Numbered from the stretch's first letter, positions 1 to 64,000 are shown. The stretch: 64,000 bases of DNA from Candidatus Latescibacterota bacterium (GCA_965222605.1 OZ244960.1:2368001-2432000); one strand, 5' to 3'. The notes: generated by a model from the sequence alone, not told the origin. Numbers and translations: made by a program.

Positions 1-1311
1 TTCGGTCTTGGTAAAGAGCCAGCAAAAACGAAAAAACATGAACCCGTCGCAAAAATGACCGAAGAAAGTTCCACAGAACCCGTTTCGGTTGAAGCAGATG
101 CAGTTGAAGCAGACCTCATCCTCCCACTTACCCCCCCAAAATCTAAATCTACCAGAATTGTGGGATATATTGCAAATAAAGAAAATCTCACCGAAGCCCT
201 CATGAGCGAAAATATCTCGCGCCCTGATGTTCTCGAGCTTATCGATGTACTGCACAGAGATATTAAACGCGCGTCATTCAATCCCAATATTGTTCGGCGT
301 GGGGATCGCTATGAACTGGTAATCGACAGCCGCTCTACCATACAGCACCTGAAATACACCAGACAGGGCGACCACGAAACGCAATTTATTGTCGAACGCA
401 TAGATGGTCAACTCAAAGCCAGGCAAGAAAACCTGTCATTGAAGCGCGAGGCCATTATCGTATCTGGCCGTATAACAGACAACATCTGGAGCGCACTTCA
501 AGAAACCGGTGAAAACCCGGCCCTTCTGTGCGACAAACTCGAATACATGTTTGAATATTATATCGACTTTTACAACGATTGCAGAACAGGCGACCTATTT
601 ACTTTTGCCGTTGAAAAACTCTACGGCAAATCCGGTGCCTTTGTCCGATATGGCGATATTCTCGCAGCCCAATACGAAGGCAACAAAGAATCTTTTCAAG
701 CATTTCTCTATGTTGATCCCAGTGGCAGAGACAGTTATTACGACTCAAAAGGCCGCTCCCTCCAGGGGCTTTTCTTGCGTAAACCGCTAAATTTTACTCG
801 CATCAGTTCCAAATATTCCAGCCGCAGATTTCATCCCATTCTGAAAAAATATACTGCCCATCACGGGGTAGATTACGCCGCCCCCCACGGCACAAAAGTC
901 TGGGCAATAGCCGATGGGACGATTTCTTTTGTCGGACGCAAAGGTCCGCTTGGCAACTATATCGAAATCGAACACAACAATGGTTACAAAACCGGCTATG
1001 GTCATCTGAGGAGCTTTGCGCGGGGACTGAGAGCAGGACAGCGCGTCAACCAAAAACAAACCATCGGTTATGTGGGTTCCACCGGACGCGCCACAGGCCC
1101 ACACGTACACTTCAACTTTTATACCACAGTAAATGGCAAATACAAACTGACCAACCCAACGCGGAAAATCAATCGCCCCGCAGGTCAACCCATTCCCGAA
1201 AAATATATGGCATATTTTCGCCAGCAGCGCGATCAGTATTTCGCGCTCTTAGATCGCAAAAACGGTTCGATTGTCACGACCGCATTGCCGCTAAGGGTCG
1301 TAGCAGAGTAG
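1..1311 (+). CDS. M23 family metallopeptidase (MepM/NlpD-like murein endopeptidase); probably 5'-truncated by the window edge
   Basis: HHGVDYAA (HxGxD), YGHL and TGPHVHF (HxH) M23 motifs. Frame 1 is open from base 1 through the ATG at 55. Confidence 0.9.
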   Translation, partial: FGLGKEPAKTKKHEPVAKMTEESSTEPVSVEADAVEADLILPLTPPKSKSTRIVGYIANKENLTEALMSENISRPDVLELIDVLHRDIKRASFNPNIVRRGDRYELVIDSRSTIQHLKYTRQGDHETQFIVERIDGQLKARQENLSLKREAIIVSGRITDNIWSALQETGENPALLCDKLEYMFEYYIDFYNDCRTGDLFTFAVEKLYGKSGAFVRYGDILAAQYEGNKESFQAFLYVDPSGRDSYYDSKGRSLQGLFLRKPLNFTRISSKYSSRRFHPILKKYTAHHGVDYAAPHGTKVWAIADGTISFVGRKGPLGNYIEIEHNNGYKTGYGHLRSFARGLRAGQRVNQKQTIGYVGSTGRATGPHVHFNFYTTVNGKYKLTNPTRKINRPAGQPIPEKYMAYFRQQRDQYFALLDRKNGSIVTTALPLRVVAE

Positions 1312-1372
1312 ATACCAGACACTTTTCTCACCCCCTTGGGTGACCTGTCCCGCTGCATTTCTAAATTCTGTA

Positions 1373-1399
1373 ACCGTGAGCATTCACGGTCTTTTTTTT
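1373..1399 (+). terminator. Rho-independent terminator after the M23 gene
   Basis: ACCGTGA-GCAT-TCACGGT hairpin followed by a T8 tract. Confidence 0.6.
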
Positions 1400-1410
1400 A
1401 GAGTTATCTC

Positions 1411-2562
1411 ATGAAAGTCGCCTATTTCGACTGTTTTGCTGGCATCAGCGGCGACATGACCCTCGGCGCGCTCGTCGATGCGGGCCTGTCTTTTGCCGCC
1501 CTGAAATCCGAACTCGACAAACTCAGTGTGCGCGAATTTACCCTCTCTCAGCGTCGCGTGGAAAAACACGGCATTGCCGGCACCAAAATAGACGTCAACG
1601 CTCGGGAAGGCCACGTCCACCGGCACCTGAAAGACGTACTTAAAATCATCAACAGCAGCTCAATATCGGCCTCTGCAAAAGAAAAAGCCGCGCGCGTTTT
1701 TCAAAAACTCGCCGAAGCCGAAGCAAAAATCCACGGCACCACCATTGAAGCGGTACACTTCCACGAAGTGGGCGCAGTAGATGCCATCGTCGATGTCGTC
1801 GGCGCTATCGTCGGCCTCGAACTCCTCAATATCGAAGCGATCTACGCCTCCAAATTCCGATTTGGCTCGGGCCATACGCGGGGCGCACACGGAGCAATGC
1901 CCATCCCGGTTCCCGCAGTCGTAGAAATGACAAAAGGCTTTCCCGCCGAACGCACAGATATCCCGTATGAACTCGTCACCCCCACCGGTGCGGCCCTCCT
2001 CACGGCACTCGCCTCTAATATTGGCGAAACAATTCAACTTCGCACAGAAAGCACGGGTTATGGCGCTGGCACGCGCGATGTCGAACAGGTGCCCAACCTC
2101 CTCCGCATTGAAATCGGCGAACTCGTCGCAGATCCCCAGACCGATTCTCCCGTTCTTCTGGAAACAAATATCGACGACATGACTCCTGAAATTTACGGCT
2201 ACCTCATCGACCGCCTGCTCGAAGCCGGTGCTCGCGACGCCTTCCTCACCCCCGTCATCATGAAAAAAGGCCGCCCAGGCATTCAACTCACTGTCCTGGC
2301 CGACCCCAACAAAGAAACCGAACTCACCCAACTCATCTTTTCAGAAACCACCACCCTCGGCATCCGCCGCCTCCCCGTTCAACGCCACACCCTCGAACGC
2401 CGCACAGACACCGTCCAAACCCCGTATGGACCCATCCGCGTCAAAATCGCCGACATTGGCGGCAAACAACGCATCACCCCCGAATACGACGACTGCGCCC
2501 GCATTGCACGCGAAAAACAGGTGCCCATCCTCGACGTTTACAAAGCTGTCAATTTATTATAA
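1411..2562 (+). CDS. larC: Nickel pincer cofactor biosynthesis protein LarC (DUF111)
   Basis: N-terminal YFDCFAGISGDMTLGAL; HFHEVGAVDAIVD, ELVTPTGAA, ETNIDD, MKKGRPG and PEYDDC motifs. Confidence 0.93.
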   Translation: MKVAYFDCFAGISGDMTLGALVDAGLSFAALKSELDKLSVREFTLSQRRVEKHGIAGTKIDVNAREGHVHRHLKDVLKIINSSSISASAKEKAARVFQKLAEAEAKIHGTTIEAVHFHEVGAVDAIVDVVGAIVGLELLNIEAIYASKFRFGSGHTRGAHGAMPIPVPAVVEMTKGFPAERTDIPYELVTPTGAALLTALASNIGETIQLRTESTGYGAGTRDVEQVPNLLRIEIGELVADPQTDSPVLLETNIDDMTPEIYGYLIDRLLEAGARDAFLTPVIMKKGRPGIQLTVLADPNKETELTQLIFSETTTLGIRRLPVQRHTLERRTDTVQTPYGPIRVKIADIGGKQRITPEYDDCARIAREKQVPILDVYKAVNLL

Positions 2563-2625
2563 TTCAAATCAAGAACGATTCACAAACGGGTCTGGATCGT
2601 ATTTTGAATGATGTTGCGAAATGCA

Positions 2626-3150
2626 CTATAGCACTTGATAGCCATCCATAGCCTGCCACATATAAATTCTTCTGCATTGTGCGCATAAAAAAAGAATATT
2701 ATCGTCATCAAGCGGATCGTAGAGTTTCTCAATCAGCGTTGATTTTCCATACTTTTCATATAAGTCTTTGAGCGTCTCCGGGGGAATCGCGCGCAATGCC
2801 TCTTTAGAAATCTCCGGTTTTATGCCCCACAGAGGTCTCAAATCAAACCCACACCCGCACTGTCTATCGCGCATATCTCCGTCCCGTCTGTGTACGCGCT
2901 CATCGTCAAACCATCTCCAATCGTATAGTCTTTTGCACTTTAAACACAACTCATAATGGGTTGCCGTACCCGGCATCTTCTCGTTTTCTATGAGGCGATT
3001 AATCTCCTCCTGTTCTGGCAACTCTTGCACCTTCTTTGTCCCAACCAAACAGTATCGGCAGCGACGATTTTTCTGGCGCAGATAAAAAATCAGATAGATA
3101 GGACCTACCACAATAATCAGCAGAAAAATAATAGACAATAATGGTTCCAT
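2626..3150 (-). CDS. Hypothetical membrane-anchored protein with four Cys-pair (Zn-ribbon-like) motifs
   Basis: N-terminal TM helix (LLSIIFLLIIVVGPIYLIFYL); CRYC, CLKC, CGC, CAQC; GGAG RBS before ATG 3150. Confidence 0.65.
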   Translation of the reverse strand: MEPLLSIIFLLIIVVGPIYLIFYLRQKNRRCRYCLVGTKKVQELPEQEEINRLIENEKMPGTATHYELCLKCKRLYDWRWFDDERVHRRDGDMRDRQCGCGFDLRPLWGIKPEISKEALRAIPPETLKDLYEKYGKSTLIEKLYDPLDDDNILFLCAQCRRIYMWQAMDGYQVL

Positions 3151-3224
3151 TGTTACTCCAGTTGTAAACCACTTCATCACTTCAGAGGCGAGGTTTTTTC
3201 AGCAAGCCTCTAACTGGGAATGAT

Positions 3225-3254
3225 AAAAGCCCCGCATCATGTGGGAGCTTTTTT
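3225..3254. terminator. Probable bidirectional intrinsic terminator
   Basis: AAAAGCCCCGCA-TCA-TGTGGGAGCTTTTTT imperfect hairpin with A/T tails. Confidence 0.5.
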
Positions 3255-3279
3255 ATGCAGGGATTTATCCCGGCATACC

Positions 3280-3333
3280 TCAAATAACCTCATCGCGCCT
3301 ATCTTCAACCTGCACCACGTCAATCGTATAATG
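3280..3333 (-). pseudogene. Possible 3' remnant of a gene truncated at the IS3 end (HYTIDVVQVEDRRDEVI*)
   Basis: Short open frame with host-like codons running from the IS boundary to a TGA, followed by a terminator. Confidence 0.35.
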
Positions 3334-3375
3334 GTGGAGTTACCCCGCTTCGGTGGCGTATTTAGGGCTTGTGTT

Positions 3376-4225
3376 TCAAGCCTGTGATTGATGCAGCTTT
3401 TCATAAGCTATCGGCGCATGGTAGGCGATGGAAGAATGCCTGCGATGCGGGTTATACCACCCTTCAATGTAGGAGAAGAGAGCCAACCGCGCTTCATGCT
3501 TGCGTACGGAAAGATCGGCGATTGATCAACTCACACTCAAGGGTGGCGAAGAAGCTCTCGCAAAGTGCGTTGTCATAGCAGTCGCCAGCAGACCCCATTG
3601 AGGGACGCACGCCAGCCTGGCGACAACGCTTTCCAAATGCTATGGAGGTATATTGCGCCCCCTGGTCAGAATGGTGGATCACGCTTTGTGGGCGACGCTG
3701 CCAAAGGGCCATGTTCAAAGCCTTCAAGACCAACTCGCTCTGCAGGTGTGTCGCCATTGCCCAACCCACGACGCGGCGAGAGAAGGCATCCATGACAACA
3801 CTGAGATACAAGAAGCCAGACCAGGTGGGTACGTAGGTGATGTCAGCCACCCAGAGTTTATTGACCGTTGCAGCAGTGAAGTCTCTCTTTACCAGATCAG
3901 GAGCCTTATCAGCTTTTTGCGCCTTACGCGTCGTTTGCGTGCTCTTTCGGCGACTAACGCCACAAATGTCCATCTCACGCATCAGACGCGCTACGCGCTT
4001 CTTACCTACAAGGATGTCTATATCCATCAGATCTTTCCAGATGCGAGGGGCACCATAGGTGCCATCTGATCGGGTGTGGAAGGCTTTGATATGCGCCTTC
4101 AACTGCGTATCAACCTTTGCTCGTTTGGAGGGTGGACGTGTTCGCCAAGCATAATACCCGCTGAGGGAGACACCCAGCACGCGGCATTGCGTGGCGATTG
4201 GCCAAAGTGCCTGATGCGCTTTCAC
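3376..4225 (-). pseudogene. IS3 OrfB (rve/DDE integrase), frameshifted near the C-terminus
   Basis: WVADITY, HHSDQGAQY, DNALCESFF motifs. The ORF stops at RTQA* (3494), but the conserved tail EARLALFSYIEGWYNPHRRHSSI continues after skipping one base, to 3376. Confidence 0.85.
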
Positions 4226-4269
4226 TAACGCGAAGATTTTCTGGGGATCGCGTCGGTCTCCGCTGCGAA

Positions 4270-4536
4270 TTAGCCCGCTGCTTTTGACAGGATCTCGCGC
4301 TCGATGCGCAACTGCTTATTCTCGCGTCGAAGACGACGCAACTCTTCTCGCTCAGCACTGGTCAGACCGTCTTCTCGAAGTCCCTGGTCTCGATCAGCCT
4401 GACCTATCCAGTTTTGGATCGTCTGAGCGGTTGGCTCAAACTCTCTGGCCAATTCAGAAGGACTGCGACCAGCGCGCACAAGCTCGACGATCTGGCGCTT
4501 CAACTCGGGTGGATAAGGGGGACGTGTTGGTGGCAT
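4270..4536 (-). pseudogene. IS3 OrfA (HTH transposase) with a premature stop
   Basis: YPPELKRQIVELVR...ELRRLRRENKQLRIEREILSKAAG*FAAETD; TAA sits where the conserved Trp of KAAAWFA is expected. Confidence 0.8.
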
Positions 4537-4622
4537 AGTGGGTCTCCTTTCTAACTACTCATAAGGTACCCACCAAAACGGGTCAAGTCCAGTTGCTGAT
4601 TTCGGCTGGCAGCAGCAGAGCC

Positions 4623-6020
4623 TCAGTACCGTGTTTCTACGTAAATTGCGGCCCGCCCAGGACAGGGATAGCCGGACTTGTCTTTGTGGGGGTTAAGCCG
4701 GGAGGTCATTTTCTTCCGAGGGAAGTGCTTGCCGCAATAAGCGCATTCATAGATGTAGCGTGGCCCGCTGGTCCGACTTACTCGTCTGCGTCTCGGTCGA
4801 GACGCGGCTGATCGGGTTGCAGTCGGCGGGATGATGGCTGGGCCCTGTGGTCTCAACTCCACTACATAGCGCGGGATGAAACTTTGCCCAGTTGTCTGCG
4901 CGCCCTGGATGCGATCAATGCGATAACTGCGGTGTCCACCATCGGAGGCCCTTATGGCGTGCAGAACGATATTGCCGTCATGGGTGCGCCGCAGAGAATA
5001 AGGCTCAATCCGCCGGACAGATCCCTGGTACTTCAGATCCACGCACAAATGGTTGGCAGCGGCAAAGCGGATGATCTCCAGGAATGACTGTGCGGCACCA
5101 GAGACCGGTAGGCGCAGTGTGCGTTCTCTGAGCACGGTTTCACCAGCGGCCATCTGGTATGTGGCCAGCACAGTGGGCGCCACGCCGGTTTCAAGCCAGG
5201 CAAAGAAATCGGGAAGTGCGCTCCAGAAAGATTCGACGGGCGGCAGAGCCTGAAGCTGGTGAGCCAGCATCGATTGCCAGGAACCTTCAAGATCGTCCCT
5301 GTGTATCTCCAGTTCAACAAGGGCCGGAACAGGAATACTGCGGTGAGCACATTTTTGCTTCAGGACATCGTGCAGGACAGTAGACTGCGGCCGTGCTTCG
5401 TTGTTGCGAAAAAGATTAATGACATCATAGAGATCGCGGGGCCGGGCACGCTCACCCAGGGCGCGGACCTTTTCAGCAAAGGCTTCTTCATAGGCGTAGC
5501 ACCTGATACTGATCCCCTCTGCCGGCACATCGCTGTAGTCGTGAAAGATGACAGGTTCCGCTGGCGGCAGGACAAGAAGCTCATCGAGTGTCAAATCAAG
5601 CTTGATGCGCGGTAGGCCGCCTGAGCGCGGAGCGATCGGTCCTCGGTAGCTGAGTTTGCCCTGGCAGGACACCGTGCCGCGTGGGTTTTCAAAGACCTCG
5701 AATTCCTGCATCTCTTCGGGGATCTCAATGCCGGTTTGCTCATAGATCCATTCGCCGATTTCGCGGAAGACCGCGACCAGGAATTCCTGATCAATGCGAG
5801 AGGGATCGGTAAGTGTAAAATCAAGGTCTTCGGAGAATCGGTAAGTTTCGAAATAGCATTTCTTAAGGCAGGTCCCACCCTTAAAAATCCAGTTTTCTGC
5901 AAGAGCAGCGTGCTGATAGATACCGGCGAGAACCCAGCCGAGCACATAGTCCTTTTCGACAACCTGGGGCAGCAAACCAAAGGTACTCGCGATATCGAGA
6001 ATTTCGCGGCGGTCAATCAT
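4623..6020 (-). CDS. abiEii: AbiEii-family nucleotidyltransferase toxin fused to a WYL domain and a C-terminal Zn-finger
   Basis: VEKDY, FKGGTCLKKCY, RFSEDLDF, AEKVRAL, RPRDLYD (AbiEii); Y..RRIEPYSL...RSYRIDRI (WYL); CAYC...H...C at the end. Confidence 0.88.
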   Translation of the reverse strand: MIDRREILDIASTFGLLPQVVEKDYVLGWVLAGIYQHAALAENWIFKGGTCLKKCYFETYRFSEDLDFTLTDPSRIDQEFLVAVFREIGEWIYEQTGIEIPEEMQEFEVFENPRGTVSCQGKLSYRGPIAPRSGGLPRIKLDLTLDELLVLPPAEPVIFHDYSDVPAEGISIRCYAYEEAFAEKVRALGERARPRDLYDVINLFRNNEARPQSTVLHDVLKQKCAHRSIPVPALVELEIHRDDLEGSWQSMLAHQLQALPPVESFWSALPDFFAWLETGVAPTVLATYQMAAGETVLRERTLRLPVSGAAQSFLEIIRFAAANHLCVDLKYQGSVRRIEPYSLRRTHDGNIVLHAIRASDGGHRSYRIDRIQGAQTTGQSFIPRYVVELRPQGPAIIPPTATRSAASRPRRRRVSRTSGPRYIYECAYCGKHFPRKKMTSRLNPHKDKSGYPCPGRAAIYVETRY

Positions 6021-6838
6021 GCGGACGCCGCCTTCGCCCAGTTCTCAGGCATAAGGAGACGCCATCGGGATATGAGACGGCGGCATGAAAGCCTCGGGTC
6101 AAGTTTGGCATTGCCCTGGGTCAGACGCGCGCGGCACGCCTCAACAAGGGTAGCAGTGCCGGGTCCGCGTTCTGCCAGAAAGCCCAGGCGCTTGAATACG
6201 GCACCGTTACCGAGCCGGTCTGCATAGGCAATCAGTTTGTCATCATCCCTGTCCTTGCGGTCAAAATAGACTGCAAGACAATCGGCAACATGCTGGATAC
6301 CGGCTCCAAGCTCCGGATCGTCGAGCATATCGATGATGGTGCGGTGAACATCCGATACAGCGATCTGGGTTCTTCCGCGCCAGACGGTCTTCGTGCCGAA
6401 AATCATACTCTGCCGGACATGCTTCAGGGTGAAGTGTGCGCCATGGCGGTGCTGGCTTTTAGTACGCACGGCCCGCGCTGTCATCACAACAATATCGCGA
6501 AAGATCTGCTCCGTCAGATCCCAGTGTTCGGCGGCAGTCCGGCCGCCGATGTAGGCCGGCTTAAAAAGCGCAGGCACCAGCACCCAGGGATCATCAAGAA
6601 CCTGCTCGCTGCCAAGGGAATCAAGGCCAACAGGTGCGTACACACCCGGACCGACACGCCGCAGCCAGCCCTGTCCCCTCCAACGGGAGAGAAGCTTGGC
6701 GGCGTCGGAACGACTAACGGAAAGGGCATGTTCAGCATCGGCGATATGAATGATATCACCAGCGGCCCGAATAACGGTGGTCAGCCTGAGGCGTCCCTTA
6801 GGTATGGCGGTCTCTGAGTTCATGGTATGTATAGTCAA
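6017..6838 (-). CDS. abiEi: AbiEi-family type IV TA antitoxin / wHTH regulator
   Basis: N-terminal wHTH (GWLRRVGPGVY); AYIGGRTAAEHWDLTEQ, SDVHRTIIDML, FKRLGFL; ATGA overlap with abiEii. Confidence 0.85.
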   Translation of the reverse strand: MTIHTMNSETAIPKGRLRLTTVIRAAGDIIHIADAEHALSVSRSDAAKLLSRWRGQGWLRRVGPGVYAPVGLDSLGSEQVLDDPWVLVPALFKPAYIGGRTAAEHWDLTEQIFRDIVVMTARAVRTKSQHRHGAHFTLKHVRQSMIFGTKTVWRGRTQIAVSDVHRTIIDMLDDPELGAGIQHVADCLAVYFDRKDRDDDKLIAYADRLGNGAVFKRLGFLAERGPGTATLVEACRARLTQGNAKLDPRLSCRRLISRWRLLMPENWAKAASA

Positions 6839-7031
6839 ATTGCAAAAAATCGCATTTTATGTGAATTTTCGTCTCTACAATACATAATATATGTATAGAC
6901 TGGCTCAATGCCAAGTTCATCCAAAAGTTCTGTCAGAAAAAATTTTCGTATTCCTGAAAAATTAGAGTGACCTTTCAAACAATATATCCCAAAGCCAAAA
7001 GGGAGTCAACGAACCCTGAGTCACAAAGGGC

Positions 7032-7069
7032 AATAAAAAAGCACGCTCCGTTAGAGCGTGCTTTTTATT
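7032..7069. terminator. Bidirectional intrinsic terminator
   Basis: AATAAAAAAGCACGCTC-CGTTA-GAGCGTGCTTTTTATT near-perfect hairpin. Confidence 0.85.
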
Positions 7070-7141
7070 TCTTGAGATATCCGGTCTATCTTTATCAATA
7101 TCCTCACTTCCCTCTTCTGGTCTAATCGACTCATACGCCGG

Positions 7142-8125
7142 TTAGACCGTCCTGTCCCTCGCAGCGATCTCCGCCAGGAGCTTGACGGCCGCGTACACGG
7201 CCCTGGTGTTGGGCACGGGGACATCGAGCATCTCTCCAAGCTCGATGACAGTGCCCACAACGGCTTCAAGTTCCATCGGCCTTCCAGCCTCCAGGTCCTG
7301 AAGCATAGAGGTCTTGTGCTCGCCCACGGCGACAGCTCCCGCGATGCGCCGCTCGACCGAGATTGGCACCCTCACGCCAAGGGCGCGGGCCACCGCGTCG
7401 GCCTCCTCCATGACGGAGTGAGCCAGAGCGCGGGCCTCGGGATGCGTGGCGATTTCCACCAGAGTCGCGCGAGTCAGTGCGCTGATGGGATTGAAGGCGA
7501 CATTCCCCAGCAGCTTGACCCACATGTCTCCCCGTATCCGGGACCTGATCGGACAGCGCAGACCTGATTCCTTCAAGGCGTCGGCCAACCTTCTGCACCG
7601 CTCACTGGTCGAGCCTTCCGGCTCGCCGATCGCGAACCTGTTGCCCTCCACATGCTCGATCACCCCTGGCTCAGCGATGGAAGCCGAGGGATAGACGATG
7701 CATCCGACGACACGCTCGGCGGGAATGGCGGAGGAGACGACCTCGTTCGGGTCCAGCCTCTCGATCCGCCTTCCGTCCCAATGGCCGCCGTGACCATGGA
7801 AGTACCACCACGGGATGCCGTTTTGGGTCGATATAACGGCCGTCTCCGGCCCGAGAAGCGGTCCCAGCCTGGGGGCGACCTCTGGAAGGCTGTGAGCCTT
7901 GACCGTGAGAAAGACAAAGTCAACCTCGCCCACCTGATCGTAATCGTCCGTTGCGGTAGGATGGGCCTCGAAGTCGCCTTCCGGACTCCGCACGCGGACG
8001 CCGCGCGACTGCATGGCTTGAAGGTGCGGACCACGCGCGATCAGGAAGACCTCGTGACCGGACACGCTGAGTTTAGCACCCAGGTAAGCCCCAATAGCCC
8101 CGGCACCGACCAATGCGAACCTCAC
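7142..8125 (-). CDS. Ketopantoate reductase family protein (PanE/ApbA), probable oxalyl-CoA reductase (PanE2-like)
   Basis: GAGAIG Rossmann motif; QNGIPWWYF, WVKLLGN, SMLQDLEAGRPME; coupled to an oxalate-CoA ligase-like gene. Confidence 0.85.
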   Translation of the reverse strand: MRFALVGAGAIGAYLGAKLSVSGHEVFLIARGPHLQAMQSRGVRVRSPEGDFEAHPTATDDYDQVGEVDFVFLTVKAHSLPEVAPRLGPLLGPETAVISTQNGIPWWYFHGHGGHWDGRRIERLDPNEVVSSAIPAERVVGCIVYPSASIAEPGVIEHVEGNRFAIGEPEGSTSERCRRLADALKESGLRCPIRSRIRGDMWVKLLGNVAFNPISALTRATLVEIATHPEARALAHSVMEEADAVARALGVRVPISVERRIAGAVAVGEHKTSMLQDLEAGRPMELEAVVGTVIELGEMLDVPVPNTRAVYAAVKLLAEIAARDRTV

Positions 8126-9645
8126 GTCGAAGGCCCTCCGGTGATGACCTCCGCGACGATCCGGCGCTGCACCTTGCCCGTTGCCGTCCGTGGGATGGTA
8201 TCTACTATGTGAATCCTGCGCGGGATCTTGAAGGAGGCCAGGCTCTGCCGGCAGTGGGCGATCAGCTCCTTCTCCGTCGCCTCGGAGCCGAGAACGATCG
8301 CCGCGGCGGGCTCCTCTCCGTGGGTAGGGTGCAGGACTCCGAACGACACGGCCTCCGATACGGCGGGGTGCGACAGCAGCACCTCGTCAATCTCGACCGG
8401 AGAAATCTTTTCGCCACTGCGGTTGATGAGTTCCTTGATCCGGCCCCGCAGCGTCAGCACCCCGTTCTCGTCAAGCTCGCCCTGGTCTCCGGTCCTGAAC
8501 CAGGTGCCGACGAACGAAGAAGCGTTCGCCTCGGGGTTGGACTCGTATCCCCGGATCACGTTGGGGCCACTGATCACCACCTCGCCAACCGTACCCGGCG
8601 TCTGAAACTCGCCCGCTTCGTCCATGATCCCGATCTTCACGCCGGTCCCCTGCCCGACCGAGCCGGGGATGCGATTGCCAGGAGGCAGGGGGTTCGACGC
8701 CATCTGGTGTGCGGCCTCCGTCATGCCATAGGCTTCAACCACCGGTACGCTGAAGATCGACTCCATCTGCTGCATTGTAGCCGGGGCGAGAGCCGCGCTG
8801 CACGAGCGGATAAAGCGCAGTCTATCCGCATTCCGGGACGCACGCCCACTCCGGGCCCTGGACAGCAGCGCCCGGAACATCGTCGGCACCGCGGAGAACC
8901 ACGTGACCTCGTACTCCTCGACGAGCGGCCAGAACCCCAGCGGGTTGAAGCGCGGCGGCACGACCACGGTCCCGCCCGAGTGGAGAGTCGAGAGCGTCGA
9001 TGCCATCAGCCCATGCACATGAAACAGCGGCATGATACAGAGCGATACGTCCCTGTCGGACAGGTCGTAGGTCTCGACGATGTTCTCGACGGATACGGTG
9101 AGGTTCCGGTGCGCCAGCGGCACGCGCTTGGGGCGGCTGGTCGTCCCGCTGGTGTGCAGCACGAGCGCCACGTCGTCAGGCTCTGGCAGAGCGGTTTCGC
9201 GACCCTCCGCTGCGGCTCCGGACCCCGTCAGACTGACGCGGCCCGATTCGTCGAGCGCGGCCCGGATGTCCATCACCGAGGCTGGGGCCGCGCTGCGGGC
9301 CTCCTCGCCTCCGTCGTCCGAGGTGATGAGCGCCGTGGCCTTGGTGTCGTCCATGTAGAACTCGAACTCTGCGGCCTTATAGGCGGGGTTCAACGGAGCT
9401 GCCGTGCCAGCCGCCGCGACCGCCAGAAATGTCACAATCGCTTCTATGCCGTTGGGCAGGACGATGGCTACCCTGTCTCCACGGTCTATGCCCCTGGCGC
9501 GGAGCTGCGCCGCGAGCGTCTGCACCTGACGCCGCAGCGAGTCATAATTCACAACAGGCCCACCAGGGGCCACTATAGCCGGGTGCGATGGCGCACCCGA
9601 TTCGAGCAGGTCAAGCAGTGTTTCTGGAGGGGTTTTGCCGGACAT
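8122..9645 (-). CDS. Acyl-CoA synthetase, oxalate--CoA ligase-like (AAE3/Pcs60/Oxs type)
   Basis: LHTSGTTSRPK, PLFHVHG, FIRSCSA, EAYGMTEAAHQMASNPLPP, PRTATGKVQRR. Confidence 0.85.
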   Translation of the reverse strand: MSGKTPPETLLDLLESGAPSHPAIVAPGGPVVNYDSLRRQVQTLAAQLRARGIDRGDRVAIVLPNGIEAIVTFLAVAAAGTAAPLNPAYKAAEFEFYMDDTKATALITSDDGGEEARSAAPASVMDIRAALDESGRVSLTGSGAAAEGRETALPEPDDVALVLHTSGTTSRPKRVPLAHRNLTVSVENIVETYDLSDRDVSLCIMPLFHVHGLMASTLSTLHSGGTVVVPPRFNPLGFWPLVEEYEVTWFSAVPTMFRALLSRARSGRASRNADRLRFIRSCSAALAPATMQQMESIFSVPVVEAYGMTEAAHQMASNPLPPGNRIPGSVGQGTGVKIGIMDEAGEFQTPGTVGEVVISGPNVIRGYESNPEANASSFVGTWFRTGDQGELDENGVLTLRGRIKELINRSGEKISPVEIDEVLLSHPAVSEAVSFGVLHPTHGEEPAAAIVLGSEATEKELIAHCRQSLASFKIPRRIHIVDTIPRTATGKVQRRIVAEVITGGPST

Positions 9646-9678
9646 TCAGTCTCTCCTCTGTAGAGCGTTCGGGCGGAC

Positions 9679-9699
9679 CTGGTGCGTGGGACGCACCAG
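9679..9699. repeat. Perfect short palindrome (REP-like) at the edge of the GC-rich segment
   Basis: CTGGTGCGT-GGG-ACGCACCAG. Confidence 0.5.
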
Positions 9700-9855
9700 T
9701 TAGGTTTGTGTTCTATAAAGAATATATTAGAGAAAAACAAAAATCAAGATCGATATGAACAGCCTTGTTCCCACGATGCAATAGACAGTTGCCAGAACCG
9801 AATTCACCCACTATTTTACCAGAGAACTCATGACACAAAAACAGCGGAGGACATA

Positions 9856-12144
9856 ATGAAACTCTGGTATGACGAACCAGCGGAAAATTGGAATCACGCC
9901 TTATCCGTAGGGGGAGGAAAACTCGGCGCCATGGTATTTGGTGGGGTGAGTAATGAACGCATACAAATGAACGAAGACTCAATCTGGGCAGGACCTCCCG
10001 TACCCAAATCACCAGCAGGCGCACAACAGGTCGTTGCACACGCGCGTCAGTTGCTCTTTGAAGGCCAATACACCAGAGCGCAGGACCTCGTGCAAGAAGG
10101 CGTCATGGGAGAACGCATTGTACCGCGCAGCTATCAACCATTGGGCGACTTATTCATCGAACAAAGTGGCGTCGATCAACACACCGATTACCGCCGCGAA
10201 CTCTCACTAAACTCTGCAATCGCCACAACGCGCTGGGTTGCAAATGGCGTCGCATTTCGTCGAGAAGTATTTGCCACCGCAATCGACCGGGCAATAATCT
10301 GTCGCATCGCATCGGACAAAGCAGGCGCGATATCCTGTCGAATATCTTTTCATCGGGAAGAAAACGCACAGTGGTCGGGCACATCTGAAAACACACTACT
10401 CATAACCGGCCGCGCGGGACACGGAGAAACCCATCCCGGCGTGAAATTCTCTGCGGGCATCAAGGCAATTGCAGCAAACGGACGCGTCCAGTGTACCAAC
10501 GGCACCCTCATCGTCGAAAATGCAGACGCAGTCACAATTATCGTCTGCGCCGACACCGACTACAACTTTGCCGATCCCTATACGCCCCTTGAACAAGACC
10601 TGAACGCCTCCGTGATGTCCATGCTCGAAACGTGTAGTGCGCGTCCATATCCCCGCGTAAAGCGCGAACACGTTCGGGATCACAGCACATACTTTGACCG
10701 ATGCGCGTTATCCCTCGGAAACGACAAATACGACAACACACCCACAGACCGCCGCCTAACCGAATTCGAACACACATCAGACCCCGCGCTTGTCGCACTC
10801 TACTTCAACTTCGGACGCTACCTCACAATCTGTTGTTCTCGCCCGGGCAGTTTGTGCGCCAATCTACAGGGCATCTGGAACCAGGAATACGAAGCCCCGT
10901 GGAACAGCGATTACCACATCAACATCAACATCCAGATGATATACTGGCTCTGTGAACTGGTCGGTTTGCCCGAATGCCATGAACCATTTTTGGAATTTGC
11001 AGACAAACTCCGCGAAACAGCGCGTCAAACAGCACAAGAAGTCTATGGCTGTCGCGGAACCGTATCGCATCACACAACAGATGCGTGGCGATTCACCGAT
11101 CCATTGGGAAAGGTGCAATACGGCATGTGGCCGATGGGCTGCGGATGGAACAGCAGGCACTTTGTGGAACATTGGGAATTCAACGGCGCAGAAACATTTC
11201 TGCGCGACTCAGCCTGGCCAGTAGTGCGGGATGCAGCCCTGTTTTACCTCGACTGGTTGGCAGAAGACCCAAAAACCGGCAAACTCGTATCCGGTCCCTC
11301 ATCTTCACCAGAAAACCGCTTCCTCGCGCTGGGCACAGAGGAAGTATGCAACCTCGTAATGGGACCGAGCATGGACCAGCAGATCATCTGGGAAACATTT
11401 ACAAATTGCCTGCGCTGCGCCGAGATCCTGCACCTCGACGACCCCATTATCGACGACATAAAAAGCGCATTATCCCGCCTCTCGGAACCACAAATCGGTA
11501 CTGATGGACGTCTGATGGAATGGACGGAAGAATTTGGTGAACCAGACCCGGGGCACCGGCATATCTCACATATCTACGGCTTGTACCCCGGCTTCCAACT
11601 CGACAATCAGCCCGATTTCTTGGCCGCCGCGCGCAAAAGCATCGAACATCGCCTCGCGCATGGCGGCGGACACACGGGCTGGAGCAGGGCATGGCTCATC
11701 AATGTGTGGGCGCGCTTGAAAGACGCGGATCGCGCCTGGGAAGACGTGCGGCAACTGCTGATACGCTCGACACTACCCAATCTATTCGACAACCATCCCC
11801 CGTTTCAGATGGACGGCAACATGGGCGGCGCCGCAGGCATTGTGGAAATGGTATTGCAAAGCCATCACAACGCAGTCGAACTATTCCCCGCACTGCCAGA
11901 CGCCTGGACAGAAGGCAATGCAAAAGGACTGAGGGCAAGGGGTGGATTTATTGTAGATTTACAATGGGAAAACGGAGAAAAAACCGCGCACATAACTTCC
12001 CTATTGGGCAATCCCATCCGCATGCGATACAATGGATCTATGCGCGCTGTCAATAATGACCGGGCGGTCATTGCAGAAGGCCGGGGTGAAATCGCGTTCC
12101 AAACCGAAAAAGAAAAAAGCTACCATATAGTCATCTCCCAATAA
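9856..12144 (+). CDS. Glycoside hydrolase family 95 (alpha-1,2-L-fucosidase-like)
   Basis: MKLWYDEPA start with GGAGG RBS; [56 protein letters not shown]. Confidence 0.92.
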
Positions 12145-12892
12145 TTAACCCATCGGGATCGACCTCATCCCGCAAAATGCACAACTCCTCTTCCGCAGGC
12201 GGCACAGTCTCTTCGACATCAGCCACCTGACCCAATTCAAACCCGGTATTTCTCTGCACCTCATCAAACGTCACGCCGGGATGCAAACTCTTGACCTGCA
12301 TGCGACAAGTATCTTCATCAAAACTCATCACACCCAGATCCGTAATCACGCGATAAGGTCCCCCACCCTGGGGCAACCCCGCAGCCTCGCGCGCACCCGG
12401 CCCGGACAGAAAACCGGGCGTCGTCAAAAAATCGACCTCTTCCACAAAACGACGGCGATCGTGCAGTGTAATAACCAGCGTGCGCCAGCAAAAACTCGCA
12501 AAATCATTGGCACCCCCGCTACCTGGAAAACGCACGCGAGGTTTTTTGTAATCACCAATAACCGTAGAATTTAAATTCCCATACGCATCAATCTGAGCAC
12601 CCCCCAAAAACGCGTAATCCATCACACCCCGCTGACATGCTTCCATAATATCACACATACTCGTCGCCATAAGCGCCCGATGTGTCGTGCGCGAATCGCC
12701 CACAGAAATAGGCATCGCGGGCAAAACCGGCGCCAAACCACCCGCTTCAAAAGCCACCAAAAGCCCCGGCGCATGCGTCTTTTGCGCCAGCATCGCCGCT
12801 GCACACGGCGCCCCCGTACCCACCCCAACGGTCGCCCCATCTTCCAGCAACCGGGACGCCACACAAATCATCAGTTCCATTGCATTGTACAT
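12131..12892 (-). CDS. CoA-transferase beta subunit (GctB/3-oxoacid type)
   Basis: FEAGG (catalytic Glu), [30 protein letters not shown]. Confidence 0.88.
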
Positions 12893-12894
12893 AG

Positions 12895-13890
12895 TTATCG
12901 CCCTTCCTCTCTCCGCAACTCCGCCAGCCGCTCTTCGCCACCGCAAATATCCAGATAACTCTCGAAACAATCGACACCATACAAATACTTATCCAGAAAT
13001 GCGCGATATGCCTCCGCATCTTGCTCTGCGTCCAACCACGCTTTGAGATGCACCTCATCGGAAAAATACTCCCCAGCCATATTGCCAGGATAAGATCCAT
13101 AAGGCACATGACACACCGCATCAACACAAAAAGCGGGAATCGCGGTCGCATTTGGATCGCTGCGAATCTCATCTGTACTTACAATGCGCTCGGCACTCAC
13201 AATCACATGTTTGGATGCGCGCGCCAAATCCCAATCAGCCACCGTAATGCCCCGAATGCGACAATTGCCGTACAAATCACTCTCATGCACATGAATAAGC
13301 GCCACATCGGGATACAGAGCGGGCACAGCCGTCAGCGGCTTGCCAGTAAAAGGACACTCGATCTCCTTAGCCGCACTCTCTCTAAACGTATCCGTCCCCA
13401 ACATACTGCGAATAGGCATAAAAGGCACGCCCGTCGCCGCCGCCCGAAACCGACATGCCAGCGCGTAATTTGTCCACTCACACACCTCGACCTCTCCGCT
13501 CTCCATCAATCGCCGCGCCTGTGCCGACAACCCGCGCGCTTCCAACCCTATAATATAAGCCGCATCCAACCGCGAAAAAATCCGCTCTCCCCCGCGCGTA
13601 CCCGCTGCCAAAATCTGAAAATCGTGCGTCGTCGTATGCCCGGCAAACCCCAGATCCGTTCGCTCCTGCCGCACAATCTCGTGCAAAAAAGCCGTCGCAA
13701 TCCTGTTCCCACCAAACCCGCCAGAAGCCACATAATCGCCGTCATGCACAAACTCGGCAACAGCATCAGACACAGACATCAGCTTATCTGTCAACGCGCC
13801 CTTCTTCTCTCGAAAAAACGCCCGTGCAACATCTGGATCGGGATCTGTAAACAGCGGCCCACGACCTGTATTTTCAGAACCCGTCATCAT
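12895..13890 (-). CDS. CoA-transferase alpha subunit (GctA type)
   Basis: DAVAEFVHDGD, AAATGVPFMP, PDVALIHV..SDLYGN; adjacent to the beta subunit. Confidence 0.88.
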   Translation of the reverse strand: MMTGSENTGRGPLFTDPDPDVARAFFREKKGALTDKLMSVSDAVAEFVHDGDYVASGGFGGNRIATAFLHEIVRQERTDLGFAGHTTTHDFQILAAGTRGGERIFSRLDAAYIIGLEARGLSAQARRLMESGEVEVCEWTNYALACRFRAAATGVPFMPIRSMLGTDTFRESAAKEIECPFTGKPLTAVPALYPDVALIHVHESDLYGNCRIRGITVADWDLARASKHVIVSAERIVSTDEIRSDPNATAIPAFCVDAVCHVPYGSYPGNMAGEYFSDEVHLKAWLDAEQDAEAYRAFLDKYLYGVDCFESYLDICGGEERLAELRREEGR

Positions 13891-13900
13891 CGTTCGCTCC

Positions 13901-14671
13901 TCACAACGCCGTCCAACCGCCATCCACCAGCAGCGTATGTCCCGTAATAAGATCCGCAGCCGGACTGGCTAAAAACACCACCGCACCCACCACATCTTCG
14001 GGCTGTCCTACGCGCCCCAGAGGAATGCGAGAAAGCAAATCCTCGCGCAACTCCGCATTATCAAACGTCGATTGTGTCAACGGCGTCAAAATAAACGTCG
14101 GCCCCACGGCATTAACCGTAATCCGATAGGGCGCCCACTCCACAGCCAACACGCGCGTCAGATTCACCACACCGGCCTTACTCGAACAATAAGCCGCGCG
14201 TTTGTAATAACCCACCACCCCATTTTGCGACGCAATATTCACAATTTTGCCACCACCCGTCTCAATCATCGACCGCGCCACGCGCTGCGACATAAAAAAC
14301 AACCCCTTCAAATTCACATCCAGCACCCTATCCCAATCCGCCTCTGTCACCTCGAGCGCGTCCCTGGGAATATTCACACCCGCATTATTCACCAGAATAT
14401 CAACCCGACCATAAGTATCGATAACCCGGCTCACCGCCGCATCAATACTCTCTTGATCCGGCAGTTGCAATCCCAATGGCAATGCCCGTTGCTCCAAATC
14501 TTCAATCCCTTCACAAACCTCATCCAACGCACCCATCTTCTGCGGCACCTCACACACCGCCACATCCGCACCCACCTCAGCCACAGATAGTGCAATCGCC
14601 CGCCCAATGCCCGAACCCGCTCCCGTCACCAGCACCACCTTATCATCCAATCGCATACTGGGCAAAACCAT
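13901..14671 (-). CDS. Short-chain dehydrogenase/reductase (gluconate/glucose dehydrogenase-like)
   Basis: TGAGSGIG, NNAG, YCSSK (YxxxK), LVDGG. Confidence 0.92.
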   Translation of the reverse strand: MVLPSMRLDDKVVLVTGAGSGIGRAIALSVAEVGADVAVCEVPQKMGALDEVCEGIEDLEQRALPLGLQLPDQESIDAAVSRVIDTYGRVDILVNNAGVNIPRDALEVTEADWDRVLDVNLKGLFFMSQRVARSMIETGGGKIVNIASQNGVVGYYKRAAYCSSKAGVVNLTRVLAVEWAPYRITVNAVGPTFILTPLTQSTFDNAELREDLLSRIPLGRVGQPEDVVGAVVFLASPAADLITGHTLLVDGGWTAL

Positions 14672-17595
14672 TACGCCCTCTCCTTTTCCGAACCATAAAA
14701 AATGTCATTCTCCGTATGTCGGCAAGAATTATCATCATCACCGCGAAAATTCCTACACCCCAAAAATGCGCCATAGCGCCCCTTGCGCTGAACCATATCC
14801 GCGCCACATTTTGGGCAAATGGGCATCCATGAATCACAATCAGGATCCAGACATAATTTGAAGCGACCCATGCGCTGCATCGGATTGCCACACGCTTGAC
14901 ATCCACTCTCAGTATGATTGCACAACGGATAATTACTACAACCGTAAAACGGCTTTCCCTGCACGGCAACAAGCGTACCAGTCTTGCACTTCACACAGCG
15001 AATACGCTCAAAAGACGCCTGCTCCAAACTGGTCTCAAACTCGTCCAGAGCCAACGGATATTTATTCTTCAACAACTCGATCAAAAACTCAGAAGCATTC
15101 GTCATATCCCCAATCAAATACACGCGCTGTTTGGCGCGAGTCAGCGCGACATAAAACAAACGGCGCTCCTCCGAATATAGAAAAGGATCTAACGCGGGCA
15201 ATAACGCTTCCAGCAAGGAATGAGAAGTCTTCTGCGAAGGAAAACCGTATTGACCGCGTTCAAGACCCAACACCACCACATAATCCGCCTCCAAACCCTT
15301 CGCGCCGTGAACCGTATTGCACTCAATAGACAAAGTGGGAAATCGCTTTCTCAACATCATCATCTGCGTGCTATTGGGCAAGTTAAAACGAAACCTGCCC
15401 AACAAATAAACCGCACTGCCTTCTTCCGCCCGCGCAGCGACATGTGCCAGCACGCTATCCAGCCGCCCATCAAAATCCGCCTCGTCCGAAGAGCGATGCT
15501 TCTTCTCACGCAACAAAGAAACCGCGGAATGATTTACCATCGCGTGTGTGGTCAACGACTTTTTAACCTGCGCCGGATTTTCAAGCACAAACCGGGAGGC
15601 AACATCACAAATACTATTATTAAACCGAAAAGTCTTATCCAGGACCGTAATTTTAGTAGCCCCAAAATTCGCCTCAAATTCCGTAGTGAACCGAATATCA
15701 CTGCCCGTAAAGCGATAAATCGACTGCCAATCGTCGCCCACACAAAACAGAGAACACGCATCAACAGATTTTCTCAGCGCCTTAACCAGCCGCGCACGCG
15801 GCTCGGATATATCCTGAAATTCATCCACCAGAATATATCGCCACGGCGAAACAAAGCGACCACTTTGCACATACTCGATTGCCCTACCGATCATATCTTC
15901 AAAATCGATATGCTGGTTTTCTTTCAAGAACGCTTCATATTTCTCATAAATCGGCACCACAATTTTCAAAGCCTGCTGCTGAACCAGACTCAAATGATCG
16001 CCCTGAACAATTTCTCTCCACGGTTGATCTGGACGAGGCAAATTGCTCTTGTACCGCCTTAACAAATCCGCGAGCAACGGTGTCAAATCACTAATCGCAC
16101 CAAATTCCCTCAGCGTATCCAGCATCTCCTCCGGAGGTTTTGGATCAAAAACCACCCCAGCCTCTGTTAATTTTTTATCCAGGCCCGTCAGCAAGCGGCC
16201 TTCGGAATATTCGTAGTAATAGGTCTCTATCAAGCGCGTCCCGTACTTCTCGTGTTCTCCGCGCTTCCATTCCATCCCCTTGTGATACTTCGTCTTATCC
16301 ACAAAAGGTGCCGTATTGCCATCGCGGTCTATACCCAAATGCTCCAGATAAATACCGTAATCCGAAAGATAAAAATCGGGTTTGTATTGCCGATAATCCG
16401 GCCCGCTCGTCACATGCTCATAATCCGCTTCGTACTGATATGCCACACCCAGCTTAAACAGATGATTGGCGATCCACAACTCGCCCAGACTCCTTACCAT
16501 CTCCCCCTTCAGCGTGCGAATCTCATTCGCAGAAATATATTCAAAGTACTCGCCCTGGGTTTTAAAATCAAAGGAATTGACCTCTTGGTACCTGTAATAA
16601 CTCAGATAATCCAGAACCCATTGTCTATAGGTCGGGATCGCGAGCAACGTCTCAAACCACTGATCCACATGCTTTTCCAACAACGCGCCATCTGTTGCCA
16701 AAGGTGAGATCGAAGGCTGCACCTTTTCGACCGAAGCAATAATATCTTTCCCCAACTTGTGGAACGTACTCGCAACAACACCTTTTTCCTCCACGCGCTC
16801 ATCCAGCCGCTCCTGCATTTCTCGTGCCGCCTTATTCGCAAAAGCTAGCATGAGAATCTGCTCGGGCTGTGCCTGCCCGCTCTTAACCAAAAAACCCGCG
16901 CGCCCCACCATTGCACTCGTCTTGCCAGTACCCGCACCGGCCAGCACCAGATTATTGTCTTCGTCTATCACACAGGCATCGCGCTGGCTCTCGCTCAGCG
17001 GATTGCTCTCCACCTGATCAAAATAGGTTGAAAACTGTTCTTTGAGGCGATTCACATATTGCGCGCGAAAATCTTCCACCTGTTGATCGCTCCAATATGC
17101 CATCTCCTGCACCAGTGTAAAATCAGCATAGCGATTGCGATCCAGAGAACCCACCACCGGCACCTTGCGAAACCGATTGAGCGTTTCCATCGCCAGTGCC
17201 CTGATCTTCAGCCAGCGGGAACGCCTCAAATAGCCCTCATCCAGCAACTTATTAATCTCCTCGGCACACCGCCGCACCGCTGCTTCAAATTTTTGATCCT
17301 CCTGCAACCAACACCAATAATCCTGCAACCAGACGAAAAACCCCTCCACCTCTGCTTTGTGCAACCCCGGCAACCGCTGCTCTCCGCAATCCGTCGGCAA
17401 CACCAGCTCAAAAAACAGCCTCCCGCGATGTAACACATTTTCTCGCGTCACATCTTCAGTGCATACAGCAAAGCGTTTACCCCCGGCCCTCTCCAAAATC
17501 AGACCATCAGATGAAATTAAAAGAACCGCCTTCCTCGCGCCCAAAAGACGCATCATCCAATGCGGGGTAATGCTTTTGTTTTCAAGTATATCCAT
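14671..17595 (-). CDS. helD: UvrD-family DNA helicase IV-like protein with an inserted PD-(D/E)xK-like domain and C-terminal topoisomerase-type Zn ribbons
   Basis: LAGAGTGKT, VDEFQD, VGDDWQSIY, TVHGAKGLEAD, EERRLFYVALTRAK; insert YKPDFYL...IYLEHLG; CVKC/GCSNYPLC/CPKCG. Confidence 0.82.
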   Translation of the reverse strand: MDILENKSITPHWMMRLLGARKAVLLISSDGLILERAGGKRFAVCTEDVTRENVLHRGRLFFELVLPTDCGEQRLPGLHKAEVEGFFVWLQDYWCWLQEDQKFEAAVRRCAEEINKLLDEGYLRRSRWLKIRALAMETLNRFRKVPVVGSLDRNRYADFTLVQEMAYWSDQQVEDFRAQYVNRLKEQFSTYFDQVESNPLSESQRDACVIDEDNNLVLAGAGTGKTSAMVGRAGFLVKSGQAQPEQILMLAFANKAAREMQERLDERVEEKGVVASTFHKLGKDIIASVEKVQPSISPLATDGALLEKHVDQWFETLLAIPTYRQWVLDYLSYYRYQEVNSFDFKTQGEYFEYISANEIRTLKGEMVRSLGELWIANHLFKLGVAYQYEADYEHVTSGPDYRQYKPDFYLSDYGIYLEHLGIDRDGNTAPFVDKTKYHKGMEWKRGEHEKYGTRLIETYYYEYSEGRLLTGLDKKLTEAGVVFDPKPPEEMLDTLREFGAISDLTPLLADLLRRYKSNLPRPDQPWREIVQGDHLSLVQQQALKIVVPIYEKYEAFLKENQHIDFEDMIGRAIEYVQSGRFVSPWRYILVDEFQDISEPRARLVKALRKSVDACSLFCVGDDWQSIYRFTGSDIRFTTEFEANFGATKITVLDKTFRFNNSICDVASRFVLENPAQVKKSLTTHAMVNHSAVSLLREKKHRSSDEADFDGRLDSVLAHVAARAEEGSAVYLLGRFRFNLPNSTQMMMLRKRFPTLSIECNTVHGAKGLEADYVVVLGLERGQYGFPSQKTSHSLLEALLPALDPFLYSEERRLFYVALTRAKQRVYLIGDMTNASEFLIELLKNKYPLALDEFETSLEQASFERIRCVKCKTGTLVAVQGKPFYGCSNYPLCNHTESGCQACGNPMQRMGRFKLCLDPDCDSWMPICPKCGADMVQRKGRYGAFLGCRNFRGDDDNSCRHTENDIFYGSEKERA

Positions 17596-17608
17596 TCATC
17601 GTGGTCTC

Positions 17609-17641
17609 AAAAGAAAAAGCCTCCTTACTCAGGAGACTTTT
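17609..17641 (-). terminator. Intrinsic terminator downstream of clpP
   Basis: Minus strand AAAAGTCTCCT-GAGTA-AGGAGGCTTTTTCTTTT. Confidence 0.7.
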
Positions 17642-17670
17642 CAGAAAATAAATTTGGCACAATAACGGCA

Positions 17671-17716
17671 GCACCCTTCTGGACCGCGGCTTTAATCATG
17701 CCGCGATGACGGGTGC
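17671..17716. repeat. REP-like palindrome, GGA..GCGGC-N-GCCGCGATGAC family
   Basis: GGACCGCGGCTTTAATCATGCCGCGATGAC; related copies at 18455, 31207 and 56281. Confidence 0.7.
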
Positions 17717-17738
17717 TTTTAACTTCACACTTCTCACT

Positions 17739-18350
17739 TCAATCGTCTATCTCATCAAACCCATTCACAACCCGGCTGATCAACCCGTATTCCACAGCCT
17801 CATAAGGACTCATCCAATAATCTCGATCCGTATCTTCCTCCACCTTTTCAAGCGGCTGACCGGTCTCATCGGCATACATCTCGTTAATTTTCTTCTTAAT
17901 CTTCACAACTTCCTCAGCCGTACGCCGCACATCTTCCGCCACCCCCTGAAACCGCATCGAAGGCTGATGAATCATAATACGCGAATTGGGCAAAGCCAGC
18001 CGATCTTCCTTATCTGCAGCCAGCATAATCACCGTCGCAGCACTCGCCGACAAGCCCGCGCTGATTATCTTTACCCTGGGTCGGATAAACCGAATCATAT
18101 CGTAAATCGCAAACCCATCGTACACACTACCGCCGGGCGAATTGATAAAAATTTTAATCGGCTTTTCCGAATCTTGATGATCCAAAAACAGCAACTGAGC
18201 TGTAATCTTAGCCGTCAATTTGTGATCCACGGAATCGGAAATTAAAATCGTACGCGCATCAATCAACCCCTTGGTCAAAATACCGTTCTTAGACGCCTCG
18301 TCTTCCTCTTTTTCCTCATCTTCGAGAATCAAATCGTCCTCACAAATCAT
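17739..18350 (-). CDS. clpP: ATP-dependent Clp protease proteolytic subunit
   Basis: INSPGGSV, SASAAT (Ser), RIMIHQP (His), DTDRDYWMS (Asp); GGAGG RBS before ATG 18350. Confidence 0.92.
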   Translation of the reverse strand: MICEDDLILEDEEKEEDEASKNGILTKGLIDARTILISDSVDHKLTAKITAQLLFLDHQDSEKPIKIFINSPGGSVYDGFAIYDMIRFIRPRVKIISAGLSASAATVIMLAADKEDRLALPNSRIMIHQPSMRFQGVAEDVRRTAEEVVKIKKKINEMYADETGQPLEKVEEDTDRDYWMSPYEAVEYGLISRVVNGFDEIDD

Positions 18351-18407
18351 CCAGTCCTCCAAAAAATAAAACAATTACAAATGAAGAATTAAAAGCAACC
18401 CCCATCC

Positions 18408-18486
18408 TGGACGCCTGCTTAAGCCATGCAGGCGTGACGACAGGAATGGCGATTGTCATCGCGGCATGATGTTGAACCGCAACCCA
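18408..18486. repeat. Inverted pair of REP-like palindromes (GGA..GAC family)
   Basis: TGGACGCCTGC-TTAAGCCAT-GCAGGCGTGAC, then GTCATCGCGGCATGATGTTGAACCGCAACCCA. Confidence 0.7.
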
Positions 18487-18525
18487 ATTTATCCCATATC
18501 CCCATTTGAGTCAAGAGGCTTGCCG

Positions 18526-21500
18526 TTAATTTTTCTTCATACCTCTATCCGCCCTCACCAACTTCACCTCCACACTCTTGCTGTCCTGACACATAAACGC
18601 CACAACTGTCTGATCCGACTGAACCTTTGCATCCACCAGATCATACATGTCATCCAAACGCCATGTTCCCCGCACCGTCACCTCTACCTTCCGCGGCATA
18701 CTCGGCTGATTGACAATCAGCGAACCATCCTGACGGTGCGGCGTCTGGATCTCCCAGTTCCACCCAAAATCCGGATCAGCCACCGAAAGCAATAACCCAT
18801 CCTCCACCTCTCGAACCATCACCAAACTCGGCAAAGACACAGACACAATAGGTCCATCCGTCAGCCTTGCATCCGCATCGAACAGCGCGTAGCCCGTCGC
18901 CTTCAACCCCCGATGATATACGATATGTGCCTCGTGATCTTGTTGCCAGACATCATACTCGGGCGCATTGGCAAACGCGCGCACTCTATCCGGCGACCTC
19001 TGAACCAGCACCGCATAGTGATATGACGCACCTTGAGGCGAGCTCCCGTGATCCAGATACGCCAATTCAAAAGCTCCTGTACCCCCACTATCTCTACCAT
19101 AATCTTTGGAAACTTGCACCTCGCGCTGCACCCGCAGACCCTCTCCATCGGGAATCACATACCCATTGCCCAACGAATCCATCAACCATGCGGCTTGACC
19201 TGTTGTTCCCGCAAACGCATAAGGAACCGCCAACACACTTTCCCCATTCACCCCCGTAGAACGGTCTTGGGATATAAACGCCTGAAACAACGGCGTCACC
19301 GTCGCATGCTCACCATCATCGTTCTCAATACCCGATCCCAGACAAATTAGCACATCGCCAAAGCAGAACACCGTTTTAACCGCGCGAAAACTCGTATTGT
19401 GTTCTGTATCGTGCAACTTCAGTGCAAACACACCATCTTGCCCTTTCAGATTCACCCCACCCACAAAAGTCTCATCCGAAAAATTGCGATCGCGCCCCTC
19501 GTGTTTGAGCTGCTCATGACTCAGGCGAATCGCCGTCGTACCGGGCCACATGCTCCAATCCCACCCATCCCGAACAATCCCACTCGCCTCGCGGCCAACC
19601 GGATCCCCACTCGCATAAATCAGCATCGAACCATAGCTCAAATAACGACCAAGCGGATTATTCCTACCCGACGACTCAAAATCCCATACATATTTACTCC
19701 ACCCCTTCATACTCACCATCCACTCCCCGCGCCGATGAATAGACAACGCGCCATAAGGCAATGTCCAATGCCCAGATGGCGGCGCATCTGATGCATGGCC
19801 CGCACTCGCAAAATCCGTCATCATCTGCATCGCACCCGGCGTATGCAAATACATCAGCCGCACCGATACCCGCTCAAATAAATCTTCTATCAGCAACTGC
19901 GACTTCGGCTTCCAAAGCTGCATAAACGCACCAGATAATTCTGCATCCACCGGAGCATAACTCAAAGCCACATACATACACGCCGGCAACAATTTGGTAG
20001 CCACCGCAGTATTCCGCGGAAAACGACCATTAACAGCCATTGAAATATCATACGTATTCGCCATCACCCTGGACGTCAACAGCGCCCGCTTCAAATTATC
20101 ACGCTTATCATCCGCAACTGCAAAAGGCGTATCGTGCAACAAATACACCAGAACTGAAGCCACGTGAAAAGCATTTGGCGCATACCCACTGGCATAAATA
20201 CCCCGATGGTGGAACCCCAAAAAATCCGGCTTAATCGTATCCAACCACCCGGGCGCAATAGATAGCGCATTATTCAACCATGCCACATAGCGATGCATAT
20301 CTGCCACTTTCTCTGGCGTATCGTCCATCATCAAAATGCACAACAATCGATACATCGCCACCGAACGCAAAAAATCTGCATTCGCGCCCGGCATTGGAGG
20401 ATCCTCATACAACTCGCCAAACATGCTGTACCATTTCAAACTCGCCAATTCCCGCGCCAACACACCTCTGCTCTGCAAAATATCCCGCATCAAATACACC
20501 GCATGGGCATAGCCTGCAACCCGCAAAAACTCGTGATGCATCGCACCAACACCACTGCCATCTGCCCATCCCTGATCGTGCAAATAATCGAAAACATCTA
20601 TCACCCGGTCTCTGGCCTCCTCATTGCCATTCAACCGATAATCCAGCACCAGACGCAACAAAACCCCCTGGAAAACACTCTGAAAAAGGGGCGTATAGGG
20701 CGATAGCTCGGCAAACAGGGGCTTCCCCAAAATGCGGTCATCCTCGCGCCGAATCTTGTAATCTGCCAGATTGCGATGCCCGCGCTTGATATAATCTATA
20801 AGCGCATCGTGCCGAATCCTAACAGGCTCCCGCTGGTCATCCTTCACCCCATCACCCAGAACCCATGCCTCATATCGCTGGACAATCGTCTCAAAAGCCT
20901 CGCGTTCTTCATCGGTCATCTCCGCAGGAAGTGGCTCCGGCAGCCTGTTCAGACTCCATCGATATTCGCGGCTCCTATCCGCTCTCTTCGCATTGACAAA
21001 TGGAATCTGCGCATCGGGAGAACGCCTGGGGTGAATCCTCTCCACCAATTCCATCAGATCCAGATAAACAGTCCCGCTATTCGGCGCACGGATATCAAAC
21101 GCCGTCACCTGCCCATTTCTCGCCCCCTTATAAGACCTATTCCGCGCATCGTCTCGCAAATTGATCCACATCGCCCGCCAGCCCGTAAAACTCAAGCCAA
21201 ACTCAAACTGATAACGCGGATTATTTGCCCCCAATTCTGATTCTGTGCCAAACCCAAACGTCAGCACCTCATCGAGGGCCTCCTCGTTGTACACCCACGC
21301 CCGAAAACCGTTCAGCGCCTTATTGCGTCCCGGCGCGGGGTCCGTGAATAAAAGCCGCCCATTATTCTGCCAGGTCCACTTTAGAGATTGCTGCCCTGCC
21401 TTATAACGTCTCGTCGAAAGCGAAACCTCGCTACCTGCATCTACCTCATAGCTCTCGCCCATCGCCTCAAAATCATAGCGCCAGGGCATATCCTGTGCCA

Positions 21501-21546
21501 TCGCCGCACTGGCCAGGCCAACTGCAAAAATAACAATCCACTTCAT
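18526..21546 (-). CDS. Polysaccharide lyase family 8, chondroitinase ABC-like, secreted
   Basis: Signal peptide MKWIVIFAVGLASAAMA; FTGWRAMW, DQGWADGS, IKPDFLGFHHRGIYASGY, GRYLSYG, GWDWSMWPGTT. Confidence 0.87.
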   Translation of the reverse strand: MKWIVIFAVGLASAAMAQDMPWRYDFEAMGESYEVDAGSEVSLSTRRYKAGQQSLKWTWQNNGRLLFTDPAPGRNKALNGFRAWVYNEEALDEVLTFGFGTESELGANNPRYQFEFGLSFTGWRAMWINLRDDARNRSYKGARNGQVTAFDIRAPNSGTVYLDLMELVERIHPRRSPDAQIPFVNAKRADRSREYRWSLNRLPEPLPAEMTDEEREAFETIVQRYEAWVLGDGVKDDQREPVRIRHDALIDYIKRGHRNLADYKIRREDDRILGKPLFAELSPYTPLFQSVFQGVLLRLVLDYRLNGNEEARDRVIDVFDYLHDQGWADGSGVGAMHHEFLRVAGYAHAVYLMRDILQSRGVLARELASLKWYSMFGELYEDPPMPGANADFLRSVAMYRLLCILMMDDTPEKVADMHRYVAWLNNALSIAPGWLDTIKPDFLGFHHRGIYASGYAPNAFHVASVLVYLLHDTPFAVADDKRDNLKRALLTSRVMANTYDISMAVNGRFPRNTAVATKLLPACMYVALSYAPVDAELSGAFMQLWKPKSQLLIEDLFERVSVRLMYLHTPGAMQMMTDFASAGHASDAPPSGHWTLPYGALSIHRRGEWMVSMKGWSKYVWDFESSGRNNPLGRYLSYGSMLIYASGDPVGREASGIVRDGWDWSMWPGTTAIRLSHEQLKHEGRDRNFSDETFVGGVNLKGQDGVFALKLHDTEHNTSFRAVKTVFCFGDVLICLGSGIENDDGEHATVTPLFQAFISQDRSTGVNGESVLAVPYAFAGTTGQAAWLMDSLGNGYVIPDGEGLRVQREVQVSKDYGRDSGGTGAFELAYLDHGSSPQGASYHYAVLVQRSPDRVRAFANAPEYDVWQQDHEAHIVYHRGLKATGYALFDADARLTDGPIVSVSLPSLVMVREVEDGLLLSVADPDFGWNWEIQTPHRQDGSLIVNQPSMPRKVEVTVRGTWRLDDMYDLVDAKVQSDQTVVAFMCQDSKSVEVKLVRADRGMKKN

Positions 21547-21565
21547 ACGCACACCCCTCTGAATC

Positions 21566-22825
21566 CTATACCGGCGCATCTTCTGGCCTGGGGATATACA
21601 CAAACCAGGCAAAAACGGCAACCAGCAACACCGCTGGAGCCAGCGCGTAAAACGCGGGTGCATAAGTACCAGCAGAGCTAAAAATGGATTCAATAAACAA
21701 CGGTCCTGTTGCAGAAGCCAAAACCGCAAACACCTGTGCCGCACCCTGAATTTTGCCCAAATGAAGACGGCCAAAAATATCTGCCCAGGCCGTAAAAAAA
21801 ATCACCGAAACCACACCCCCGGAAAACCCGAGCAACCCCGCATGTGTTAGCGCTTGCCCCGATGTCTTAAGCTGCGAAAACAAAAGCAAATAAAGACCAA
21901 CCGCCAGCATCGCAACCGTCATCAGCCTGCCCAAAGACCATCGGCGCGCCGCCCACCCCGCTGTAAAATTCCCCAATAATCCCGTCCCCATAAACACCGC
22001 CATCGCGTATTGAAACACCGTCTCATCAAACCCCAACTCGCCCAATATAGACTGATTGAACAGCAGCACACCTGCGATAACCAAATTGTAGAGCGCACTA
22101 CCCACAGCAAAGACATAAAAAGCCGGCGTCATCAGTGCTTGCACGAGCGTAAACCCAATCACCGGATCCTGCGCATCATCATTCGTCACAACCTCGGTAT
22201 CCAGCCCAACCGTCTCCGGATCCCGACGAACAAATAACATACACAAACCGGCCAAAATCATCAGAATCCACCCCAGCCCCGACCACATAACCCGCCAACC
22301 GTGGTTGAGCACAACATCGCCAGCAACAACAATAGCAACCACAAAACCCAGACTCATCAGCACCGCAAAAATACCCATCGCAACGCTCAACCGCCGCACA
22401 AACCATTTGCCAACCATCGTCAAACTAACCACAGACAGCGCGCTTTGCCCCACGCCCCGCATCAAAATCAGCAGAAAAATAAAAACAATACCCGCACTCG
22501 CCACCTGACTAAAACCCAAAACCACCGCGCCCAGAACAAATAGCACCGCCGTCACAACAGCGCGAACCCCAAATCGATCAATGGTCACACCACAGATCAA
22601 ATTGAACAACGCCCCTAAAATGGTCGCCCAGAAATTCATCCCAGCAAAATCGAGCCGGGAAATCCCCAAATCTGCGATCAAAGGCTCTGTAATCAAACCA
22701 ATGCCAACACTTCTGCCCGGCAGCGTCGCCACCATCGCAATCGCCGCAAAAATTAGAACTATCCAACCGTAATAAAACGGCACGCGCGCGGGCAGCGCAT
22801 TGCCAAAAATATTTTTGAAAATCAT
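21566..22825 (-). CDS. MFS transporter
   Basis: About 12 hydrophobic helices; FYYGW start; IDRFGVR motif A; IFGRLHLGKI. Confidence 0.88.
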   Translation of the reverse strand: MIFKNIFGNALPARVPFYYGWIVLIFAAIAMVATLPGRSVGIGLITEPLIADLGISRLDFAGMNFWATILGALFNLICGVTIDRFGVRAVVTAVLFVLGAVVLGFSQVASAGIVFIFLLILMRGVGQSALSVVSLTMVGKWFVRRLSVAMGIFAVLMSLGFVVAIVVAGDVVLNHGWRVMWSGLGWILMILAGLCMLFVRRDPETVGLDTEVVTNDDAQDPVIGFTLVQALMTPAFYVFAVGSALYNLVIAGVLLFNQSILGELGFDETVFQYAMAVFMGTGLLGNFTAGWAARRWSLGRLMTVAMLAVGLYLLLFSQLKTSGQALTHAGLLGFSGGVVSVIFFTAWADIFGRLHLGKIQGAAQVFAVLASATGPLFIESIFSSAGTYAPAFYALAPAVLLVAVFAWFVYIPRPEDAPV

Positions 22826-23643
22826 TCCACGCACGCCCTGAGCTTTGCCAAACCCTCTTCTGCCACCACAACAGAACCCTTCTCCCAATAGCTCGGATTA
22901 AAAAGCTCCAGAGACAACATACCCTCATACCCCACATTTTCAAACCCCGCCACAATTTCTGCCCAGGGCACCAATCCATCCCCCGGATAAACCCGATCGG
23001 CATCTGTTATGGTATCGCGGCCAGGCGATGCCGGATAATCATTCACATGCACCAACCCCAACTTGCCCGGACCCAGATGCTCCAGCCCGTGAAAATGTCC
23101 ACTGCCTTTGTACATATGATACACATCCGCCAGAAGCACCGTGTTGGGACGCCCGCATTCAGCCGCCACCAACAAAGCTTCGCCCAACGTGCCCAGGGTT
23201 TGTGCAACACCCCAAAACTCCAGCAGAGGTTTTGCCTGAAACCCGGCAACCTCATCCATCAACTCACCGTAGCGACGCACCACAGAAAACAAATCGACAT
23301 CCCGGTCTCGAATCCCAAAAGGCGGCGCCGCGACATACGTGCAATTGAGCGCATCGGCCATTTCAAAACAGCGACGCGCCTCTTCCATTCCCTTTGCCCA
23401 CTCCTCATCCTCTGGCACTGACCACTCAAAAAACGCGATCAAATTGACAATCTGAATCCCCCTATCCGCTGCTCTATCGCGTATATCAAACAGCGACCCA
23501 CCCCCCGCAACCCATTCATCAATTTCTGCCACCCACGGTTCAATCCCATCATAACCCGCATCCGCCGCAATATCGATGGCATCAACCACAGAAACACCCT
23601 CATTGCGAATCGTGCTGGTATTCAAACAATACGAAAAACCCAT
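22822..23643 (-). CDS. Sugar phosphate isomerase/epimerase (xylose isomerase-like TIM barrel)
   Basis: AGYDGIEPW, LEF, DVYHM, HVND, RVYPGDG, SLELF. Confidence 0.88.
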   Translation of the reverse strand: MGFSYCLNTSTIRNEGVSVVDAIDIAADAGYDGIEPWVAEIDEWVAGGGSLFDIRDRAADRGIQIVNLIAFFEWSVPEDEEWAKGMEEARRCFEMADALNCTYVAAPPFGIRDRDVDLFSVVRRYGELMDEVAGFQAKPLLEFWGVAQTLGTLGEALLVAAECGRPNTVLLADVYHMYKGSGHFHGLEHLGPGKLGLVHVNDYPASPGRDTITDADRVYPGDGLVPWAEIVAGFENVGYEGMLSLELFNPSYWEKGSVVVAEEGLAKLRACVE

Positions 23644-23654
23644 AACTATTCTCC

Positions 23655-25043
23655 TCAAATACTCGGCAAAGGCGCAGTATCACCCGTCTCGTGCTGCCAC
23701 AAACGAATCGCCGCCGCCATATTGCGGATGCGATCCCGGTGTTCGGGCGCATCGAACAAATTATTCTCCTCAAAAGGATCGGTATTCAAATCGAACAACT
23801 CGCACTGATCGCCCGCACACAAATTCAACTTCCACCGGTCGCCCGTCACAACACAACGCCACGGCAGCGTCGCCACCAAATTGATATCGGGATTCCCCAA
23901 ATTGCGGTCGCCAATCCCATTCCACTCCATAAACGCCATGTGTTCCCTCAAATCGCGGTCACCCGTCAAAGCACCTGCCACACTCTCACCCTGACACTGG
24001 TCTGGAATCGGCAACCCCGCCAGATCCAAAAGCGTCGGGATCAAATCCGCGTGACCGAACACCCCATCCACTCGCGTCTGCTCTGTGCTCAACCACGGCA
24101 CATGCATCAAAAACGGAATCCGCGCCGACTCCTCGTAAAACGCCCGCTTTTCCCACATGCGATGATCGCCCGCCATCTCACCGTGATCACTCGTAAACAC
24201 AAAAATCGTATTCTCCATCTGACCCGTCTCATCCAGAGCCTGCACCATCTTGCCAATGGCGTCATCCACAATTTTCACATTGCCCAAATACTGCGCCCGC
24301 AACTTCCGCCAATTCTCATCCCGCGTCATATCTTCGGCCACAACCCGCGCATCTGTGGTGTTGCGATAAAAATCTGAACGCACCCGGTTAAACAGCGAAT
24401 GCCCCTCTGGATGCTTCAAAAATGTCGGCCCCAACGCTATCTCTTCGGGATCGTACATCCCGTCATAAGGTCCCCGATAAGGCGGATGCGGCTCAAACGT
24501 ACTGGCAACGAGCAGCCATGGACCACCTGTATTCTCTCGAATAAACCGCTCTGACTCCTCGCCCACATAAGCCCCAATCTGCGCGGATGCCGGCATAGCC
24601 GCGCGTTGCTGGGGCGTAAATCTATTGGGCACATCCGGCGCAAAGCCCTGATCCAAAAGCCACTGGTGGTACCCACAGCCATCCGCAATACTGCACCACT
24701 CGTCAAATCCGTGCTGACAGTTGCCATCATCTCCCAAATGCCACTTGCCCACATACCCCTTGCGGTACGTATTGGGCATCATCTCCGCGATGGACAACGT
24801 CTCCTCTCTCAGCGGGATCCCATTGACCACACACCCATGCGAATGCGGATAAAGCCCGGTAATCAGCGACCCCCGCGACGGCGTACAAACCGCCTGCGTC
24901 ACATAAGCATTCTCAAAAACAAAACTGCGCTCGGCCAGCGCGTCATGATGCGGCGACTGAATCCACCCATTGCCATAACACGCCATCGTATCCGTGCGCT
25001 GCTGATCCGTAATCACAACTACAATATTCGGTTGACGGGACAC
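23655..25043 (-). CDS. Sulfatase (FGly-dependent)
   Basis: PNIVVVITDQQR, CTPSR, GKWHLG, TSDHG. Confidence 0.92.
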   Translation of the reverse strand: MSRQPNIVVVITDQQRTDTMACYGNGWIQSPHHDALAERSFVFENAYVTQAVCTPSRGSLITGLYPHSHGCVVNGIPLREETLSIAEMMPNTYRKGYVGKWHLGDDGNCQHGFDEWCSIADGCGYHQWLLDQGFAPDVPNRFTPQQRAAMPASAQIGAYVGEESERFIRENTGGPWLLVASTFEPHPPYRGPYDGMYDPEEIALGPTFLKHPEGHSLFNRVRSDFYRNTTDARVVAEDMTRDENWRKLRAQYLGNVKIVDDAIGKMVQALDETGQMENTIFVFTSDHGEMAGDHRMWEKRAFYEESARIPFLMHVPWLSTEQTRVDGVFGHADLIPTLLDLAGLPIPDQCQGESVAGALTGDRDLREHMAFMEWNGIGDRNLGNPDINLVATLPWRCVVTGDRWKLNLCAGDQCELFDLNTDPFEENNLFDAPEHRDRIRNMAAAIRLWQHETGDTAPLPSI

Positions 25044-25056
25044 TGCGATTCCTCCT

Positions 25057-25141
25057 TGTCTGAATCAGGATGGGCAGGATGAAAGGATGAACAGGATACC
25101 CCCCGCCACACCACACCAAAACTGCCAAACCCCATCCTGTT
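25057..25141. repeat. AGGAT-palindrome copy A (left arm, loop and start of right arm)
   Basis: TGTCTGAATCAGGATGGGCAGGATGAAAGGATGAACAGGAT...TGCCAAACCCCATCCTGTT. Confidence 0.85.
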
Positions 25142-25526
25142 AGTTTCGATCCGGGTGCTTTTTGTCATTGAATATCCGTTTGTACTCCAGCCTTTTTGCC
25201 CCGAAGTTGATTAAAAGGCCAATATCAAAATCATAAGCCACTACATAGTTCTTCGCTTGCGCCAGGTGAACATCCTCCAGAATAGTTAAGGCTTTTAACT
25301 CAACAACGACGCAATTGGCTACGATAAAATCTGCTCTTCTCGTTCCGACTTCAATGCCCTGATAAAAAATGGGTTGCTCCACCTCCCGTCCAAAATCAAT
25401 GCCTGCCTGTTCTAACTCAATCGCAAGACACCTCTGATAAATCACTTCCTGAAATCCATTTCCAAGCGTACTGTGTACTTTCATCGCGCAACCAATGATT
25501 TTATACGTCAAATCATCACTTTTCAC
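25140..25526 (-). CDS. GxxExxY protein (PD-(D/E)xK nuclease fold)
   Basis: LGNGFQEVIYQ, RADFIV...VELK, GLLINFG. Confidence 0.93.
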   Translation of the reverse strand: MKSDDLTYKIIGCAMKVHSTLGNGFQEVIYQRCLAIELEQAGIDFGREVEQPIFYQGIEVGTRRADFIVANCVVVELKALTILEDVHLAQAKNYVVAYDFDIGLLINFGAKRLEYKRIFNDKKHPDRN

Positions 25527-25543
25527 TCTGGCTATCCTCTTAT

Positions 25544-25627
25544 TGTCTGAATCAGGATATACAGGATTTTAGGATGGGCAGGATGCTCCTTGCCATATCC
25601 CGCCAAGCGTGCCAAACCCCATCCTGA
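25544..25627. repeat. AGGAT-palindrome copy B (direct repeat of copy A)
   Basis: TGTCTGAATCAGGATATACAGGATTTTAGGATGGGCAGGAT...TGCCAAACCCCATCCTGA. Confidence 0.85.
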
Positions 25628-25640
25628 TGTTGTGCCCATC

Positions 25641-25677
25641 GAAAAAAAGACCTCGCAAAAATCAGGCGAGATCTTTC
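25641..25677 (-). terminator. Intrinsic terminator of the three-gene cassette
   Basis: Minus strand AAAGATCTCGC-CTGATTTTT-GCGAGGTCTTTTTTT. Confidence 0.7.
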
Positions 25678-25708
25678 GGTAAGGCAATTCAAGCAAAATA
25701 ATCAATGA

Positions 25709-26098
25709 TTATTGTTCTTCATCCTGCTGAACCAAAACCGTATGGCTTGCTATATATTCATCATTTATGAAAACTTCAAACTTGAGTTCTCCGGGTTTTG
25801 CAATCTGCAGATTCACGAATTCCTGAAAAAGACGATGCCGATTCGACTCAATCTTGATATTTGTCGAAAAATTTTTCGGCTTTTCTTTGCCAGGTAAAGA
25901 TACGTGAACTTTCACTTGATAATCTATATCCTCATCTCCGCTTTCATAATTCCAAGCACTTATTACAACTGCTTGGGGTATAACTGCCGGAAATTGATCT
26001 GATCGAAATTCACTTAAAATATTGAACAGACTTAACCTATTTGTCCGCTGATCAACTGAAATACTTTCACTCACGAGGAAATATTCTAACTTTGGCAT
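25709..26098 (-). CDS. DUF6941-like all-beta protein
   Basis: SISVDQRTNRLSLFNI N-terminus and KPGELKFEVFIND C-terminus, recognised as the DUF6941 pattern. Confidence 0.6.
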   Translation of the reverse strand: MPKLEYFLVSESISVDQRTNRLSLFNILSEFRSDQFPAVIPQAVVISAWNYESGDEDIDYQVKVHVSLPGKEKPKNFSTNIKIESNRHRLFQEFVNLQIAKPGELKFEVFINDEYIASHTVLVQQDEEQ

Positions 26099-26581
26099 TT
26101 ACGCAGCCTCGACCGTGTGATAGTTTATAGTTCTTTCTCGTGCTTTAAAAGTATCCCCATAGACATTGAACGCTTCTACAGAGGAAACAGAAAATGTGCG
26201 ATAGATATTATTAGTGCTTTGCTGGCGTCTTTGTACACAAAATTTCGCTACTCGGATACTCAAAGGCATCTCCGATAGCTCCAGGTTAGCCAGCGTGGTG
26301 AGATACTCTTCAGCAAAAGGCGTGTTAAAAGGCTCCAGAGCAATTGCTACCAACGATAATGTTATATCATAGGAAAATTTTTCACCAGACACAAATTTTT
26401 CCAGTAAACTCTGTATATATCTGTGCAATTCTGCCTCGGATAAATTCCCACTCCAATATGCATCTCGAAGTTGCTTGCACTCTTCGGTCCGTACAAGAAT
26501 ATATCGCATCGCTTTGGGTGGCATTTCATAGCCAATAGAAAAAATGAAGTCATCAGACTTTATTTTTTGTAGCAAATTCAT
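26099..26581 (-). CDS. Hypothetical alpha-helical protein
   Basis: GAGGAG RBS before ATG 26581; stop directly abuts the next start (TAA-ATG); AT-rich. Confidence 0.7.
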   Translation of the reverse strand: MNLLQKIKSDDFIFSIGYEMPPKAMRYILVRTEECKQLRDAYWSGNLSEAELHRYIQSLLEKFVSGEKFSYDITLSLVAIALEPFNTPFAEEYLTTLANLELSEMPLSIRVAKFCVQRRQQSTNNIYRTFSVSSVEAFNVYGDTFKARERTINYHTVEAA

Positions 26582-26592
26582 TGGAATACTCC

Positions 26593-27120
26593 TCAAAGGG
26601 TTCGGTCTGTCCAATACCTCAGTTGAAAATCAGTGAAATGATCTCGAAAGGGCACGTCCCCTGGGAAATGGATATACTCTCCAGATGCATCATCCCATTT
26701 GCTTAGTATTCTAGGGATCGGTCTTCCTGTTGGTAAAATACCCGGTTCGAGAGATAAAACCTGACCTACATGAATGTATCCGACTTCACTATGTGAATAA
26801 ATGGCAAGATCCCCAGGCATCGGCGATTCACTGCCATTTAATTCACGGTACTCATCATCTTGGTAAATTTTATCCCACTCAGGGTCATCGTAAATAGCTG
26901 TTCTCCGACTGGCCCAAACAAGGCCAGCACAATTATATATACCACAAGGTCCAATACGTTTTATCCACTTGGCTCTAAATTTATTTAACCATACCTGTTC
27001 ACGGGCTAATGATTGTTGTGCTGGAGGAGGGGCAACTTCATTCTTGATATGTTGTCCTGCCCGAGTATCGAGACGGAGACTCTGCCTATTTTGACCAATT
27101 AATCTCTGCACATCAAACAT
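26593..27120 (-). CDS. Putative papain/NlpC-P60-like cysteine peptidase
   Basis: YNCAGLVW (Cys) ... PGDLAIY ... IHVGQV (His) ... SKW. Confidence 0.6.
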   Translation of the reverse strand: MFDVQRLIGQNRQSLRLDTRAGQHIKNEVAPPPAQQSLAREQVWLNKFRAKWIKRIGPCGIYNCAGLVWASRRTAIYDDPEWDKIYQDDEYRELNGSESPMPGDLAIYSHSEVGYIHVGQVLSLEPGILPTGRPIPRILSKWDDASGEYIHFPGDVPFRDHFTDFQLRYWTDRTL

Positions 27121-27297
27121 AATATCATTGTATTATATGATTTTCAAAATCTCTCACATGATCTTAAGAAGAGAGGACCCAATTTAAAACTCCATTATTC
27201 AAGATACCGTCACAGGGAATAGATATCAAGGGGAAATTCTCCAATATCTGTTATCTAGCTATTCCTGGTGCGAGTCTATTTTCACATTAGCACTCGC

Positions 27298-27426
27298 CAT
27301 CCTGTTCATTCTTCATACTCGGTAAACTGGCTTGGGGAACAGCCAGTTGTACACCACCGCTCCGATGTACTGTATGGGTATGGCTACACCATGCTGCGCG
27401 TGCGCCTACCCATCCTGATCCAGACA
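27298..27426. repeat. AGGAT-palindrome copy C (right arm) interrupted by other REP-like hairpins
   Basis: CATCCTGTTCATTCTT ... CCCATCCTGATCCAGACA; internal GTAAACTGGCT-N8-AGCCAGTTGTAC. Confidence 0.75.
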
Positions 27427-27434
27427 GTTTCCAC

Positions 27435-30400
27435 TTAAATGTCCAAAAAACCGTGGTACCCAGCACTCAAAAGGGTTTCTTGCGCACGCTCCGCATTCTT
27501 GTACACGCTTTCATCCTCGCTGTTCAGACCTGCCTTCAGAATGGGCTTGGCTTTGTCTGCGTCAATGTAAATTCTGCCACTCTGATCAATCGAATCAGTA
27601 ATTTTTGCGAAGCATTCAACGACTTTCGCAGTATGGCTTTCGAGCATTTCGTTCAGCATGTCCAACCCGAAAAAAATACTCCGGCTATCCGGCTGGCTTA
27701 CATCAAGAATTTTAGAGTAAGCATCTAATCGCCAATCAGGGTCAAGACATTCCGCTTCCAGCCAAAATGTGAACAATTGCAGTTCTTCTGGTTCCTTAAC
27801 TTCAAATCGCCAGTCAAAAAAAGCGACTATGCGATCTCTCAAGTCTTCCCCCAGATGCTTTCCGCTATTTTTCAGAGAACTCCCGACATGATCGAATAAG
27901 CGTGTCCACCGTTGCTTGTCATCTGTGGTTTTCTCGTAAAATCTTTCCAGCAGACTATCTTCGCTCTTGAGTGGATAAACTTCCCACAAATAATAGGAAA
28001 AAAGATGTTCTCCCAGCGTATCGGGAATTTCCCTAATTGAGTGCTTTCTCCCTTTCAGGTCGGCCAAATGGTCAAGTGCAAGTGCAAAATCCTCTCTCAA
28101 AATTTCAAAGGTTGGCTTAAATGGACCATTGAAGCGCAAGAAACTTCCAAATGCCTCTACCCATACGGATAGATTATCTTGAGGGAAAAAGACCGCTTTG
28201 TGTTCAACTGCCCATGTTTGATTCAGGTCCCAAAGTTGAACGTAATACATGCCTAATATCGCACGTTCCGGCATTGTCAGAGGGTAATACGCTTCAGCCT
28301 TAAAACGCGCTTCAAGTATTGAGGTAACTTCTGGCACCTTATCCTTATCATCGTGCCTCCGTACCCATAAACTGAACTTCACAAGGTCTTGCAAAGCGCG
28401 GCTGCGAGTGTTATTGATCGCCTCGGTAATTTGATCGTTATGGCTCAGTAAGGTCGGCTCATTGAGATCTAATTGCCTGTCAAATTGTGTGCATAACAGT
28501 CTAAGGATATTTGCCAGTAATTCCCTTGCAGTGAATGGAACATTCATATCCTCTTTGAGACACTCACCAATGAAATCTCCCACTGCTCGCCGGGAACTTC
28601 CCCAGTCTGGCTGTTCCCGTGACTCATCGCCCCTTTCTCCTTGATCCCTTTTTATGTCGGGATGCGATAGCACCCACTCGCAGAATTCAAACCATAGATC
28701 AAGCCGCTCATAATGTTGCTCTTTTACATGCTCCTGAACTGCCAAGACAATTGCCTTAACATAAATTGGCCGCTTGATCCGATCACGGTTTTTCAGCCAG
28801 AATGTCAATCGTTTCTCATTAGGAATGATCGTATCTTTGAACGCCGTTTGAAAGGTCAAGGCAAGTGCTCTGATATTAATTGATTCATTTTGTTCAAAGT
28901 CATAGCGTGCCTCTTGCCATTCATTGATATAGTGGAGTAATTCTTCATCCGGAAAGTTTGTAAGGTCTTCTACTGATCTCGGGCTACTATAGGACACAAT
29001 TCCGCCTTTTGACTTCCCAATTGGTGAATAGTCTTCATCGGAAAGAGGCTTTTCGCCGGAAGTGTTTTCCAGTTCTCGGAAATAGTTTTGATATTCTCCA
29101 GTCTGCAAGTGTTCAAATGGTCGGAGTTGCATTCTGTGAAAATAACGTTGTCGTTGCTGGAATCCCTCCTCAGTGAACCGCTCTCCCATCCATTCTCGGA
29201 AATCTTCTCTCGAGGGTCCGCTCAGAATGGCGTCAAATATCGTCGTTCGTTCTCTCTTGCTAAGCAGGCTTGCGCCAAAGTGCTCGCAAGCCTTGCGAAT
29301 CATGAGTTGAAACTCGTAATCATGTTCCCATTTGGCATAGTCTTTGTGTTCGAGGATGAACTCGTGAATCCATGGCCTAGTCTGTTCGTTTGGATACAGC
29401 GCGTATAGATGTTGGCGAAGACGTTTAAATATTTTCCAGTGCTGATTGCGTAGAGCGTTGTCCAAGATTGCGATTGACTCCGGTGCCTTTTTGAATATCT
29501 CCTCGCAGGCAAAAGTCAAGGTATGAACAAGCGTTTCTTCGGACTCGCTGTAGTCACTATCATCTAATTCATTGAGACGCCAGCACCAGATTTCGGAGTA
29601 ATCTTCATCTCCTTCTTTATCGAGGTCTTCTCGATGCTTGCTCAGACGAATCATGCTTGCCGTGGCATTAATAAGCATGCGAGCTATTTGATATGGCTCT
29701 TGATCGCATAGAGGACGTATGCCATTTTCGAGAATCTGCTGGTATTCCCATTGATCAAAAAGAGGCGATGGTTTAAGCTCTGTTGTCCAATCCTTTGGGT
29801 TCTCCAATCGACGTGCTTGCTTTTCCCCAGACATAGGATCAGCTCTGAACGAAACAGCGATTTTAGAAAGTTCCAAAGCCGCCTTTATTGAATCTTTTGA
29901 TCCTCCTATCCAATGGTTTACAATCTTAGCAATCAAATCATACAGGCTAATCTGTTTATGAGGCGATTTGATGTATCTTGTGAACCGGGGCTTGAGTTTC
30001 AGTGATAGCTCAATGTTCTCTATATCACACGCTATCTCACAGATTTCTTGCAAAACACGAGGATTGTCCGTTTCTGGAATATCAGCAAGAATGTCCACGA
30101 CCTGCTCTGGGACATTGTTCGCGACTCGTTTCAGATATGAAAGAGGCGACCAGAATGGATAGATCACGTACCCATCATCGGTAGGCTTAACGTTTGGTGG
30201 TGTATTAAAGAAGCCCTGATCTTTCAGTATTGGAATCCACACTGGGTTTTCTACGTATTCGAAGAAGAACCTGTAATTTGCTCCTCTGCGCGTTATTAAT
30301 TCCAACATAGAATTTATGTCGTCTTCAGTGGGTGCGGGCTTCTCAAGTATGGTCCTGATTTCTTGTTGATTCTGCGCTGTGATGGGAGCAAGCAGGTCGA

Positions 30401-30998
30401 AAATTATTTGATCTATGGTAGAAAAATACTCCATGAAGCTTTGCTCATCCGGATTGCTTCTGTGATGGGCAAAGCCTTCGATTTCCATCCAGACTTTATG
30501 AAATTGGTCACGCTTTGCTTCTTGAATCCTCGGATCGAACATGTCTGCCATCGGATCAATTTGCCCGATTGCTGATTGAATCTGTTCTCTGCGTGTTGGT
30601 CTCTGGTTCAATTCCAGGTACTGGTCAATCTTTCGAAGCGTTTTATCAAGTTGTCCATCAACCTCTTTATCCTTCCATTTTCCATCATATCGTGTCTTGT
30701 CCTTTATCCAGCGATTATATATGCCTCGTCGCATCCCCACTAAATCATGCGATCTTACCACATCGCTTTCACGGACTACTCTTGGAAGTTTTTCAAGAAG
30801 TTCCCTCAAAGACTGAGCAGCTTGCGAGATTCGGTCAGGATTGTATGTATTTTGGAGTGCGAAAAGGGCACCTAAATACCAGTCACCCAAGGGATATTCA
30901 TCTGTTTCTTTCGCCCTGAGCGCATCCAAAACCTGCCTCTGCGTTGCATCAAGAATCGGCGACATCGGTTGATTATTATCTGGGAAGTTTTCATTCAT
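27435..30998 (-). CDS. Large (1187 aa) protein: N-terminal HEPN-like domain plus a long alpha-helical region; putative anti-phage protein
   Basis: NPDRISQAAQSLRELLEKLP...EGFAHH; YRFFFEYVENPVWIPILKDQGFFNTPP motif seen in large defence proteins; AGAGGTG RBS upstream of ATG 30998. Confidence 0.6.
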   Translation of the reverse strand: MNENFPDNNQPMSPILDATQRQVLDALRAKETDEYPLGDWYLGALFALQNTYNPDRISQAAQSLRELLEKLPRVVRESDVVRSHDLVGMRRGIYNRWIKDKTRYDGKWKDKEVDGQLDKTLRKIDQYLELNQRPTRREQIQSAIGQIDPMADMFDPRIQEAKRDQFHKVWMEIEGFAHHRSNPDEQSFMEYFSTIDQIIFDLLAPITAQNQQEIRTILEKPAPTEDDINSMLELITRRGANYRFFFEYVENPVWIPILKDQGFFNTPPNVKPTDDGYVIYPFWSPLSYLKRVANNVPEQVVDILADIPETDNPRVLQEICEIACDIENIELSLKLKPRFTRYIKSPHKQISLYDLIAKIVNHWIGGSKDSIKAALELSKIAVSFRADPMSGEKQARRLENPKDWTTELKPSPLFDQWEYQQILENGIRPLCDQEPYQIARMLINATASMIRLSKHREDLDKEGDEDYSEIWCWRLNELDDSDYSESEETLVHTLTFACEEIFKKAPESIAILDNALRNQHWKIFKRLRQHLYALYPNEQTRPWIHEFILEHKDYAKWEHDYEFQLMIRKACEHFGASLLSKRERTTIFDAILSGPSREDFREWMGERFTEEGFQQRQRYFHRMQLRPFEHLQTGEYQNYFRELENTSGEKPLSDEDYSPIGKSKGGIVSYSSPRSVEDLTNFPDEELLHYINEWQEARYDFEQNESINIRALALTFQTAFKDTIIPNEKRLTFWLKNRDRIKRPIYVKAIVLAVQEHVKEQHYERLDLWFEFCEWVLSHPDIKRDQGERGDESREQPDWGSSRRAVGDFIGECLKEDMNVPFTARELLANILRLLCTQFDRQLDLNEPTLLSHNDQITEAINNTRSRALQDLVKFSLWVRRHDDKDKVPEVTSILEARFKAEAYYPLTMPERAILGMYYVQLWDLNQTWAVEHKAVFFPQDNLSVWVEAFGSFLRFNGPFKPTFEILREDFALALDHLADLKGRKHSIREIPDTLGEHLFSYYLWEVYPLKSEDSLLERFYEKTTDDKQRWTRLFDHVGSSLKNSGKHLGEDLRDRIVAFFDWRFEVKEPEELQLFTFWLEAECLDPDWRLDAYSKILDVSQPDSRSIFFGLDMLNEMLESHTAKVVECFAKITDSIDQSGRIYIDADKAKPILKAGLNSEDESVYKNAERAQETLLSAGYHGFLDI

Positions 30999-31035
30999 TG
31001 GGATATAAACACCTCTTTTGAAGGTTATTTCAACT

Positions 31036-31065
31036 AAAAAGAGGACTTGACCACAAGTCCTCTTT
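31036..31065 (-). terminator. Intrinsic terminator just upstream of the 1187-aa gene
   Basis: Perfect 12-bp IR AAAGAGGACTTG-TGGT-CAAGTCCTCTTT followed by TT on the minus strand. Confidence 0.7.
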
Positions 31066-31140
31066 GAAGGATTTCGCTCGGTTGTACCATCTTGCTCTAC
31101 GCAGATCCGAACGGGTCTGCGGTCGCAGTTCAACAGGTAT
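31036..31140 (-). ncRNA. Candidate ~105-nt structured small RNA or leader
   Basis: Upstream TTGACA and TATAAT hexamers; CGCAGACCCG-TT-CGGATCTGCG stem; ends in the terminator. Confidence 0.3.
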
Positions 31141-31206
31141 TAATTATAAATAACGAACAAATATACCATTGTCAAGGGCAGAGAATTTCTTCATCAAAAA
31201 ATAGAC

Positions 31207-31268
31207 TGGATCACGGCTCAACATCATGCCGCGATGACAGACGGGACGGCACGGGGACCGTCCCCTAC
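31207..31268. repeat. Composite repeat: GGATC..GCCGCGATGAC hairpin plus GTAG-type REP
   Basis: TGGATCACGGCTCAACATCATGCCGCGATGAC; minus strand GTAGGGGACGGTCCCCGTGCCGTCCC. Confidence 0.75.
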
Positions 31269-31282
31269 AACACCATCTCGAT

Positions 31283-31372
31283 CATCCCGCCAAATCTTCA
31301 TCCTGTTCATCCTTCGATATTCGCTACGCTCATTGTAGGCTTCGCCTGTGCCTGCCCATCCTGATTCTGACA
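31283..31372. repeat. AGGAT-palindrome copy D (loop end and right arm with insert)
   Basis: CATCCCGCCAAA..CATCCTGTTCATCCTT ... CCTGCCCATCCTGATTCTGACA. Confidence 0.8.
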
Positions 31373-31388
31373 GTTTTTTCACATCCCA

Positions 31389-32894
31389 TCATCTGAGAAG
31401 CATGAAGGTTGACAGGGGCATGCTAACAATTCGGGGATCGTCAACTTCTTCAGAATTGTCCTGTGTGATCAGCAGGCCAAAAGCGGCGTTGTTCACTGAT
31501 TTTTCGAGAAATGACCGAATGCCCAGCGTATCCCGTAAGGGATCTATCCTGCGTTGATATTTGATTTCTATCGGCACGCGTTGAGCGCCGACGGTCAAAA
31601 CAAAATCCACTTCACGGTCTGTTCCTCGTTCGGGGAAATGGGCGATGTCCAATCCGTGAATCGTCGAGGCAGTTGCGCCGAAAATACTCTCTGCGAGATG
31701 CCCGGCTATTGTGGTGAGTTCAGGACGCTCTGTCAGAGCTTCCGACGTCAATGGAATCTGCTCTTGAAGCCAACTGGCTCGCAAGCCGTGATCAACCAGA
31801 CAAAGTTTGGAACTCCCTCTCTTTCTTTTGAGCCGTAATTCAAGCGGAGGAATCAATCGAAGCAGAAGTGTCTCACCGAGAAATCTCAAATAGTGCGTCA
31901 CGCGCTGGCTGCCGATATTTGCGCCAAGCGATAGGCGCGCCTCGTCCGCAAGCATTGAAACCGTCGGCGTCTGCCCAGCGTAGCGACAAGTCAGGCGAAA
32001 AAGTTCTTCAAGCAATTGAGGATCTCTCTTTCGTCCGCGATCACCAACCCGAAGATCGTGTTGGATCACGCGCTTAATCACGGTCTCGTTCAACTGATCT
32101 GCAAGCACAGCCCATTCGACATCCTTCTGTTTGTGGACGATGGGATAGCCGCCGCGCTCTGAAAAATGCCGAAACGCCTCATTCCGAAATCCCGTGTTAT
32201 CCTCACCATGAGCACGCAGTTCCCGCCAGAAATTCTTGTCAATCAGAAAACGCAGGCCGTTATCCTGCAGGAATGGCTTCGGCGTTTCCAACTCGCGCAA
32301 CGCGCCGATTTCAGTGAGTGAAAGCACCCCCGCTTCAATGGTGTTAATGCGTCCTGCCAGACTATCACGGCCCCTTTCAATCCTCAGTGCAGAACTTCCA
32401 GTAACGACAACTTTTACTGAAGCATGATCTACGAGAAACTTGAGTTGTGCATGCCAGCCATCCAGATTCTGAATTTCGTCAAAAAAGAGATATGCCTTCT
32501 GCCCATCTCGCGCTAACGCATTGAAACGCGCCTCTGTTATCTTTCGTTCAAACCAGCGGGAAATGGCGAGAATCGGATCCTCTATCCTTTGCAACGATGC
32601 CAATTCCTCAAACTGCACGCGAAGGATGCTTGTGGGGGGCACGCCTTCGTCGAGCAAATCCGCAATGATTTGAAACTGTGCCGTCGTCTTTCCTACCTGG
32701 CGCGGGCCTCGCACCACGATGATAGGAGCTATCTCTGCATCCAGACGGCGACGTATCTGCGCGACCAGATGTCGGCGCGTCCGCGGTTGTGGCGGCATGA
32801 GATCGCCCTCCCACCACGGGTTCAGATCACGCAAGTCAGCGACCAATTGCGGCGCGAGCCAGCTATCGGCAAAAAGCGAATCCTGACTGCTCAT
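31389..32894 (-). CDS. AAA_14 ATPase with C-terminal DUF4143/PD-(D/E)xK-like domain
   Basis: NPWW, GPRQVGKTT, FFDEIQ, VTGSS, SLAGR, GGYP, EVDFV..PIEIKY. Confidence 0.87.
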   Translation of the reverse strand: MSSQDSLFADSWLAPQLVADLRDLNPWWEGDLMPPQPRTRRHLVAQIRRRLDAEIAPIIVVRGPRQVGKTTAQFQIIADLLDEGVPPTSILRVQFEELASLQRIEDPILAISRWFERKITEARFNALARDGQKAYLFFDEIQNLDGWHAQLKFLVDHASVKVVVTGSSALRIERGRDSLAGRINTIEAGVLSLTEIGALRELETPKPFLQDNGLRFLIDKNFWRELRAHGEDNTGFRNEAFRHFSERGGYPIVHKQKDVEWAVLADQLNETVIKRVIQHDLRVGDRGRKRDPQLLEELFRLTCRYAGQTPTVSMLADEARLSLGANIGSQRVTHYLRFLGETLLLRLIPPLELRLKRKRGSSKLCLVDHGLRASWLQEQIPLTSEALTERPELTTIAGHLAESIFGATASTIHGLDIAHFPERGTDREVDFVLTVGAQRVPIEIKYQRRIDPLRDTLGIRSFLEKSVNNAAFGLLITQDNSEEVDDPRIVSMPLSTFMLLR

Positions 32895-32982
32895 GACCAA
32901 TCCTTTCTCCAAAGTCTTGCATTGCGACAACGCGAAATTCCGGTTAGCTCCACATCCCTATAATATACAGCATCAGTGCCAA

Positions 32983-33068
32983 ATTCTGACAATTTCCACC
33001 ACATCCCGCCAAACCTGCCAAGCCCCCATCCTGTTCATCCTCCGATCCTGTCTATCCTGATTCAGACA
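32983..33068. repeat. AGGAT-palindrome copy E (loop and complete right arm)
   Basis: CCACATCCCGCCAAACCTGCCAAGCCCCC-ATCCTGTTCATCCTCCGATCCTGTCTATCCTGATTCAGACA; 36/41 inverted match to the copy A arm. Confidence 0.85.
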
Positions 33069-33989
33069 GTTGCCTCTCAAAGTGTCTCCCCTGCTTCGCT
33101 GCTTGCCATTGGTCTTCTGTATCGATCTCAGCGCCGGGATCGCCCTGTTGTTTCATCCAGCAATCGAGCTCGGCAGACAGGCGTTCTTTCGCCTCTGCGT
33201 GTGCGGGATCATCAGCCAGATTGGTCAACTCGCAGGGATCCTCGTCCATGCGATACAACTGTTCGGCGGGACGATGCATGTACCGATCCACCAAAAACCG
33301 CGTATGTTCATTAAACGTCGTATCAAAAACCCACGTTGGCCAGTACTGGTGCCATCTAAACTGCCCCATCAGATGCTTCTCAATATAGATCGCCTCGGGC
33401 GTGAGATTGCGAATATAGTGATACGTGCCATCCGTCACCGCGCGGATCGGATAGGGCGGACCCTCGGGAATATTATTATGCATAAAATACGCGAACTCCC
33501 GATGCTCATCTGCCTCGTCCAAAAGAACGGACATAAAACTCGACCCATCAAAATCAATCGCACCTATATCACCGCCCGCAGCTTCAATCAGCGTAGGCGC
33601 GACATCTTCATACTGAATAACCGCATCGGTATATCCCGGTCTCACCTTGCCGGGCCAGCGCACGACAAAACCCGTATGAACACCCGTATTCCAATTCGTC
33701 CACTTGCACCCGGGAAACTGCGACCCCTGTTCAGACGTAAAAATCACCAGCGTATTATCCGCCTGCCCGCTCTCATCCAGCACGACCCATTGCGCGCCGG
33801 ATACAACCCCGTATAAAGTGCCGTACGGCACGGATTGCACATCGCCATTGGCAAATACGCCCGATTAAAAACCAGACCATCACTTGCCAATCGATCAATA
33901 TTCGGCGTCTGCACATTCTGTCCGCCGTACAGCGACAAATCGAGATACGTCGCATCATCTGCAATCATAATCAAAATATTCGGCTCCAT
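33052..33989 (-). pseudogene. Sulfatase (heparan N-sulfatase-like) pseudogene with an internal deletion and frameshift
   Basis: N-part PNILIMIADD...CNPCRTALYTGLYPARNGSCW joins the C-part VLDESGQADNTLVIFTSEQG out of frame at GTGCTGGA (33776-33783). Confidence 0.85.
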
Positions 33990-35428
33990 AGCCCCTCCTT
34001 TTTCAGCCCCAATCGCACCAGCAACTCTGGCGGCGCATCAATAGCGCGCAATTTTTCAACCATCAGATTTTGCATACGGGACAGGGCATCTAATTCACTA
34101 TCGGCAAGATCATTCTCCTGATCGGGATCCGAAGGCATGTGATACAACCGCGTCTTGTGCTTCTCGGGATGTCGCGCAGGCGTCTGTTTGCTCCGAAGCA
34201 CATCGGCACCCCAATCAAACTGATTGCGATTGGCAACAATACTCGTATAAGCATACACCGGCGGATTGGACTCATCCACCCCCTGTAACAGCACATACTC
34301 CCCATCGGTAATATTGCACGTCCCTGAAAACTGACCGTACAAAATCGCATCGCGTCCGGACGCATTCTCATCCCGCAGAAACGGAATCAAACTCTGCCCA
34401 TGCAAATTCACCCTGTCAGGCACCGCCAACCCCATAGCCTCCAGCACAGTCGGAAAATAATCAACCGGCTGCACAAATTGCACGGGTCGCGAACCGTGAC
34501 CAAACTCGGGATGCCAAACAATCATCGGAATCCGCGAAATCTCATCCCACAACACCCAATTTTTTCCCGTGCGCCCGTGATCGCCATTGTGCGTCCCGTG
34601 ATCCGACGCAATAATAACCATCGTCTCATCCATCAACCCCATATTCTCAACCTGATCGAGAAAATGCCCCACCCAGCGATCCACCATCGTCACCTCACCC
34701 GCGTAAATCGCCTGCACCCGCTTCAACTCCGCCTCTGTCAAATTGCCCTCCACCCAATCGTAAGGCGCGACCGGATACTCCATCACATCGCCTTCCGAAT
34801 CATCGTACAACTTCACATAGTGCCGTGGCGGATCCCAAGGCTCGTGCGGATCAAAAGAATCAATCATCAAAAAGAACTCCTGATCGGCATTGTGCTGAAG
34901 CCATCGCGCCGCCCTTGAAAACAACTGCGGCGAAAACCAGTCGCGTTCTTCCTTGCGGATATATTGCGCATTGCGAAAATGCGGCTGATCGGGCTTGTTA
35001 TGCGGTGGATAATCCAGCGTCCGATTATCAAAAACAATATCCGAATCCGTCACATATCGATCCCGCTCCTGCCCCCGTACAAAATCAAATCCAGAAAACG
35101 GACGCCAGTACCCACTGCCCGGATTGCTCGTCCAGTGGTGATACACATCCGTAAAAAAGTAGGACACCTTACCCGCCTCATGCACCGTCCCACCCAGCGT
35201 CACATCATCAGGCTCTATACCACCCCAACCCCGCCACGGAAACTCGTATCGCCCCGTCGCAATATCCCGGCGACACGGCAGCGTGGGATACGAAGCAAAA
35301 TACGCATTCTCAAAAACCGCTCCCCGCTCGGCAAAACGATCTATATTCGGCGTATGAATCCGCGAATTGCCATAACACCCCACATGATCTCGACGCCAGG
35401 TATCCAGCACAATAAGAATAACATTCAT
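33971..35428 (-). CDS. Sulfatase-like hydrolase with a non-canonical TLPCR active-site motif
   Basis: NVILIVLDTWRRDH, PTLPCRR, FDPHEPWDPP, ASDHG. Confidence 0.88.
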   Translation of the reverse strand: MNVILIVLDTWRRDHVGCYGNSRIHTPNIDRFAERGAVFENAYFASYPTLPCRRDIATGRYEFPWRGWGGIEPDDVTLGGTVHEAGKVSYFFTDVYHHWTSNPGSGYWRPFSGFDFVRGQERDRYVTDSDIVFDNRTLDYPPHNKPDQPHFRNAQYIRKEERDWFSPQLFSRAARWLQHNADQEFFLMIDSFDPHEPWDPPRHYVKLYDDSEGDVMEYPVAPYDWVEGNLTEAELKRVQAIYAGEVTMVDRWVGHFLDQVENMGLMDETMVIIASDHGTHNGDHGRTGKNWVLWDEISRIPMIVWHPEFGHGSRPVQFVQPVDYFPTVLEAMGLAVPDRVNLHGQSLIPFLRDENASGRDAILYGQFSGTCNITDGEYVLLQGVDESNPPVYAYTSIVANRNQFDWGADVLRSKQTPARHPEKHKTRLYHMPSDPDQENDLADSELDALSRMQNLMVEKLRAIDAPPELLVRLGLKKEGLWSRIF

Positions 35429-35438
35429 AGAAAACTCC

Positions 35439-36134
35439 TCATGTATTTAAAATTTCTTCTACCCTCACCCGCAGATCCGCCACAGAACCACCCACGGTAT
35501 TGAGCACCACAGGCCCTTCATACCCATTCGCTTTGAGCGCGCGGACTACATCCGCATCATCTTCCCCAATCGTCACCATCCCGATGCGCCCAACATACTT
35601 ATCCACAATTCCAACAGCATTATCAACACACATCGCATTGAGCCAAATATGTGCGCGCTCGGGCAACTCTGGCATCAAAGCATCAAAATCCGCCGCACTT
35701 TCCAAACACGTATTCACCCCATTCCCTATATTCAGCGTCACATTGAGAATAGTTTCGAGCAACGCATGCACACCGCTCACCAGAGCCTCACGCGATTCGC
35801 GGGTACGCGCACCACTGAGAAAACTTGCACACCGCAAGCGCAGTGCCCGCGCCAGATGAATATCCCACTCAACCTGCCGAAAATTTGAACCTGGATCCAA
35901 CGCGCCCCTGTTATTCAACCCCGTCAAATCGCGCACATGTAACCCCATCAACGCCACACCCGCATCGTCAAAATAATCGCGAATCATCCTCACCGAAACG
36001 TCTGGATGAAATGGCGAACTCGCCGTAAAAGCACAATGCAACACCATAGCATCAAAACCCGCTGCCTTCGCAATATTCAAGGCAGCGGGCAACACGGCTT
36101 TTGGACACATAATTGGATCAAAACACAAACGCAA
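35439..36134 (-). CDS. Xylose isomerase-like TIM barrel protein, divergent
   Basis: AKAAGFDAM and LKANGYEGPVVL termini; metal-binding E/D/H residues not evident; TTG start. Confidence 0.55.
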   Translation of the reverse strand: MRLCFDPIMCPKAVLPAALNIAKAAGFDAMVLHCAFTASSPFHPDVSVRMIRDYFDDAGVALMGLHVRDLTGLNNRGALDPGSNFRQVEWDIHLARALRLRCASFLSGARTRESREALVSGVHALLETILNVTLNIGNGVNTCLESAADFDALMPELPERAHIWLNAMCVDNAVGIVDKYVGRIGMVTIGEDDADVVRALKANGYEGPVVLNTVGGSVADLRVRVEEILNT

Positions 36135-36171
36135 AACAGACCTCCAAAAAACAAAGAGAGCGCGTAGCGCA

Positions 36172-39100
36172 TTACCGCCACGACAACATTTTTAGATCGC
36201 GTTCCAATTCGGCACTCGAGAGGTATTTCGCGTCGAGGACAACGGCTTTGCCCGACTGCGTTACCGCCTCGATATTGAGCGGTTTGCCAACCCCTGAGCT
36301 GAGTGGCAAAATGACATTGTTGCTATACGCCGTGGAAGAACGCCCCAATAGGATAAAATCGATATCTTCCGGCAACTCTGCCCGCAGACTGCTCGCCCCC
36401 TGTGTGGTAATGGTCGAAAGCGCGACCTTGCAATTCGGGATATCCAGCGCATTCAAAGCCGACCGAAGTCGGTTGAGATTCATGCGCACCGAATTGCGCC
36501 AGTGCAGGGTCACGCCCGCTGTCCTGGCCAGCCTTGCACAGTTTTCAACGCCGCTTTGGAAGGCTTGCTTATCCGGTCCCAATCTGGCGGGCAGAATCAA
36601 TGCATCTCGCAGCCTCAACTGTTTCATCTTAGAGAAAACATCCTTTAAATAAGTCTGCGTCCATTCATACTGGTAAATCTGCTGCGGCATGAAGGTGATC
36701 TCTTTGTAGCCCTGCATCGCAGAACTAAAGTCCAGGACAACCGACACACCCGTGCGCAGGATAAAGTCCATGTCTTTGGCGATACGCGCATCTGACGCAG
36801 CATACAAATAGCCGGAGTCGATTATTACGCCGCCAAAGGTATCGAAGAAGCCATCCACATGTGCCACGGCGTTGGCTATGCTGCGGATGTTTTCGCGCAC
36901 GACAATATAGCGATTGGCATTCTGCTTCTCTACTTTGCCTTTTGGCTCACTTCGATAGGGCGCGGTCTTCCAATCCCTATAAGTCGCGCCCTGCATATCG
37001 GTATAGAGCTGATCGAAACTTTGATAGTCGCGATCATAGACCGTCGCACCATCGTCTCCCAGCAGTTCAGCGCGATGGAACAGCTTCATCTTTTCTAATA
37101 TTTCAACCCGCTCCTTTTCCGAACAGCCATGGGCATCAACCCGAATCTCAACTTTGTTGCGGTTGAACAGGCGCGAGGCTTCCCTCAGATACCGCGCATT
37201 GTAATCCAGCAATGCCTCTGGGCTAAAGACAAAGCCGGAAAGGTGCTGGATGAACATGGGCCAGACGCGAAGCAACTGTGTGGCATGCGCCACCGAATGC
37301 ACCTTCACATATTGCCCCCTGGGCTGTGCCTTTGGCTTCATTTCCGCAAGCTGTTTGACCTTTTCCTCTTTGAGCTTCACATGGAAAATGCGCACATTTG
37401 AGCCACTGATATAATGCGCGTCATCCACCTGTTGCTTCAATTTGTCCTCAAACTCATGGGGAAAAAAGAACGCTTCCCGTTTCAAATCCAAATCCAAAAG
37501 CTCCCGCTCCGTTATCGCGTCAATTTCACCGACATGGGATTGAATTTTGAATGGTCGAGTATCCAGCGCATCGTTAAATATGCCAACGAGATATTCCCCA
37601 TCGCCTAAACGATTCGCGATATGAGAAAGCCCATCTCCTACGGAGAACAACTGTTGCGACCTGAATGCGGCATCCAGAACACAACGCATGTGTTCTGTCA
37701 AAACATAGGGATATGGAAGCATCCTGTCATTGTTGAACAAGTCATCAAACTCTGTGGTATATCCTTGATGATGCTTTTGAATATCTTCGCGATCGGGCCA
37801 AGCGTAGCTCAGAGCCTCGCGATTTATGCCGAACGCGCTCATCACCAGAGTGATTTTTCCCTCGCCCAGAGCGATTTCGTACACGAGGGGCTTCCCCTCT
37901 ACAGTCGAAATCACGCTTGCGCCAGCGGGAATATTATTCGCCGTAAAAAAGCTGAAGCTATTGGGTTCTACAATATTTTCTCGATCCCTATAGGCCAGGG
38001 TCATCCCGGCTTTTATCTCATATAAGAGAGTAATTCTCCATTGCGGCCACATTTTTCCGGCATTCTCTGCGGTCACCACAAATTGCCCGCCACCTCTAAC
38101 ATAGTCTTCGACCTTGTCGGCTGTGTACAGAGGATCGCTCGCAAGGTCATTCGCCGCGACCACAACGCCGTAACGCTTGAGAACCTCTGGGCGCACATCG
38201 TGGGTGAGCACATCTGCAGCATCGCCATAAGGGGTGTCTGGCAGAAAATACCGCTGGCTGTTGTGAAGCGAATTGTTGGTGTGCCCCGGATAGAGCATGT
38301 TAAAGAGATTCAGCAATAAATGGTCGCCCGCCCGATACGGCAATTTTGTCCAAACCCTGAATGTTACAGCCTCCCTTTTTACTTCTGGTGCTCGCCAGCC
38401 ACAATGATAATCGACCAGCAGGGCAATCGGTGTTTGCATCACGCCTGGCGTGCCGTATTTATCTTGAAATTTCAGAAACTGATTGAACATATAGCCCGTT
38501 GGAGAGAGTTCAGGTGCTTCGTTGTAGCCCCTTTTCAACGCGCCTGTTTCCCAACCCATAAACACGCCGTTCCACATATACATCGTATAAAGCAACCGAC
38601 GCATCGCACTGACACTGCTCTCCGCATCGGAAACTTTGTGAAAATATATTCTGCGTTCCCGCCCCGCTGGCTCGCGTAAATTGTATTTCTCAAATGGCGC
38701 ATTTGGTTCGAGCGACGCACCGGCCGCCAGAATTTTTTTTTCGAGATGTCTTTTGTGTTTTTCCGTCAGCCAAAACGGATTGCCCGAGTGGGATCCCTGC
38801 CATAGCAAGCCGTATTGTTTTCCCATTCCCCGGATAAAAGCATAATGCACGCGCGGATTGATGCTGTTGCGATAAAAACACTGAGCACCTAATAGCGCGG
38901 TTGCTGCATCCGAGCCAGCATATTGCCACAGACTTCCATTGTGGTGCGACAAAATCCGATTGCCCGTTTGTTGCCCATACCACTGGTAGTGATCCAAAAA
39001 ATCGGCTGTCTGCCCAATGCGGGTTCTCGAAAAGGGGAAGACATGACCATGTGACAAATTGAGATATGACATGTCTGATTCGCCAAAGTGCATCCCCAAA

Positions 39101-39561
39101 TAACGGCTTCCCCAAATTTTGTACAGTTCTCTCGCAACATCACTATACGAATCTGCACTTTCAACCCGCATGTTGTAATTCTGGCGATCAACGCCTTTAA
39201 CCCGAAAAACCTTAAAACCAGCCAATCGAAAATAGTATCCATTGTCAATGGCCTCGAGCATTTGATCGCGGGTTTGATCAACTATGTGAAGCGTTGACAT
39301 AGACTTTTCTTCTACCCTCATAACTTTGCCGCGAAACGGGTGATTGGCAAAATCATCCCCGAGACTGCCTCCCTTAATGTGCATCCTGTTGCCAAAGGTA
39401 TCGCGCGTTGGCGGCGGCGACTCGCGCAGCGAATATTCTGGATAATCCGCCACCCTGTGAAAAAACGGATACACAGTCGGTTGCGCCATCGCCATGCCAG
39501 TGCTTGCGGTCGCGACAACCGCAAATGCCAACATGCCCATCCGATGCCCAATCTTTTTCAT
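36172..39561 (-). CDS. Large secreted hypothetical protein (1129 aa), possibly carbohydrate-active
   Basis: Signal peptide (MKKIGHR...AMA-QP); TPIALLVD and VRGGGQFVV resemble GH42 trimerisation-type folds. Confidence 0.6.
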   Translation of the reverse strand: MKKIGHRMGMLAFAVVATASTGMAMAQPTVYPFFHRVADYPEYSLRESPPPTRDTFGNRMHIKGGSLGDDFANHPFRGKVMRVEEKSMSTLHIVDQTRDQMLEAIDNGYYFRLAGFKVFRVKGVDRQNYNMRVESADSYSDVARELYKIWGSRYLGMHFGESDMSYLNLSHGHVFPFSRTRIGQTADFLDHYQWYGQQTGNRILSHHNGSLWQYAGSDAATALLGAQCFYRNSINPRVHYAFIRGMGKQYGLLWQGSHSGNPFWLTEKHKRHLEKKILAAGASLEPNAPFEKYNLREPAGRERRIYFHKVSDAESSVSAMRRLLYTMYMWNGVFMGWETGALKRGYNEAPELSPTGYMFNQFLKFQDKYGTPGVMQTPIALLVDYHCGWRAPEVKREAVTFRVWTKLPYRAGDHLLLNLFNMLYPGHTNNSLHNSQRYFLPDTPYGDAADVLTHDVRPEVLKRYGVVVAANDLASDPLYTADKVEDYVRGGGQFVVTAENAGKMWPQWRITLLYEIKAGMTLAYRDRENIVEPNSFSFFTANNIPAGASVISTVEGKPLVYEIALGEGKITLVMSAFGINREALSYAWPDREDIQKHHQGYTTEFDDLFNNDRMLPYPYVLTEHMRCVLDAAFRSQQLFSVGDGLSHIANRLGDGEYLVGIFNDALDTRPFKIQSHVGEIDAITERELLDLDLKREAFFFPHEFEDKLKQQVDDAHYISGSNVRIFHVKLKEEKVKQLAEMKPKAQPRGQYVKVHSVAHATQLLRVWPMFIQHLSGFVFSPEALLDYNARYLREASRLFNRNKVEIRVDAHGCSEKERVEILEKMKLFHRAELLGDDGATVYDRDYQSFDQLYTDMQGATYRDWKTAPYRSEPKGKVEKQNANRYIVVRENIRSIANAVAHVDGFFDTFGGVIIDSGYLYAASDARIAKDMDFILRTGVSVVLDFSSAMQGYKEITFMPQQIYQYEWTQTYLKDVFSKMKQLRLRDALILPARLGPDKQAFQSGVENCARLARTAGVTLHWRNSVRMNLNRLRSALNALDIPNCKVALSTITTQGASSLRAELPEDIDFILLGRSSTAYSNNVILPLSSGVGKPLNIEAVTQSGKAVVLDAKYLSSAELERDLKMLSWR

Positions 39562-39594
39562 CTCGGATTCCCTGTTTGCACCGCGTGCGACCTA

Positions 39595-40377
39595 CTACAT
39601 CCCCTCCCAATACTCCCACATATCATCCGGATCTTCAAATTTCAAATCATCCCAATTCGTCCATCGAAAACGCGTAATAATTGCCATGCGAATTTCATCG
39701 CTACAATTCACACTCGCGCTATGAACCAAATGACTATGCCAGAGCATCGCGGTTCCCGCAGGCCCGGAAATCTCCTCGTAATTCTCTTCATCCCAGTCGA
39801 GAATCTCCAGCGGCCTCGTCGAACGCGGTTCCCCTTCGTAAATCGGCAAATCGTAAAACGACTTACCCAGACTCACGCGCGAATGGGTCTTAAAATAGTC
39901 CGCCATGTACTTATGCGTACCCGGCCACACACAGGTACCACCACCCTGACGCTTCACATCATTGAGATACAGCGTAATACCCACCGTCCAATTATTCACA
40001 ACACCGCTGCCAAGCCCGTGACCGTCCATGTGATTGCCCCTGGGATCTTCCCATTTGCCATATTGTGGAAACCGCAAATTTGCCGATGTAGTTTGTGCAT
40101 GCAAAGGCGCCAAACGATCTTTGCCAGCCAACTCTTCAACCATGTCGTACAGAGGCGAATCGTAAACCAACGCGTGAAACTCCGCCTGACCATCCATCCC
40201 CTGAGACCCCTCTTTCCCGCCCTGTACCCACGTAGAAGGATCATTGCGATCCACATGCAAATGATCCCAAACCACATCTCGCGCGGCTTCCATCTGTTCG
40301 GGCGTCACCACATCGCGTTTGATCACATAGCCCTTCTCCCGAAACACCTCTTTATCATCACCTGTCAAATACGCCAT
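39595..40377 (-). CDS. Phytanoyl-CoA dioxygenase (PhyH) family Fe/2OG enzyme
   Basis: FREKGYV, HMD, GGGTCVWPGTH, LVHSAS..N...R. Confidence 0.88.
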   Translation of the reverse strand: MAYLTGDDKEVFREKGYVIKRDVVTPEQMEAARDVVWDHLHVDRNDPSTWVQGGKEGSQGMDGQAEFHALVYDSPLYDMVEELAGKDRLAPLHAQTTSANLRFPQYGKWEDPRGNHMDGHGLGSGVVNNWTVGITLYLNDVKRQGGGTCVWPGTHKYMADYFKTHSRVSLGKSFYDLPIYEGEPRSTRPLEILDWDEENYEEISGPAGTAMLWHSHLVHSASVNCSDEIRMAIITRFRWTNWDDLKFEDPDDMWEYWEGM

Positions 40378-41822
40378 CACACACTCCTTCCATCTGCGAT
40401 ATACCGCTCGACCATCTCCCTGAATTCGCGCACAACACCCGGTTCGCGGTTGAACAGATTATACGACTCAAACGGATCATCTCTCATGTGATAAAGCTGA
40501 CCCCTTGACCCCGGCACAGGACCCGTACCCGCACACCCATCCACACCACGCCCGCTATCCCCGGAATTATCACAATCGACAATCAACTTCCAATCCCCTC
40601 GCCGAATCGAAAACACCCCCATGCAGGAATGGTGTATCAGATCATTGCGAACAAGCTCGTTCTCATCCTTCAATGCGGGCAAAAAACTCGCACTATCTTC
40701 GCCCGCATTCTCCTCACCCACAATATCCGCCACAGTCGCCATAAAATCCTGCAGCCCGACCAACGCATCGCAAACCGAATTGGGCGCAACAACACCCGGC
40801 CAGCGCGCGATAAACGGCTCTCTGTGTCCGCCCTCCCAGATAAACCCCTTAAAACCGCGCCAATCACCGCAGGACTTATGGCCATACGTGCGACCATTAC
40901 ACCCGGGCAATGCACCATTGTCACTCGTCACTATAACCAGCGTATCATCCGCCAAACCACAGCGATCCAGCGCATCCATCACCTGCCCCACCATCCAGTC
41001 AAACAGCGCGACCATATCCCCCCGGGGACCTGCCTCACTCGCACCGCGCAAAAACTCCGGCACACACGCAACCGTACACGGTTCATGCGGCGCAGAAGCC
41101 GCCAGATAAAGAAAAAAGGGCTTATCTTCATCCTGCGCCCGCTCCTCAATATACGCCACAGCTTTCTCAGTAAAAATCGGATCCGCTTCCTTGTGGTCCC
41201 AATCCGGAACCATCAAACCGCGCCGACCACCCGCCATCTCAACCGGCTTCTGTACACTCGGAATACCCACCGTCTGATCCTGATCGATAAAACAATAAGG
41301 CGGCTGCGCCGTCGAACAACCCGATGTTCCGTAAAATCTGTCAAATCCCAATTCAACGGGTCCACCCGTAATCGGCTTTGAAAAATCGATCTTATCTTCC
41401 TCCACCGGATCAGGTGACCCACCCGGCCAGGGCAAAGGCAGATCAAAATCAAACACCTCACCATCCTTCACCCCCCAGCCCAAACCCAAATGCCACTTGC
41501 CAAAACACCCCGTGTGATATCCACATCTTTTCAACAAAGAAGCCACCGTCACGCGCTCGGGTTCAATCAATGGCAGTTCGTAATTGAACAATACATGGCT
41601 CTTCAGTTCTGTGCGCCAGCAATAACGCCCGGTCAAAATGCCGTATCGCGTGGGCGTACACACCGCCGAAGGCGAATGTGCATCCGTAAACCGCATCCCC
41701 TCACGCGCCAACCGATCCATATATGGCGTGGGGATTTTCGACTGCGGATTATAACACCCCACATCGCCATAGCCCATGTCATCGGCGAGGATATAAACAA
41801 TATTCGGACGTGTATTTGACAT
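40377..41822 (-). CDS. Arylsulfatase
   Basis: PNIVYILADDMGYGD, CTPTRYGILTGRY, GKWHLG, TSDNG, WEGGHR. Confidence 0.93.
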   Translation of the reverse strand: MSNTRPNIVYILADDMGYGDVGCYNPQSKIPTPYMDRLAREGMRFTDAHSPSAVCTPTRYGILTGRYCWRTELKSHVLFNYELPLIEPERVTVASLLKRCGYHTGCFGKWHLGLGWGVKDGEVFDFDLPLPWPGGSPDPVEEDKIDFSKPITGGPVELGFDRFYGTSGCSTAQPPYCFIDQDQTVGIPSVQKPVEMAGGRRGLMVPDWDHKEADPIFTEKAVAYIEERAQDEDKPFFLYLAASAPHEPCTVACVPEFLRGASEAGPRGDMVALFDWMVGQVMDALDRCGLADDTLVIVTSDNGALPGCNGRTYGHKSCGDWRGFKGFIWEGGHREPFIARWPGVVAPNSVCDALVGLQDFMATVADIVGEENAGEDSASFLPALKDENELVRNDLIHHSCMGVFSIRRGDWKLIVDCDNSGDSGRGVDGCAGTGPVPGSRGQLYHMRDDPFESYNLFNREPGVVREFREMVERYIADGRSV

Positions 41823-41823
41823 G

Positions 41824-42228
41824 CTAAACCCTCATATTGACCCACGGTTCATCCCCCGACACATCAACCAACACCTCACCATCGAATTTAGCGGGAGACA
41901 AAATCGCCAGAAATACCAGATCCTCATCCCCGGCATTATACGTCCCATGCACCATATCCATCGGAATATGCGCCGCATCTCCCGGTCCCAAAATTCGTGA
42001 ATCCCTATTCACCCACTGTTCTGCTGTTCCCGAAATCACATAAATAATCTCTTCCATACACGGATGGCGATGAAACGCGTGCGCCTTGCCCGGCGGCATC
42101 GTCACCCGCACCAGCAACAAATGACCTGCCTCGGTCAATCCCTCCCGACTGATCCACTCATGCGGTCCCCACGGCAATTCATCCACCTGCACATCGTCCT
42201 GCGTGATAAACCTGAGTACATCTGACAT
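41824..42228 (-). CDS. Cupin domain protein
   Basis: HAFHRHPCMEEIIYVISG; GDAAHIP..MVHGTYN. Confidence 0.88.
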   Translation of the reverse strand: MSDVLRFITQDDVQVDELPWGPHEWISREGLTEAGHLLLVRVTMPPGKAHAFHRHPCMEEIIYVISGTAEQWVNRDSRILGPGDAAHIPMDMVHGTYNAGDEDLVFLAILSPAKFDGEVLVDVSGDEPWVNMRV

Positions 42229-42321
42229 GATTATCTCCTCAACGGAGTTTATAGAGCGTCACGCCCTGCCTTCTCCAAATAAGCCTCTAATTAGCCAGAA
42301 TTAGCCAATTGACCACGCGCA

Positions 42322-43698
42322 TCACTCCTGCGGCAATTCCTCGGCACTAATATCGATCTCCTCGATCAACCGCGCCAGATCTGCTTCCACTTCTGCCTGC
42401 GCATCGGCATACGCCGGATCGCCGTACACACTCGTCATCTCCCAGGGATCCTTCTCCAAATCGAACAAATCGCGCTCGCCGGTTCGATGTACTGCAAGCG
42501 TATAATTTTGCGTACGCACGCCATAGTGCTTGGTCGGCCCATCCCAATACGCATAAAAAGCCGACTGCCGCCAATCCTCTATCGTCTCTCCCTCGCACAA
42601 AGCGCGAAAACTTCGGCCCTGCACCTCTGCATCGGGTTGCAACCCGGCAAAATCGAGATACGTCGCACCAAAATCCACATTTACCACAATATCCTCATTC
42701 ACCGAACCCGGCGCAATCACCCCCGGATACCGCATCACATAGGGCATGAGAAGCGACTCTTCCAAAATCAACCGCTTGTCAAAATACGAATGCTCGCCCA
42801 AAAACATACCCTGATCAGACGTATATACCACAATCGTATTCTCCGTCAACCCCTCCTCATCCAGATAATCTAGCAACCGCCCCACACCCTCATCAATCGC
42901 CGTAATACACCGCAAATAATCCTTCACATATTTCTGATAAGCCGCGTGAATCTTCTCGGCCGTACTCATCCCCGTTGTATCCAGCCGCCCAGTAGGCCAC
43001 TCCCTTCCCCGCAGACCCTCATCCATCCGCTCGGCCTGCGAGAGCATCGTGCGATGATGATCCTCCAACGCGCTGGACACCTTGTCAAACGGCTTGTACA
43101 AATTCAACGGCTCGGGCACATCCCCATCCGCAAACAAATCCGCATGCCGGGGCGCATATTCCCACAAACCATGGGGAGCTTTGTGATGGCACAGCATCAA
43201 AAAGGGCTTGTCCGGATCGCGCGCCTTCAACCAATTGAGCGACAAATCCGTAATAATATCCGTCGCATACCCCTCATACTGCGTTGGCTCGCCATTGCGC
43301 GTAAACGACGGATCAAAATAAGCACCCTGCCCCGGCAACACCTCCCAATAATCAAATCCATCCGGATCAGACCCCAAATGCCACTTACCCGCAATACCCG
43401 TTTGATAACCAGAAGCCTGCAACTGCCGCACAAAATTGGGATGATCGTCACTCAGAGGTTGATTCAACCGCAACACCCCATTTTTATGACTATATTGCCC
43501 CGTAATAATACTCGCCCTGCTCGGCGAACACAGCGCGTTATTGCATATACAATTATTAAACCGCATGCCCTCTTCAGCAATGCGGTCAATATTCGGTGTA
43601 TCCACCACCTCATTCAGCCATCCGTTATAACAACTGATGGCATTCACGGTATGGTCATCAGACATAATATAGAGAATATTGGGACGCGAATCAGACAT
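42322..43698 (-). CDS. Sulfatase (N-acetylglucosamine-6-sulfatase-like)
   Basis: PNILYIMSDDH, CSPSRASIITG, HHKAPH, TSDQG; GGAGG RBS before ATG 43698. Confidence 0.92.
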   Translation of the reverse strand: MSDSRPNILYIMSDDHTVNAISCYNGWLNEVVDTPNIDRIAEEGMRFNNCICNNALCSPSRASIITGQYSHKNGVLRLNQPLSDDHPNFVRQLQASGYQTGIAGKWHLGSDPDGFDYWEVLPGQGAYFDPSFTRNGEPTQYEGYATDIITDLSLNWLKARDPDKPFLMLCHHKAPHGLWEYAPRHADLFADGDVPEPLNLYKPFDKVSSALEDHHRTMLSQAERMDEGLRGREWPTGRLDTTGMSTAEKIHAAYQKYVKDYLRCITAIDEGVGRLLDYLDEEGLTENTIVVYTSDQGMFLGEHSYFDKRLILEESLLMPYVMRYPGVIAPGSVNEDIVVNVDFGATYLDFAGLQPDAEVQGRSFRALCEGETIEDWRQSAFYAYWDGPTKHYGVRTQNYTLAVHRTGERDLFDLEKDPWEMTSVYGDPAYADAQAEVEADLARLIEEIDISAEELPQE

Positions 43699-43723
43699 AA
43701 AAATTTCCTCCATATTTACACGA

Positions 43724-44032
43724 TTAGACATACACAATACTTTCTTTGATATTCTGAGCAACGTGCGGAATTCGAATCCCTTGAATACCAGCATCTGTCA
43801 GGACATCTACCCGTTTGCCCAGGATAGCCTCAAGATATTCGCTAAACTCAATGAACCGAAAACCTATTGGATGTTCAAATTCCACAACAAGGTCAATGTC
43901 ACTCGATTCAGTGGGCGTGCCTTTCGCATAAGACCCGAACAAACCAATTCTCTTAACCCCGTACTCAGACGCCAGATACGGACTGTTTTCCAAGAGAATA
44001 TCTGCGATTTTTTCTTTTGTCAACATCGCCAA
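43724..44032 (-). CDS. Minimal nucleotidyltransferase (MNT/MntA-type antitoxin), orphan
   Basis: GLFGSYAKG..SDIDLVV, LGKRVDV; no intact HEPN partner downstream. Confidence 0.88.
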   Translation of the reverse strand: MAMLTKEKIADILLENSPYLASEYGVKRIGLFGSYAKGTPTESSDIDLVVEFEHPIGFRFIEFSEYLEAILGKRVDVLTDAGIQGIRIPHVAQNIKESIVYV

Positions 44033-44035
44033 TTT

Positions 44036-44336
44036 CTACCTTTCGTGATAAATTTTAAACCGATGTTCCCGCGCAAACTGTCCCGCGTGATCCTGGCCAA
44101 AACCAAAACGCGGATTATAATGACAAAAAATCCAATCCCTCGGATCGCCTCGCTCGCCCCGCAACTGAGGCGAAAAACTCCGCCCATCACACGGCATCCC
44201 TTCTGGAATGGGCGTATCGGCCAAATCCATCAGCGTCGGCAAAAAATCGCTAAAATCCACCAGATCATCCAACACCGGCGTTTTATATGTCGTACTCCCA
44301 TAACAACTCAAACACTCAAAACCCATATCATCTGCC
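44036..44336 (-). pseudogene. Sulfatase pseudogene, 3' part (internally deleted; split by the TnpB element)
   Basis: ADDMGFECLSCYGSTTYKTPVLD jumps directly to LVDFSDFLPTL...DGRSF. Confidence 0.85.
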
Positions 44337-44520
44337 GTGACTACTCCCAACGCTAACGCTCTCTGCGAGTGGGCTTCTTGGCAGTCAAGCCGCCTGACGT
44401 TGTAGCCCCAACGTCAAAATGTTTATGGCAGCATTGAGGTCTCTGTCTGCTGTATAGCCACACTTTTTGCAATGATGCACACGCTGGGAGAGTTTTTTCT
44501 TTTCTCTATGTCCACATGCC
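44321..44520 (-). ncRNA. Predicted TnpB omegaRNA (reRNA): scaffold overlapping the tnpB 3' end and right end, guide from the flank; 5' boundary approximate
   Basis: Established TnpB architecture; right-end hairpin ending in TCAC at 44337. Confidence 0.6.
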
Positions 44521-45509
44521 GAGCAATCTTGTGACGTGTATTCAGGCTTGACGGCCTTGAATCCAATACCAGCCTCTTCCGCTTTGTATTCGAGACAGTG
44601 CCGAAACAGGGACCATGCTGCGTCTGCTATTGATTTAGACAATCGCCTGTTCTTTTGCATTTTCTGGACTTTCAATTTTTCGACGGCTATGAAGCCGTAG
44701 CGATTGACCATTTTTCTTGATTCTTGATGGGCAAAGTTATGCCGCTTATTACGGATACGCTCATGCACTCTGGCAATTATTTTACGACGCTTTTCTTTTA
44801 CAACGTCAGTCTTGGGTCTTTTTTTCACTGCGTCCCATTTGCGCTGTGCTTTGGCAAGCGTCTTTTCCTCTTTGCGAAAAAATCGCTGGTTGGCTATTGC
44901 CTGTCCTTCACTGGTTACAGCAAAGGAATTGAGACCCACGTCAATGCCAACAGCAGAGTTAGTATCGGTTTTCTTACTTATGTCGCCAATATCACAAGGG
45001 ATAGATGCAAACCATTTACCCGTCGCCGTGCGAGTGATAGTGCAAGACTTAGGAATACCTTCAAGTGGTCTGTGCTGGACAACGCGAATACAGCCTATTT
45101 TGCTCAATCGCAAGCCCTTGCCGTCCAATCGGCAACCATTGGAAAACTGAGGATAGGTGATAGAATCATAGCGATTCTGTCCCTTATATCTGGGAAAGCC
45201 AGCTTTCTCGCCAGTCTTTGCCCTCTCTTTGACGCGACGAAAGAAACCTTTGAACGCCAAATCCACTCTTGCTGATACTTGTTGCAATACCTGACTATAT
45301 ACTTGCGTAAATTCAGCATGTTGTTGCTTCAGCAATGGTATCGTATTCGTCTGGTCATACTGGGACAAAGACTTATTCTCGTTTTTCCATGCTTGCTTTC
45401 TGGCGCAGAGGAGTTGATTGTAGAGAATGCGACATTCGTTAATATGCGCCAGCAAGATTCTTTCTTGCTTTTTCGTTGGTCGCAATCTATATTTGAATGA
45501 TTTAACCAT
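44385..45509 (-). CDS. tnpB: RNA-guided endonuclease TnpB
   Basis: FKYRLRPT HTH; GIDVG (RuvC-I D), VEKL (RuvC-II E), TSQDCSACG..CKKCG Zn ribbon, DRDLNAAINI (RuvC-III D). Confidence 0.95.
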   Translation of the reverse strand: MVKSFKYRLRPTKKQERILLAHINECRILYNQLLCARKQAWKNENKSLSQYDQTNTIPLLKQQHAEFTQVYSQVLQQVSARVDLAFKGFFRRVKERAKTGEKAGFPRYKGQNRYDSITYPQFSNGCRLDGKGLRLSKIGCIRVVQHRPLEGIPKSCTITRTATGKWFASIPCDIGDISKKTDTNSAVGIDVGLNSFAVTSEGQAIANQRFFRKEEKTLAKAQRKWDAVKKRPKTDVVKEKRRKIIARVHERIRNKRHNFAHQESRKMVNRYGFIAVEKLKVQKMQKNRRLSKSIADAAWSLFRHCLEYKAEEAGIGFKAVKPEYTSQDCSACGHREKKKLSQRVHHCKKCGYTADRDLNAAINILTLGLQRQAA

Positions 45510-45515
45510 AATAAA

Positions 45516-45544
45516 AATATATATTTATGTTCCGTTTCTGTCAA
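45516..45544 (-). promoter_or_regulatory. Sigma70-type promoter for a probably leaderless tnpB mRNA
   Basis: TTGACA-17 nt-TATATT-6 nt-ATG, with no Shine-Dalgarno sequence. Confidence 0.65.
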
Positions 45545-45706
45545 GTAAAACCAAAGGACGAATCTTGTTGATTCACCGCCCACATTGCCTTGTGCAATGT
45601 GCCGCCATGCTAAAGCACCACCCCATAAGCATGTCCCTGCGAAAGCAGGGATTCGCAAGCCCTTATATCCCAACGCTAAAGCTGTTGGGTTTTACGGGCT
45701 TGAAGG

Positions 45707-45735
45707 ATAATCAGCACAATATTCGGTCTCGCCAT
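45707..45735 (-). pseudogene. 5' stub of the TnpB-disrupted sulfatase (MARPNIVLI)
   Basis: GGAGGAG RBS, ATG at 45735, ends at TTAT next to the element's left end. Confidence 0.85.
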
Positions 45736-45894
45736 ACGCTCCTCCATTAAATAAACCTGAGCCAATTTAATGCGACAACATCTCTATATCAACTGTCTTC
45801 TGGCACCACTATGAATCTGGTTGACACACCAATGCCACAGATGATACCATATATTTATCGTGGAAACAGAAGAACAAAGGGAAGGGCACGCAAA

Positions 45895-46107
45895 ATGAAC
45901 ATTTCGCTCACTTCAACAGAACAAAGCTCTGGTGAACTGGCAAAAGACAATTTGGCAAATGCGATAGAGGCAATTCGAAAAGACGGCTATGTCATCATCG
46001 AGCAGGTGGTGGATCACGCGATACTCGACGCCCTCAAAACACGTTTCGAATACCTGTTTGAAATGGCGTGCAGAAAGATAAAAAAAGATCCCATGCGCGG
46101 CGTCTAA
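45895..46107 (+). pseudogene. Truncated or internally deleted PhyH-family gene
   Basis: Only 70 aa; typical PhyH N-terminus AIEAIRKDGYVIIEQVVD, catalytic core absent. Confidence 0.65.
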
Positions 46108-46126
46108 TCCGCTTCATTATCCCCAA

Positions 46127-47650
46127 TCACCAGGGATTCGTCGCATCCATCTCCCACTTCATAATGTCACTCACAACAATGGACCCATCCGAAGCGAACA
46201 CCCGAACCTGGTCACTATCCTCTCGAGTCGGATACACTCTTTGAACCATACAAATCTGAGAATTGACAAAAATCTCCATCACCGATCGATCGACAAACAC
46301 ATGGAAGCGCAATAGTCCTTCGCTTCGTGGTTCAAATGGCACGATCTGCTTCATCGAGCAGACAGCCTCACCTTCCAACATTGGATAAGCGAGATCATCT
46401 GCAAGACTCGCATCCGAAAAATCGATGACAAATTCCTTCTTTGTCCCGTCGTAGGTAATGACGGTCTTTTCCTGACAGTCGGGAGAGCAAAGCAGCTTGA
46501 ACCCAAAAGTGTTTGTATCTCCAGAATCGATAGCAAACTGCAATTCCATACAGTTACCACTCAATTCTTCCAAAACAATTTCCTGTCCAGCCGTTACCTG
46601 CACCGAATCGACGGAACGCTCGTCGAATCTCAATGCTTGAAGTTCCTCAATCGGACGAATCTCGAGGCGATTATTCGCATCGGGAATAAAATGCCACGGC
46701 AGCGTCATGATGCTGCCCCACCCGTACTTTGACAAACTCCTACCCTCCCGGATCCACCCCCAGAAAATCCTCCGCCCGCGATCGTCAACGAGGGTTTCAG
46801 GACCGGCAAGAAGGCCCCCGAGATAGCTCAGCTGACCGTTCTCCTCAGGGTAGAATTGCTCATTTTCATATCGGCCGATGTAATACTGACATTTTGGAAA
46901 TGGCTTGTGGGTATGCATCACCAGCATATGTCGATCGCCAAACGGAAAAAAATCCGAGCAGGCGCAATCCTCGACCTCATCCGTCCACTTTCGATCCGAT
47001 TTGTAGAAGGGCCCGACGTACTCCCAACTTCTCAAATCCTTCGACTTGAACAGACTTGTGGAATCCCCTTCATACCCGGGCCGGTGGTTCTTGTTCCCGA
47101 TAAGCGCGTAATAAGTATCCCCTTCCTTCCAACCGCTGGGATCAAAGATCACGCATTCCGGATAGGGAGCGTCGGGCTTCAGCGTGTCCGTCACGCGATT
47201 CCAGCCTGCATCAATGGGAATGACTGGATTCTCATCGAGCGGGACCCAATGGTCGAGCCGGTCATCGTGACACTGGTAAATGCAGATCCCTTTGCGCGGC
47301 ATATTGGTGATGATCGTCGGAACTTCACATCCTTCCATCGCGTCGCCGCTGTTAAAGTAATCTCCCTTCTTGCCTTCAAGCGGCTCTCGCAGAGATGCTT
47401 TGTGGTAAGTCCAGTGAAGAAGGTCCCGGCTTGAAATGTGCTGCCAACTGGAAAAATCCCTCTCACCAGGTCCATTTGCAATCTTTTGCAGATACCCGAT
47501 ATGGTATCGCCCATTCCAGTAGATCGCGCCATTCAGGTCATTCCACCGACCTTCTGGAGGTAAAAAATGGAATCGCGGTCGATGTCGATCGGCAACCATC
47601 CTTTCCCTGGACTCATAGACGTCCATCAAAAAATCATCATAATTTTGCAC
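46127..47650 (-). CDS. Glycoside hydrolase family 32-like protein with atypical catalytic motifs
   Basis: RPRFHF..WNDLNG, SRDLLHW, FNSG, FDPS, CACSDFF, FVDRSVMEIFVN, RVYP. Confidence 0.85.
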   Translation of the reverse strand: MQNYDDFLMDVYESRERMVADRHRPRFHFLPPEGRWNDLNGAIYWNGRYHIGYLQKIANGPGERDFSSWQHISSRDLLHWTYHKASLREPLEGKKGDYFNSGDAMEGCEVPTIITNMPRKGICIYQCHDDRLDHWVPLDENPVIPIDAGWNRVTDTLKPDAPYPECVIFDPSGWKEGDTYYALIGNKNHRPGYEGDSTSLFKSKDLRSWEYVGPFYKSDRKWTDEVEDCACSDFFPFGDRHMLVMHTHKPFPKCQYYIGRYENEQFYPEENGQLSYLGGLLAGPETLVDDRGRRIFWGWIREGRSLSKYGWGSIMTLPWHFIPDANNRLEIRPIEELQALRFDERSVDSVQVTAGQEIVLEELSGNCMELQFAIDSGDTNTFGFKLLCSPDCQEKTVITYDGTKKEFVIDFSDASLADDLAYPMLEGEAVCSMKQIVPFEPRSEGLLRFHVFVDRSVMEIFVNSQICMVQRVYPTREDSDQVRVFASDGSIVVSDIMKWEMDATNPW

Positions 47651-47679
47651 ACAGTCTCCTTCCTGTCATACATCACACC

Positions 47680-48504
47680 TTATTCACGAATCGGCCCCGG
47701 ATACGGACACACCTTCCCATTGCGGATGAGCATCCCCCGGTCGGCCTGATTCGCCTTTTCAGCCATTTCATCGAGAAACGTGATCATGACACCGCCCCAT
47801 CGCGTGCGGTCGCTCGGATTCGGGGGACTCATGTGCCACATGTGAGAATGCCAGACCACGGCATCGCCCGGTCCCAGCGGCACCGGCTCAGGCGTCCTAT
47901 CAGCCGGAAGCTCACGCGGAACCTCGGGATGAAGGCTGTCTTCATACAAGACGTGTTCGATCACTCCTCCTTTGTGTGACCCCGGCATGACGTGGAGACA
48001 GCCATTCTCCAGATCTACGGCCTCAAGTGCTACCCAGCAATTAAAATGTCGTCGCTTATATTCCCTGATTCCACGCGATGGATCGCGCTCCCACAGCCAG
48101 ATGTCCTGATGCCAGGGCGTCGCCTCACCCAGCCGAGCCGGTTTGGTGAAAAAGCGCGTCCCCTGAACGCGAATATTCTCACCCAGAAATCGCCGATTGA
48201 GCGCAACGACGTTTTCCGATGAGAGCCACTCCTCCCAGAGAACCCGGCTATAGAGGTTGCGGTCGCCCACAGCACGTACAGCATCTGCACCGTCCAGATC
48301 TGCGTTGTCAGACCGCCTTCTATCCGGGTTGAACCATTCCACCTCTCCAGCGACAGCACGTTCAATCTCGCTTCGCACCGCCTCAACGGCTTGGTCCGTG
48401 ATAAGGTTTTTGACCACAAAAAATCCGCGATTTTCCAACTGCTCCTCAGCATCTTCGGGTATAGAAAACATACCCATATCCGCTACTCCTTCCTGGTGGG
48501 TCAT
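47680..48504 (-). CDS. PhyH family Fe/2OG dioxygenase
   Basis: TPWHQD, WVALE..ENGCL..PGSH, WHMSPPN.SDRTR. Confidence 0.9.
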   Translation of the reverse strand: MTHQEGVADMGMFSIPEDAEEQLENRGFFVVKNLITDQAVEAVRSEIERAVAGEVEWFNPDRRRSDNADLDGADAVRAVGDRNLYSRVLWEEWLSSENVVALNRRFLGENIRVQGTRFFTKPARLGEATPWHQDIWLWERDPSRGIREYKRRHFNCWVALEAVDLENGCLHVMPGSHKGGVIEHVLYEDSLHPEVPRELPADRTPEPVPLGPGDAVVWHSHMWHMSPPNPSDRTRWGGVMITFLDEMAEKANQADRGMLIRNGKVCPYPGPIRE

Positions 48505-49913
48505 CGGCTGGCCGGGCTACCAGTTTCATAAATCAGTTGGACTTTGCTTAACGCAGGCTCATTGTAGCGTTTCATCTGGGCGATCAGCTCAGTTTTAAAA
48601 TTCTCAGCAATCTCTTTGTATTCGGGATCGGTGTATAAGTTGACCAGCTCATCCGGGTCCTTATGCAGATCATACAACCAGGGATCGTCAACCTGTGAGA
48701 GAACCAATTTGTACCGCTGGCTAATAGCTGTCACAGTGTTTGAAGCGGCACTGGTCATATAGACAATGCGATCGTCGTCCACCACCTTTTCGCTACTGAG
48801 AAACGCCGCAGAATCATTTAACCCATGGGCATTTGGTATTTGATCCTCAATCCCCATAATGCCCAGAATCGTCGGGCCGAAATCAACCGTCGTATAGGCA
48901 GTGTTCACAACTTTCCCCGCCGCAATCTTCTCAGACCAGCGAATCACAAACGGAATCTTTGCACTGCCCTCGTAGGGCATCCCCTTGTTGTGGCGTCTAT
49001 GTTCGCCCATCAGGTCGCCATGATCGGCGGTAAAGATTACGATCGTATTCTGATCCAACCCCCTATCTTCCAGATCTGTCAGAATGCGCCCCACATTGTC
49101 ATCGATGCATTTGACCATACCAAAATACCTCTGCATCTGACCCTGATTCAGTTCATAGGCCGTATTATTGTCTCCAATCCGGTGCCATTTCGGCATTTTT
49201 TCCACGGGAAAATCCATCGTGCGCGGATTTTGAAAAACCATGTCTTTGTACATAGTGTCGTAGGGCGCGCGAACCATGTTTGGCCCGTGCGGATCTGGGA
49301 TAGAGACCATAATGCAAAAGGGTTTATTCTGGTCGCGTTCGATAACTTCCAGGGTCCGGTCAGCCAACCAATCTGTTGTAAACGATTTTTCGTCGGCACC
49401 ATCTACTCTGCTGGCAGGTTCACCGATGTTGTTCGTTGCCGCAACATAGGGCGTGCCGTCCTCTCTTAGCCCAAGTTTCTTCCAGTGACCGCGGTTCCAC
49501 ATATACCGATTGTCCTCAAAACCGAATTTGTGCTCTGGCGCAAAGCCAGGCTTGGCTCCGCCACCCAGATGCCACTTGCCGAGGTATGAGGTGGCATAGC
49601 CCTGGTTTTTGAGCACTTCGGCAAAAGTGGTCAGCCCCTCTTTCAAGGGGATATCGTTTTTATAGACGTCGGTGGCAATCGGATAAAGGCCGGAAACAAA
49701 AGAGGCACGCGAAGGCGAGCAAACAGGCGACGACGAATAATAACTGTCGCAAATAGCACCGTCCCGGGCGAGCGAATCAATATGAGGCGTATCTACTTTA
49801 ACACCTGGTCCCCAGATAAACGCCTGATCGTCCGTCATCAGATCGCGATAGCAACCCAATGTGCGAAAGTTGTGTTCATCGGTGTGAATAATCAACAGAT
49901 TCGGCTTACTCAT
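48501..49913 (-). CDS. Sulfatase
   Basis: PNLLIIHTDEH, CSPSRAS, GKWHLG, PDPHGP, TADHG. Confidence 0.92.
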   Translation of the reverse strand: MSKPNLLIIHTDEHNFRTLGCYRDLMTDDQAFIWGPGVKVDTPHIDSLARDGAICDSYYSSSPVCSPSRASFVSGLYPIATDVYKNDIPLKEGLTTFAEVLKNQGYATSYLGKWHLGGGAKPGFAPEHKFGFEDNRYMWNRGHWKKLGLREDGTPYVAATNNIGEPASRVDGADEKSFTTDWLADRTLEVIERDQNKPFCIMVSIPDPHGPNMVRAPYDTMYKDMVFQNPRTMDFPVEKMPKWHRIGDNNTAYELNQGQMQRYFGMVKCIDDNVGRILTDLEDRGLDQNTIVIFTADHGDLMGEHRRHNKGMPYEGSAKIPFVIRWSEKIAAGKVVNTAYTTVDFGPTILGIMGIEDQIPNAHGLNDSAAFLSSEKVVDDDRIVYMTSAASNTVTAISQRYKLVLSQVDDPWLYDLHKDPDELVNLYTDPEYKEIAENFKTELIAQMKRYNEPALSKVQLIYETGSPASR

Positions 49914-50046
49914 TTAGGTCTCCTTTTGAGAATTCTCTGATTGCTTTGTGGCTGGTTTGCTTCAGTGGCTGACAGCGATTCGAATCCGAGCGGTTTTTTT
50001 TTCTCTTCATTTAGATATTCACCGACCATGATATGCTGTGGGCCTT

Positions 50047-50904
50047 TCATTTACTTTGCAGAGCCTTATCCATCTGCGTAATCGGTGATTTTGCTGGTTC
50101 AATAGGACGAATAATCTTTCTGCGGGCAGGCGTTAATCTCGCCACCAATTCATCGGAGTATTCATACCCGAAACGATCTCTGGTCCAAGAAGACGAATAG
50201 CGATAGATCAATGCACGACGTTCCCCTTCATTGGTCCGCACACTTGCGCCGTGAATCAATGCATCTGTAAAAAGAACAGCATCGCCTGCATTGAGGTGCA
50301 TTTCCTTTAAATAGGGCGTCAGTTTCGTTTCCTCAACCGCAGTCTTATGTCGCCCATTCTCCTGCTCGAAAATCAAAGGATTAACCACATTGCATTTATG
50401 CGATCCAGACACAATCATAGTACCTCCATCCCCTGGACCAATATCGTTCAGCGCAAGCAGAACATTGAAATTGCCACAATAGAAATTATCGTTATGATAT
50501 CGAAAACTGGTGCGATAACTCCTGTTGTGCCCGCCAGAATGAACAGGTACATAGCTGCCTTTCCGACTGACAGACAGATGGTTAGCCCAGATGTATAACC
50601 CATCATTATCGACATAGCGCTTCACATACTCAAGCCAGTTGGGATTATCGATCAACGCCTCAAAAGCTGGTCCACCCTCAATAATATTCGCAAACTTAAT
50701 ATCGGGACCCTGTACAGGTTCGGGATCGCTACCGCGAACATGGCCGATCCATTTGTGTCCGGCCTCGTGTAAAGTAACCCATTCATCGACCGTCTCATTA
50801 ATCTCCGCAATCAGCTCTGAAGAAACCACATTCTTCAGAACGAGATATCCCTGAAGGTCAAAAAGATAGTCATCCCATTCAGTGGGTGCAGGAACCTGTG
50901 TCAT
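50047..50904 (-). CDS. PhyH family Fe/2OG enzyme with an HxG motif
   Basis: LFDLQGYLVLK, VHSGG, GDGGTMIVSGSHK, FTDALIHG, RRALIYRY. Confidence 0.88.
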   Translation of the reverse strand: MTQVPAPTEWDDYLFDLQGYLVLKNVVSSELIAEINETVDEWVTLHEAGHKWIGHVRGSDPEPVQGPDIKFANIIEGGPAFEALIDNPNWLEYVKRYVDNDGLYIWANHLSVSRKGSYVPVHSGGHNRSYRTSFRYHNDNFYCGNFNVLLALNDIGPGDGGTMIVSGSHKCNVVNPLIFEQENGRHKTAVEETKLTPYLKEMHLNAGDAVLFTDALIHGASVRTNEGERRALIYRYSSSWTRDRFGYEYSDELVARLTPARRKIIRPIEPAKSPITQMDKALQSK

Positions 50905-51101
50905 ATCTTCTCCTTTCGCCCTTGTTTATCAATCCACGCGAATACTCCACGCAAACTCATCTAAAACACTGAGGCCCCCAGTGTGCCCAGATCCCAATCG
51001 AAACCACTGAGGGCAATTGTGCTACTGCAAAAATTTTCACGTCGCCTCAAACTCTGTGCTGAAATGTTTTAATTCAGCATCTGCCATATAATCTCCTTTT
51101 T

Positions 51102-52184
51102 TTATTCACAATGCAGCTTCGCCACGGCAATAGCATCCTCTTCCCAACAGGTATAAAACAAATACAACTGACCACCTTCTTTGAACGCATAAGAATCATG
51201 CACCACATCGCCCTCCCAATCCTCCTCGGCGCGAATCATATCTTCGGGAGGATAGCTCGTCTGCCACGCCTGCCAATCGCCCGCACTCAAATCCACAGTC
51301 GAACGCATGATATATTCCGGCTCCTCCCACTTCCGGCTGTAAAACGCCTCCAGCGTCTCGCCATCTTCCATCACCCGCACAGACCCGTGGCGCAGACCCA
51401 AACCCCCATTGGGAAGATGATCACCCGCCAGCCCATCGGCGACGAGATCATCTTCAATAGGCGACGATTCAGCAGACACCCACAAAGGATCACTCGTATT
51501 CCAACCCTCTGGCGCATCCCACGGACATCCGGGATTAGCTGGCTCTAAAAAAAATCCGCGCTGTGCAAAACCGTACCAATCGCCATGACAGGTAAACACG
51601 CGCAAATAATTTCGATCCGCAAATTTCAACCGCTTCAAACCACAACCTTCTTCGCCCCCCACTTCGGGACGGTTAAAATTCAACCCGTACTTCGACGTCG
51701 CCACAAATGATCGCTGATCATCATTGCTCTTCCCGTGAACCACCATGATAAAATGCTGACTCTCCTCATCCACAATCACCTCAGGAGACGACACATGCCC
51801 CGTCAACACAATACCATCCACCACATCAATCGTCTCAGTCGCATTGCCCAGCCGCAAATCAAACACGCCGCGCCCGGGAAAACGCGGATCATCCAACCGG
51901 CCAGCATTAAAAAGCGTCCAATCCGCCGAATCCACCCGATCTGACCACGCCATGTGAATACTCGTCCCGTGATGCGACGCACAATAGAGATAATAATTCG
52001 CATTCGGATGTGCCCGATCATCCGCAGGCACCCAGTCGGGTATCCGAACCACCGTGGGAAACATCGCATCGCCGCGCAATCTCGAGCGATTGGGATCCGC
52101 CCCAATCCTGAGCCGCCGCACATCACTTCCATCGACAATCGGCCTGCCGTGCAATTTCTCAACCCGATAAGTTACTTCAGCCAT
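51102..52184 (-). CDS. Five-bladed beta-propeller glycosidase-like protein (GH43/32/130 clan-like)
   Basis: YYLYCASHHG, HVSSPEV, LRHGSV, LYLFYT; GGAGG RBS before ATG 52184. Confidence 0.6.
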   Translation of the reverse strand: MAEVTYRVEKLHGRPIVDGSDVRRLRIGADPNRSRLRGDAMFPTVVRIPDWVPADDRAHPNANYYLYCASHHGTSIHMAWSDRVDSADWTLFNAGRLDDPRFPGRGVFDLRLGNATETIDVVDGIVLTGHVSSPEVIVDEESQHFIMVVHGKSNDDQRSFVATSKYGLNFNRPEVGGEEGCGLKRLKFADRNYLRVFTCHGDWYGFAQRGFFLEPANPGCPWDAPEGWNTSDPLWVSAESSPIEDDLVADGLAGDHLPNGGLGLRHGSVRVMEDGETLEAFYSRKWEEPEYIMRSTVDLSAGDWQAWQTSYPPEDMIRAEEDWEGDVVHDSYAFKEGGQLYLFYTCWEEDAIAVAKLHCE

Positions 52185-52224
52185 ACATTCCTCCATCGAT
52201 CCATTATAAACGCAGCTTGGAAAG

Positions 52225-52674
52225 CTACAACCTTCGACGCAACGCCATGCCATCGCTGGGAAAACGCTCGTCAAAGGTGTAGATCACGCTCGCACCATCT
52301 GTCTGAGCGGCTGCCCATATCATCGCGTCTGCAATAGACACCCTACCAGACGGTCGGCACATCCGCAGCCCCTCCAACACGCGATTCTTATCCATTGCAT
52401 AAGTGGCAATATTGTCTCGCTGAACGAGATCTATTAGCCGATCAACCGTAGTTTCCCTCGAAACCTGATAATGACTTCTCAAAACGTATGCCGTTTCGGT
52501 CAGTACGATGTCAGTAATCTGAAGATCGTCAACTTGATGTATAATTCGGACTGCCTCTGCAGCAGTTTCTGGAGGGCTGCCGGTCAGATATCGAACAACG
52601 ACGCTTGTATCCAAGAATCCTCTCAACTGTCCTTCTTTCTCATCCCCATCTTTTTCTTTCCTGATTATTTCCAT
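52225..52674 (-). CDS. vapC: PIN-domain (VapC) toxin; true start may be TTG 52626
   Basis: FLDTSVVVR, VLTETAYVL, SIADAMI, YTFD. Confidence 0.88.
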   Translation of the reverse strand: MEIIRKEKDGDEKEGQLRGFLDTSVVVRYLTGSPPETAAEAVRIIHQVDDLQITDIVLTETAYVLRSHYQVSRETTVDRLIDLVQRDNIATYAMDKNRVLEGLRMCRPSGRVSIADAMIWAAAQTDGASVIYTFDERFPSDGMALRRRL

Positions 52675-52937
52675 TTATCAGCTTCTTCTTCAATGGCCTT
52701 TGCCCAGGCGTTTTCCTTTATCTTATGCCAATCCTTATCATCAAATGCGTTGTCTTCATTCACATACTCAGCAAGACTACCCTTTAAGGATTTGTTATGC
52801 TCCGGCGGAAAGAATTGAATTTCTATGCGATTATCCACCAAGCGCTGTAACGCAATCCACCCGGGTTCTATACCCAGTTGATCACGAAGTTCCTTTCTTA
52901 TTACAACCTCGCCCTTGCCCCCAACTTTATAAGTCAA
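52665..52937 (-). CDS. AbrB/MazE/SpoVT-family antitoxin
   Basis: KVGGKGEVVIRKELRDQLGIEPG. Confidence 0.85.
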   Translation of the reverse strand: MTYKVGGKGEVVIRKELRDQLGIEPGWIALQRLVDNRIEIQFFPPEHNKSLKGSLAEYVNEDNAFDDKDWHKIKENAWAKAIEEEADKWK

Positions 52938-52985
52938 AGCGATCCTCCTCTCTGATCGTGAGCTATTTATGTAAATTCTCCATAT

Positions 52986-53942
52986 TCAACGACGTTCATT
53001 CAACGGCGTCCAACCGCGTCCGGGAACATGAACTTTCTTTCTGTCCCACTCTTTCCGCATCGCGGCAAATGCCTCGGGAGCTCGCATCTCTCGCTCGGGA
53101 TTTTGCGTATCCTGAATCACAAAATACGCCTCACCCGGATGGCACGCCATCGTCACCGGCTCGCGCTCTGGTATATAATCTTCGGGCACTTCGCCGATAT
53201 TGCTCGGCACGCCAAAATCCTGATATCGCAAATCCATACTCCACCGCACAATATCGGTCTTGTTTTCAAACGAGGCATGCGGTGTCAGATTCGTCAGAAA
53301 CAAAACCGATCCCGCCGACATCTCCACCGGTATCGCACCCCTGGGAACATTTTCAGGTGCAATTTCCAAAAAGCCCGCGTGACCACCCGTATAATGTCGG
53401 ATAATCCCCTTATCCTGCACCTTTGGAATCACCCACAAACACCCATTATCCAGCGTCGCATCCACCAGCGGTATCCAGCACGTCACCATCAAATAATCGT
53501 AACAATGCGCCATTGAATAACCCGAATCCTGATGCCACGGCACTTCCCCGCGCGAATAGCCCGGCACCTTGGGGCGTATGCGATAAATCGATGTACCGAC
53601 AATATCGGGACCGATAATATCCTCAATACACGCAATTAAAGGACGATGTCGCAACGCGCTCAAAATCCCCGGCCCGTGAAATCTACCCGACCAGATCGAC
53701 ATCAACACCTTGTGAGCGGCCTCCGGGTCGTATTGGTGGATCCGGGTCAGGCGCGTCTCAAACGGCTCTTCGGCAAAATCGCGATCCAGCTCGCCTTCGG
53801 CAATCAACTCATCGCACTTCTCCTGAATCGCACCCGTCAACCCATCTTTCAGAAGCTGCAAATCGTCCGAAGAATAGATGGATTCTTTAACGACATAACC
53901 CAACTCGTTGAATTGTTGAACTTCTTCTGCTGTAAGCCCCAT
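52986..53942 (-). CDS. PhyH family Fe/2OG dioxygenase
   Basis: VPWHQDSGY, WIPLVDAT..NGCL, PHASFEN..RWSMDLRY. Confidence 0.9.
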   Translation of the reverse strand: MGLTAEEVQQFNELGYVVKESIYSSDDLQLLKDGLTGAIQEKCDELIAEGELDRDFAEEPFETRLTRIHQYDPEAAHKVLMSIWSGRFHGPGILSALRHRPLIACIEDIIGPDIVGTSIYRIRPKVPGYSRGEVPWHQDSGYSMAHCYDYLMVTCWIPLVDATLDNGCLWVIPKVQDKGIIRHYTGGHAGFLEIAPENVPRGAIPVEMSAGSVLFLTNLTPHASFENKTDIVRWSMDLRYQDFGVPSNIGEVPEDYIPEREPVTMACHPGEAYFVIQDTQNPEREMRAPEAFAAMRKEWDRKKVHVPGRGWTPLNERR

Positions 53943-53969
53943 GATATGTCCTCTCTTCATCTTCGGCGA

Positions 53970-54719
53970 TCAGATCACCACTTTTTGCCGTCCACCAATC
54001 GATGGCGGCTCCATAATCCGTCGCTGCTGATCTGTCACATTGGGATAATCGTCTGGATTATAATAATTCTGCGACCACGCCGAATGCCCCGGACTGAACT
54101 TATACAGCAATGAGCGGCGCTCGTGCTCGCCTTCCCAGGGCATTGTTCCATGCACCAACGCCTCCGTAAAAATGATCATATCCCCGGCTTCAGCTTCGGG
54201 CTGATGTACATAGTGCGCCGGTCGCTCAAAATTGCGCACATCGCTGGGGATATCAGCGATAAAATTGCTCTTATGCGTCCCGGGAATACAGGCAAACCCG
54301 CCATCCCCTTTGCGCGCAGGCGCGAGATTATACGTAAACACCGTCAACCCATTGCGCATCACGCCATCGCGGTATTTATACCAGTGATCGCCCGGCACAC
54401 CCCCCTGCAATGTTGGCCCACCGTGCAATCGCCCGCGTCTTGCGCCCTTCTTCATAAAGATAGAATAATCGTGATCCACGCGAAATGTAGGCCCCAGCAA
54501 TTCAATCATATACGGCAACGCATTGGGGTGATCGAACAACGCCTGCGTTTCTGGACCCCACATTGAAACGCGACTCGTGCGGCGGTTCCCATCATCTTCG
54601 CCAGCGGGCCATACCTCATCGGCCAACTCATTCAACGCCTTCACCTCATCCGCACTCAATACATCTTTAACAACCAAAAACCCCTGCAAATCAAATCGAA
54701 ATTTCTCTTCTTTTGTCAT
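53970..54719 (-). CDS. PhyH family Fe/2OG enzyme with an HxG motif
   Basis: FDLQGFLVVK, LHGG, GGFACIPGTHK, FTEALVHGT, RRSLLYKF. Confidence 0.88.
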   Translation of the reverse strand: MTKEEKFRFDLQGFLVVKDVLSADEVKALNELADEVWPAGEDDGNRRTSRVSMWGPETQALFDHPNALPYMIELLGPTFRVDHDYSIFMKKGARRGRLHGGPTLQGGVPGDHWYKYRDGVMRNGLTVFTYNLAPARKGDGGFACIPGTHKSNFIADIPSDVRNFERPAHYVHQPEAEAGDMIIFTEALVHGTMPWEGEHERRSLLYKFSPGHSAWSQNYYNPDDYPNVTDQQRRIMEPPSIGGRQKVVI

Positions 54720-54732
54720 AATCTCCTCCTAT

Positions 54733-54753
54733 GTCAGCGGTCAGCAGTTAGCT
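54733..54753. repeat. Heptamer tandem repeat (GTCAGCG/GTCAGCA/GTTAGCT)
   Basis: Three 7-nt units; degenerate inverted counterpart at 56361-56387. Confidence 0.55.
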
Positions 54754-54757
54754 GTTC

Positions 54758-55144
54758 TCAATTTAGCTCACAAATATGCTCTCTCAACCATTCGACAAGT
54801 TGCTCGCGGGAAACTTCTCCTGATGCGACGCCCAAAATGATTTGTTCTTGAATATCTACGGTAGCATCAATTCTATATCCATTGAAAATCAAGAATACTT
54901 CCATTGCTGCATGCCCCACCCGTTTATTCCCATCTAAAAAGGGATGGTTCCGAATCACAGAAAAACACAAAGCCGCCGCCTTCTCTTCAACAGTAGGATA
55001 AAGGTCCTGTCCCCCAAACGTCATACGGGGTTGTGCGATGGCCGATTCCAATCCGCTATGATCACGCACTCCTGCAGATCCGCCACTTGTTTCAATAATA
55101 CGCCTGTGAAGTGCCATCACTGCATCCAAGCTGATATAATACAT
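54758..55144 (-). CDS. doc: Death-on-curing (Doc/Fic) family toxin
   Basis: GVRD..LESAIAQP, KAAAL, NHPFLDGNKRVG. Confidence 0.92.
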   Translation of the reverse strand: MYYISLDAVMALHRRIIETSGGSAGVRDHSGLESAIAQPRMTFGGQDLYPTVEEKAAALCFSVIRNHPFLDGNKRVGHAAMEVFLIFNGYRIDATVDIQEQIILGVASGEVSREQLVEWLREHICELN

Positions 55145-56238
55145 CAACTTAGCCTTTGGTAAAGTTCGCTATTCTTCTCAAGCACTTGTTCACAGATCTC
55201 CGCAAACCTCTGTTCCCGAAATACACCGTTTTGAAAAAAATTAATAAGGTCATCTTTTACCTGATAATACGATCCATAGCCCCCTGCTATCAATCCCAAA
55301 TGTTGACCAATGACAATACGTATGAGTTTGGGAACTACGGCAGCAACTATGTTGACGGTGTATCTTTCGGACTGCTCATCATCAAGTTCTTTTAGATTTG
55401 GTATCCGACCAGTGTGAGTCAGGACATTACGTACCCGGTCAACATATTGAACACGAGTCTTTTGATCAGGTGTTGGCGACGGGTCTATAATCTCAAGTGA
55501 TTCCAGAAGCGAAAACAATTTATCTAACAAAGATGGGCCACGATCAATCTGACCATATAGCAAATTTCTATACCGTTCCACTTGATCTGGTTGAAGTCCT
55601 GTTGTTTTTGTGAGAAGATCGCTTATCTCTCTTTTAAGTTTCTTACGGATAGGCTTGCTGACCTTTTCATAGACCATCTCATGCTGGTCGAGAATAATGT
55701 TGAGTGCTGTGCAGTACAACGCAGCGCGGGATTGCAAGAGGTTGGCGTTCATTGCCTCATTGTATAAGTGCAGGACAATGTGCAAATTTTTGGATACCAA
55801 GCACTCCCTATTTTGCCAGGCATGTGCTGCTGCAGGCAAGGTCTCAATTGGAGTCACTGCATAGCAGTCACCATATATATCAGGTCTATACCTTTCCTGG
55901 TACTCTCCTGTAACTACGCTTCTACCTGTCATAAAAGTGAGCAAATTGCATAAATCCCATAGTCCTCCATCGTCGGCTACCTTGTCGAGAAGAATACTTT
56001 TTTCTCCAGGCCCTTTCCAGGACACAGTTGCTGTGGCTTGCCAGGTACCTTTTTGTGTTGGCGAGCGTTGTAGCCCTGTTTCATTGAGGGTCAACATTGG
56101 AGGTTGAGGCAGTTGAGAAACTCTGGCATTGTAATCATCTGTGAGACGCACCTTAAGACAGCCGATACTACTCTCTGACGATGAAGGGCCGGGGCGTGAA
56201 TCGCCCATATAGAGATTGAAGAGGTCAATTGTTTTCAT
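55144..56238 (-). CDS. ApeA-like HEPN protein with a C-terminal Doc-antitoxin-like helix
   Basis: LLTFMTG; RNVLTH (RxxxxH); C-terminus FAEICEQVLEKNSELYQRLS; TGATG coupling to doc. Confidence 0.7.
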   Translation of the reverse strand: MKTIDLFNLYMGDSRPGPSSSESSIGCLKVRLTDDYNARVSQLPQPPMLTLNETGLQRSPTQKGTWQATATVSWKGPGEKSILLDKVADDGGLWDLCNLLTFMTGRSVVTGEYQERYRPDIYGDCYAVTPIETLPAAAHAWQNRECLVSKNLHIVLHLYNEAMNANLLQSRAALYCTALNIILDQHEMVYEKVSKPIRKKLKREISDLLTKTTGLQPDQVERYRNLLYGQIDRGPSLLDKLFSLLESLEIIDPSPTPDQKTRVQYVDRVRNVLTHTGRIPNLKELDDEQSERYTVNIVAAVVPKLIRIVIGQHLGLIAGGYGSYYQVKDDLINFFQNGVFREQRFAEICEQVLEKNSELYQRLS

Positions 56239-56280
56239 ATTTATTCCTTCTGGATGACTGGCGTTGTGCCTGCGGCGTGG

Positions 56281-56329
56281 CGGCTCAACACCATGCCGCA
56301 ATGACGGGCGAGGCATGCCTCGCCCCTAC
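56281..56329. repeat. Composite repeat: GCGGC..GCCGC(A)ATGAC hairpin plus GTAG-type REP
   Basis: CGGCTCAACACCATGCCGCAATGAC; minus strand GTAGGGGCGAGGCATGCCTCGCCC. Confidence 0.75.
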
Positions 56330-56384
56330 GCAGTTTTACCGCTCGAAACCTGCTATGGGTCACTGACCGCCTGCCTGCTGATTG

Positions 56385-57188
56385 CTACAAATTCTCAACC
56401 GCATAAACAGCTTTCAATATCTGTTCCTCCCCGACGGTTTTAGCCTTCGCATCAAAACCGAGCAACAGGGCAATATCGCAAATATTGTTTATATCTCGTG
56501 GAATACCATTGGACGCTTGATAGAGCGCATCGAGCGCGTCCTCGCCAAACAAGGACCGCTTGGCCCCCGCTTTTTCCAGGCGTGTTTGCACATACGCGTG
56601 GATTTCTTCGCGCTTAAACGGCGCGAGGTGATATTGGCGCGCGACCTGTTGCGCCAATGACTCAATGCCCTCGACCCGGTACTTGAGACCTGTCTGTCCA
56701 ATGAGGAGAAGGGTAAGAAAAAAACGACCGTTGCGTTGAAAACTGAACAGGGATTGCAACTCCTCAAATGTATTCTCATCCTCCAGAGCATCGGCATCAT
56801 CGACAATGACGACCGTATATTTGCCCGCATTGGCACTTTTGACAGCCTGGACCTCAAGTGCCCGTTGCAGGGCTGGTCTTGCGTCCGATTGGATATCAAC
56901 TCCCAATTGCCCCAGCATATCCCGAAGAAAGTCAATCGGCGAAAGACTGGGTCTATTTATAAGCGCGATTTCATACTGGTCTGATGACAGTTCATGGATG
57001 AGCATGCGACTCACAACGGTTTTGCCACAGCCCATGTCGCCCGTGAGCACGGCAGCCCCCATGCGAGTATTGATCGCGTAAAACATCTGCAATAGTGCTC
57101 TCTGGTGATCTACCGAAGAATAAAAAAAACGCGGATCCGGCACACTTTCAAACGGCAATTCTGTCAGATTCCAATATTCCTGGTACAC
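56385..57188 (-). CDS. ExeA/GspA-like AAA ATPase
   Basis: PFESVPDPRFFY, GDMGCGKT, IVDDAD, LIGQ, SNGIPRDINNICD. Confidence 0.88.
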   Translation of the reverse strand: MYQEYWNLTELPFESVPDPRFFYSSVDHQRALLQMFYAINTRMGAAVLTGDMGCGKTVVSRMLIHELSSDQYEIALINRPSLSPIDFLRDMLGQLGVDIQSDARPALQRALEVQAVKSANAGKYTVVIVDDADALEDENTFEELQSLFSFQRNGRFFLTLLLIGQTGLKYRVEGIESLAQQVARQYHLAPFKREEIHAYVQTRLEKAGAKRSLFGEDALDALYQASNGIPRDINNICDIALLLGFDAKAKTVGEEQILKAVYAVENL

Positions 57189-57463
57189 GGTTTTAATCCT
57201 TTATTTTAAGTCCGATCCTGGAACATTGCAGCCAATCGGAGTAGTGGTTTAACGCTGCTCGCTGCACCTATTTTATCGCAATCCAATATAGTTACCTCAA
57301 ACGGTCTGTGTCAAGTAATCGGCAAAGCGATTTGAGGGCTTCCCAATGTTTTATACAACACGGGGCATTGGCACAAAATACTTTGACGGAACGTATCCAA
57401 ACCCTATATTTTGCTGCACTGCGCTGGTGATACATCTGTTTGACTTTCATTTTGGAGATCTGT

Positions 57464-58960
57464 ATGGCCTGGTGGCAATCCGTTTTGCTGGCCACTTACA
57501 GCCTTGTGTTTGCATTGCTGATGCTCGTAAGCCTGCATCGACACTTGATGGTACACCTCTATTACAAGCACCGTCGCAAACGACCCATTCCCCGCGGTAC
57601 CTTTGATGAATTACCCGTTGTGACCGTGCAATTGCCCGTATTTAATGAACAATATGTGGTCGAGCGACTGATTCGCACGGTCGCCAAACTGGATTATCCA
57701 GCCGACCGCCTCGAAATTCAGGTCCTGGACGACTCGACCGATGAAACAACCGCCATTGCCGGGCAGTGTGTAGATGAACTGCGGCGTTCGGGACTGGATA
57801 TCGCGCTGATACACCGCAAAACGCGCACCGGGTATAAAGCCGGTGCTCTCGCAGAGGGATTGCGGGTTGCACGGGGTGAATTGATCGCAATTTTTGACGC
57901 CGATTTTCTGCCACCACCAGACTTTTTGAACAAAACCATCCCGCATTTCGTCGAACCGCAGGTCGGCATGGTTCAGACGCGCTGGGGGCATCTGAATCAG
58001 GACTATTCCATTTTGACACGCGTACAGGCCATTTATCTCGACGGCCATTTTGTTATGGAACACGGTGCGCGAAGCCGCTCGGGTCTGTTCTTCAATTTTA
58101 ACGGCACAGCAGGTGTCTGGCGCCGGGCTTGTATCGATGAAGCCGGCGGCTGGCAGCACGATACCTTGACCGAAGACCTCGATTTGAGCTATCGCGCGCA
58201 ATTGGCGGGCTGGAGATTTGTCTATCTTGAGGATACTGTAACACCGGCGGAAATCCCCGTGGAAGTAAATGCCTGGAAGTTACAGCAATTTCGGTGGGCA
58301 AAAGGCTCAGTTCAGACGGCCAAAAAAACACTAAAGACCCTGTTGAAAAGTCATCTCCCCTGGCGCGTGAAGGGCGAAGCCGCTTTTCATCTGGTAACCA
58401 ATTTCGCATATTGTTTGATGGCAATGATCGCCATTCTCATTTTTCCCGCAATAGTTCTGCGGGAAGACCTGGGATGGCTCAGGGTGTTCATAATCGATTT
58501 TCCCCTATTTATAGGCGCGACGGGCGTAATCTCGAGGTACTACATCCACTCGCAACGAGAAATTTATTCGGATTGGAAATCGCGCATCCTGTATTTGCCA
58601 TTCGTACTCGCCCTGGGCATGGGGATTTCATTGAACAATACGCGCGGAGTGATTCAGGCACTGCGAGGGCACGAGACCGCATTTAATCGCACCCCTAAGT
58701 ATCGCGTTATCGGACGAAATGGAAGTTGGTATCGCAAAAATTACGCCCTGCGAAAAAACATGACGTCATTTTTGGAAATTGGACTCGGTTTTTATTTACT
58801 CATCGCCATGGTATATTCGATTGCGCGAGGTCTGTATTTCCCCGTGCCATTCCTGATTTTGTTTGCCTCCGGCTTTTTTTACGTAGGGGGCATGTCTTTG
58901 TTCCAGGGCATTTGGGCGAAGATGCATTCGCAATCAATTGAAGTCGCGGAAGCAAACTAA
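57464..58960 (+). CDS. Glycosyltransferase family 2, cellulose synthase-like
   Basis: QLPVFNE, DDSTD, GYKAGAL, FDADF, TEDLDL, QQFRW (D,D,D,QxxRW); C-terminal TMs. Confidence 0.92.
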   Translation: MAWWQSVLLATYSLVFALLMLVSLHRHLMVHLYYKHRRKRPIPRGTFDELPVVTVQLPVFNEQYVVERLIRTVAKLDYPADRLEIQVLDDSTDETTAIAGQCVDELRRSGLDIALIHRKTRTGYKAGALAEGLRVARGELIAIFDADFLPPPDFLNKTIPHFVEPQVGMVQTRWGHLNQDYSILTRVQAIYLDGHFVMEHGARSRSGLFFNFNGTAGVWRRACIDEAGGWQHDTLTEDLDLSYRAQLAGWRFVYLEDTVTPAEIPVEVNAWKLQQFRWAKGSVQTAKKTLKTLLKSHLPWRVKGEAAFHLVTNFAYCLMAMIAILIFPAIVLREDLGWLRVFIIDFPLFIGATGVISRYYIHSQREIYSDWKSRILYLPFVLALGMGISLNNTRGVIQALRGHETAFNRTPKYRVIGRNGSWYRKNYALRKNMTSFLEIGLGFYLLIAMVYSIARGLYFPVPFLILFASGFFYVGGMSLFQGIWAKMHSQSIEVAEAN

Positions 58961-58980
58961 AACAAAGGTGGAATAGGCAC

Positions 58981-59835
58981 ATGGTAATGCGACTCGACAA
59001 TCCATACCTCTGGGCATATACCGCAGCCATTCTGTTGCACATTCTACTCCTGCTCCTGGAAAACCCGCTGTGGCGGGCTGCGATCATTGTGCCGCAACCA
59101 GAAAAAATACCCGTGTCACCGCCCCTGACATTTGAATTTGTCGATGTGTCCCAAAATCGAGACGACGCCCCGCCCGAAGAAACCCCGTTGCTCGCACAGC
59201 GCGATAATATCTCTCGCGATCAACAAACGGCTCCCTTGCCCGAAAGCCACTTGCCATTTTCCGATGGCATATCACGGGCAAAGAACATAGCGACACCAGC
59301 GCAGGGTAAGTCGCGCAGTGAAACACAGAGCGCAGACCGCTCATCGGAAACCACCGACAATCCCTTTAGCTTTCTGGAGGTATTGCAGAAAAATCCCGAT
59401 GAAGCGCGAAAAGAGCGAGAACGCGCGGTGCTGGGTGGGGAGGTACTGCCCCAATCCCGCATAGATATGGACAACCGCAAAACCCGCGCAATCGAACGCG
59501 GTGGCTTGCAACTGAGCACATATGCCTGGGACTATGCGCCCTATATGCAATATCTCAAGCGCCATATTGACCGCCATATTTATCCGCCCCGCGCATTCGA
59601 GTTGGGTATAATTGATGGCACGACCAGGGTGAAGTTTAGAATCTGGCGCGATGGTCGGCTTGAAGGCCCCGAATTAATCGACTATGAGGGCCATAACCTG
59701 TTGCGCGATACGAGCCTGAAAGCTGTTGAACTCTCGGCACCATTCAAGGCATTACCACCCGATTTCCCGGATGAGTACCTCGAAATTGTGGGTACTTTTG
59801 AATACTTAATTTTTAGAAAAGGGCAAAGGCGATAA
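58981..59835 (+). CDS. TonB/TolA-family energy transducer
   Basis: N-terminal TM with His (ILLHILLL), Pro-rich linker, C-terminal YPPRA...SAPFKALPP. Confidence 0.8.
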   Translation: MVMRLDNPYLWAYTAAILLHILLLLLENPLWRAAIIVPQPEKIPVSPPLTFEFVDVSQNRDDAPPEETPLLAQRDNISRDQQTAPLPESHLPFSDGISRAKNIATPAQGKSRSETQSADRSSETTDNPFSFLEVLQKNPDEARKERERAVLGGEVLPQSRIDMDNRKTRAIERGGLQLSTYAWDYAPYMQYLKRHIDRHIYPPRAFELGIIDGTTRVKFRIWRDGRLEGPELIDYEGHNLLRDTSLKAVELSAPFKALPPDFPDEYLEIVGTFEYLIFRKGQRR

Positions 59836-59839
59836 TAAT

Positions 59840-60466
59840 ATGGGCTGGGCACTATTTGAACAGGGTGGTCTCATGATGTATCCTCTGACCTTGTGCTCAG
59901 TACTGGCTTTGGGCATTGCGATTGAGCGCGGATTTGCACTGCGCCATCGCGCCATCATCCGATCCGAAATTGTCAGTGTGATCGACAATATTCAAGGACC
60001 AGAAGACATTGGGCTGGCCTTGAGCGTCTGCCGACAACACAAAGGTCCTTTCTCTGCAGTGATGCGCGCGGGGCTGGACAATCGACATTTGTCCTTAGAA
60101 GAGATCCGAGAAAGTATTCTGGATCAGGGACGTCAAGAGATGGGGGTATTGCAAAAGGGACTGGTAGTGCTGGAAACCGTAGCGGGCGTTTCGCCGCTTT
60201 TGGGACTTTTGGGCACTGTTTTGGGCATGATTAAAGTTTTTCAACAGGTTTCGGAAGTGGGCGTAGGACAGGCCAATCTCCTGGCAGGGGGCATTTCCGA
60301 AGCGATTCTAACAACTGCCGCCGGACTTTTTATTGCAATTCCATCACTCGTATTTTACAATTTATACAGCAGTCGGGCAGAAAGCCTGATTTTGGAAATT
60401 GAAAAATACGCCAACACCCTTTTGAAAAAGCTCCGAGGGTTTCAAGACGCCGGCAAAGGAGAATAG
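59840..60466 (+). CDS. exbB: MotA/TolQ/ExbB proton channel
   Basis: PLLGLLGTVLGMI, GISEAILTTAAGL..AIP. Confidence 0.88.
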   Translation: MGWALFEQGGLMMYPLTLCSVLALGIAIERGFALRHRAIIRSEIVSVIDNIQGPEDIGLALSVCRQHKGPFSAVMRAGLDNRHLSLEEIRESILDQGRQEMGVLQKGLVVLETVAGVSPLLGLLGTVLGMIKVFQQVSEVGVGQANLLAGGISEAILTTAAGLFIAIPSLVFYNLYSSRAESLILEIEKYANTLLKKLRGFQDAGKGE

Positions 60467-60468
60467 GG

Positions 60469-60879
60469 ATGCGATTGCAAATGCCCCTCAAGCGCCGGCC
60501 GGCCATCAATGTGACCTCTTTGATCGACGTCCTGTTTTTATTGCTTACATTTTTTCTCGTAACCACGCAATTTATCGATCAATCCGCGCTCAAAGTCGAA
60601 CTGCCCGCCATGGCACACGCGGAAAAAACGCATCACGCGAAGCGTTATATTCTCAACATATCGGCAGATGGTCAAATGGCATTGGATGGTCAGATCGTCG
60701 ATCAACCGACATTGCGGGAATTATTAAAACAACACGTGACAGATATCGATGAAAGCGGGGGCCTGATTTTGCGGGCAGACCGCCAATTGCCTTATGGCGA
60801 TGTGATGTCGATTCTGGACCTCGTCAGAGGTGTGGGAATCAGACGGATTACCAATGCCACAGCAGAACCCGATAAATAG
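60469..60879 (+). CDS. exbD: ExbD/TolR
   Basis: INVTSLIDVLFLLLTFFLV, LRAD. Confidence 0.88.
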   Translation: MRLQMPLKRRPAINVTSLIDVLFLLLTFFLVTTQFIDQSALKVELPAMAHAEKTHHAKRYILNISADGQMALDGQIVDQPTLRELLKQHVTDIDESGGLILRADRQLPYGDVMSILDLVRGVGIRRITNATAEPDK

Positions 60880-60905
60880 CGGTTTAGATCTAAGGGGTCG
60901 GAACA

Positions 60906-61514
60906 ATGCGCGATTCCAAATCGTCCAATTTTTCACATATTGAAGATATCCAAATCGTTGCCCGGGTTTTAGAAGGCAACACAGAGGCTTTTTCCGTGCT
61001 GGTTCAGCGACACCATGAACGCGTGTACAATACGGTTTACAGTCTCATTGGCGATCTCGACGAAGCCGACGATTTGGCGCAAGAAGCATTTCTCAAGGCA
61101 TTTCACGCCCTGAAACGATTTCGAGGGCAATCGCTATTTTCAACATGGCTGCACCGCATCGCTGTCAATTGCTGCTTAGATCACCTCAAATCCAGACATC
61201 GGCGCAGCTTTGTTTCTCTGGATGAATATCGAGAAAATTGGGACGCACCGCGCATCTGGACAGGTCAACCCCAAAATGCAGATGTGCGCGTTGAACGGCG
61301 AGAACTCCAGGAAATTCTCGAATGCGCCCTGAATGATCTATCGGAAGAATATCGCGTGACCTTCGTTTTGAGAGAAATAGAAGGTCTGGCCTACGAAGAA
61401 ATTGCCGAAATGCTCAAATGCTCGATAGGAACCGTTAAATCTCGCCTGTTTCGAGGGCGAACAAAACTCCGCGAAATTTTGCAGGTACAGTACGACAACT
61501 GGATTGAGGCGTGA
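60906..61514 (+). CDS. ECF sigma-70 factor (RpoE-like)
   Basis: ADDLAQEAFLKAF, FSTWLHRIAVN, LREIEGLAYEEIA...GTVKSRLFRGR. Confidence 0.92.
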   Translation: MRDSKSSNFSHIEDIQIVARVLEGNTEAFSVLVQRHHERVYNTVYSLIGDLDEADDLAQEAFLKAFHALKRFRGQSLFSTWLHRIAVNCCLDHLKSRHRRSFVSLDEYRENWDAPRIWTGQPQNADVRVERRELQEILECALNDLSEEYRVTFVLREIEGLAYEEIAEMLKCSIGTVKSRLFRGRTKLREILQVQYDNWIEA

Positions 61515-61990
61515 ATATGGACGCAGACAACACCATTGACATCAACCGCGAATTGTTGTCGGCTTATCTCGACGATGCGCTTACAGAAGCAGAACGGACC
61601 AGGATTGAAATGCTGTTGCGCGTGTCCGACAGTCTCAGGCGTGAACTGGCCGAGATGGTACGGGTGCGACAACTATTTGCTGCCTGGTCTCCACCTGCAC
61701 CCGATCAATTTTTTGTGCGGCGTATAGATATAAAAGTCCGGGAAGAAATGGCGCGAATGAAGAACAGATGGGGGCTTCAAAAATTCGCCACTGCCGCAAT
61801 ATTGCTGATTTCTATTGGCTCTCTGGCATTTTTGACCCAACGCCTGGACAGAAATGTTGAACCTGTCACACTGGATGCTTTTTTGCAAGGGTCACTCGAC
61901 CGTGAGGTTCGAGAAGTTGCGAGTTTGACCGAAGATGATTTTTCCAAAGACCGCGTGCTCGACCTCGTCCTATCAGACAACACGCGTTAA
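61511..61990 (+). CDS. Putative anti-sigma factor (degenerate zf-HC2 plus TM)
   Basis: ELLSAYLDDAL; one TM; overlaps the sigma stop; His/Cys ligands absent. Confidence 0.7.
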   Translation: MNMDADNTIDINRELLSAYLDDALTEAERTRIEMLLRVSDSLRRELAEMVRVRQLFAAWSPPAPDQFFVRRIDIKVREEMARMKNRWGLQKFATAAILLISIGSLAFLTQRLDRNVEPVTLDAFLQGSLDREVREVASLTEDDFSKDRVLDLVLSDNTR

Positions 61991-62002
61991 AAGGTTTTTA
62001 TT

Positions 62003-62389
62003 ATGTTTATTTCTCGTTTCCGCTTTATATGCCTGATTGTATTGTGTTTTTTGATTGGCGCAGTGATAGGAACTGTTTACGAAAGTCTCGCGTCTGGTGA
62101 TTTTGGAAAGAAACGGGTGCGCATGTCTGAAATGGTGGCAAAACTCGACCTGTCAGATGATCAGAAAGCGCAACTGGACACGATCCTCGAGCAAGGGCGC
62201 AAATGTATGGTCGATATCAACACAACCTACCGCTCTGAGTTTGGAAAAGTGAGAAATACAACCCGCGCTCAAATTCAGAAAATTTTGACGCCTGATCAGC
62301 AAAAACAGTTTGATGAGATGATGGCCGAACAAGATGCTCGGCGGCGTCATCAGCGCAAAAACATGACCCCCGGCAATCAGGCCGAGTGA
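62003..62389 (+). CDS. Spy/CpxP-like periplasmic protein (LTxxQ)
   Basis: LDLSDDQK and ILTPDQQKQF motifs; N-terminal hydrophobic segment. Confidence 0.75.
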   Translation: MFISRFRFICLIVLCFLIGAVIGTVYESLASGDFGKKRVRMSEMVAKLDLSDDQKAQLDTILEQGRKCMVDINTTYRSEFGKVRNTTRAQIQKILTPDQQKQFDEMMAEQDARRRHQRKNMTPGNQAE

Positions 62390-62456
62390 AAAGAATTTTG
62401 TGCAAAAATAAGTGAGTAATTATTTACTTTCTTCAAAGATTTGAGAGGACGGAAGA

Positions 62457-63893
62457 ATGATAAAAAAAATAGCTAATTGCCGATGGTTCGTGCTGCTTTT
62501 TCTCGCGCTCTTTGCCTGTGGCGAAGAAGAAGCACAACAGGCAGGAGGACAAGGCGGACGTGCTGGACGTACTGGACGCGGTGGTGGTGCTGCTGCGCCC
62601 GTCAAGGTCGAGACTGTACAACGAGGGGATATTTCTGCATATATTCTCAAAAACACGACACTCGAAGCCGAAAGATGGATTGACGTTCGAGCACGCAGAC
62701 CGGGGCAGGTCATCGCGCTCCTGAAAGAAGAAGGCGATCCCGTACGCGAGGGTACTGTCCTGGCGCGGCTCGACGCCGACGCTGCCCAAATCAGTGTTGC
62801 ACAGCGAGAAATTTCCTATCGAGAAGCCGAACAGCGATATGAACGCGAAGATGCTTTATTTCAACGCAATCTGGGCAGCAAACAGACTTACGAAAATGCC
62901 AAAACCCAGTTCGCATCGGCCAAATCGCAACTCGAACAGGCCAAACTCGATTTGAGTTATACGACGATTAGAGCACCCATTGAAGGCATTATGACGCTGA
63001 GAAATATTGAGGTGGGCAATATGGTCACCAACAATCAAGTGGTGGCCTCTGTAGCCAAATTCGATCCCCTGCTTGCACGCATCCAGGTGACAGAAAAGGA
63101 CTTTGGTAAAATCATTGTAGGGCAGACTGCACGCATTACTGTTGAAGCCGCACCTGAAAGAGAATTTACGGGCACAGTAAAAATGATCAGCCCGGTGGTA
63201 GATCCCGAAAGTGGCACGGTCAAAGTAACCGTTGAGATACCCCGAATAGATGAAAGCCTGCTGCGCCCGGGAATGTTTGCCTCGGTTTATATCATCACGG
63301 AAACGCGAAGAAACACCCTCGTTATTCCCAAAAAAGCCCTCGTGCTCGAAGGGGAAGGCAACCAGGTATTTACCTTTGAAACCGATCCCGAAACTGGACG
63401 CGGGCAGGCGCAACGCAAGCGCATTGAAATTGGGTTTACTGACAGCGATCGTTTAGAGATTCTCAATGGCCTTTCCCAGGGAGAACAAGTCATTACCGTA
63501 GGTCAAGAAGGTTTGAGGCCCGGTTCTCCCGTGCGCCTCGTAGGAGAAGCCGCACCTCCCGCATTTGCCGGACGCGCTGGACGCGGACAAATGGATGAAG
63601 GTGGACAAGGTCGCGCTGGACGCGGACAAATGGATGAAGGTGGACAGGGCAGGCAGGGACGCGGACAAATGGATGAAGGTGGACAACAAGGTGGGGGCAG
63701 AGGGCAAGGTGGCGGTGATCCCACAGACCGCATGAAACGCATGATTGAGCGCTTCCCCGAAGTCAAAGCCGAATACGACAAGCGCGTAAAAAAGGATCCT
63801 GAACTCGCAACAAATATGGATAAACTTCGCTCTTTCATAGCTGAAATGCGAGAAAAAGGGTTAATACCAGCACGAGGCAGACGAGGTAATTAA
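62457..63893 (+). CDS. RND efflux periplasmic adaptor subunit (lipoprotein)
   Basis: LFAC lipobox; biotinyl-lipoyl-like EEGDPV..G, IRAPIEG, SPVVDPESGT, LRPGMF. Confidence 0.9.
   Translation: MIKKIANCRWFVLLFLALFACGEEEAQQAGGQGGRAGRTGRGGGAAAPVKVETVQRGDISAYILKNTTLEAERWIDVRARRPGQVIALLKEEGDPVREGTVLARLDADAAQISVAQREISYREAEQRYEREDALFQRNLGSKQTYENAKTQFASAKSQLEQAKLDLSYTTIRAPIEGIMTLRNIEVGNMVTNNQVVASVAKFDPLLARIQVTEKDFGKIIVGQTARITVEAAPEREFTGTVKMISPVVDPESGTVKVTVEIPRIDESLLRPGMFASVYIITETRRNTLVIPKKALVLEGEGNQVFTFETDPETGRGQAQRKRIEIGFTDSDRLEILNGLSQGEQVITVGQEGLRPGSPVRLVGEAAPPAFAGRAGRGQMDEGGQGRAGRGQMDEGGQGRQGRGQMDEGGQQGGGRGQGGGDPTDRMKRMIERFPEVKAEYDKRVKKDPELATNMDKLRSFIAEMREKGLIPARGRRGN
63570..63686 (+). repeat. Coding tandem repeat, 3 x 39 bp (GRAGRGQMDEGGQ)
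   Basis: GGACGCGGACAAATGGATGAAGGTGGACA occurs three times at 39-bp spacing. Confidence 0.9.
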
Positions 63894-63898
63894 AACCT

Positions 63899-64000
63899 AT
63901 GAAACTCATTGAATTTTCGACCCGGCGACGGGTAACAGTAACGATGTTTGTGGCTGCGGCAGTACTATTTGGCACGGTGGCTTTTCAACGCCTATCGATT
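63899..64000 (+). CDS. RND efflux permease (AcrB family), 5' part
   Basis: MKLIEFSTRRRVTVTMF...FQRLSI start, directly after the adaptor gene. Confidence 0.75.
   Translation, partial: MKLIEFSTRRRVTVTMFVAAAVLFGTVAFQRLSI

Follow-up and report, generated by a model that had tools for sequence, protein, structure and literature searches.

A hypervariable defence-gene island between two sulfatase genes and the mosaic AGGAT palindrome family found at its joints

Gene content and repeat pieces of the island

In this study, a window of 64,000 nucleotides from a Candidatus Latescibacterota bacterium (GCA_965222605.1 OZ244960.1:2368001-2432000) was analysed. The genome carrying this window is designated G000, while other G numbers denote the relatives compared. 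Positions 25057-33068 comprise a block of ~8 kb with anti-phage-type genes, which is flanked by two sulfatase genes and whose ORFs are located on the minus strand without exception. The following features were assigned:

23655..25043, minus strand: sulfatase gene 1, left conserved anchor (Pfam Sulfatase, E 1e-51)
25057..25139, plus strand: unit A, a C-rich loop between a 41-nt arm (25057-25097) and the initial 6 nt of the opposite arm (ATCCTG)
25140..25526, minus strand: GxxExxY / PDDEXK_3 small nuclease gene between units A and B (Pfam PF13366, E 2e-38; NCBIfam TIGR04256, E 2.5e-40)
25544..25626, plus strand: unit B, arm, loop and ATCCTG, repeating unit A in the same direction
25709..27120, minus strand: three-gene module encoding DUF6941, a 171-aa protein and a weakly CHAP-like 175-aa protein (Pfam, sequence reading)
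27298..27426, minus strand: piece C, an opposite-sense arm interrupted by ~90 bp of other repeat material
27435..31133, minus strand: 1232-aa Dsr1-like defence protein (PADLOC Dsr1, E 3e-23)
31283..31372, minus strand: piece D, a partial loop (CATCCCGCCAAA) and an arm interrupted by ~35 bp of other repeat material
31389..32930, minus strand: AAA_14 + DUF4143 ATPase (Pfam; PADLOC candidate system PDC-S01)
32978..33068, minus strand: piece E, a remnant arm end (TTCTGACAATTTCCAC), full loop and full arm
33052..33989, minus strand: sulfatase gene 2, right conserved anchor (Pfam fragments)

Both flanking sulfatase genes, proposed earlier in a sequence-only reading of this DNA, were recovered by Pfam. 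The left anchor has ~92% identity among congeners, and its Shine-Dalgarno sequence (AGGAGG) was read directly next to the outer end of arm A. The right anchor is disrupted in G000 by an internal deletion of ~400 bp which is absent from congeners, as query positions 1-715 and 708-3077 stand ~400 bp apart in the relatives. The cargo had been read as nuclease, peptidase, HEPN and ATPase genes. Nuclease (PDDEXK_3) and ATPase were found, one protein gave a weak CHAP-like match (E 4e-4, under the cut-off of Pfam), and a HEPN domain was not obtained from any domain search of the island cargo, which includes the PADLOC matches Dsr1 and PDC-S01. No family was assigned to the 171-aa protein, whose gene is common to G019, G020 and G015. 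The counterpart of the 1232-aa protein in congeners consists of two genes, encoding PIN_12 (~355 aa) and a ~835-aa protein. The ATPase module is also present in G020, G017, G002, G014 and G008 and internally deleted in G019, G004 and G003.

Five pieces of one AGGAT-periodic palindrome were recovered where they had been described (25057, 25544, 27298-27426, 31283-31372 and 32978-33068). Using the 15-mer TGTCTGAATCAGGAT as arm probe with up to 2 mismatches, matches were located at 25057(+), 25544(+), 27412-27426(-), 31358-31372(-) and 33054-33068(-), i.e. 5 matches vs 0.16 expected, a number reached in 0 of 100 shuffles. As a correction to the earlier reading, the arm is split in C and D. The outer arms (25057-25097 vs 33028-33068) are inverted as proposed, with 36 of 41 nt (88%) complementary. 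Units A (25056-25139) and B (25543-25626) repeat each other directly over 84 nt at a distance of 487 bp, agree in 77% of positions and share their end point, which follows the loop plus ATCCTG. Also, the three-gene module is bracketed by a 7-bp direct repeat, CATCCTG, one copy of which closes unit B while the other opens piece C. Reading of the loop gave the distribution described before, i.e. present in A, B and E and partial in D, and the described split by a gene (GACAGTTTCCAC, gene, CATCCCGCCAAA) vs the uninterrupted GACAATTTCCACCACATCCCGCCAAA at ~32983. Between the outer end of piece C and the stop codon that closes the 1232-aa gene lie 8 bp, and piece D is kept alongside the ATPase module in congeners. 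The next sulfatase ORF has its stop codon (TAG, 33052-33054) within the arm of piece E; in place of piece E, G014, G019, G004 and G002 have 23-24 bp.

The locus in congeners and the wider repeat family

The anchors are collinear in 15 of 20 congeners, and their alignment revealed the variable locus that had been predicted: three sites are empty, with an anchor gap of 3-7 bp (G006, G009, G007), and 12 are filled with differing defence-type genes over 565 bp to 20.3 kb. At the empty sites, the two sulfatase genes follow each other so closely that the ribosome-binding site of the second overlaps the stop codon of the first. No palindrome was found at any of the three, so that the single-palindrome ancestral site proposed before is not what the empty alleles show. 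Among the 103 ORFs scanned in the relatives, cargo comprised type I R-M, SIR2, TIR/SEFIR, PIN_12, AHJR-like, RusA, YhcG and HigB/HigA-like genes, and several islands carry insertion sequences (IS3, IS4/5, IS256, IS1595, TnpB). In G001, an intact palindrome of ~215 bp adjoins a truncated PDDEXK_3 gene. The islands of G015, G004 and G014 contain 0 full arms despite related gene sets, and cargo turnover is therefore possible without arms. The flanks are 90-95% identical between species; the flank tree is a polytomy in which the empty-site genomes do not form a clade. The locus is a hypervariable defence-gene island with conserved flanks and with empty and variably filled alleles.

The AGGAT pieces are copies or fragments of a mosaic palindromic repeat family, MITE/BIME-like, which is not private to the locus. 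Its consensus is an arm TGTCWGAATCAGGAT-N3-CAGGAT-N3-AGGAT-N3-CAGGAT, a variable loop and the inverted arm, with arm ends read as TGTCWGAATC / GATTCWGACA. The G000 genome has ~20 family copies, with 12 matches of the 15-mer (control 0) and 20 AGGAT arrays. Of 20 congeners, 18 carry the arm pattern, as do 25 of 41 relatives (control 0). At least 128 exact-pattern stretches were found in other phyla, with 217, 272, 141, 35 and 25 arms in single genomes, and the same cores are present in Nostocales, Bacteroidota, Chloroflexota, Poribacteria, Desulfobacterota and Beggiatoa-like bacteria, which does not fit the earlier view of the repeat as a local site. In metagenome contigs, arm depth was 10-30 times that of the flanks, marking the arm as a common repeat. 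Whole copies measure 226 bp (G000 306821-307046) and ~215 bp (G001). The modules form a mosaic in which arms stand together with the C-rich loop, with a CTGGATCGCGGC...GCCGCGATGAC hairpin and with a GTAG-type REP, and which occupies short gaps separating co-directional genes.

At operon junctions, closely related genomes differ in whether they carry the repeat, which is accompanied by cargo in some cases and not in others. A 166-bp half-element in G020 is missing from G002, G004 and G019; a copy at aroK/aroB is present in G000 and G004, whereas three of the 5 genomes compared have this junction empty; and the junction of IMP-cyclohydrolase-like and luciferase-like genes is empty in 2 of 5. The polymorphic units at the latter two sites comprise ~87-104 bp. 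An arm between LptG and a sulfatase gene is kept in 5 of 5 genomes. At these three core-gene junctions the arms stand without cargo; the repeat thus lies in part in intergenic regions irrespective of core or accessory neighbours, a scatter that the sequence-only reading had set against its own cassette interpretation. All four resolved insertion sites are stop/ribosome-binding-site junctions. No target-site duplication was present at the 166-bp indel of G020 or at the island borders, and the aroK/aroB copy has an imperfect 15-bp duplication, the sole one seen.

The position of copies at stop/ribosome-binding-site junctions within operons would suit a transcribed hairpin with an insulating or stabilising effect on mRNAs where operon genes meet, or AGGAU motifs bound by an RNA-binding protein. 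Upstream ORFs often terminate at the TGA within TGTCTGAATC, a same-strand stop lies within 15 bp of the arm in 16 of 104 arms, and the G001 palindrome folds strongly (z -3.96). However, the 226-bp G000 copy folds no better than shuffles (z -1.6), arms occur in both orientations relative to transcription, many copies are single arms, and a scan against Rfam matched no family. The cores are constant across phyla while the spacers vary, and the spacer letters of the two arms of one palindrome agree no better than those of random arm pairs (0.49 vs 0.50, n=13), i.e. without the co-variation of a paired RNA. Constant cores with such variable spacers look like protein-binding sites. Since the presence/absence polymorphism is also left unexplained, a function at the RNA level, in which the position at cassette borders would reflect selection restoring expression after insertions, is very improbable.

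Accessory genes beside the arms and the search for an enzyme

Full arms are enriched in several islands more than 40-fold: 3 of the 19 arms of G000 (0.024 expected) and 9 of the 66 of G020 (0.20 expected) lie inside the island, as do 5 of the 40 arms of G002 and 3 of the 16 of G017, these four islands not being independent samples because of common ancestry. The repeat units bracket cassettes as direct repeats, unit-PDDEXK_3-unit in G000 and unit-HTH_37-unit in G020, while the HTH_37 cassette is found without units in G005 and G003. The earlier idea of a cassette-capturing repeat is supported by these brackets but not by the three armless islands of G015, G004 and G014. At parE/parC, 9 of 20 congeners lack a D12 methylase gene together with its arm, whose outer end is also where the inserted DNA ends. 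The arm between wzx and a DUF234-ATPase gene marks a site that is longer by 2.7 kb in G004 (AAA_21 + DUF3226) and by 1 kb in G002, where arm copies lie on either side; in the outgroup G010, it comprises 12 bp and the arm is absent. In G029 and G031, the only 1-2 arms per genome are located within 300 bp of a PDDEXK_3 gene, which suggests that arms travel with cassettes.

The accessory genes expected beside the arms were also found in other phyla, where ~33 of 139 arm-adjacent ORFs encode small nuclease, toxin-antitoxin or defence-type proteins (PDDEXK_3 in 6, Uma2 in 5). A Mucilaginibacter contig (L060) shows arm-PDDEXK_3-arm, arms enclose a ParE-like gene pair in L067, and in L078, from another phylum, inverted repeats enclose passenger gene(s) with no transposase inside.

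These data bear on the view that the arms are selfish or neutral REP/MITE-like scatter and that turnover proceeds via recombination in the sulfatase flanks and insertion sequences. The arms between core genes, their depth in metagenome contigs, the three armless islands, the insertion sequences in several islands, and the highly identical flanks with an unresolved tree, as recombination predicts, are all consistent with it. Nevertheless, this view is unlikely, as it does not account for inserted DNA bounded on its outside by arms at two independent hotspots, for arm copies on either side of inserts, for the lone arms near PDDEXK_3 or for accessory genes over-represented beside arms in unrelated phyla. 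It is likewise doubtful, given the enrichment of more than 40-fold, that arms pile up in islands only because insertions there are harmless and intergenic joints more numerous. Breakpoints "at repeats" are expected wherever repeats are the only non-coding DNA, which speaks against taking the arms as recombination substrates.

An enzyme was searched for in the window and beside the arms. None of the 54 window ORFs (13 + 41) gave an integrase-type Pfam match, the sole rve match belonging to an IS3-type gene (3497-4225). At 80 loci in other phyla, the 139 ORFs located up to 400 bp from an arm comprised neither integrase nor transposase, DDE enzymes included, and the neighbourhoods of the G000 arms contained none apart from a degenerate Mutator-type gene at a distance of over 4 kb. 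The earlier statement that the window holds neither integrase nor attC stands, for attC by reading of the arm ends, and it can be extended in that no recombinase accompanies the arms among the ORFs scanned. G000 has three Y1_Tnp matches; the strongest (354399-354758), the only one read, is flanked by other hairpins. As candidate enzymes, PDDEXK_3 and Uma2 do not follow the arms: PDDEXK_3 was not found in the arm-bearing G006, G007, G008, G013 and G017 but occurs in G010 and G018, which have no arms, and the Uma2 counts of these two genomes are among the highest. Neither these comparisons nor the arm neighbourhoods yielded a candidate for a cognate trans-acting enzyme.

In a dedicated cassette system, the arm-loop unit would be an attC-like site recognised by a specific enzyme, a recombinase or nuclease with its gene at another place, and circular one-unit cassettes would insert at a resident unit and build the array. 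Several observations point this way: unit-cassette-unit direct repeats at three places (PDDEXK_3 in G000, HTH_37 in G020, the 1-kb insert of G002), the common end point of A and B, CATCCTG around the three-gene module, the cores resembling protein-binding sites, and the uniform insertion sites. However, no integrase or transposase was found among the arm-adjacent ORFs and none of integrase type for the array among the window ORFs, assembled contigs showed no junction of a cassette circle, PDDEXK_3 and Uma2 do not follow arm counts, breakpoints in the repeat vary (after ATCCTG, before CATCCCGCC or within arms), and both cassette orientations occur: the genes of G000 are all on the minus strand, as claimed before, but HTH_37 in G020 and toxin-antitoxin genes in G003, G004 and G005 are on the opposite strand. 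Such a system is therefore a tentative option of low probability.

Possible mode of gene gain and likeness to known systems

We slightly favour the reading that a mobile repeat acts as portable recombination substrate within a defence hotspot and that cassettes accrete there without an integron. The island probably lodged in the formerly zero-length junction of two co-transcribed sulfatase genes. Repeat units may have arrived with or beside small accessory cassettes, and several copies in one locus could then act as portable substrates; recombination between units would produce unit-cassette-unit arrays, deletions and swaps. Host homologous recombination or another factor in trans could be responsible, the mobile repeat, for which no enzyme is known, probably serving as substrate in the hotspot. 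As the repeat is often found beside small accessory cassettes in several phyla, it may help islands to gain genes, and we infer that repeats cause cassette gain. If so, the hotspot collects defence genes without an integron. The earlier observation is confirmed, and its interpretation as an integron-like cassette system is partly supported.

In integrons, cassettes are separated by attC sites with R''/R' core boxes RYYYAAC/GTTRRRY, and CALINs are attC clusters lacking an integrase. The island resembles them by a row of small cassettes, co-oriented in G000, with imperfect palindromes between them, by toxin-antitoxin/defence cargo and by arrays without a nearby integrase. Unlike them, it has no intI in the window, its arm ends read TGTCWGAATC... 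instead of attC core boxes, its units are half-palindromes (+ + - - -) and not a whole site per cassette, and the repeat also stands alone between core genes. Mobile insertion cassettes (MICs) consist of inverted repeats around passenger genes without a transposase and are moved by an insertion sequence with the same ends. Inverted arms enclose cargo here as well, from A to E around 8 kb and six genes and in L060, L067 and L078, but no same-ended element was found among the 139 neighbouring ORFs.

For Anabaena sp. 90, 147 MITEs of 77-541 bp have been described, with a "type II" lacking a matching insertion sequence (PMC3542288). By the description given there, shared traits are terminal inverted repeats, sizes of 80-540 bp, a mostly intergenic location, dozens to hundreds of copies, no same-ended insertion sequence and variable presence among relatives (PMC3542288). 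The likeness is one of description, as CAGGAT/ATCCTG is absent from the paper text and one supplementary file (PMC3542288), and AGGAT arms differ in keeping identical cores across phyla, in often bracketing genes and in lacking a regular target duplication. Of the MITE traits, short non-coding elements with terminal inverted repeats and presence/absence at orthologous sites were seen here; regular target-site duplication and a same-ended parental insertion sequence (0 DDE in 139 ORFs) were not.

Enterobacterial BIME/REP and ERIC elements are strain-variable mosaics of short modules within operons near gene 3' ends, and REP families are usually limited to one species or genus. The AGGAT family is likewise mosaic, extragenic, located inside operons and variably present, but its arms begin with TGTC and lack a GTAG/CGTC head, the strong Y1 transposase gene is flanked by other hairpins, and the family crosses phyla. 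Core defence hotspots are characterised by conserved flanks, empty and filled alleles and changing anti-phage systems. The island shares all of these, with known or candidate defence genes dominating its cargo, but its borders and internal joints are marked by a specific repeat, and the insertion took place inside an operon, at a point where a stop codon and a ribosome-binding site overlap.

Repeat pieces and genes of the island

The window (G000:C1:2368001-2432000) belongs to a closed genome of 6.34 Mb, here called G000, which was compared with 20 congeners (G001 to G020) and further genomes. Reading of positions 24800-33400 together with a repeat finder recovered every repeat piece listed in the sequence-only reading. 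The pieces are built on a 41-nt AGGAT-periodic arm, the half of a palindrome. The 15-mer at the arm end matches five times in the 64-kb window versus 0.16 expected, and five or more matches occurred in 0 of 100 shuffles. The outermost arms (25057-25097 and 33028-33068) are complementary at 36 of 41 positions, all island ORFs lie on the minus strand, and both flanks are sulfatase genes.

Repeat pieces and genes of the island (window coordinates)
25056-25139, unit A: direct repeat of unit B, 84 nt, 77% alike, 487 bp apart (repeat finder)
25543-25626, unit B: direct repeat of unit A (repeat finder)
27298-27426, piece C: inverted arm, interrupted by about 90 bp of other repeat material
31283-31372, piece D: inverted arm, interrupted by about 35 bp of other repeat material
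32978-33068, piece E: inverted arm
minus strand: GxxExxY/PDDEXK_3 nuclease gene
minus strand: DUF6941 gene
minus strand: gene of a 171-aa protein, no assignment
minus strand: gene of a CHAP-like protein (weak)
27435-31133, minus strand: gene of a Dsr1-like protein, 1232 aa
minus strand: AAA_14+DUF4143 ATPase gene, PADLOC PDC-S01

The HEPN cargo proposed earlier was not recovered, no HEPN domain being found among the island ORFs. The Dsr1-like protein of 1232 aa (27435-31133, minus strand) is encoded by a single ORF in G000, whereas G020, G002, G004, G019 and G017 have two adjacent genes at its position, for a PIN_12 or pP_pnuc-like protein (~355 aa) and one of ~835 aa; this is an N-terminal fusion or an effector-domain swap. 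The right-anchor sulfatase gene beside arm E (33052-33989, minus strand) is broken in G000, which leaves ORFs of 81 aa and 262 aa. In congeners that have both parts of this anchor, about 400 bp separate query positions 1-715 from 708-3077, which indicates an internal deletion of about 400 bp in G000 with an 8-bp overlap.

Two further mosaic modules repeatedly adjoin the arms, a GTAG-type REP palindrome (GTAGGGGACGGTCCCCGTGCCGTCCC) and a CTGGATCGCGGC...GCCGCGATGAC hairpin (both at window 31240-31270 and also at 9380-9420 of locus L027). Other accessory genes of the window are an IS3-type rve gene, an AbiEii/AbiEi pair, PIN and Fic/DOC among PhyH/sulfatase genes (3497-6838 and 52228-55147) and TnpB (44388-45509); a 15-mer search of the window found no AGGAT arm beside any of them.

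A defence hotspot at an operon joint

The flanking sulfatases were used as anchors to compare the locus among the congeners, in which the 3.5 kb on either side of the island have 90-95% identity in most cases and 75-85% in the most distant ones. Fifteen of the 20 congeners have both anchors in collinear order on a single contig; for G011, G012 and G013 the anchors fall on separate contigs or one went undetected, and in G010 and G018 the region is rearranged. Empty and differently filled alleles were found among the 15 collinear congeners, in agreement with the hotspot proposed from the window.

Distance between the sulfatase anchors
G006, G009, G007: 3-7 bp
G016: 565 bp
G001: 900 bp
G005: 2.1 kb
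G003: 5.9 kb
G015: 7.5 kb
G000: 8.0 kb
G017: 8.2 kb
G004: 8.8 kb
G014: 12.7 kb
G020, G002, G008, G019: 19-20 kb

The ATPase gene adjoining the right flank is common to most filled alleles, and the Dsr1-like gene, where found in congeners, has 76-82% identity. Otherwise the filled alleles are unlike: the 103 ORFs scanned include type I R-M, SIR2, TIR/SEFIR, PIN_12, AHJR-like, RusA and YhcG genes, GNAT, HigB/HigA-like and HicA genes, and the insertion elements IS3, IS4/5, IS256, IS1595 and TnpB. The locus fits the usual definition of a defence island.

According to the sequence-only reading, the empty ancestral site was a single palindrome which repeatedly captured cassettes and acted as an integron-like site. 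The hotspot and the link of the units to cassette borders stand; the specific idea of one ancestral palindrome as a capture site is borne out only in part. By reading, the upstream sulfatase gene of G006, G009 and G007 ends with ...CAT TTT GAG ATT TAG, the TAG overlaps the AGGAGG of the downstream gene, the GTG start follows 7 nt on, and no palindrome is present, so that these three empty sites are tight operon joints. In G000, the TGT end of arm A is flush with AGGAGG at the left border, and the ACA end of arm E lies 6 bp short of the old junction at the right border; the upstream sulfatase ORF continues into arm E, where it ends at a TAG within the arm (33052). A joint lacking the palindrome, together with arm ends at the borders of the insert, indicates that the arms either arrived as part of the inserted DNA or preceded it. 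Nearest to the proposed ancestral state is G001, in which a truncated GxxExxY gene adjoins an intact palindrome of about 215 bp that folds well (z -3.96). A tree of the flanks (570 bp) is a polytomy and hence leaves either state, empty or filled, as the possible older one. All four insertion sites resolved to the base, among the loci compared, are stop/ribosome-binding-site joints of co-directional genes, a placement which may reflect targeting or survival.

Arms at other junctions and at cassette borders

Outside the island, the arms of G000 lie in short gaps between mostly co-directional genes. Their neighbours comprise core genes (aroK|aroB, LptG|sulfatase, IMP-cyclohydrolase-like|luciferase-like, parE..parC) as well as defence-type genes (Eco57I-like|TIR-TPR, AAA_15/AAA_21, DUF234 ATPase, AbiJ, PIN/Phd). 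Scatter regardless of core or accessory neighbours, which had been named as evidence against a cassette system, is therefore found in part. It speaks for the reading that the arms are passive passengers, which we consider unlikely in view of the cassette borders described below.

At aroK|aroB, a palindrome of about 104 bp is present in G000 and G004 and absent from G019, G007 and G015, which show TGAcaATG coupling; G014 has a different insert of 528 bp with small ORFs (locus L175, G014:C1:5277748-5278276) where G000 has the bare palindrome, and the ends of this insert are faintly arm-like (GTTCATCCCTGTTTATC). The 87-bp unit between the IMP-cyclohydrolase-like and luciferase-like genes is absent from G019 and G015, in which the TAA overlaps the ribosome-binding site. 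The arm at LptG|sulfatase is aligned straight through in five of five genomes. At parE|parC, a D12 methylase gene and the arm are both absent from nine of the 20 congeners, both being present with further inserts in other congeners, and the outer end of the arm is the end of the inserted DNA. Between wzx and the DUF234-ATPase gene, the outgroup G010 has 12 bp and no arm, and G000 carries the arm within a mosaic of about 140 bp. At this arm, additional DNA is found in G004 (2.7 kb with AAA_21, DUF3226 and a 115-aa ORF), in G002 (1 kb with ORFs of 114 and 80 aa and arm sequence on both sides), in G017 (about 0.8 kb) and in G007 (about 0.4 kb). A second arm of this region, starting at 3080, coincides with the left breakpoint (query 3081) of an AAA_15 cassette that is absent from G004, G002 and G011.

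Within the hotspot, the 84-bp unit is directly repeated around a single gene in two arrangements, unit-PDDEXK_3-unit in G000, G019 and G020 and unit-HTH_37-unit in G020, the latter being absent from G019. G020 also has a half-element of 166 bp between PIN_12 and YhcG which is absent from G002, G004 and G019 and has no target duplication. Loci of other phyla have inverted arms around a GxxExxY gene (locus L060), a ParE-like gene pair (L067) and an HTH gene (L078), and direct arms around two small ORFs (L083). Two related genomes with only one or two arms, G029 and G031, have them less than 300 bp from a GxxExxY gene.

The 80 listed loci of a wider scan have 139 ORFs within 400 bp of an arm, about 33 of which are small nuclease, toxin-antitoxin or defence-type genes. 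They include PDDEXK_3 (6), Uma2 (5), PIN (3), HicA, DUF433/DUF5615, RelB-like, DUF29, TumE, HNH_5, Barstar, YhgA-like, Cas_APE2256 and methylase genes; no DDE transposase or integrase was found among these 139 ORFs. Several islands are strongly enriched in full arms. The island holds three of 19 of them in G000 (0.024 expected), nine of 66 in G020 (0.20 expected), five of 40 in G002, three of 16 in G017 and none in G015, G004 and G014, figures which are not independent because the islands share ancestry. The repeat units are linked to cassette borders, and the hotspot is real.

The repeat family and its possible movement

In the G000 genome, the arm end matches 12 times with at most one mismatch, and 20 periodic AGGAT arrays were counted, one being a long CAGGATCAG run of another kind (control, 0). 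The pattern GAATCAGGAT-N3-CAGGAT-N3-AGGAT-N3-CAGGAT (at most two mismatches) is found in 18 of the 20 congeners, with 3 to 66 copies per genome; with G000 included, it is present in 25 of 41 related genomes, and the reversed pattern was found 0 times. An exact-match arm scan with one genome per species gave at least 128 stretches, 80 of them listed. Among the listed matches are Nostocales (Dolichospermum, Anabaena, Sphaerospermopsis, Cuspidothrix, Trichormus), Bacteroidota (Pontibacter, Saprospiraceae, Chitinophagales, Mucilaginibacter), Poribacteria, Latescibacterota, Dehalococcoidia, Caldilineaceae, Desulfobacterota and Beggiatoa-like Gammaproteobacteria. Five of the scanned genomes have 217, 272, 141, 35 and 25 arms.

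Copies from all of these phyla retain the TTGTCWGAATC end and the AGGAT cores; they differ in the three 3-nt spacers and have loops without any relation to one another. The two arms of one palindrome share spacer letters at a rate of 0.49 versus 0.50 for random pairs (13 Nostocales palindromes, not all independent), so the periodic cores are conserved and not a perfect hairpin. An RNA or regulatory role of the arms appears highly improbable to us: no Rfam family fits the repeat, apart from one sub-threshold terminator-like match. For one Thioploca copy, only generic long-hairpin microRNA models matched, and assignment to a known RNA family was dropped.

Several other observations concern the build of the repeat. 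Tandem arm arrays look more like satellites than CRISPR arrays; they occur with constant spacers in Nostocales (loci L064, L076 and L071 of Dolichospermum and Sphaerospermopsis; periods of about 80 and 100 bp) and in the Dehalococcoidia genome G044 (62-63, about 150 and 260 bp). A second GxxExxY gene of G000 outside the window (G000:C1:4452861-4453208) has no AGGAT arm and is bracketed by another short periodic repeat (CACGAAGG-type), with direct copies on both sides and one inverted copy. ACGCAGAT-type periodic repeats adjoin AGGAT arms at G000 5688730 and in the Dolichospermum locus L071, and there may be several sister repeat families of the same build. The cumulative GC skew of G000 points to an origin near 3.0 Mb and a terminus near 0; a hand count gave 14 copies with the G-rich sense arm on the lagging strand and five with it on the leading strand, a weak bias confounded with gene orientation.

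Several candidate enzymes were considered. PDDEXK_3 was rejected, as it was not found in five arm-bearing congeners and is present in both arm-less ones, other genomes have 0-4 copies versus 25-272 arms, and the second G000 copy has no AGGAT arm. Uma2 was rejected since its counts are unlinked to arm counts (16 copies in the arm-less G010 and 13 in the arm-less G018), and a RAYT/Y1 transposase because other hairpins flank the strongest Y1_Tnp gene of G000 (354399-354758). No integrase was found in the window. Neither CsrA-type AGGA binding nor anti-Shine-Dalgarno mimicry, DnaA boxes, Xer/dif sites or Tn7-like ends appear to fit the spacing or orientation data.

In assembled Logan contigs of public runs, arm-to-arm joints (25056>25543, 25101>33027 and others) are ambiguous as to circles or excision, since the depth over the repeated arms is 10-30 times that over the flanks. 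A joint going back 478 is a unit B variant aligned to unit A, and two joints of run X1 match congener alleles (no piece E; ATPase internal deletion). The depth over repeat pieces, 10-30 times that of neighbouring genes (25421-25727 and 30947-31560; runs X19, X21, X23 and X1, sponge-type metagenomes), fits a repeat present in many co-resident genomes; the repeat is also found in Poribacteria, Dehalococcoidia and Caldilineaceae.

The repeat bears on how defence islands acquire genes at hotspots that lack a mobility gene: it is recognisable at the borders and inner joints of one such island and at other small hotspots of G000, and it adjoins accessory cassettes in distant phyla. We lean towards a defence hotspot with a mobile, cross-phylum MITE/BIME-like repeat that probably serves as a recombination substrate. 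A dedicated trans-acting system, doubtful in our view, would make the AGGAT-arm unit the cis-acting site of an undescribed cassette mobility in several phyla: a putative protein would recognise the periodic CAGGAT cores, guide the element into stop/ribosome-binding-site junctions within operons and mobilise arm-bounded cargo, namely GxxExxY nucleases, toxin-antitoxin pairs, methylases and defence ATPases. Defence islands would then grow in an integron-like manner without an integrase or transposase nearby. Should the repeat prove to be the substrate of cassette gain, through host recombination or another enzyme, it would offer a sequence handle for finding such hotspots in genomes; as a mere passenger, it would remain a repeat family of unusually wide distribution and without a known enzyme.

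No paper naming the element was found in literal 10-mer searches, which returned unrelated primers only, or in the literature on GxxExxY, cyanobacterial small dispersed repeats and MITEs. One report gives 147 'type II' MITEs without a matching insertion sequence for Anabaena sp. 90 (PMC3542288); these may be the same thing as the AGGAT-arm repeat. The known kinds involved are MITEs, mobile insertion cassettes and defence hotspots, and the repeat-marked island is a variant of these, with a repeat family that is unusual in two ways, its cores being conserved across phyla and its insertions lying at operon joints.
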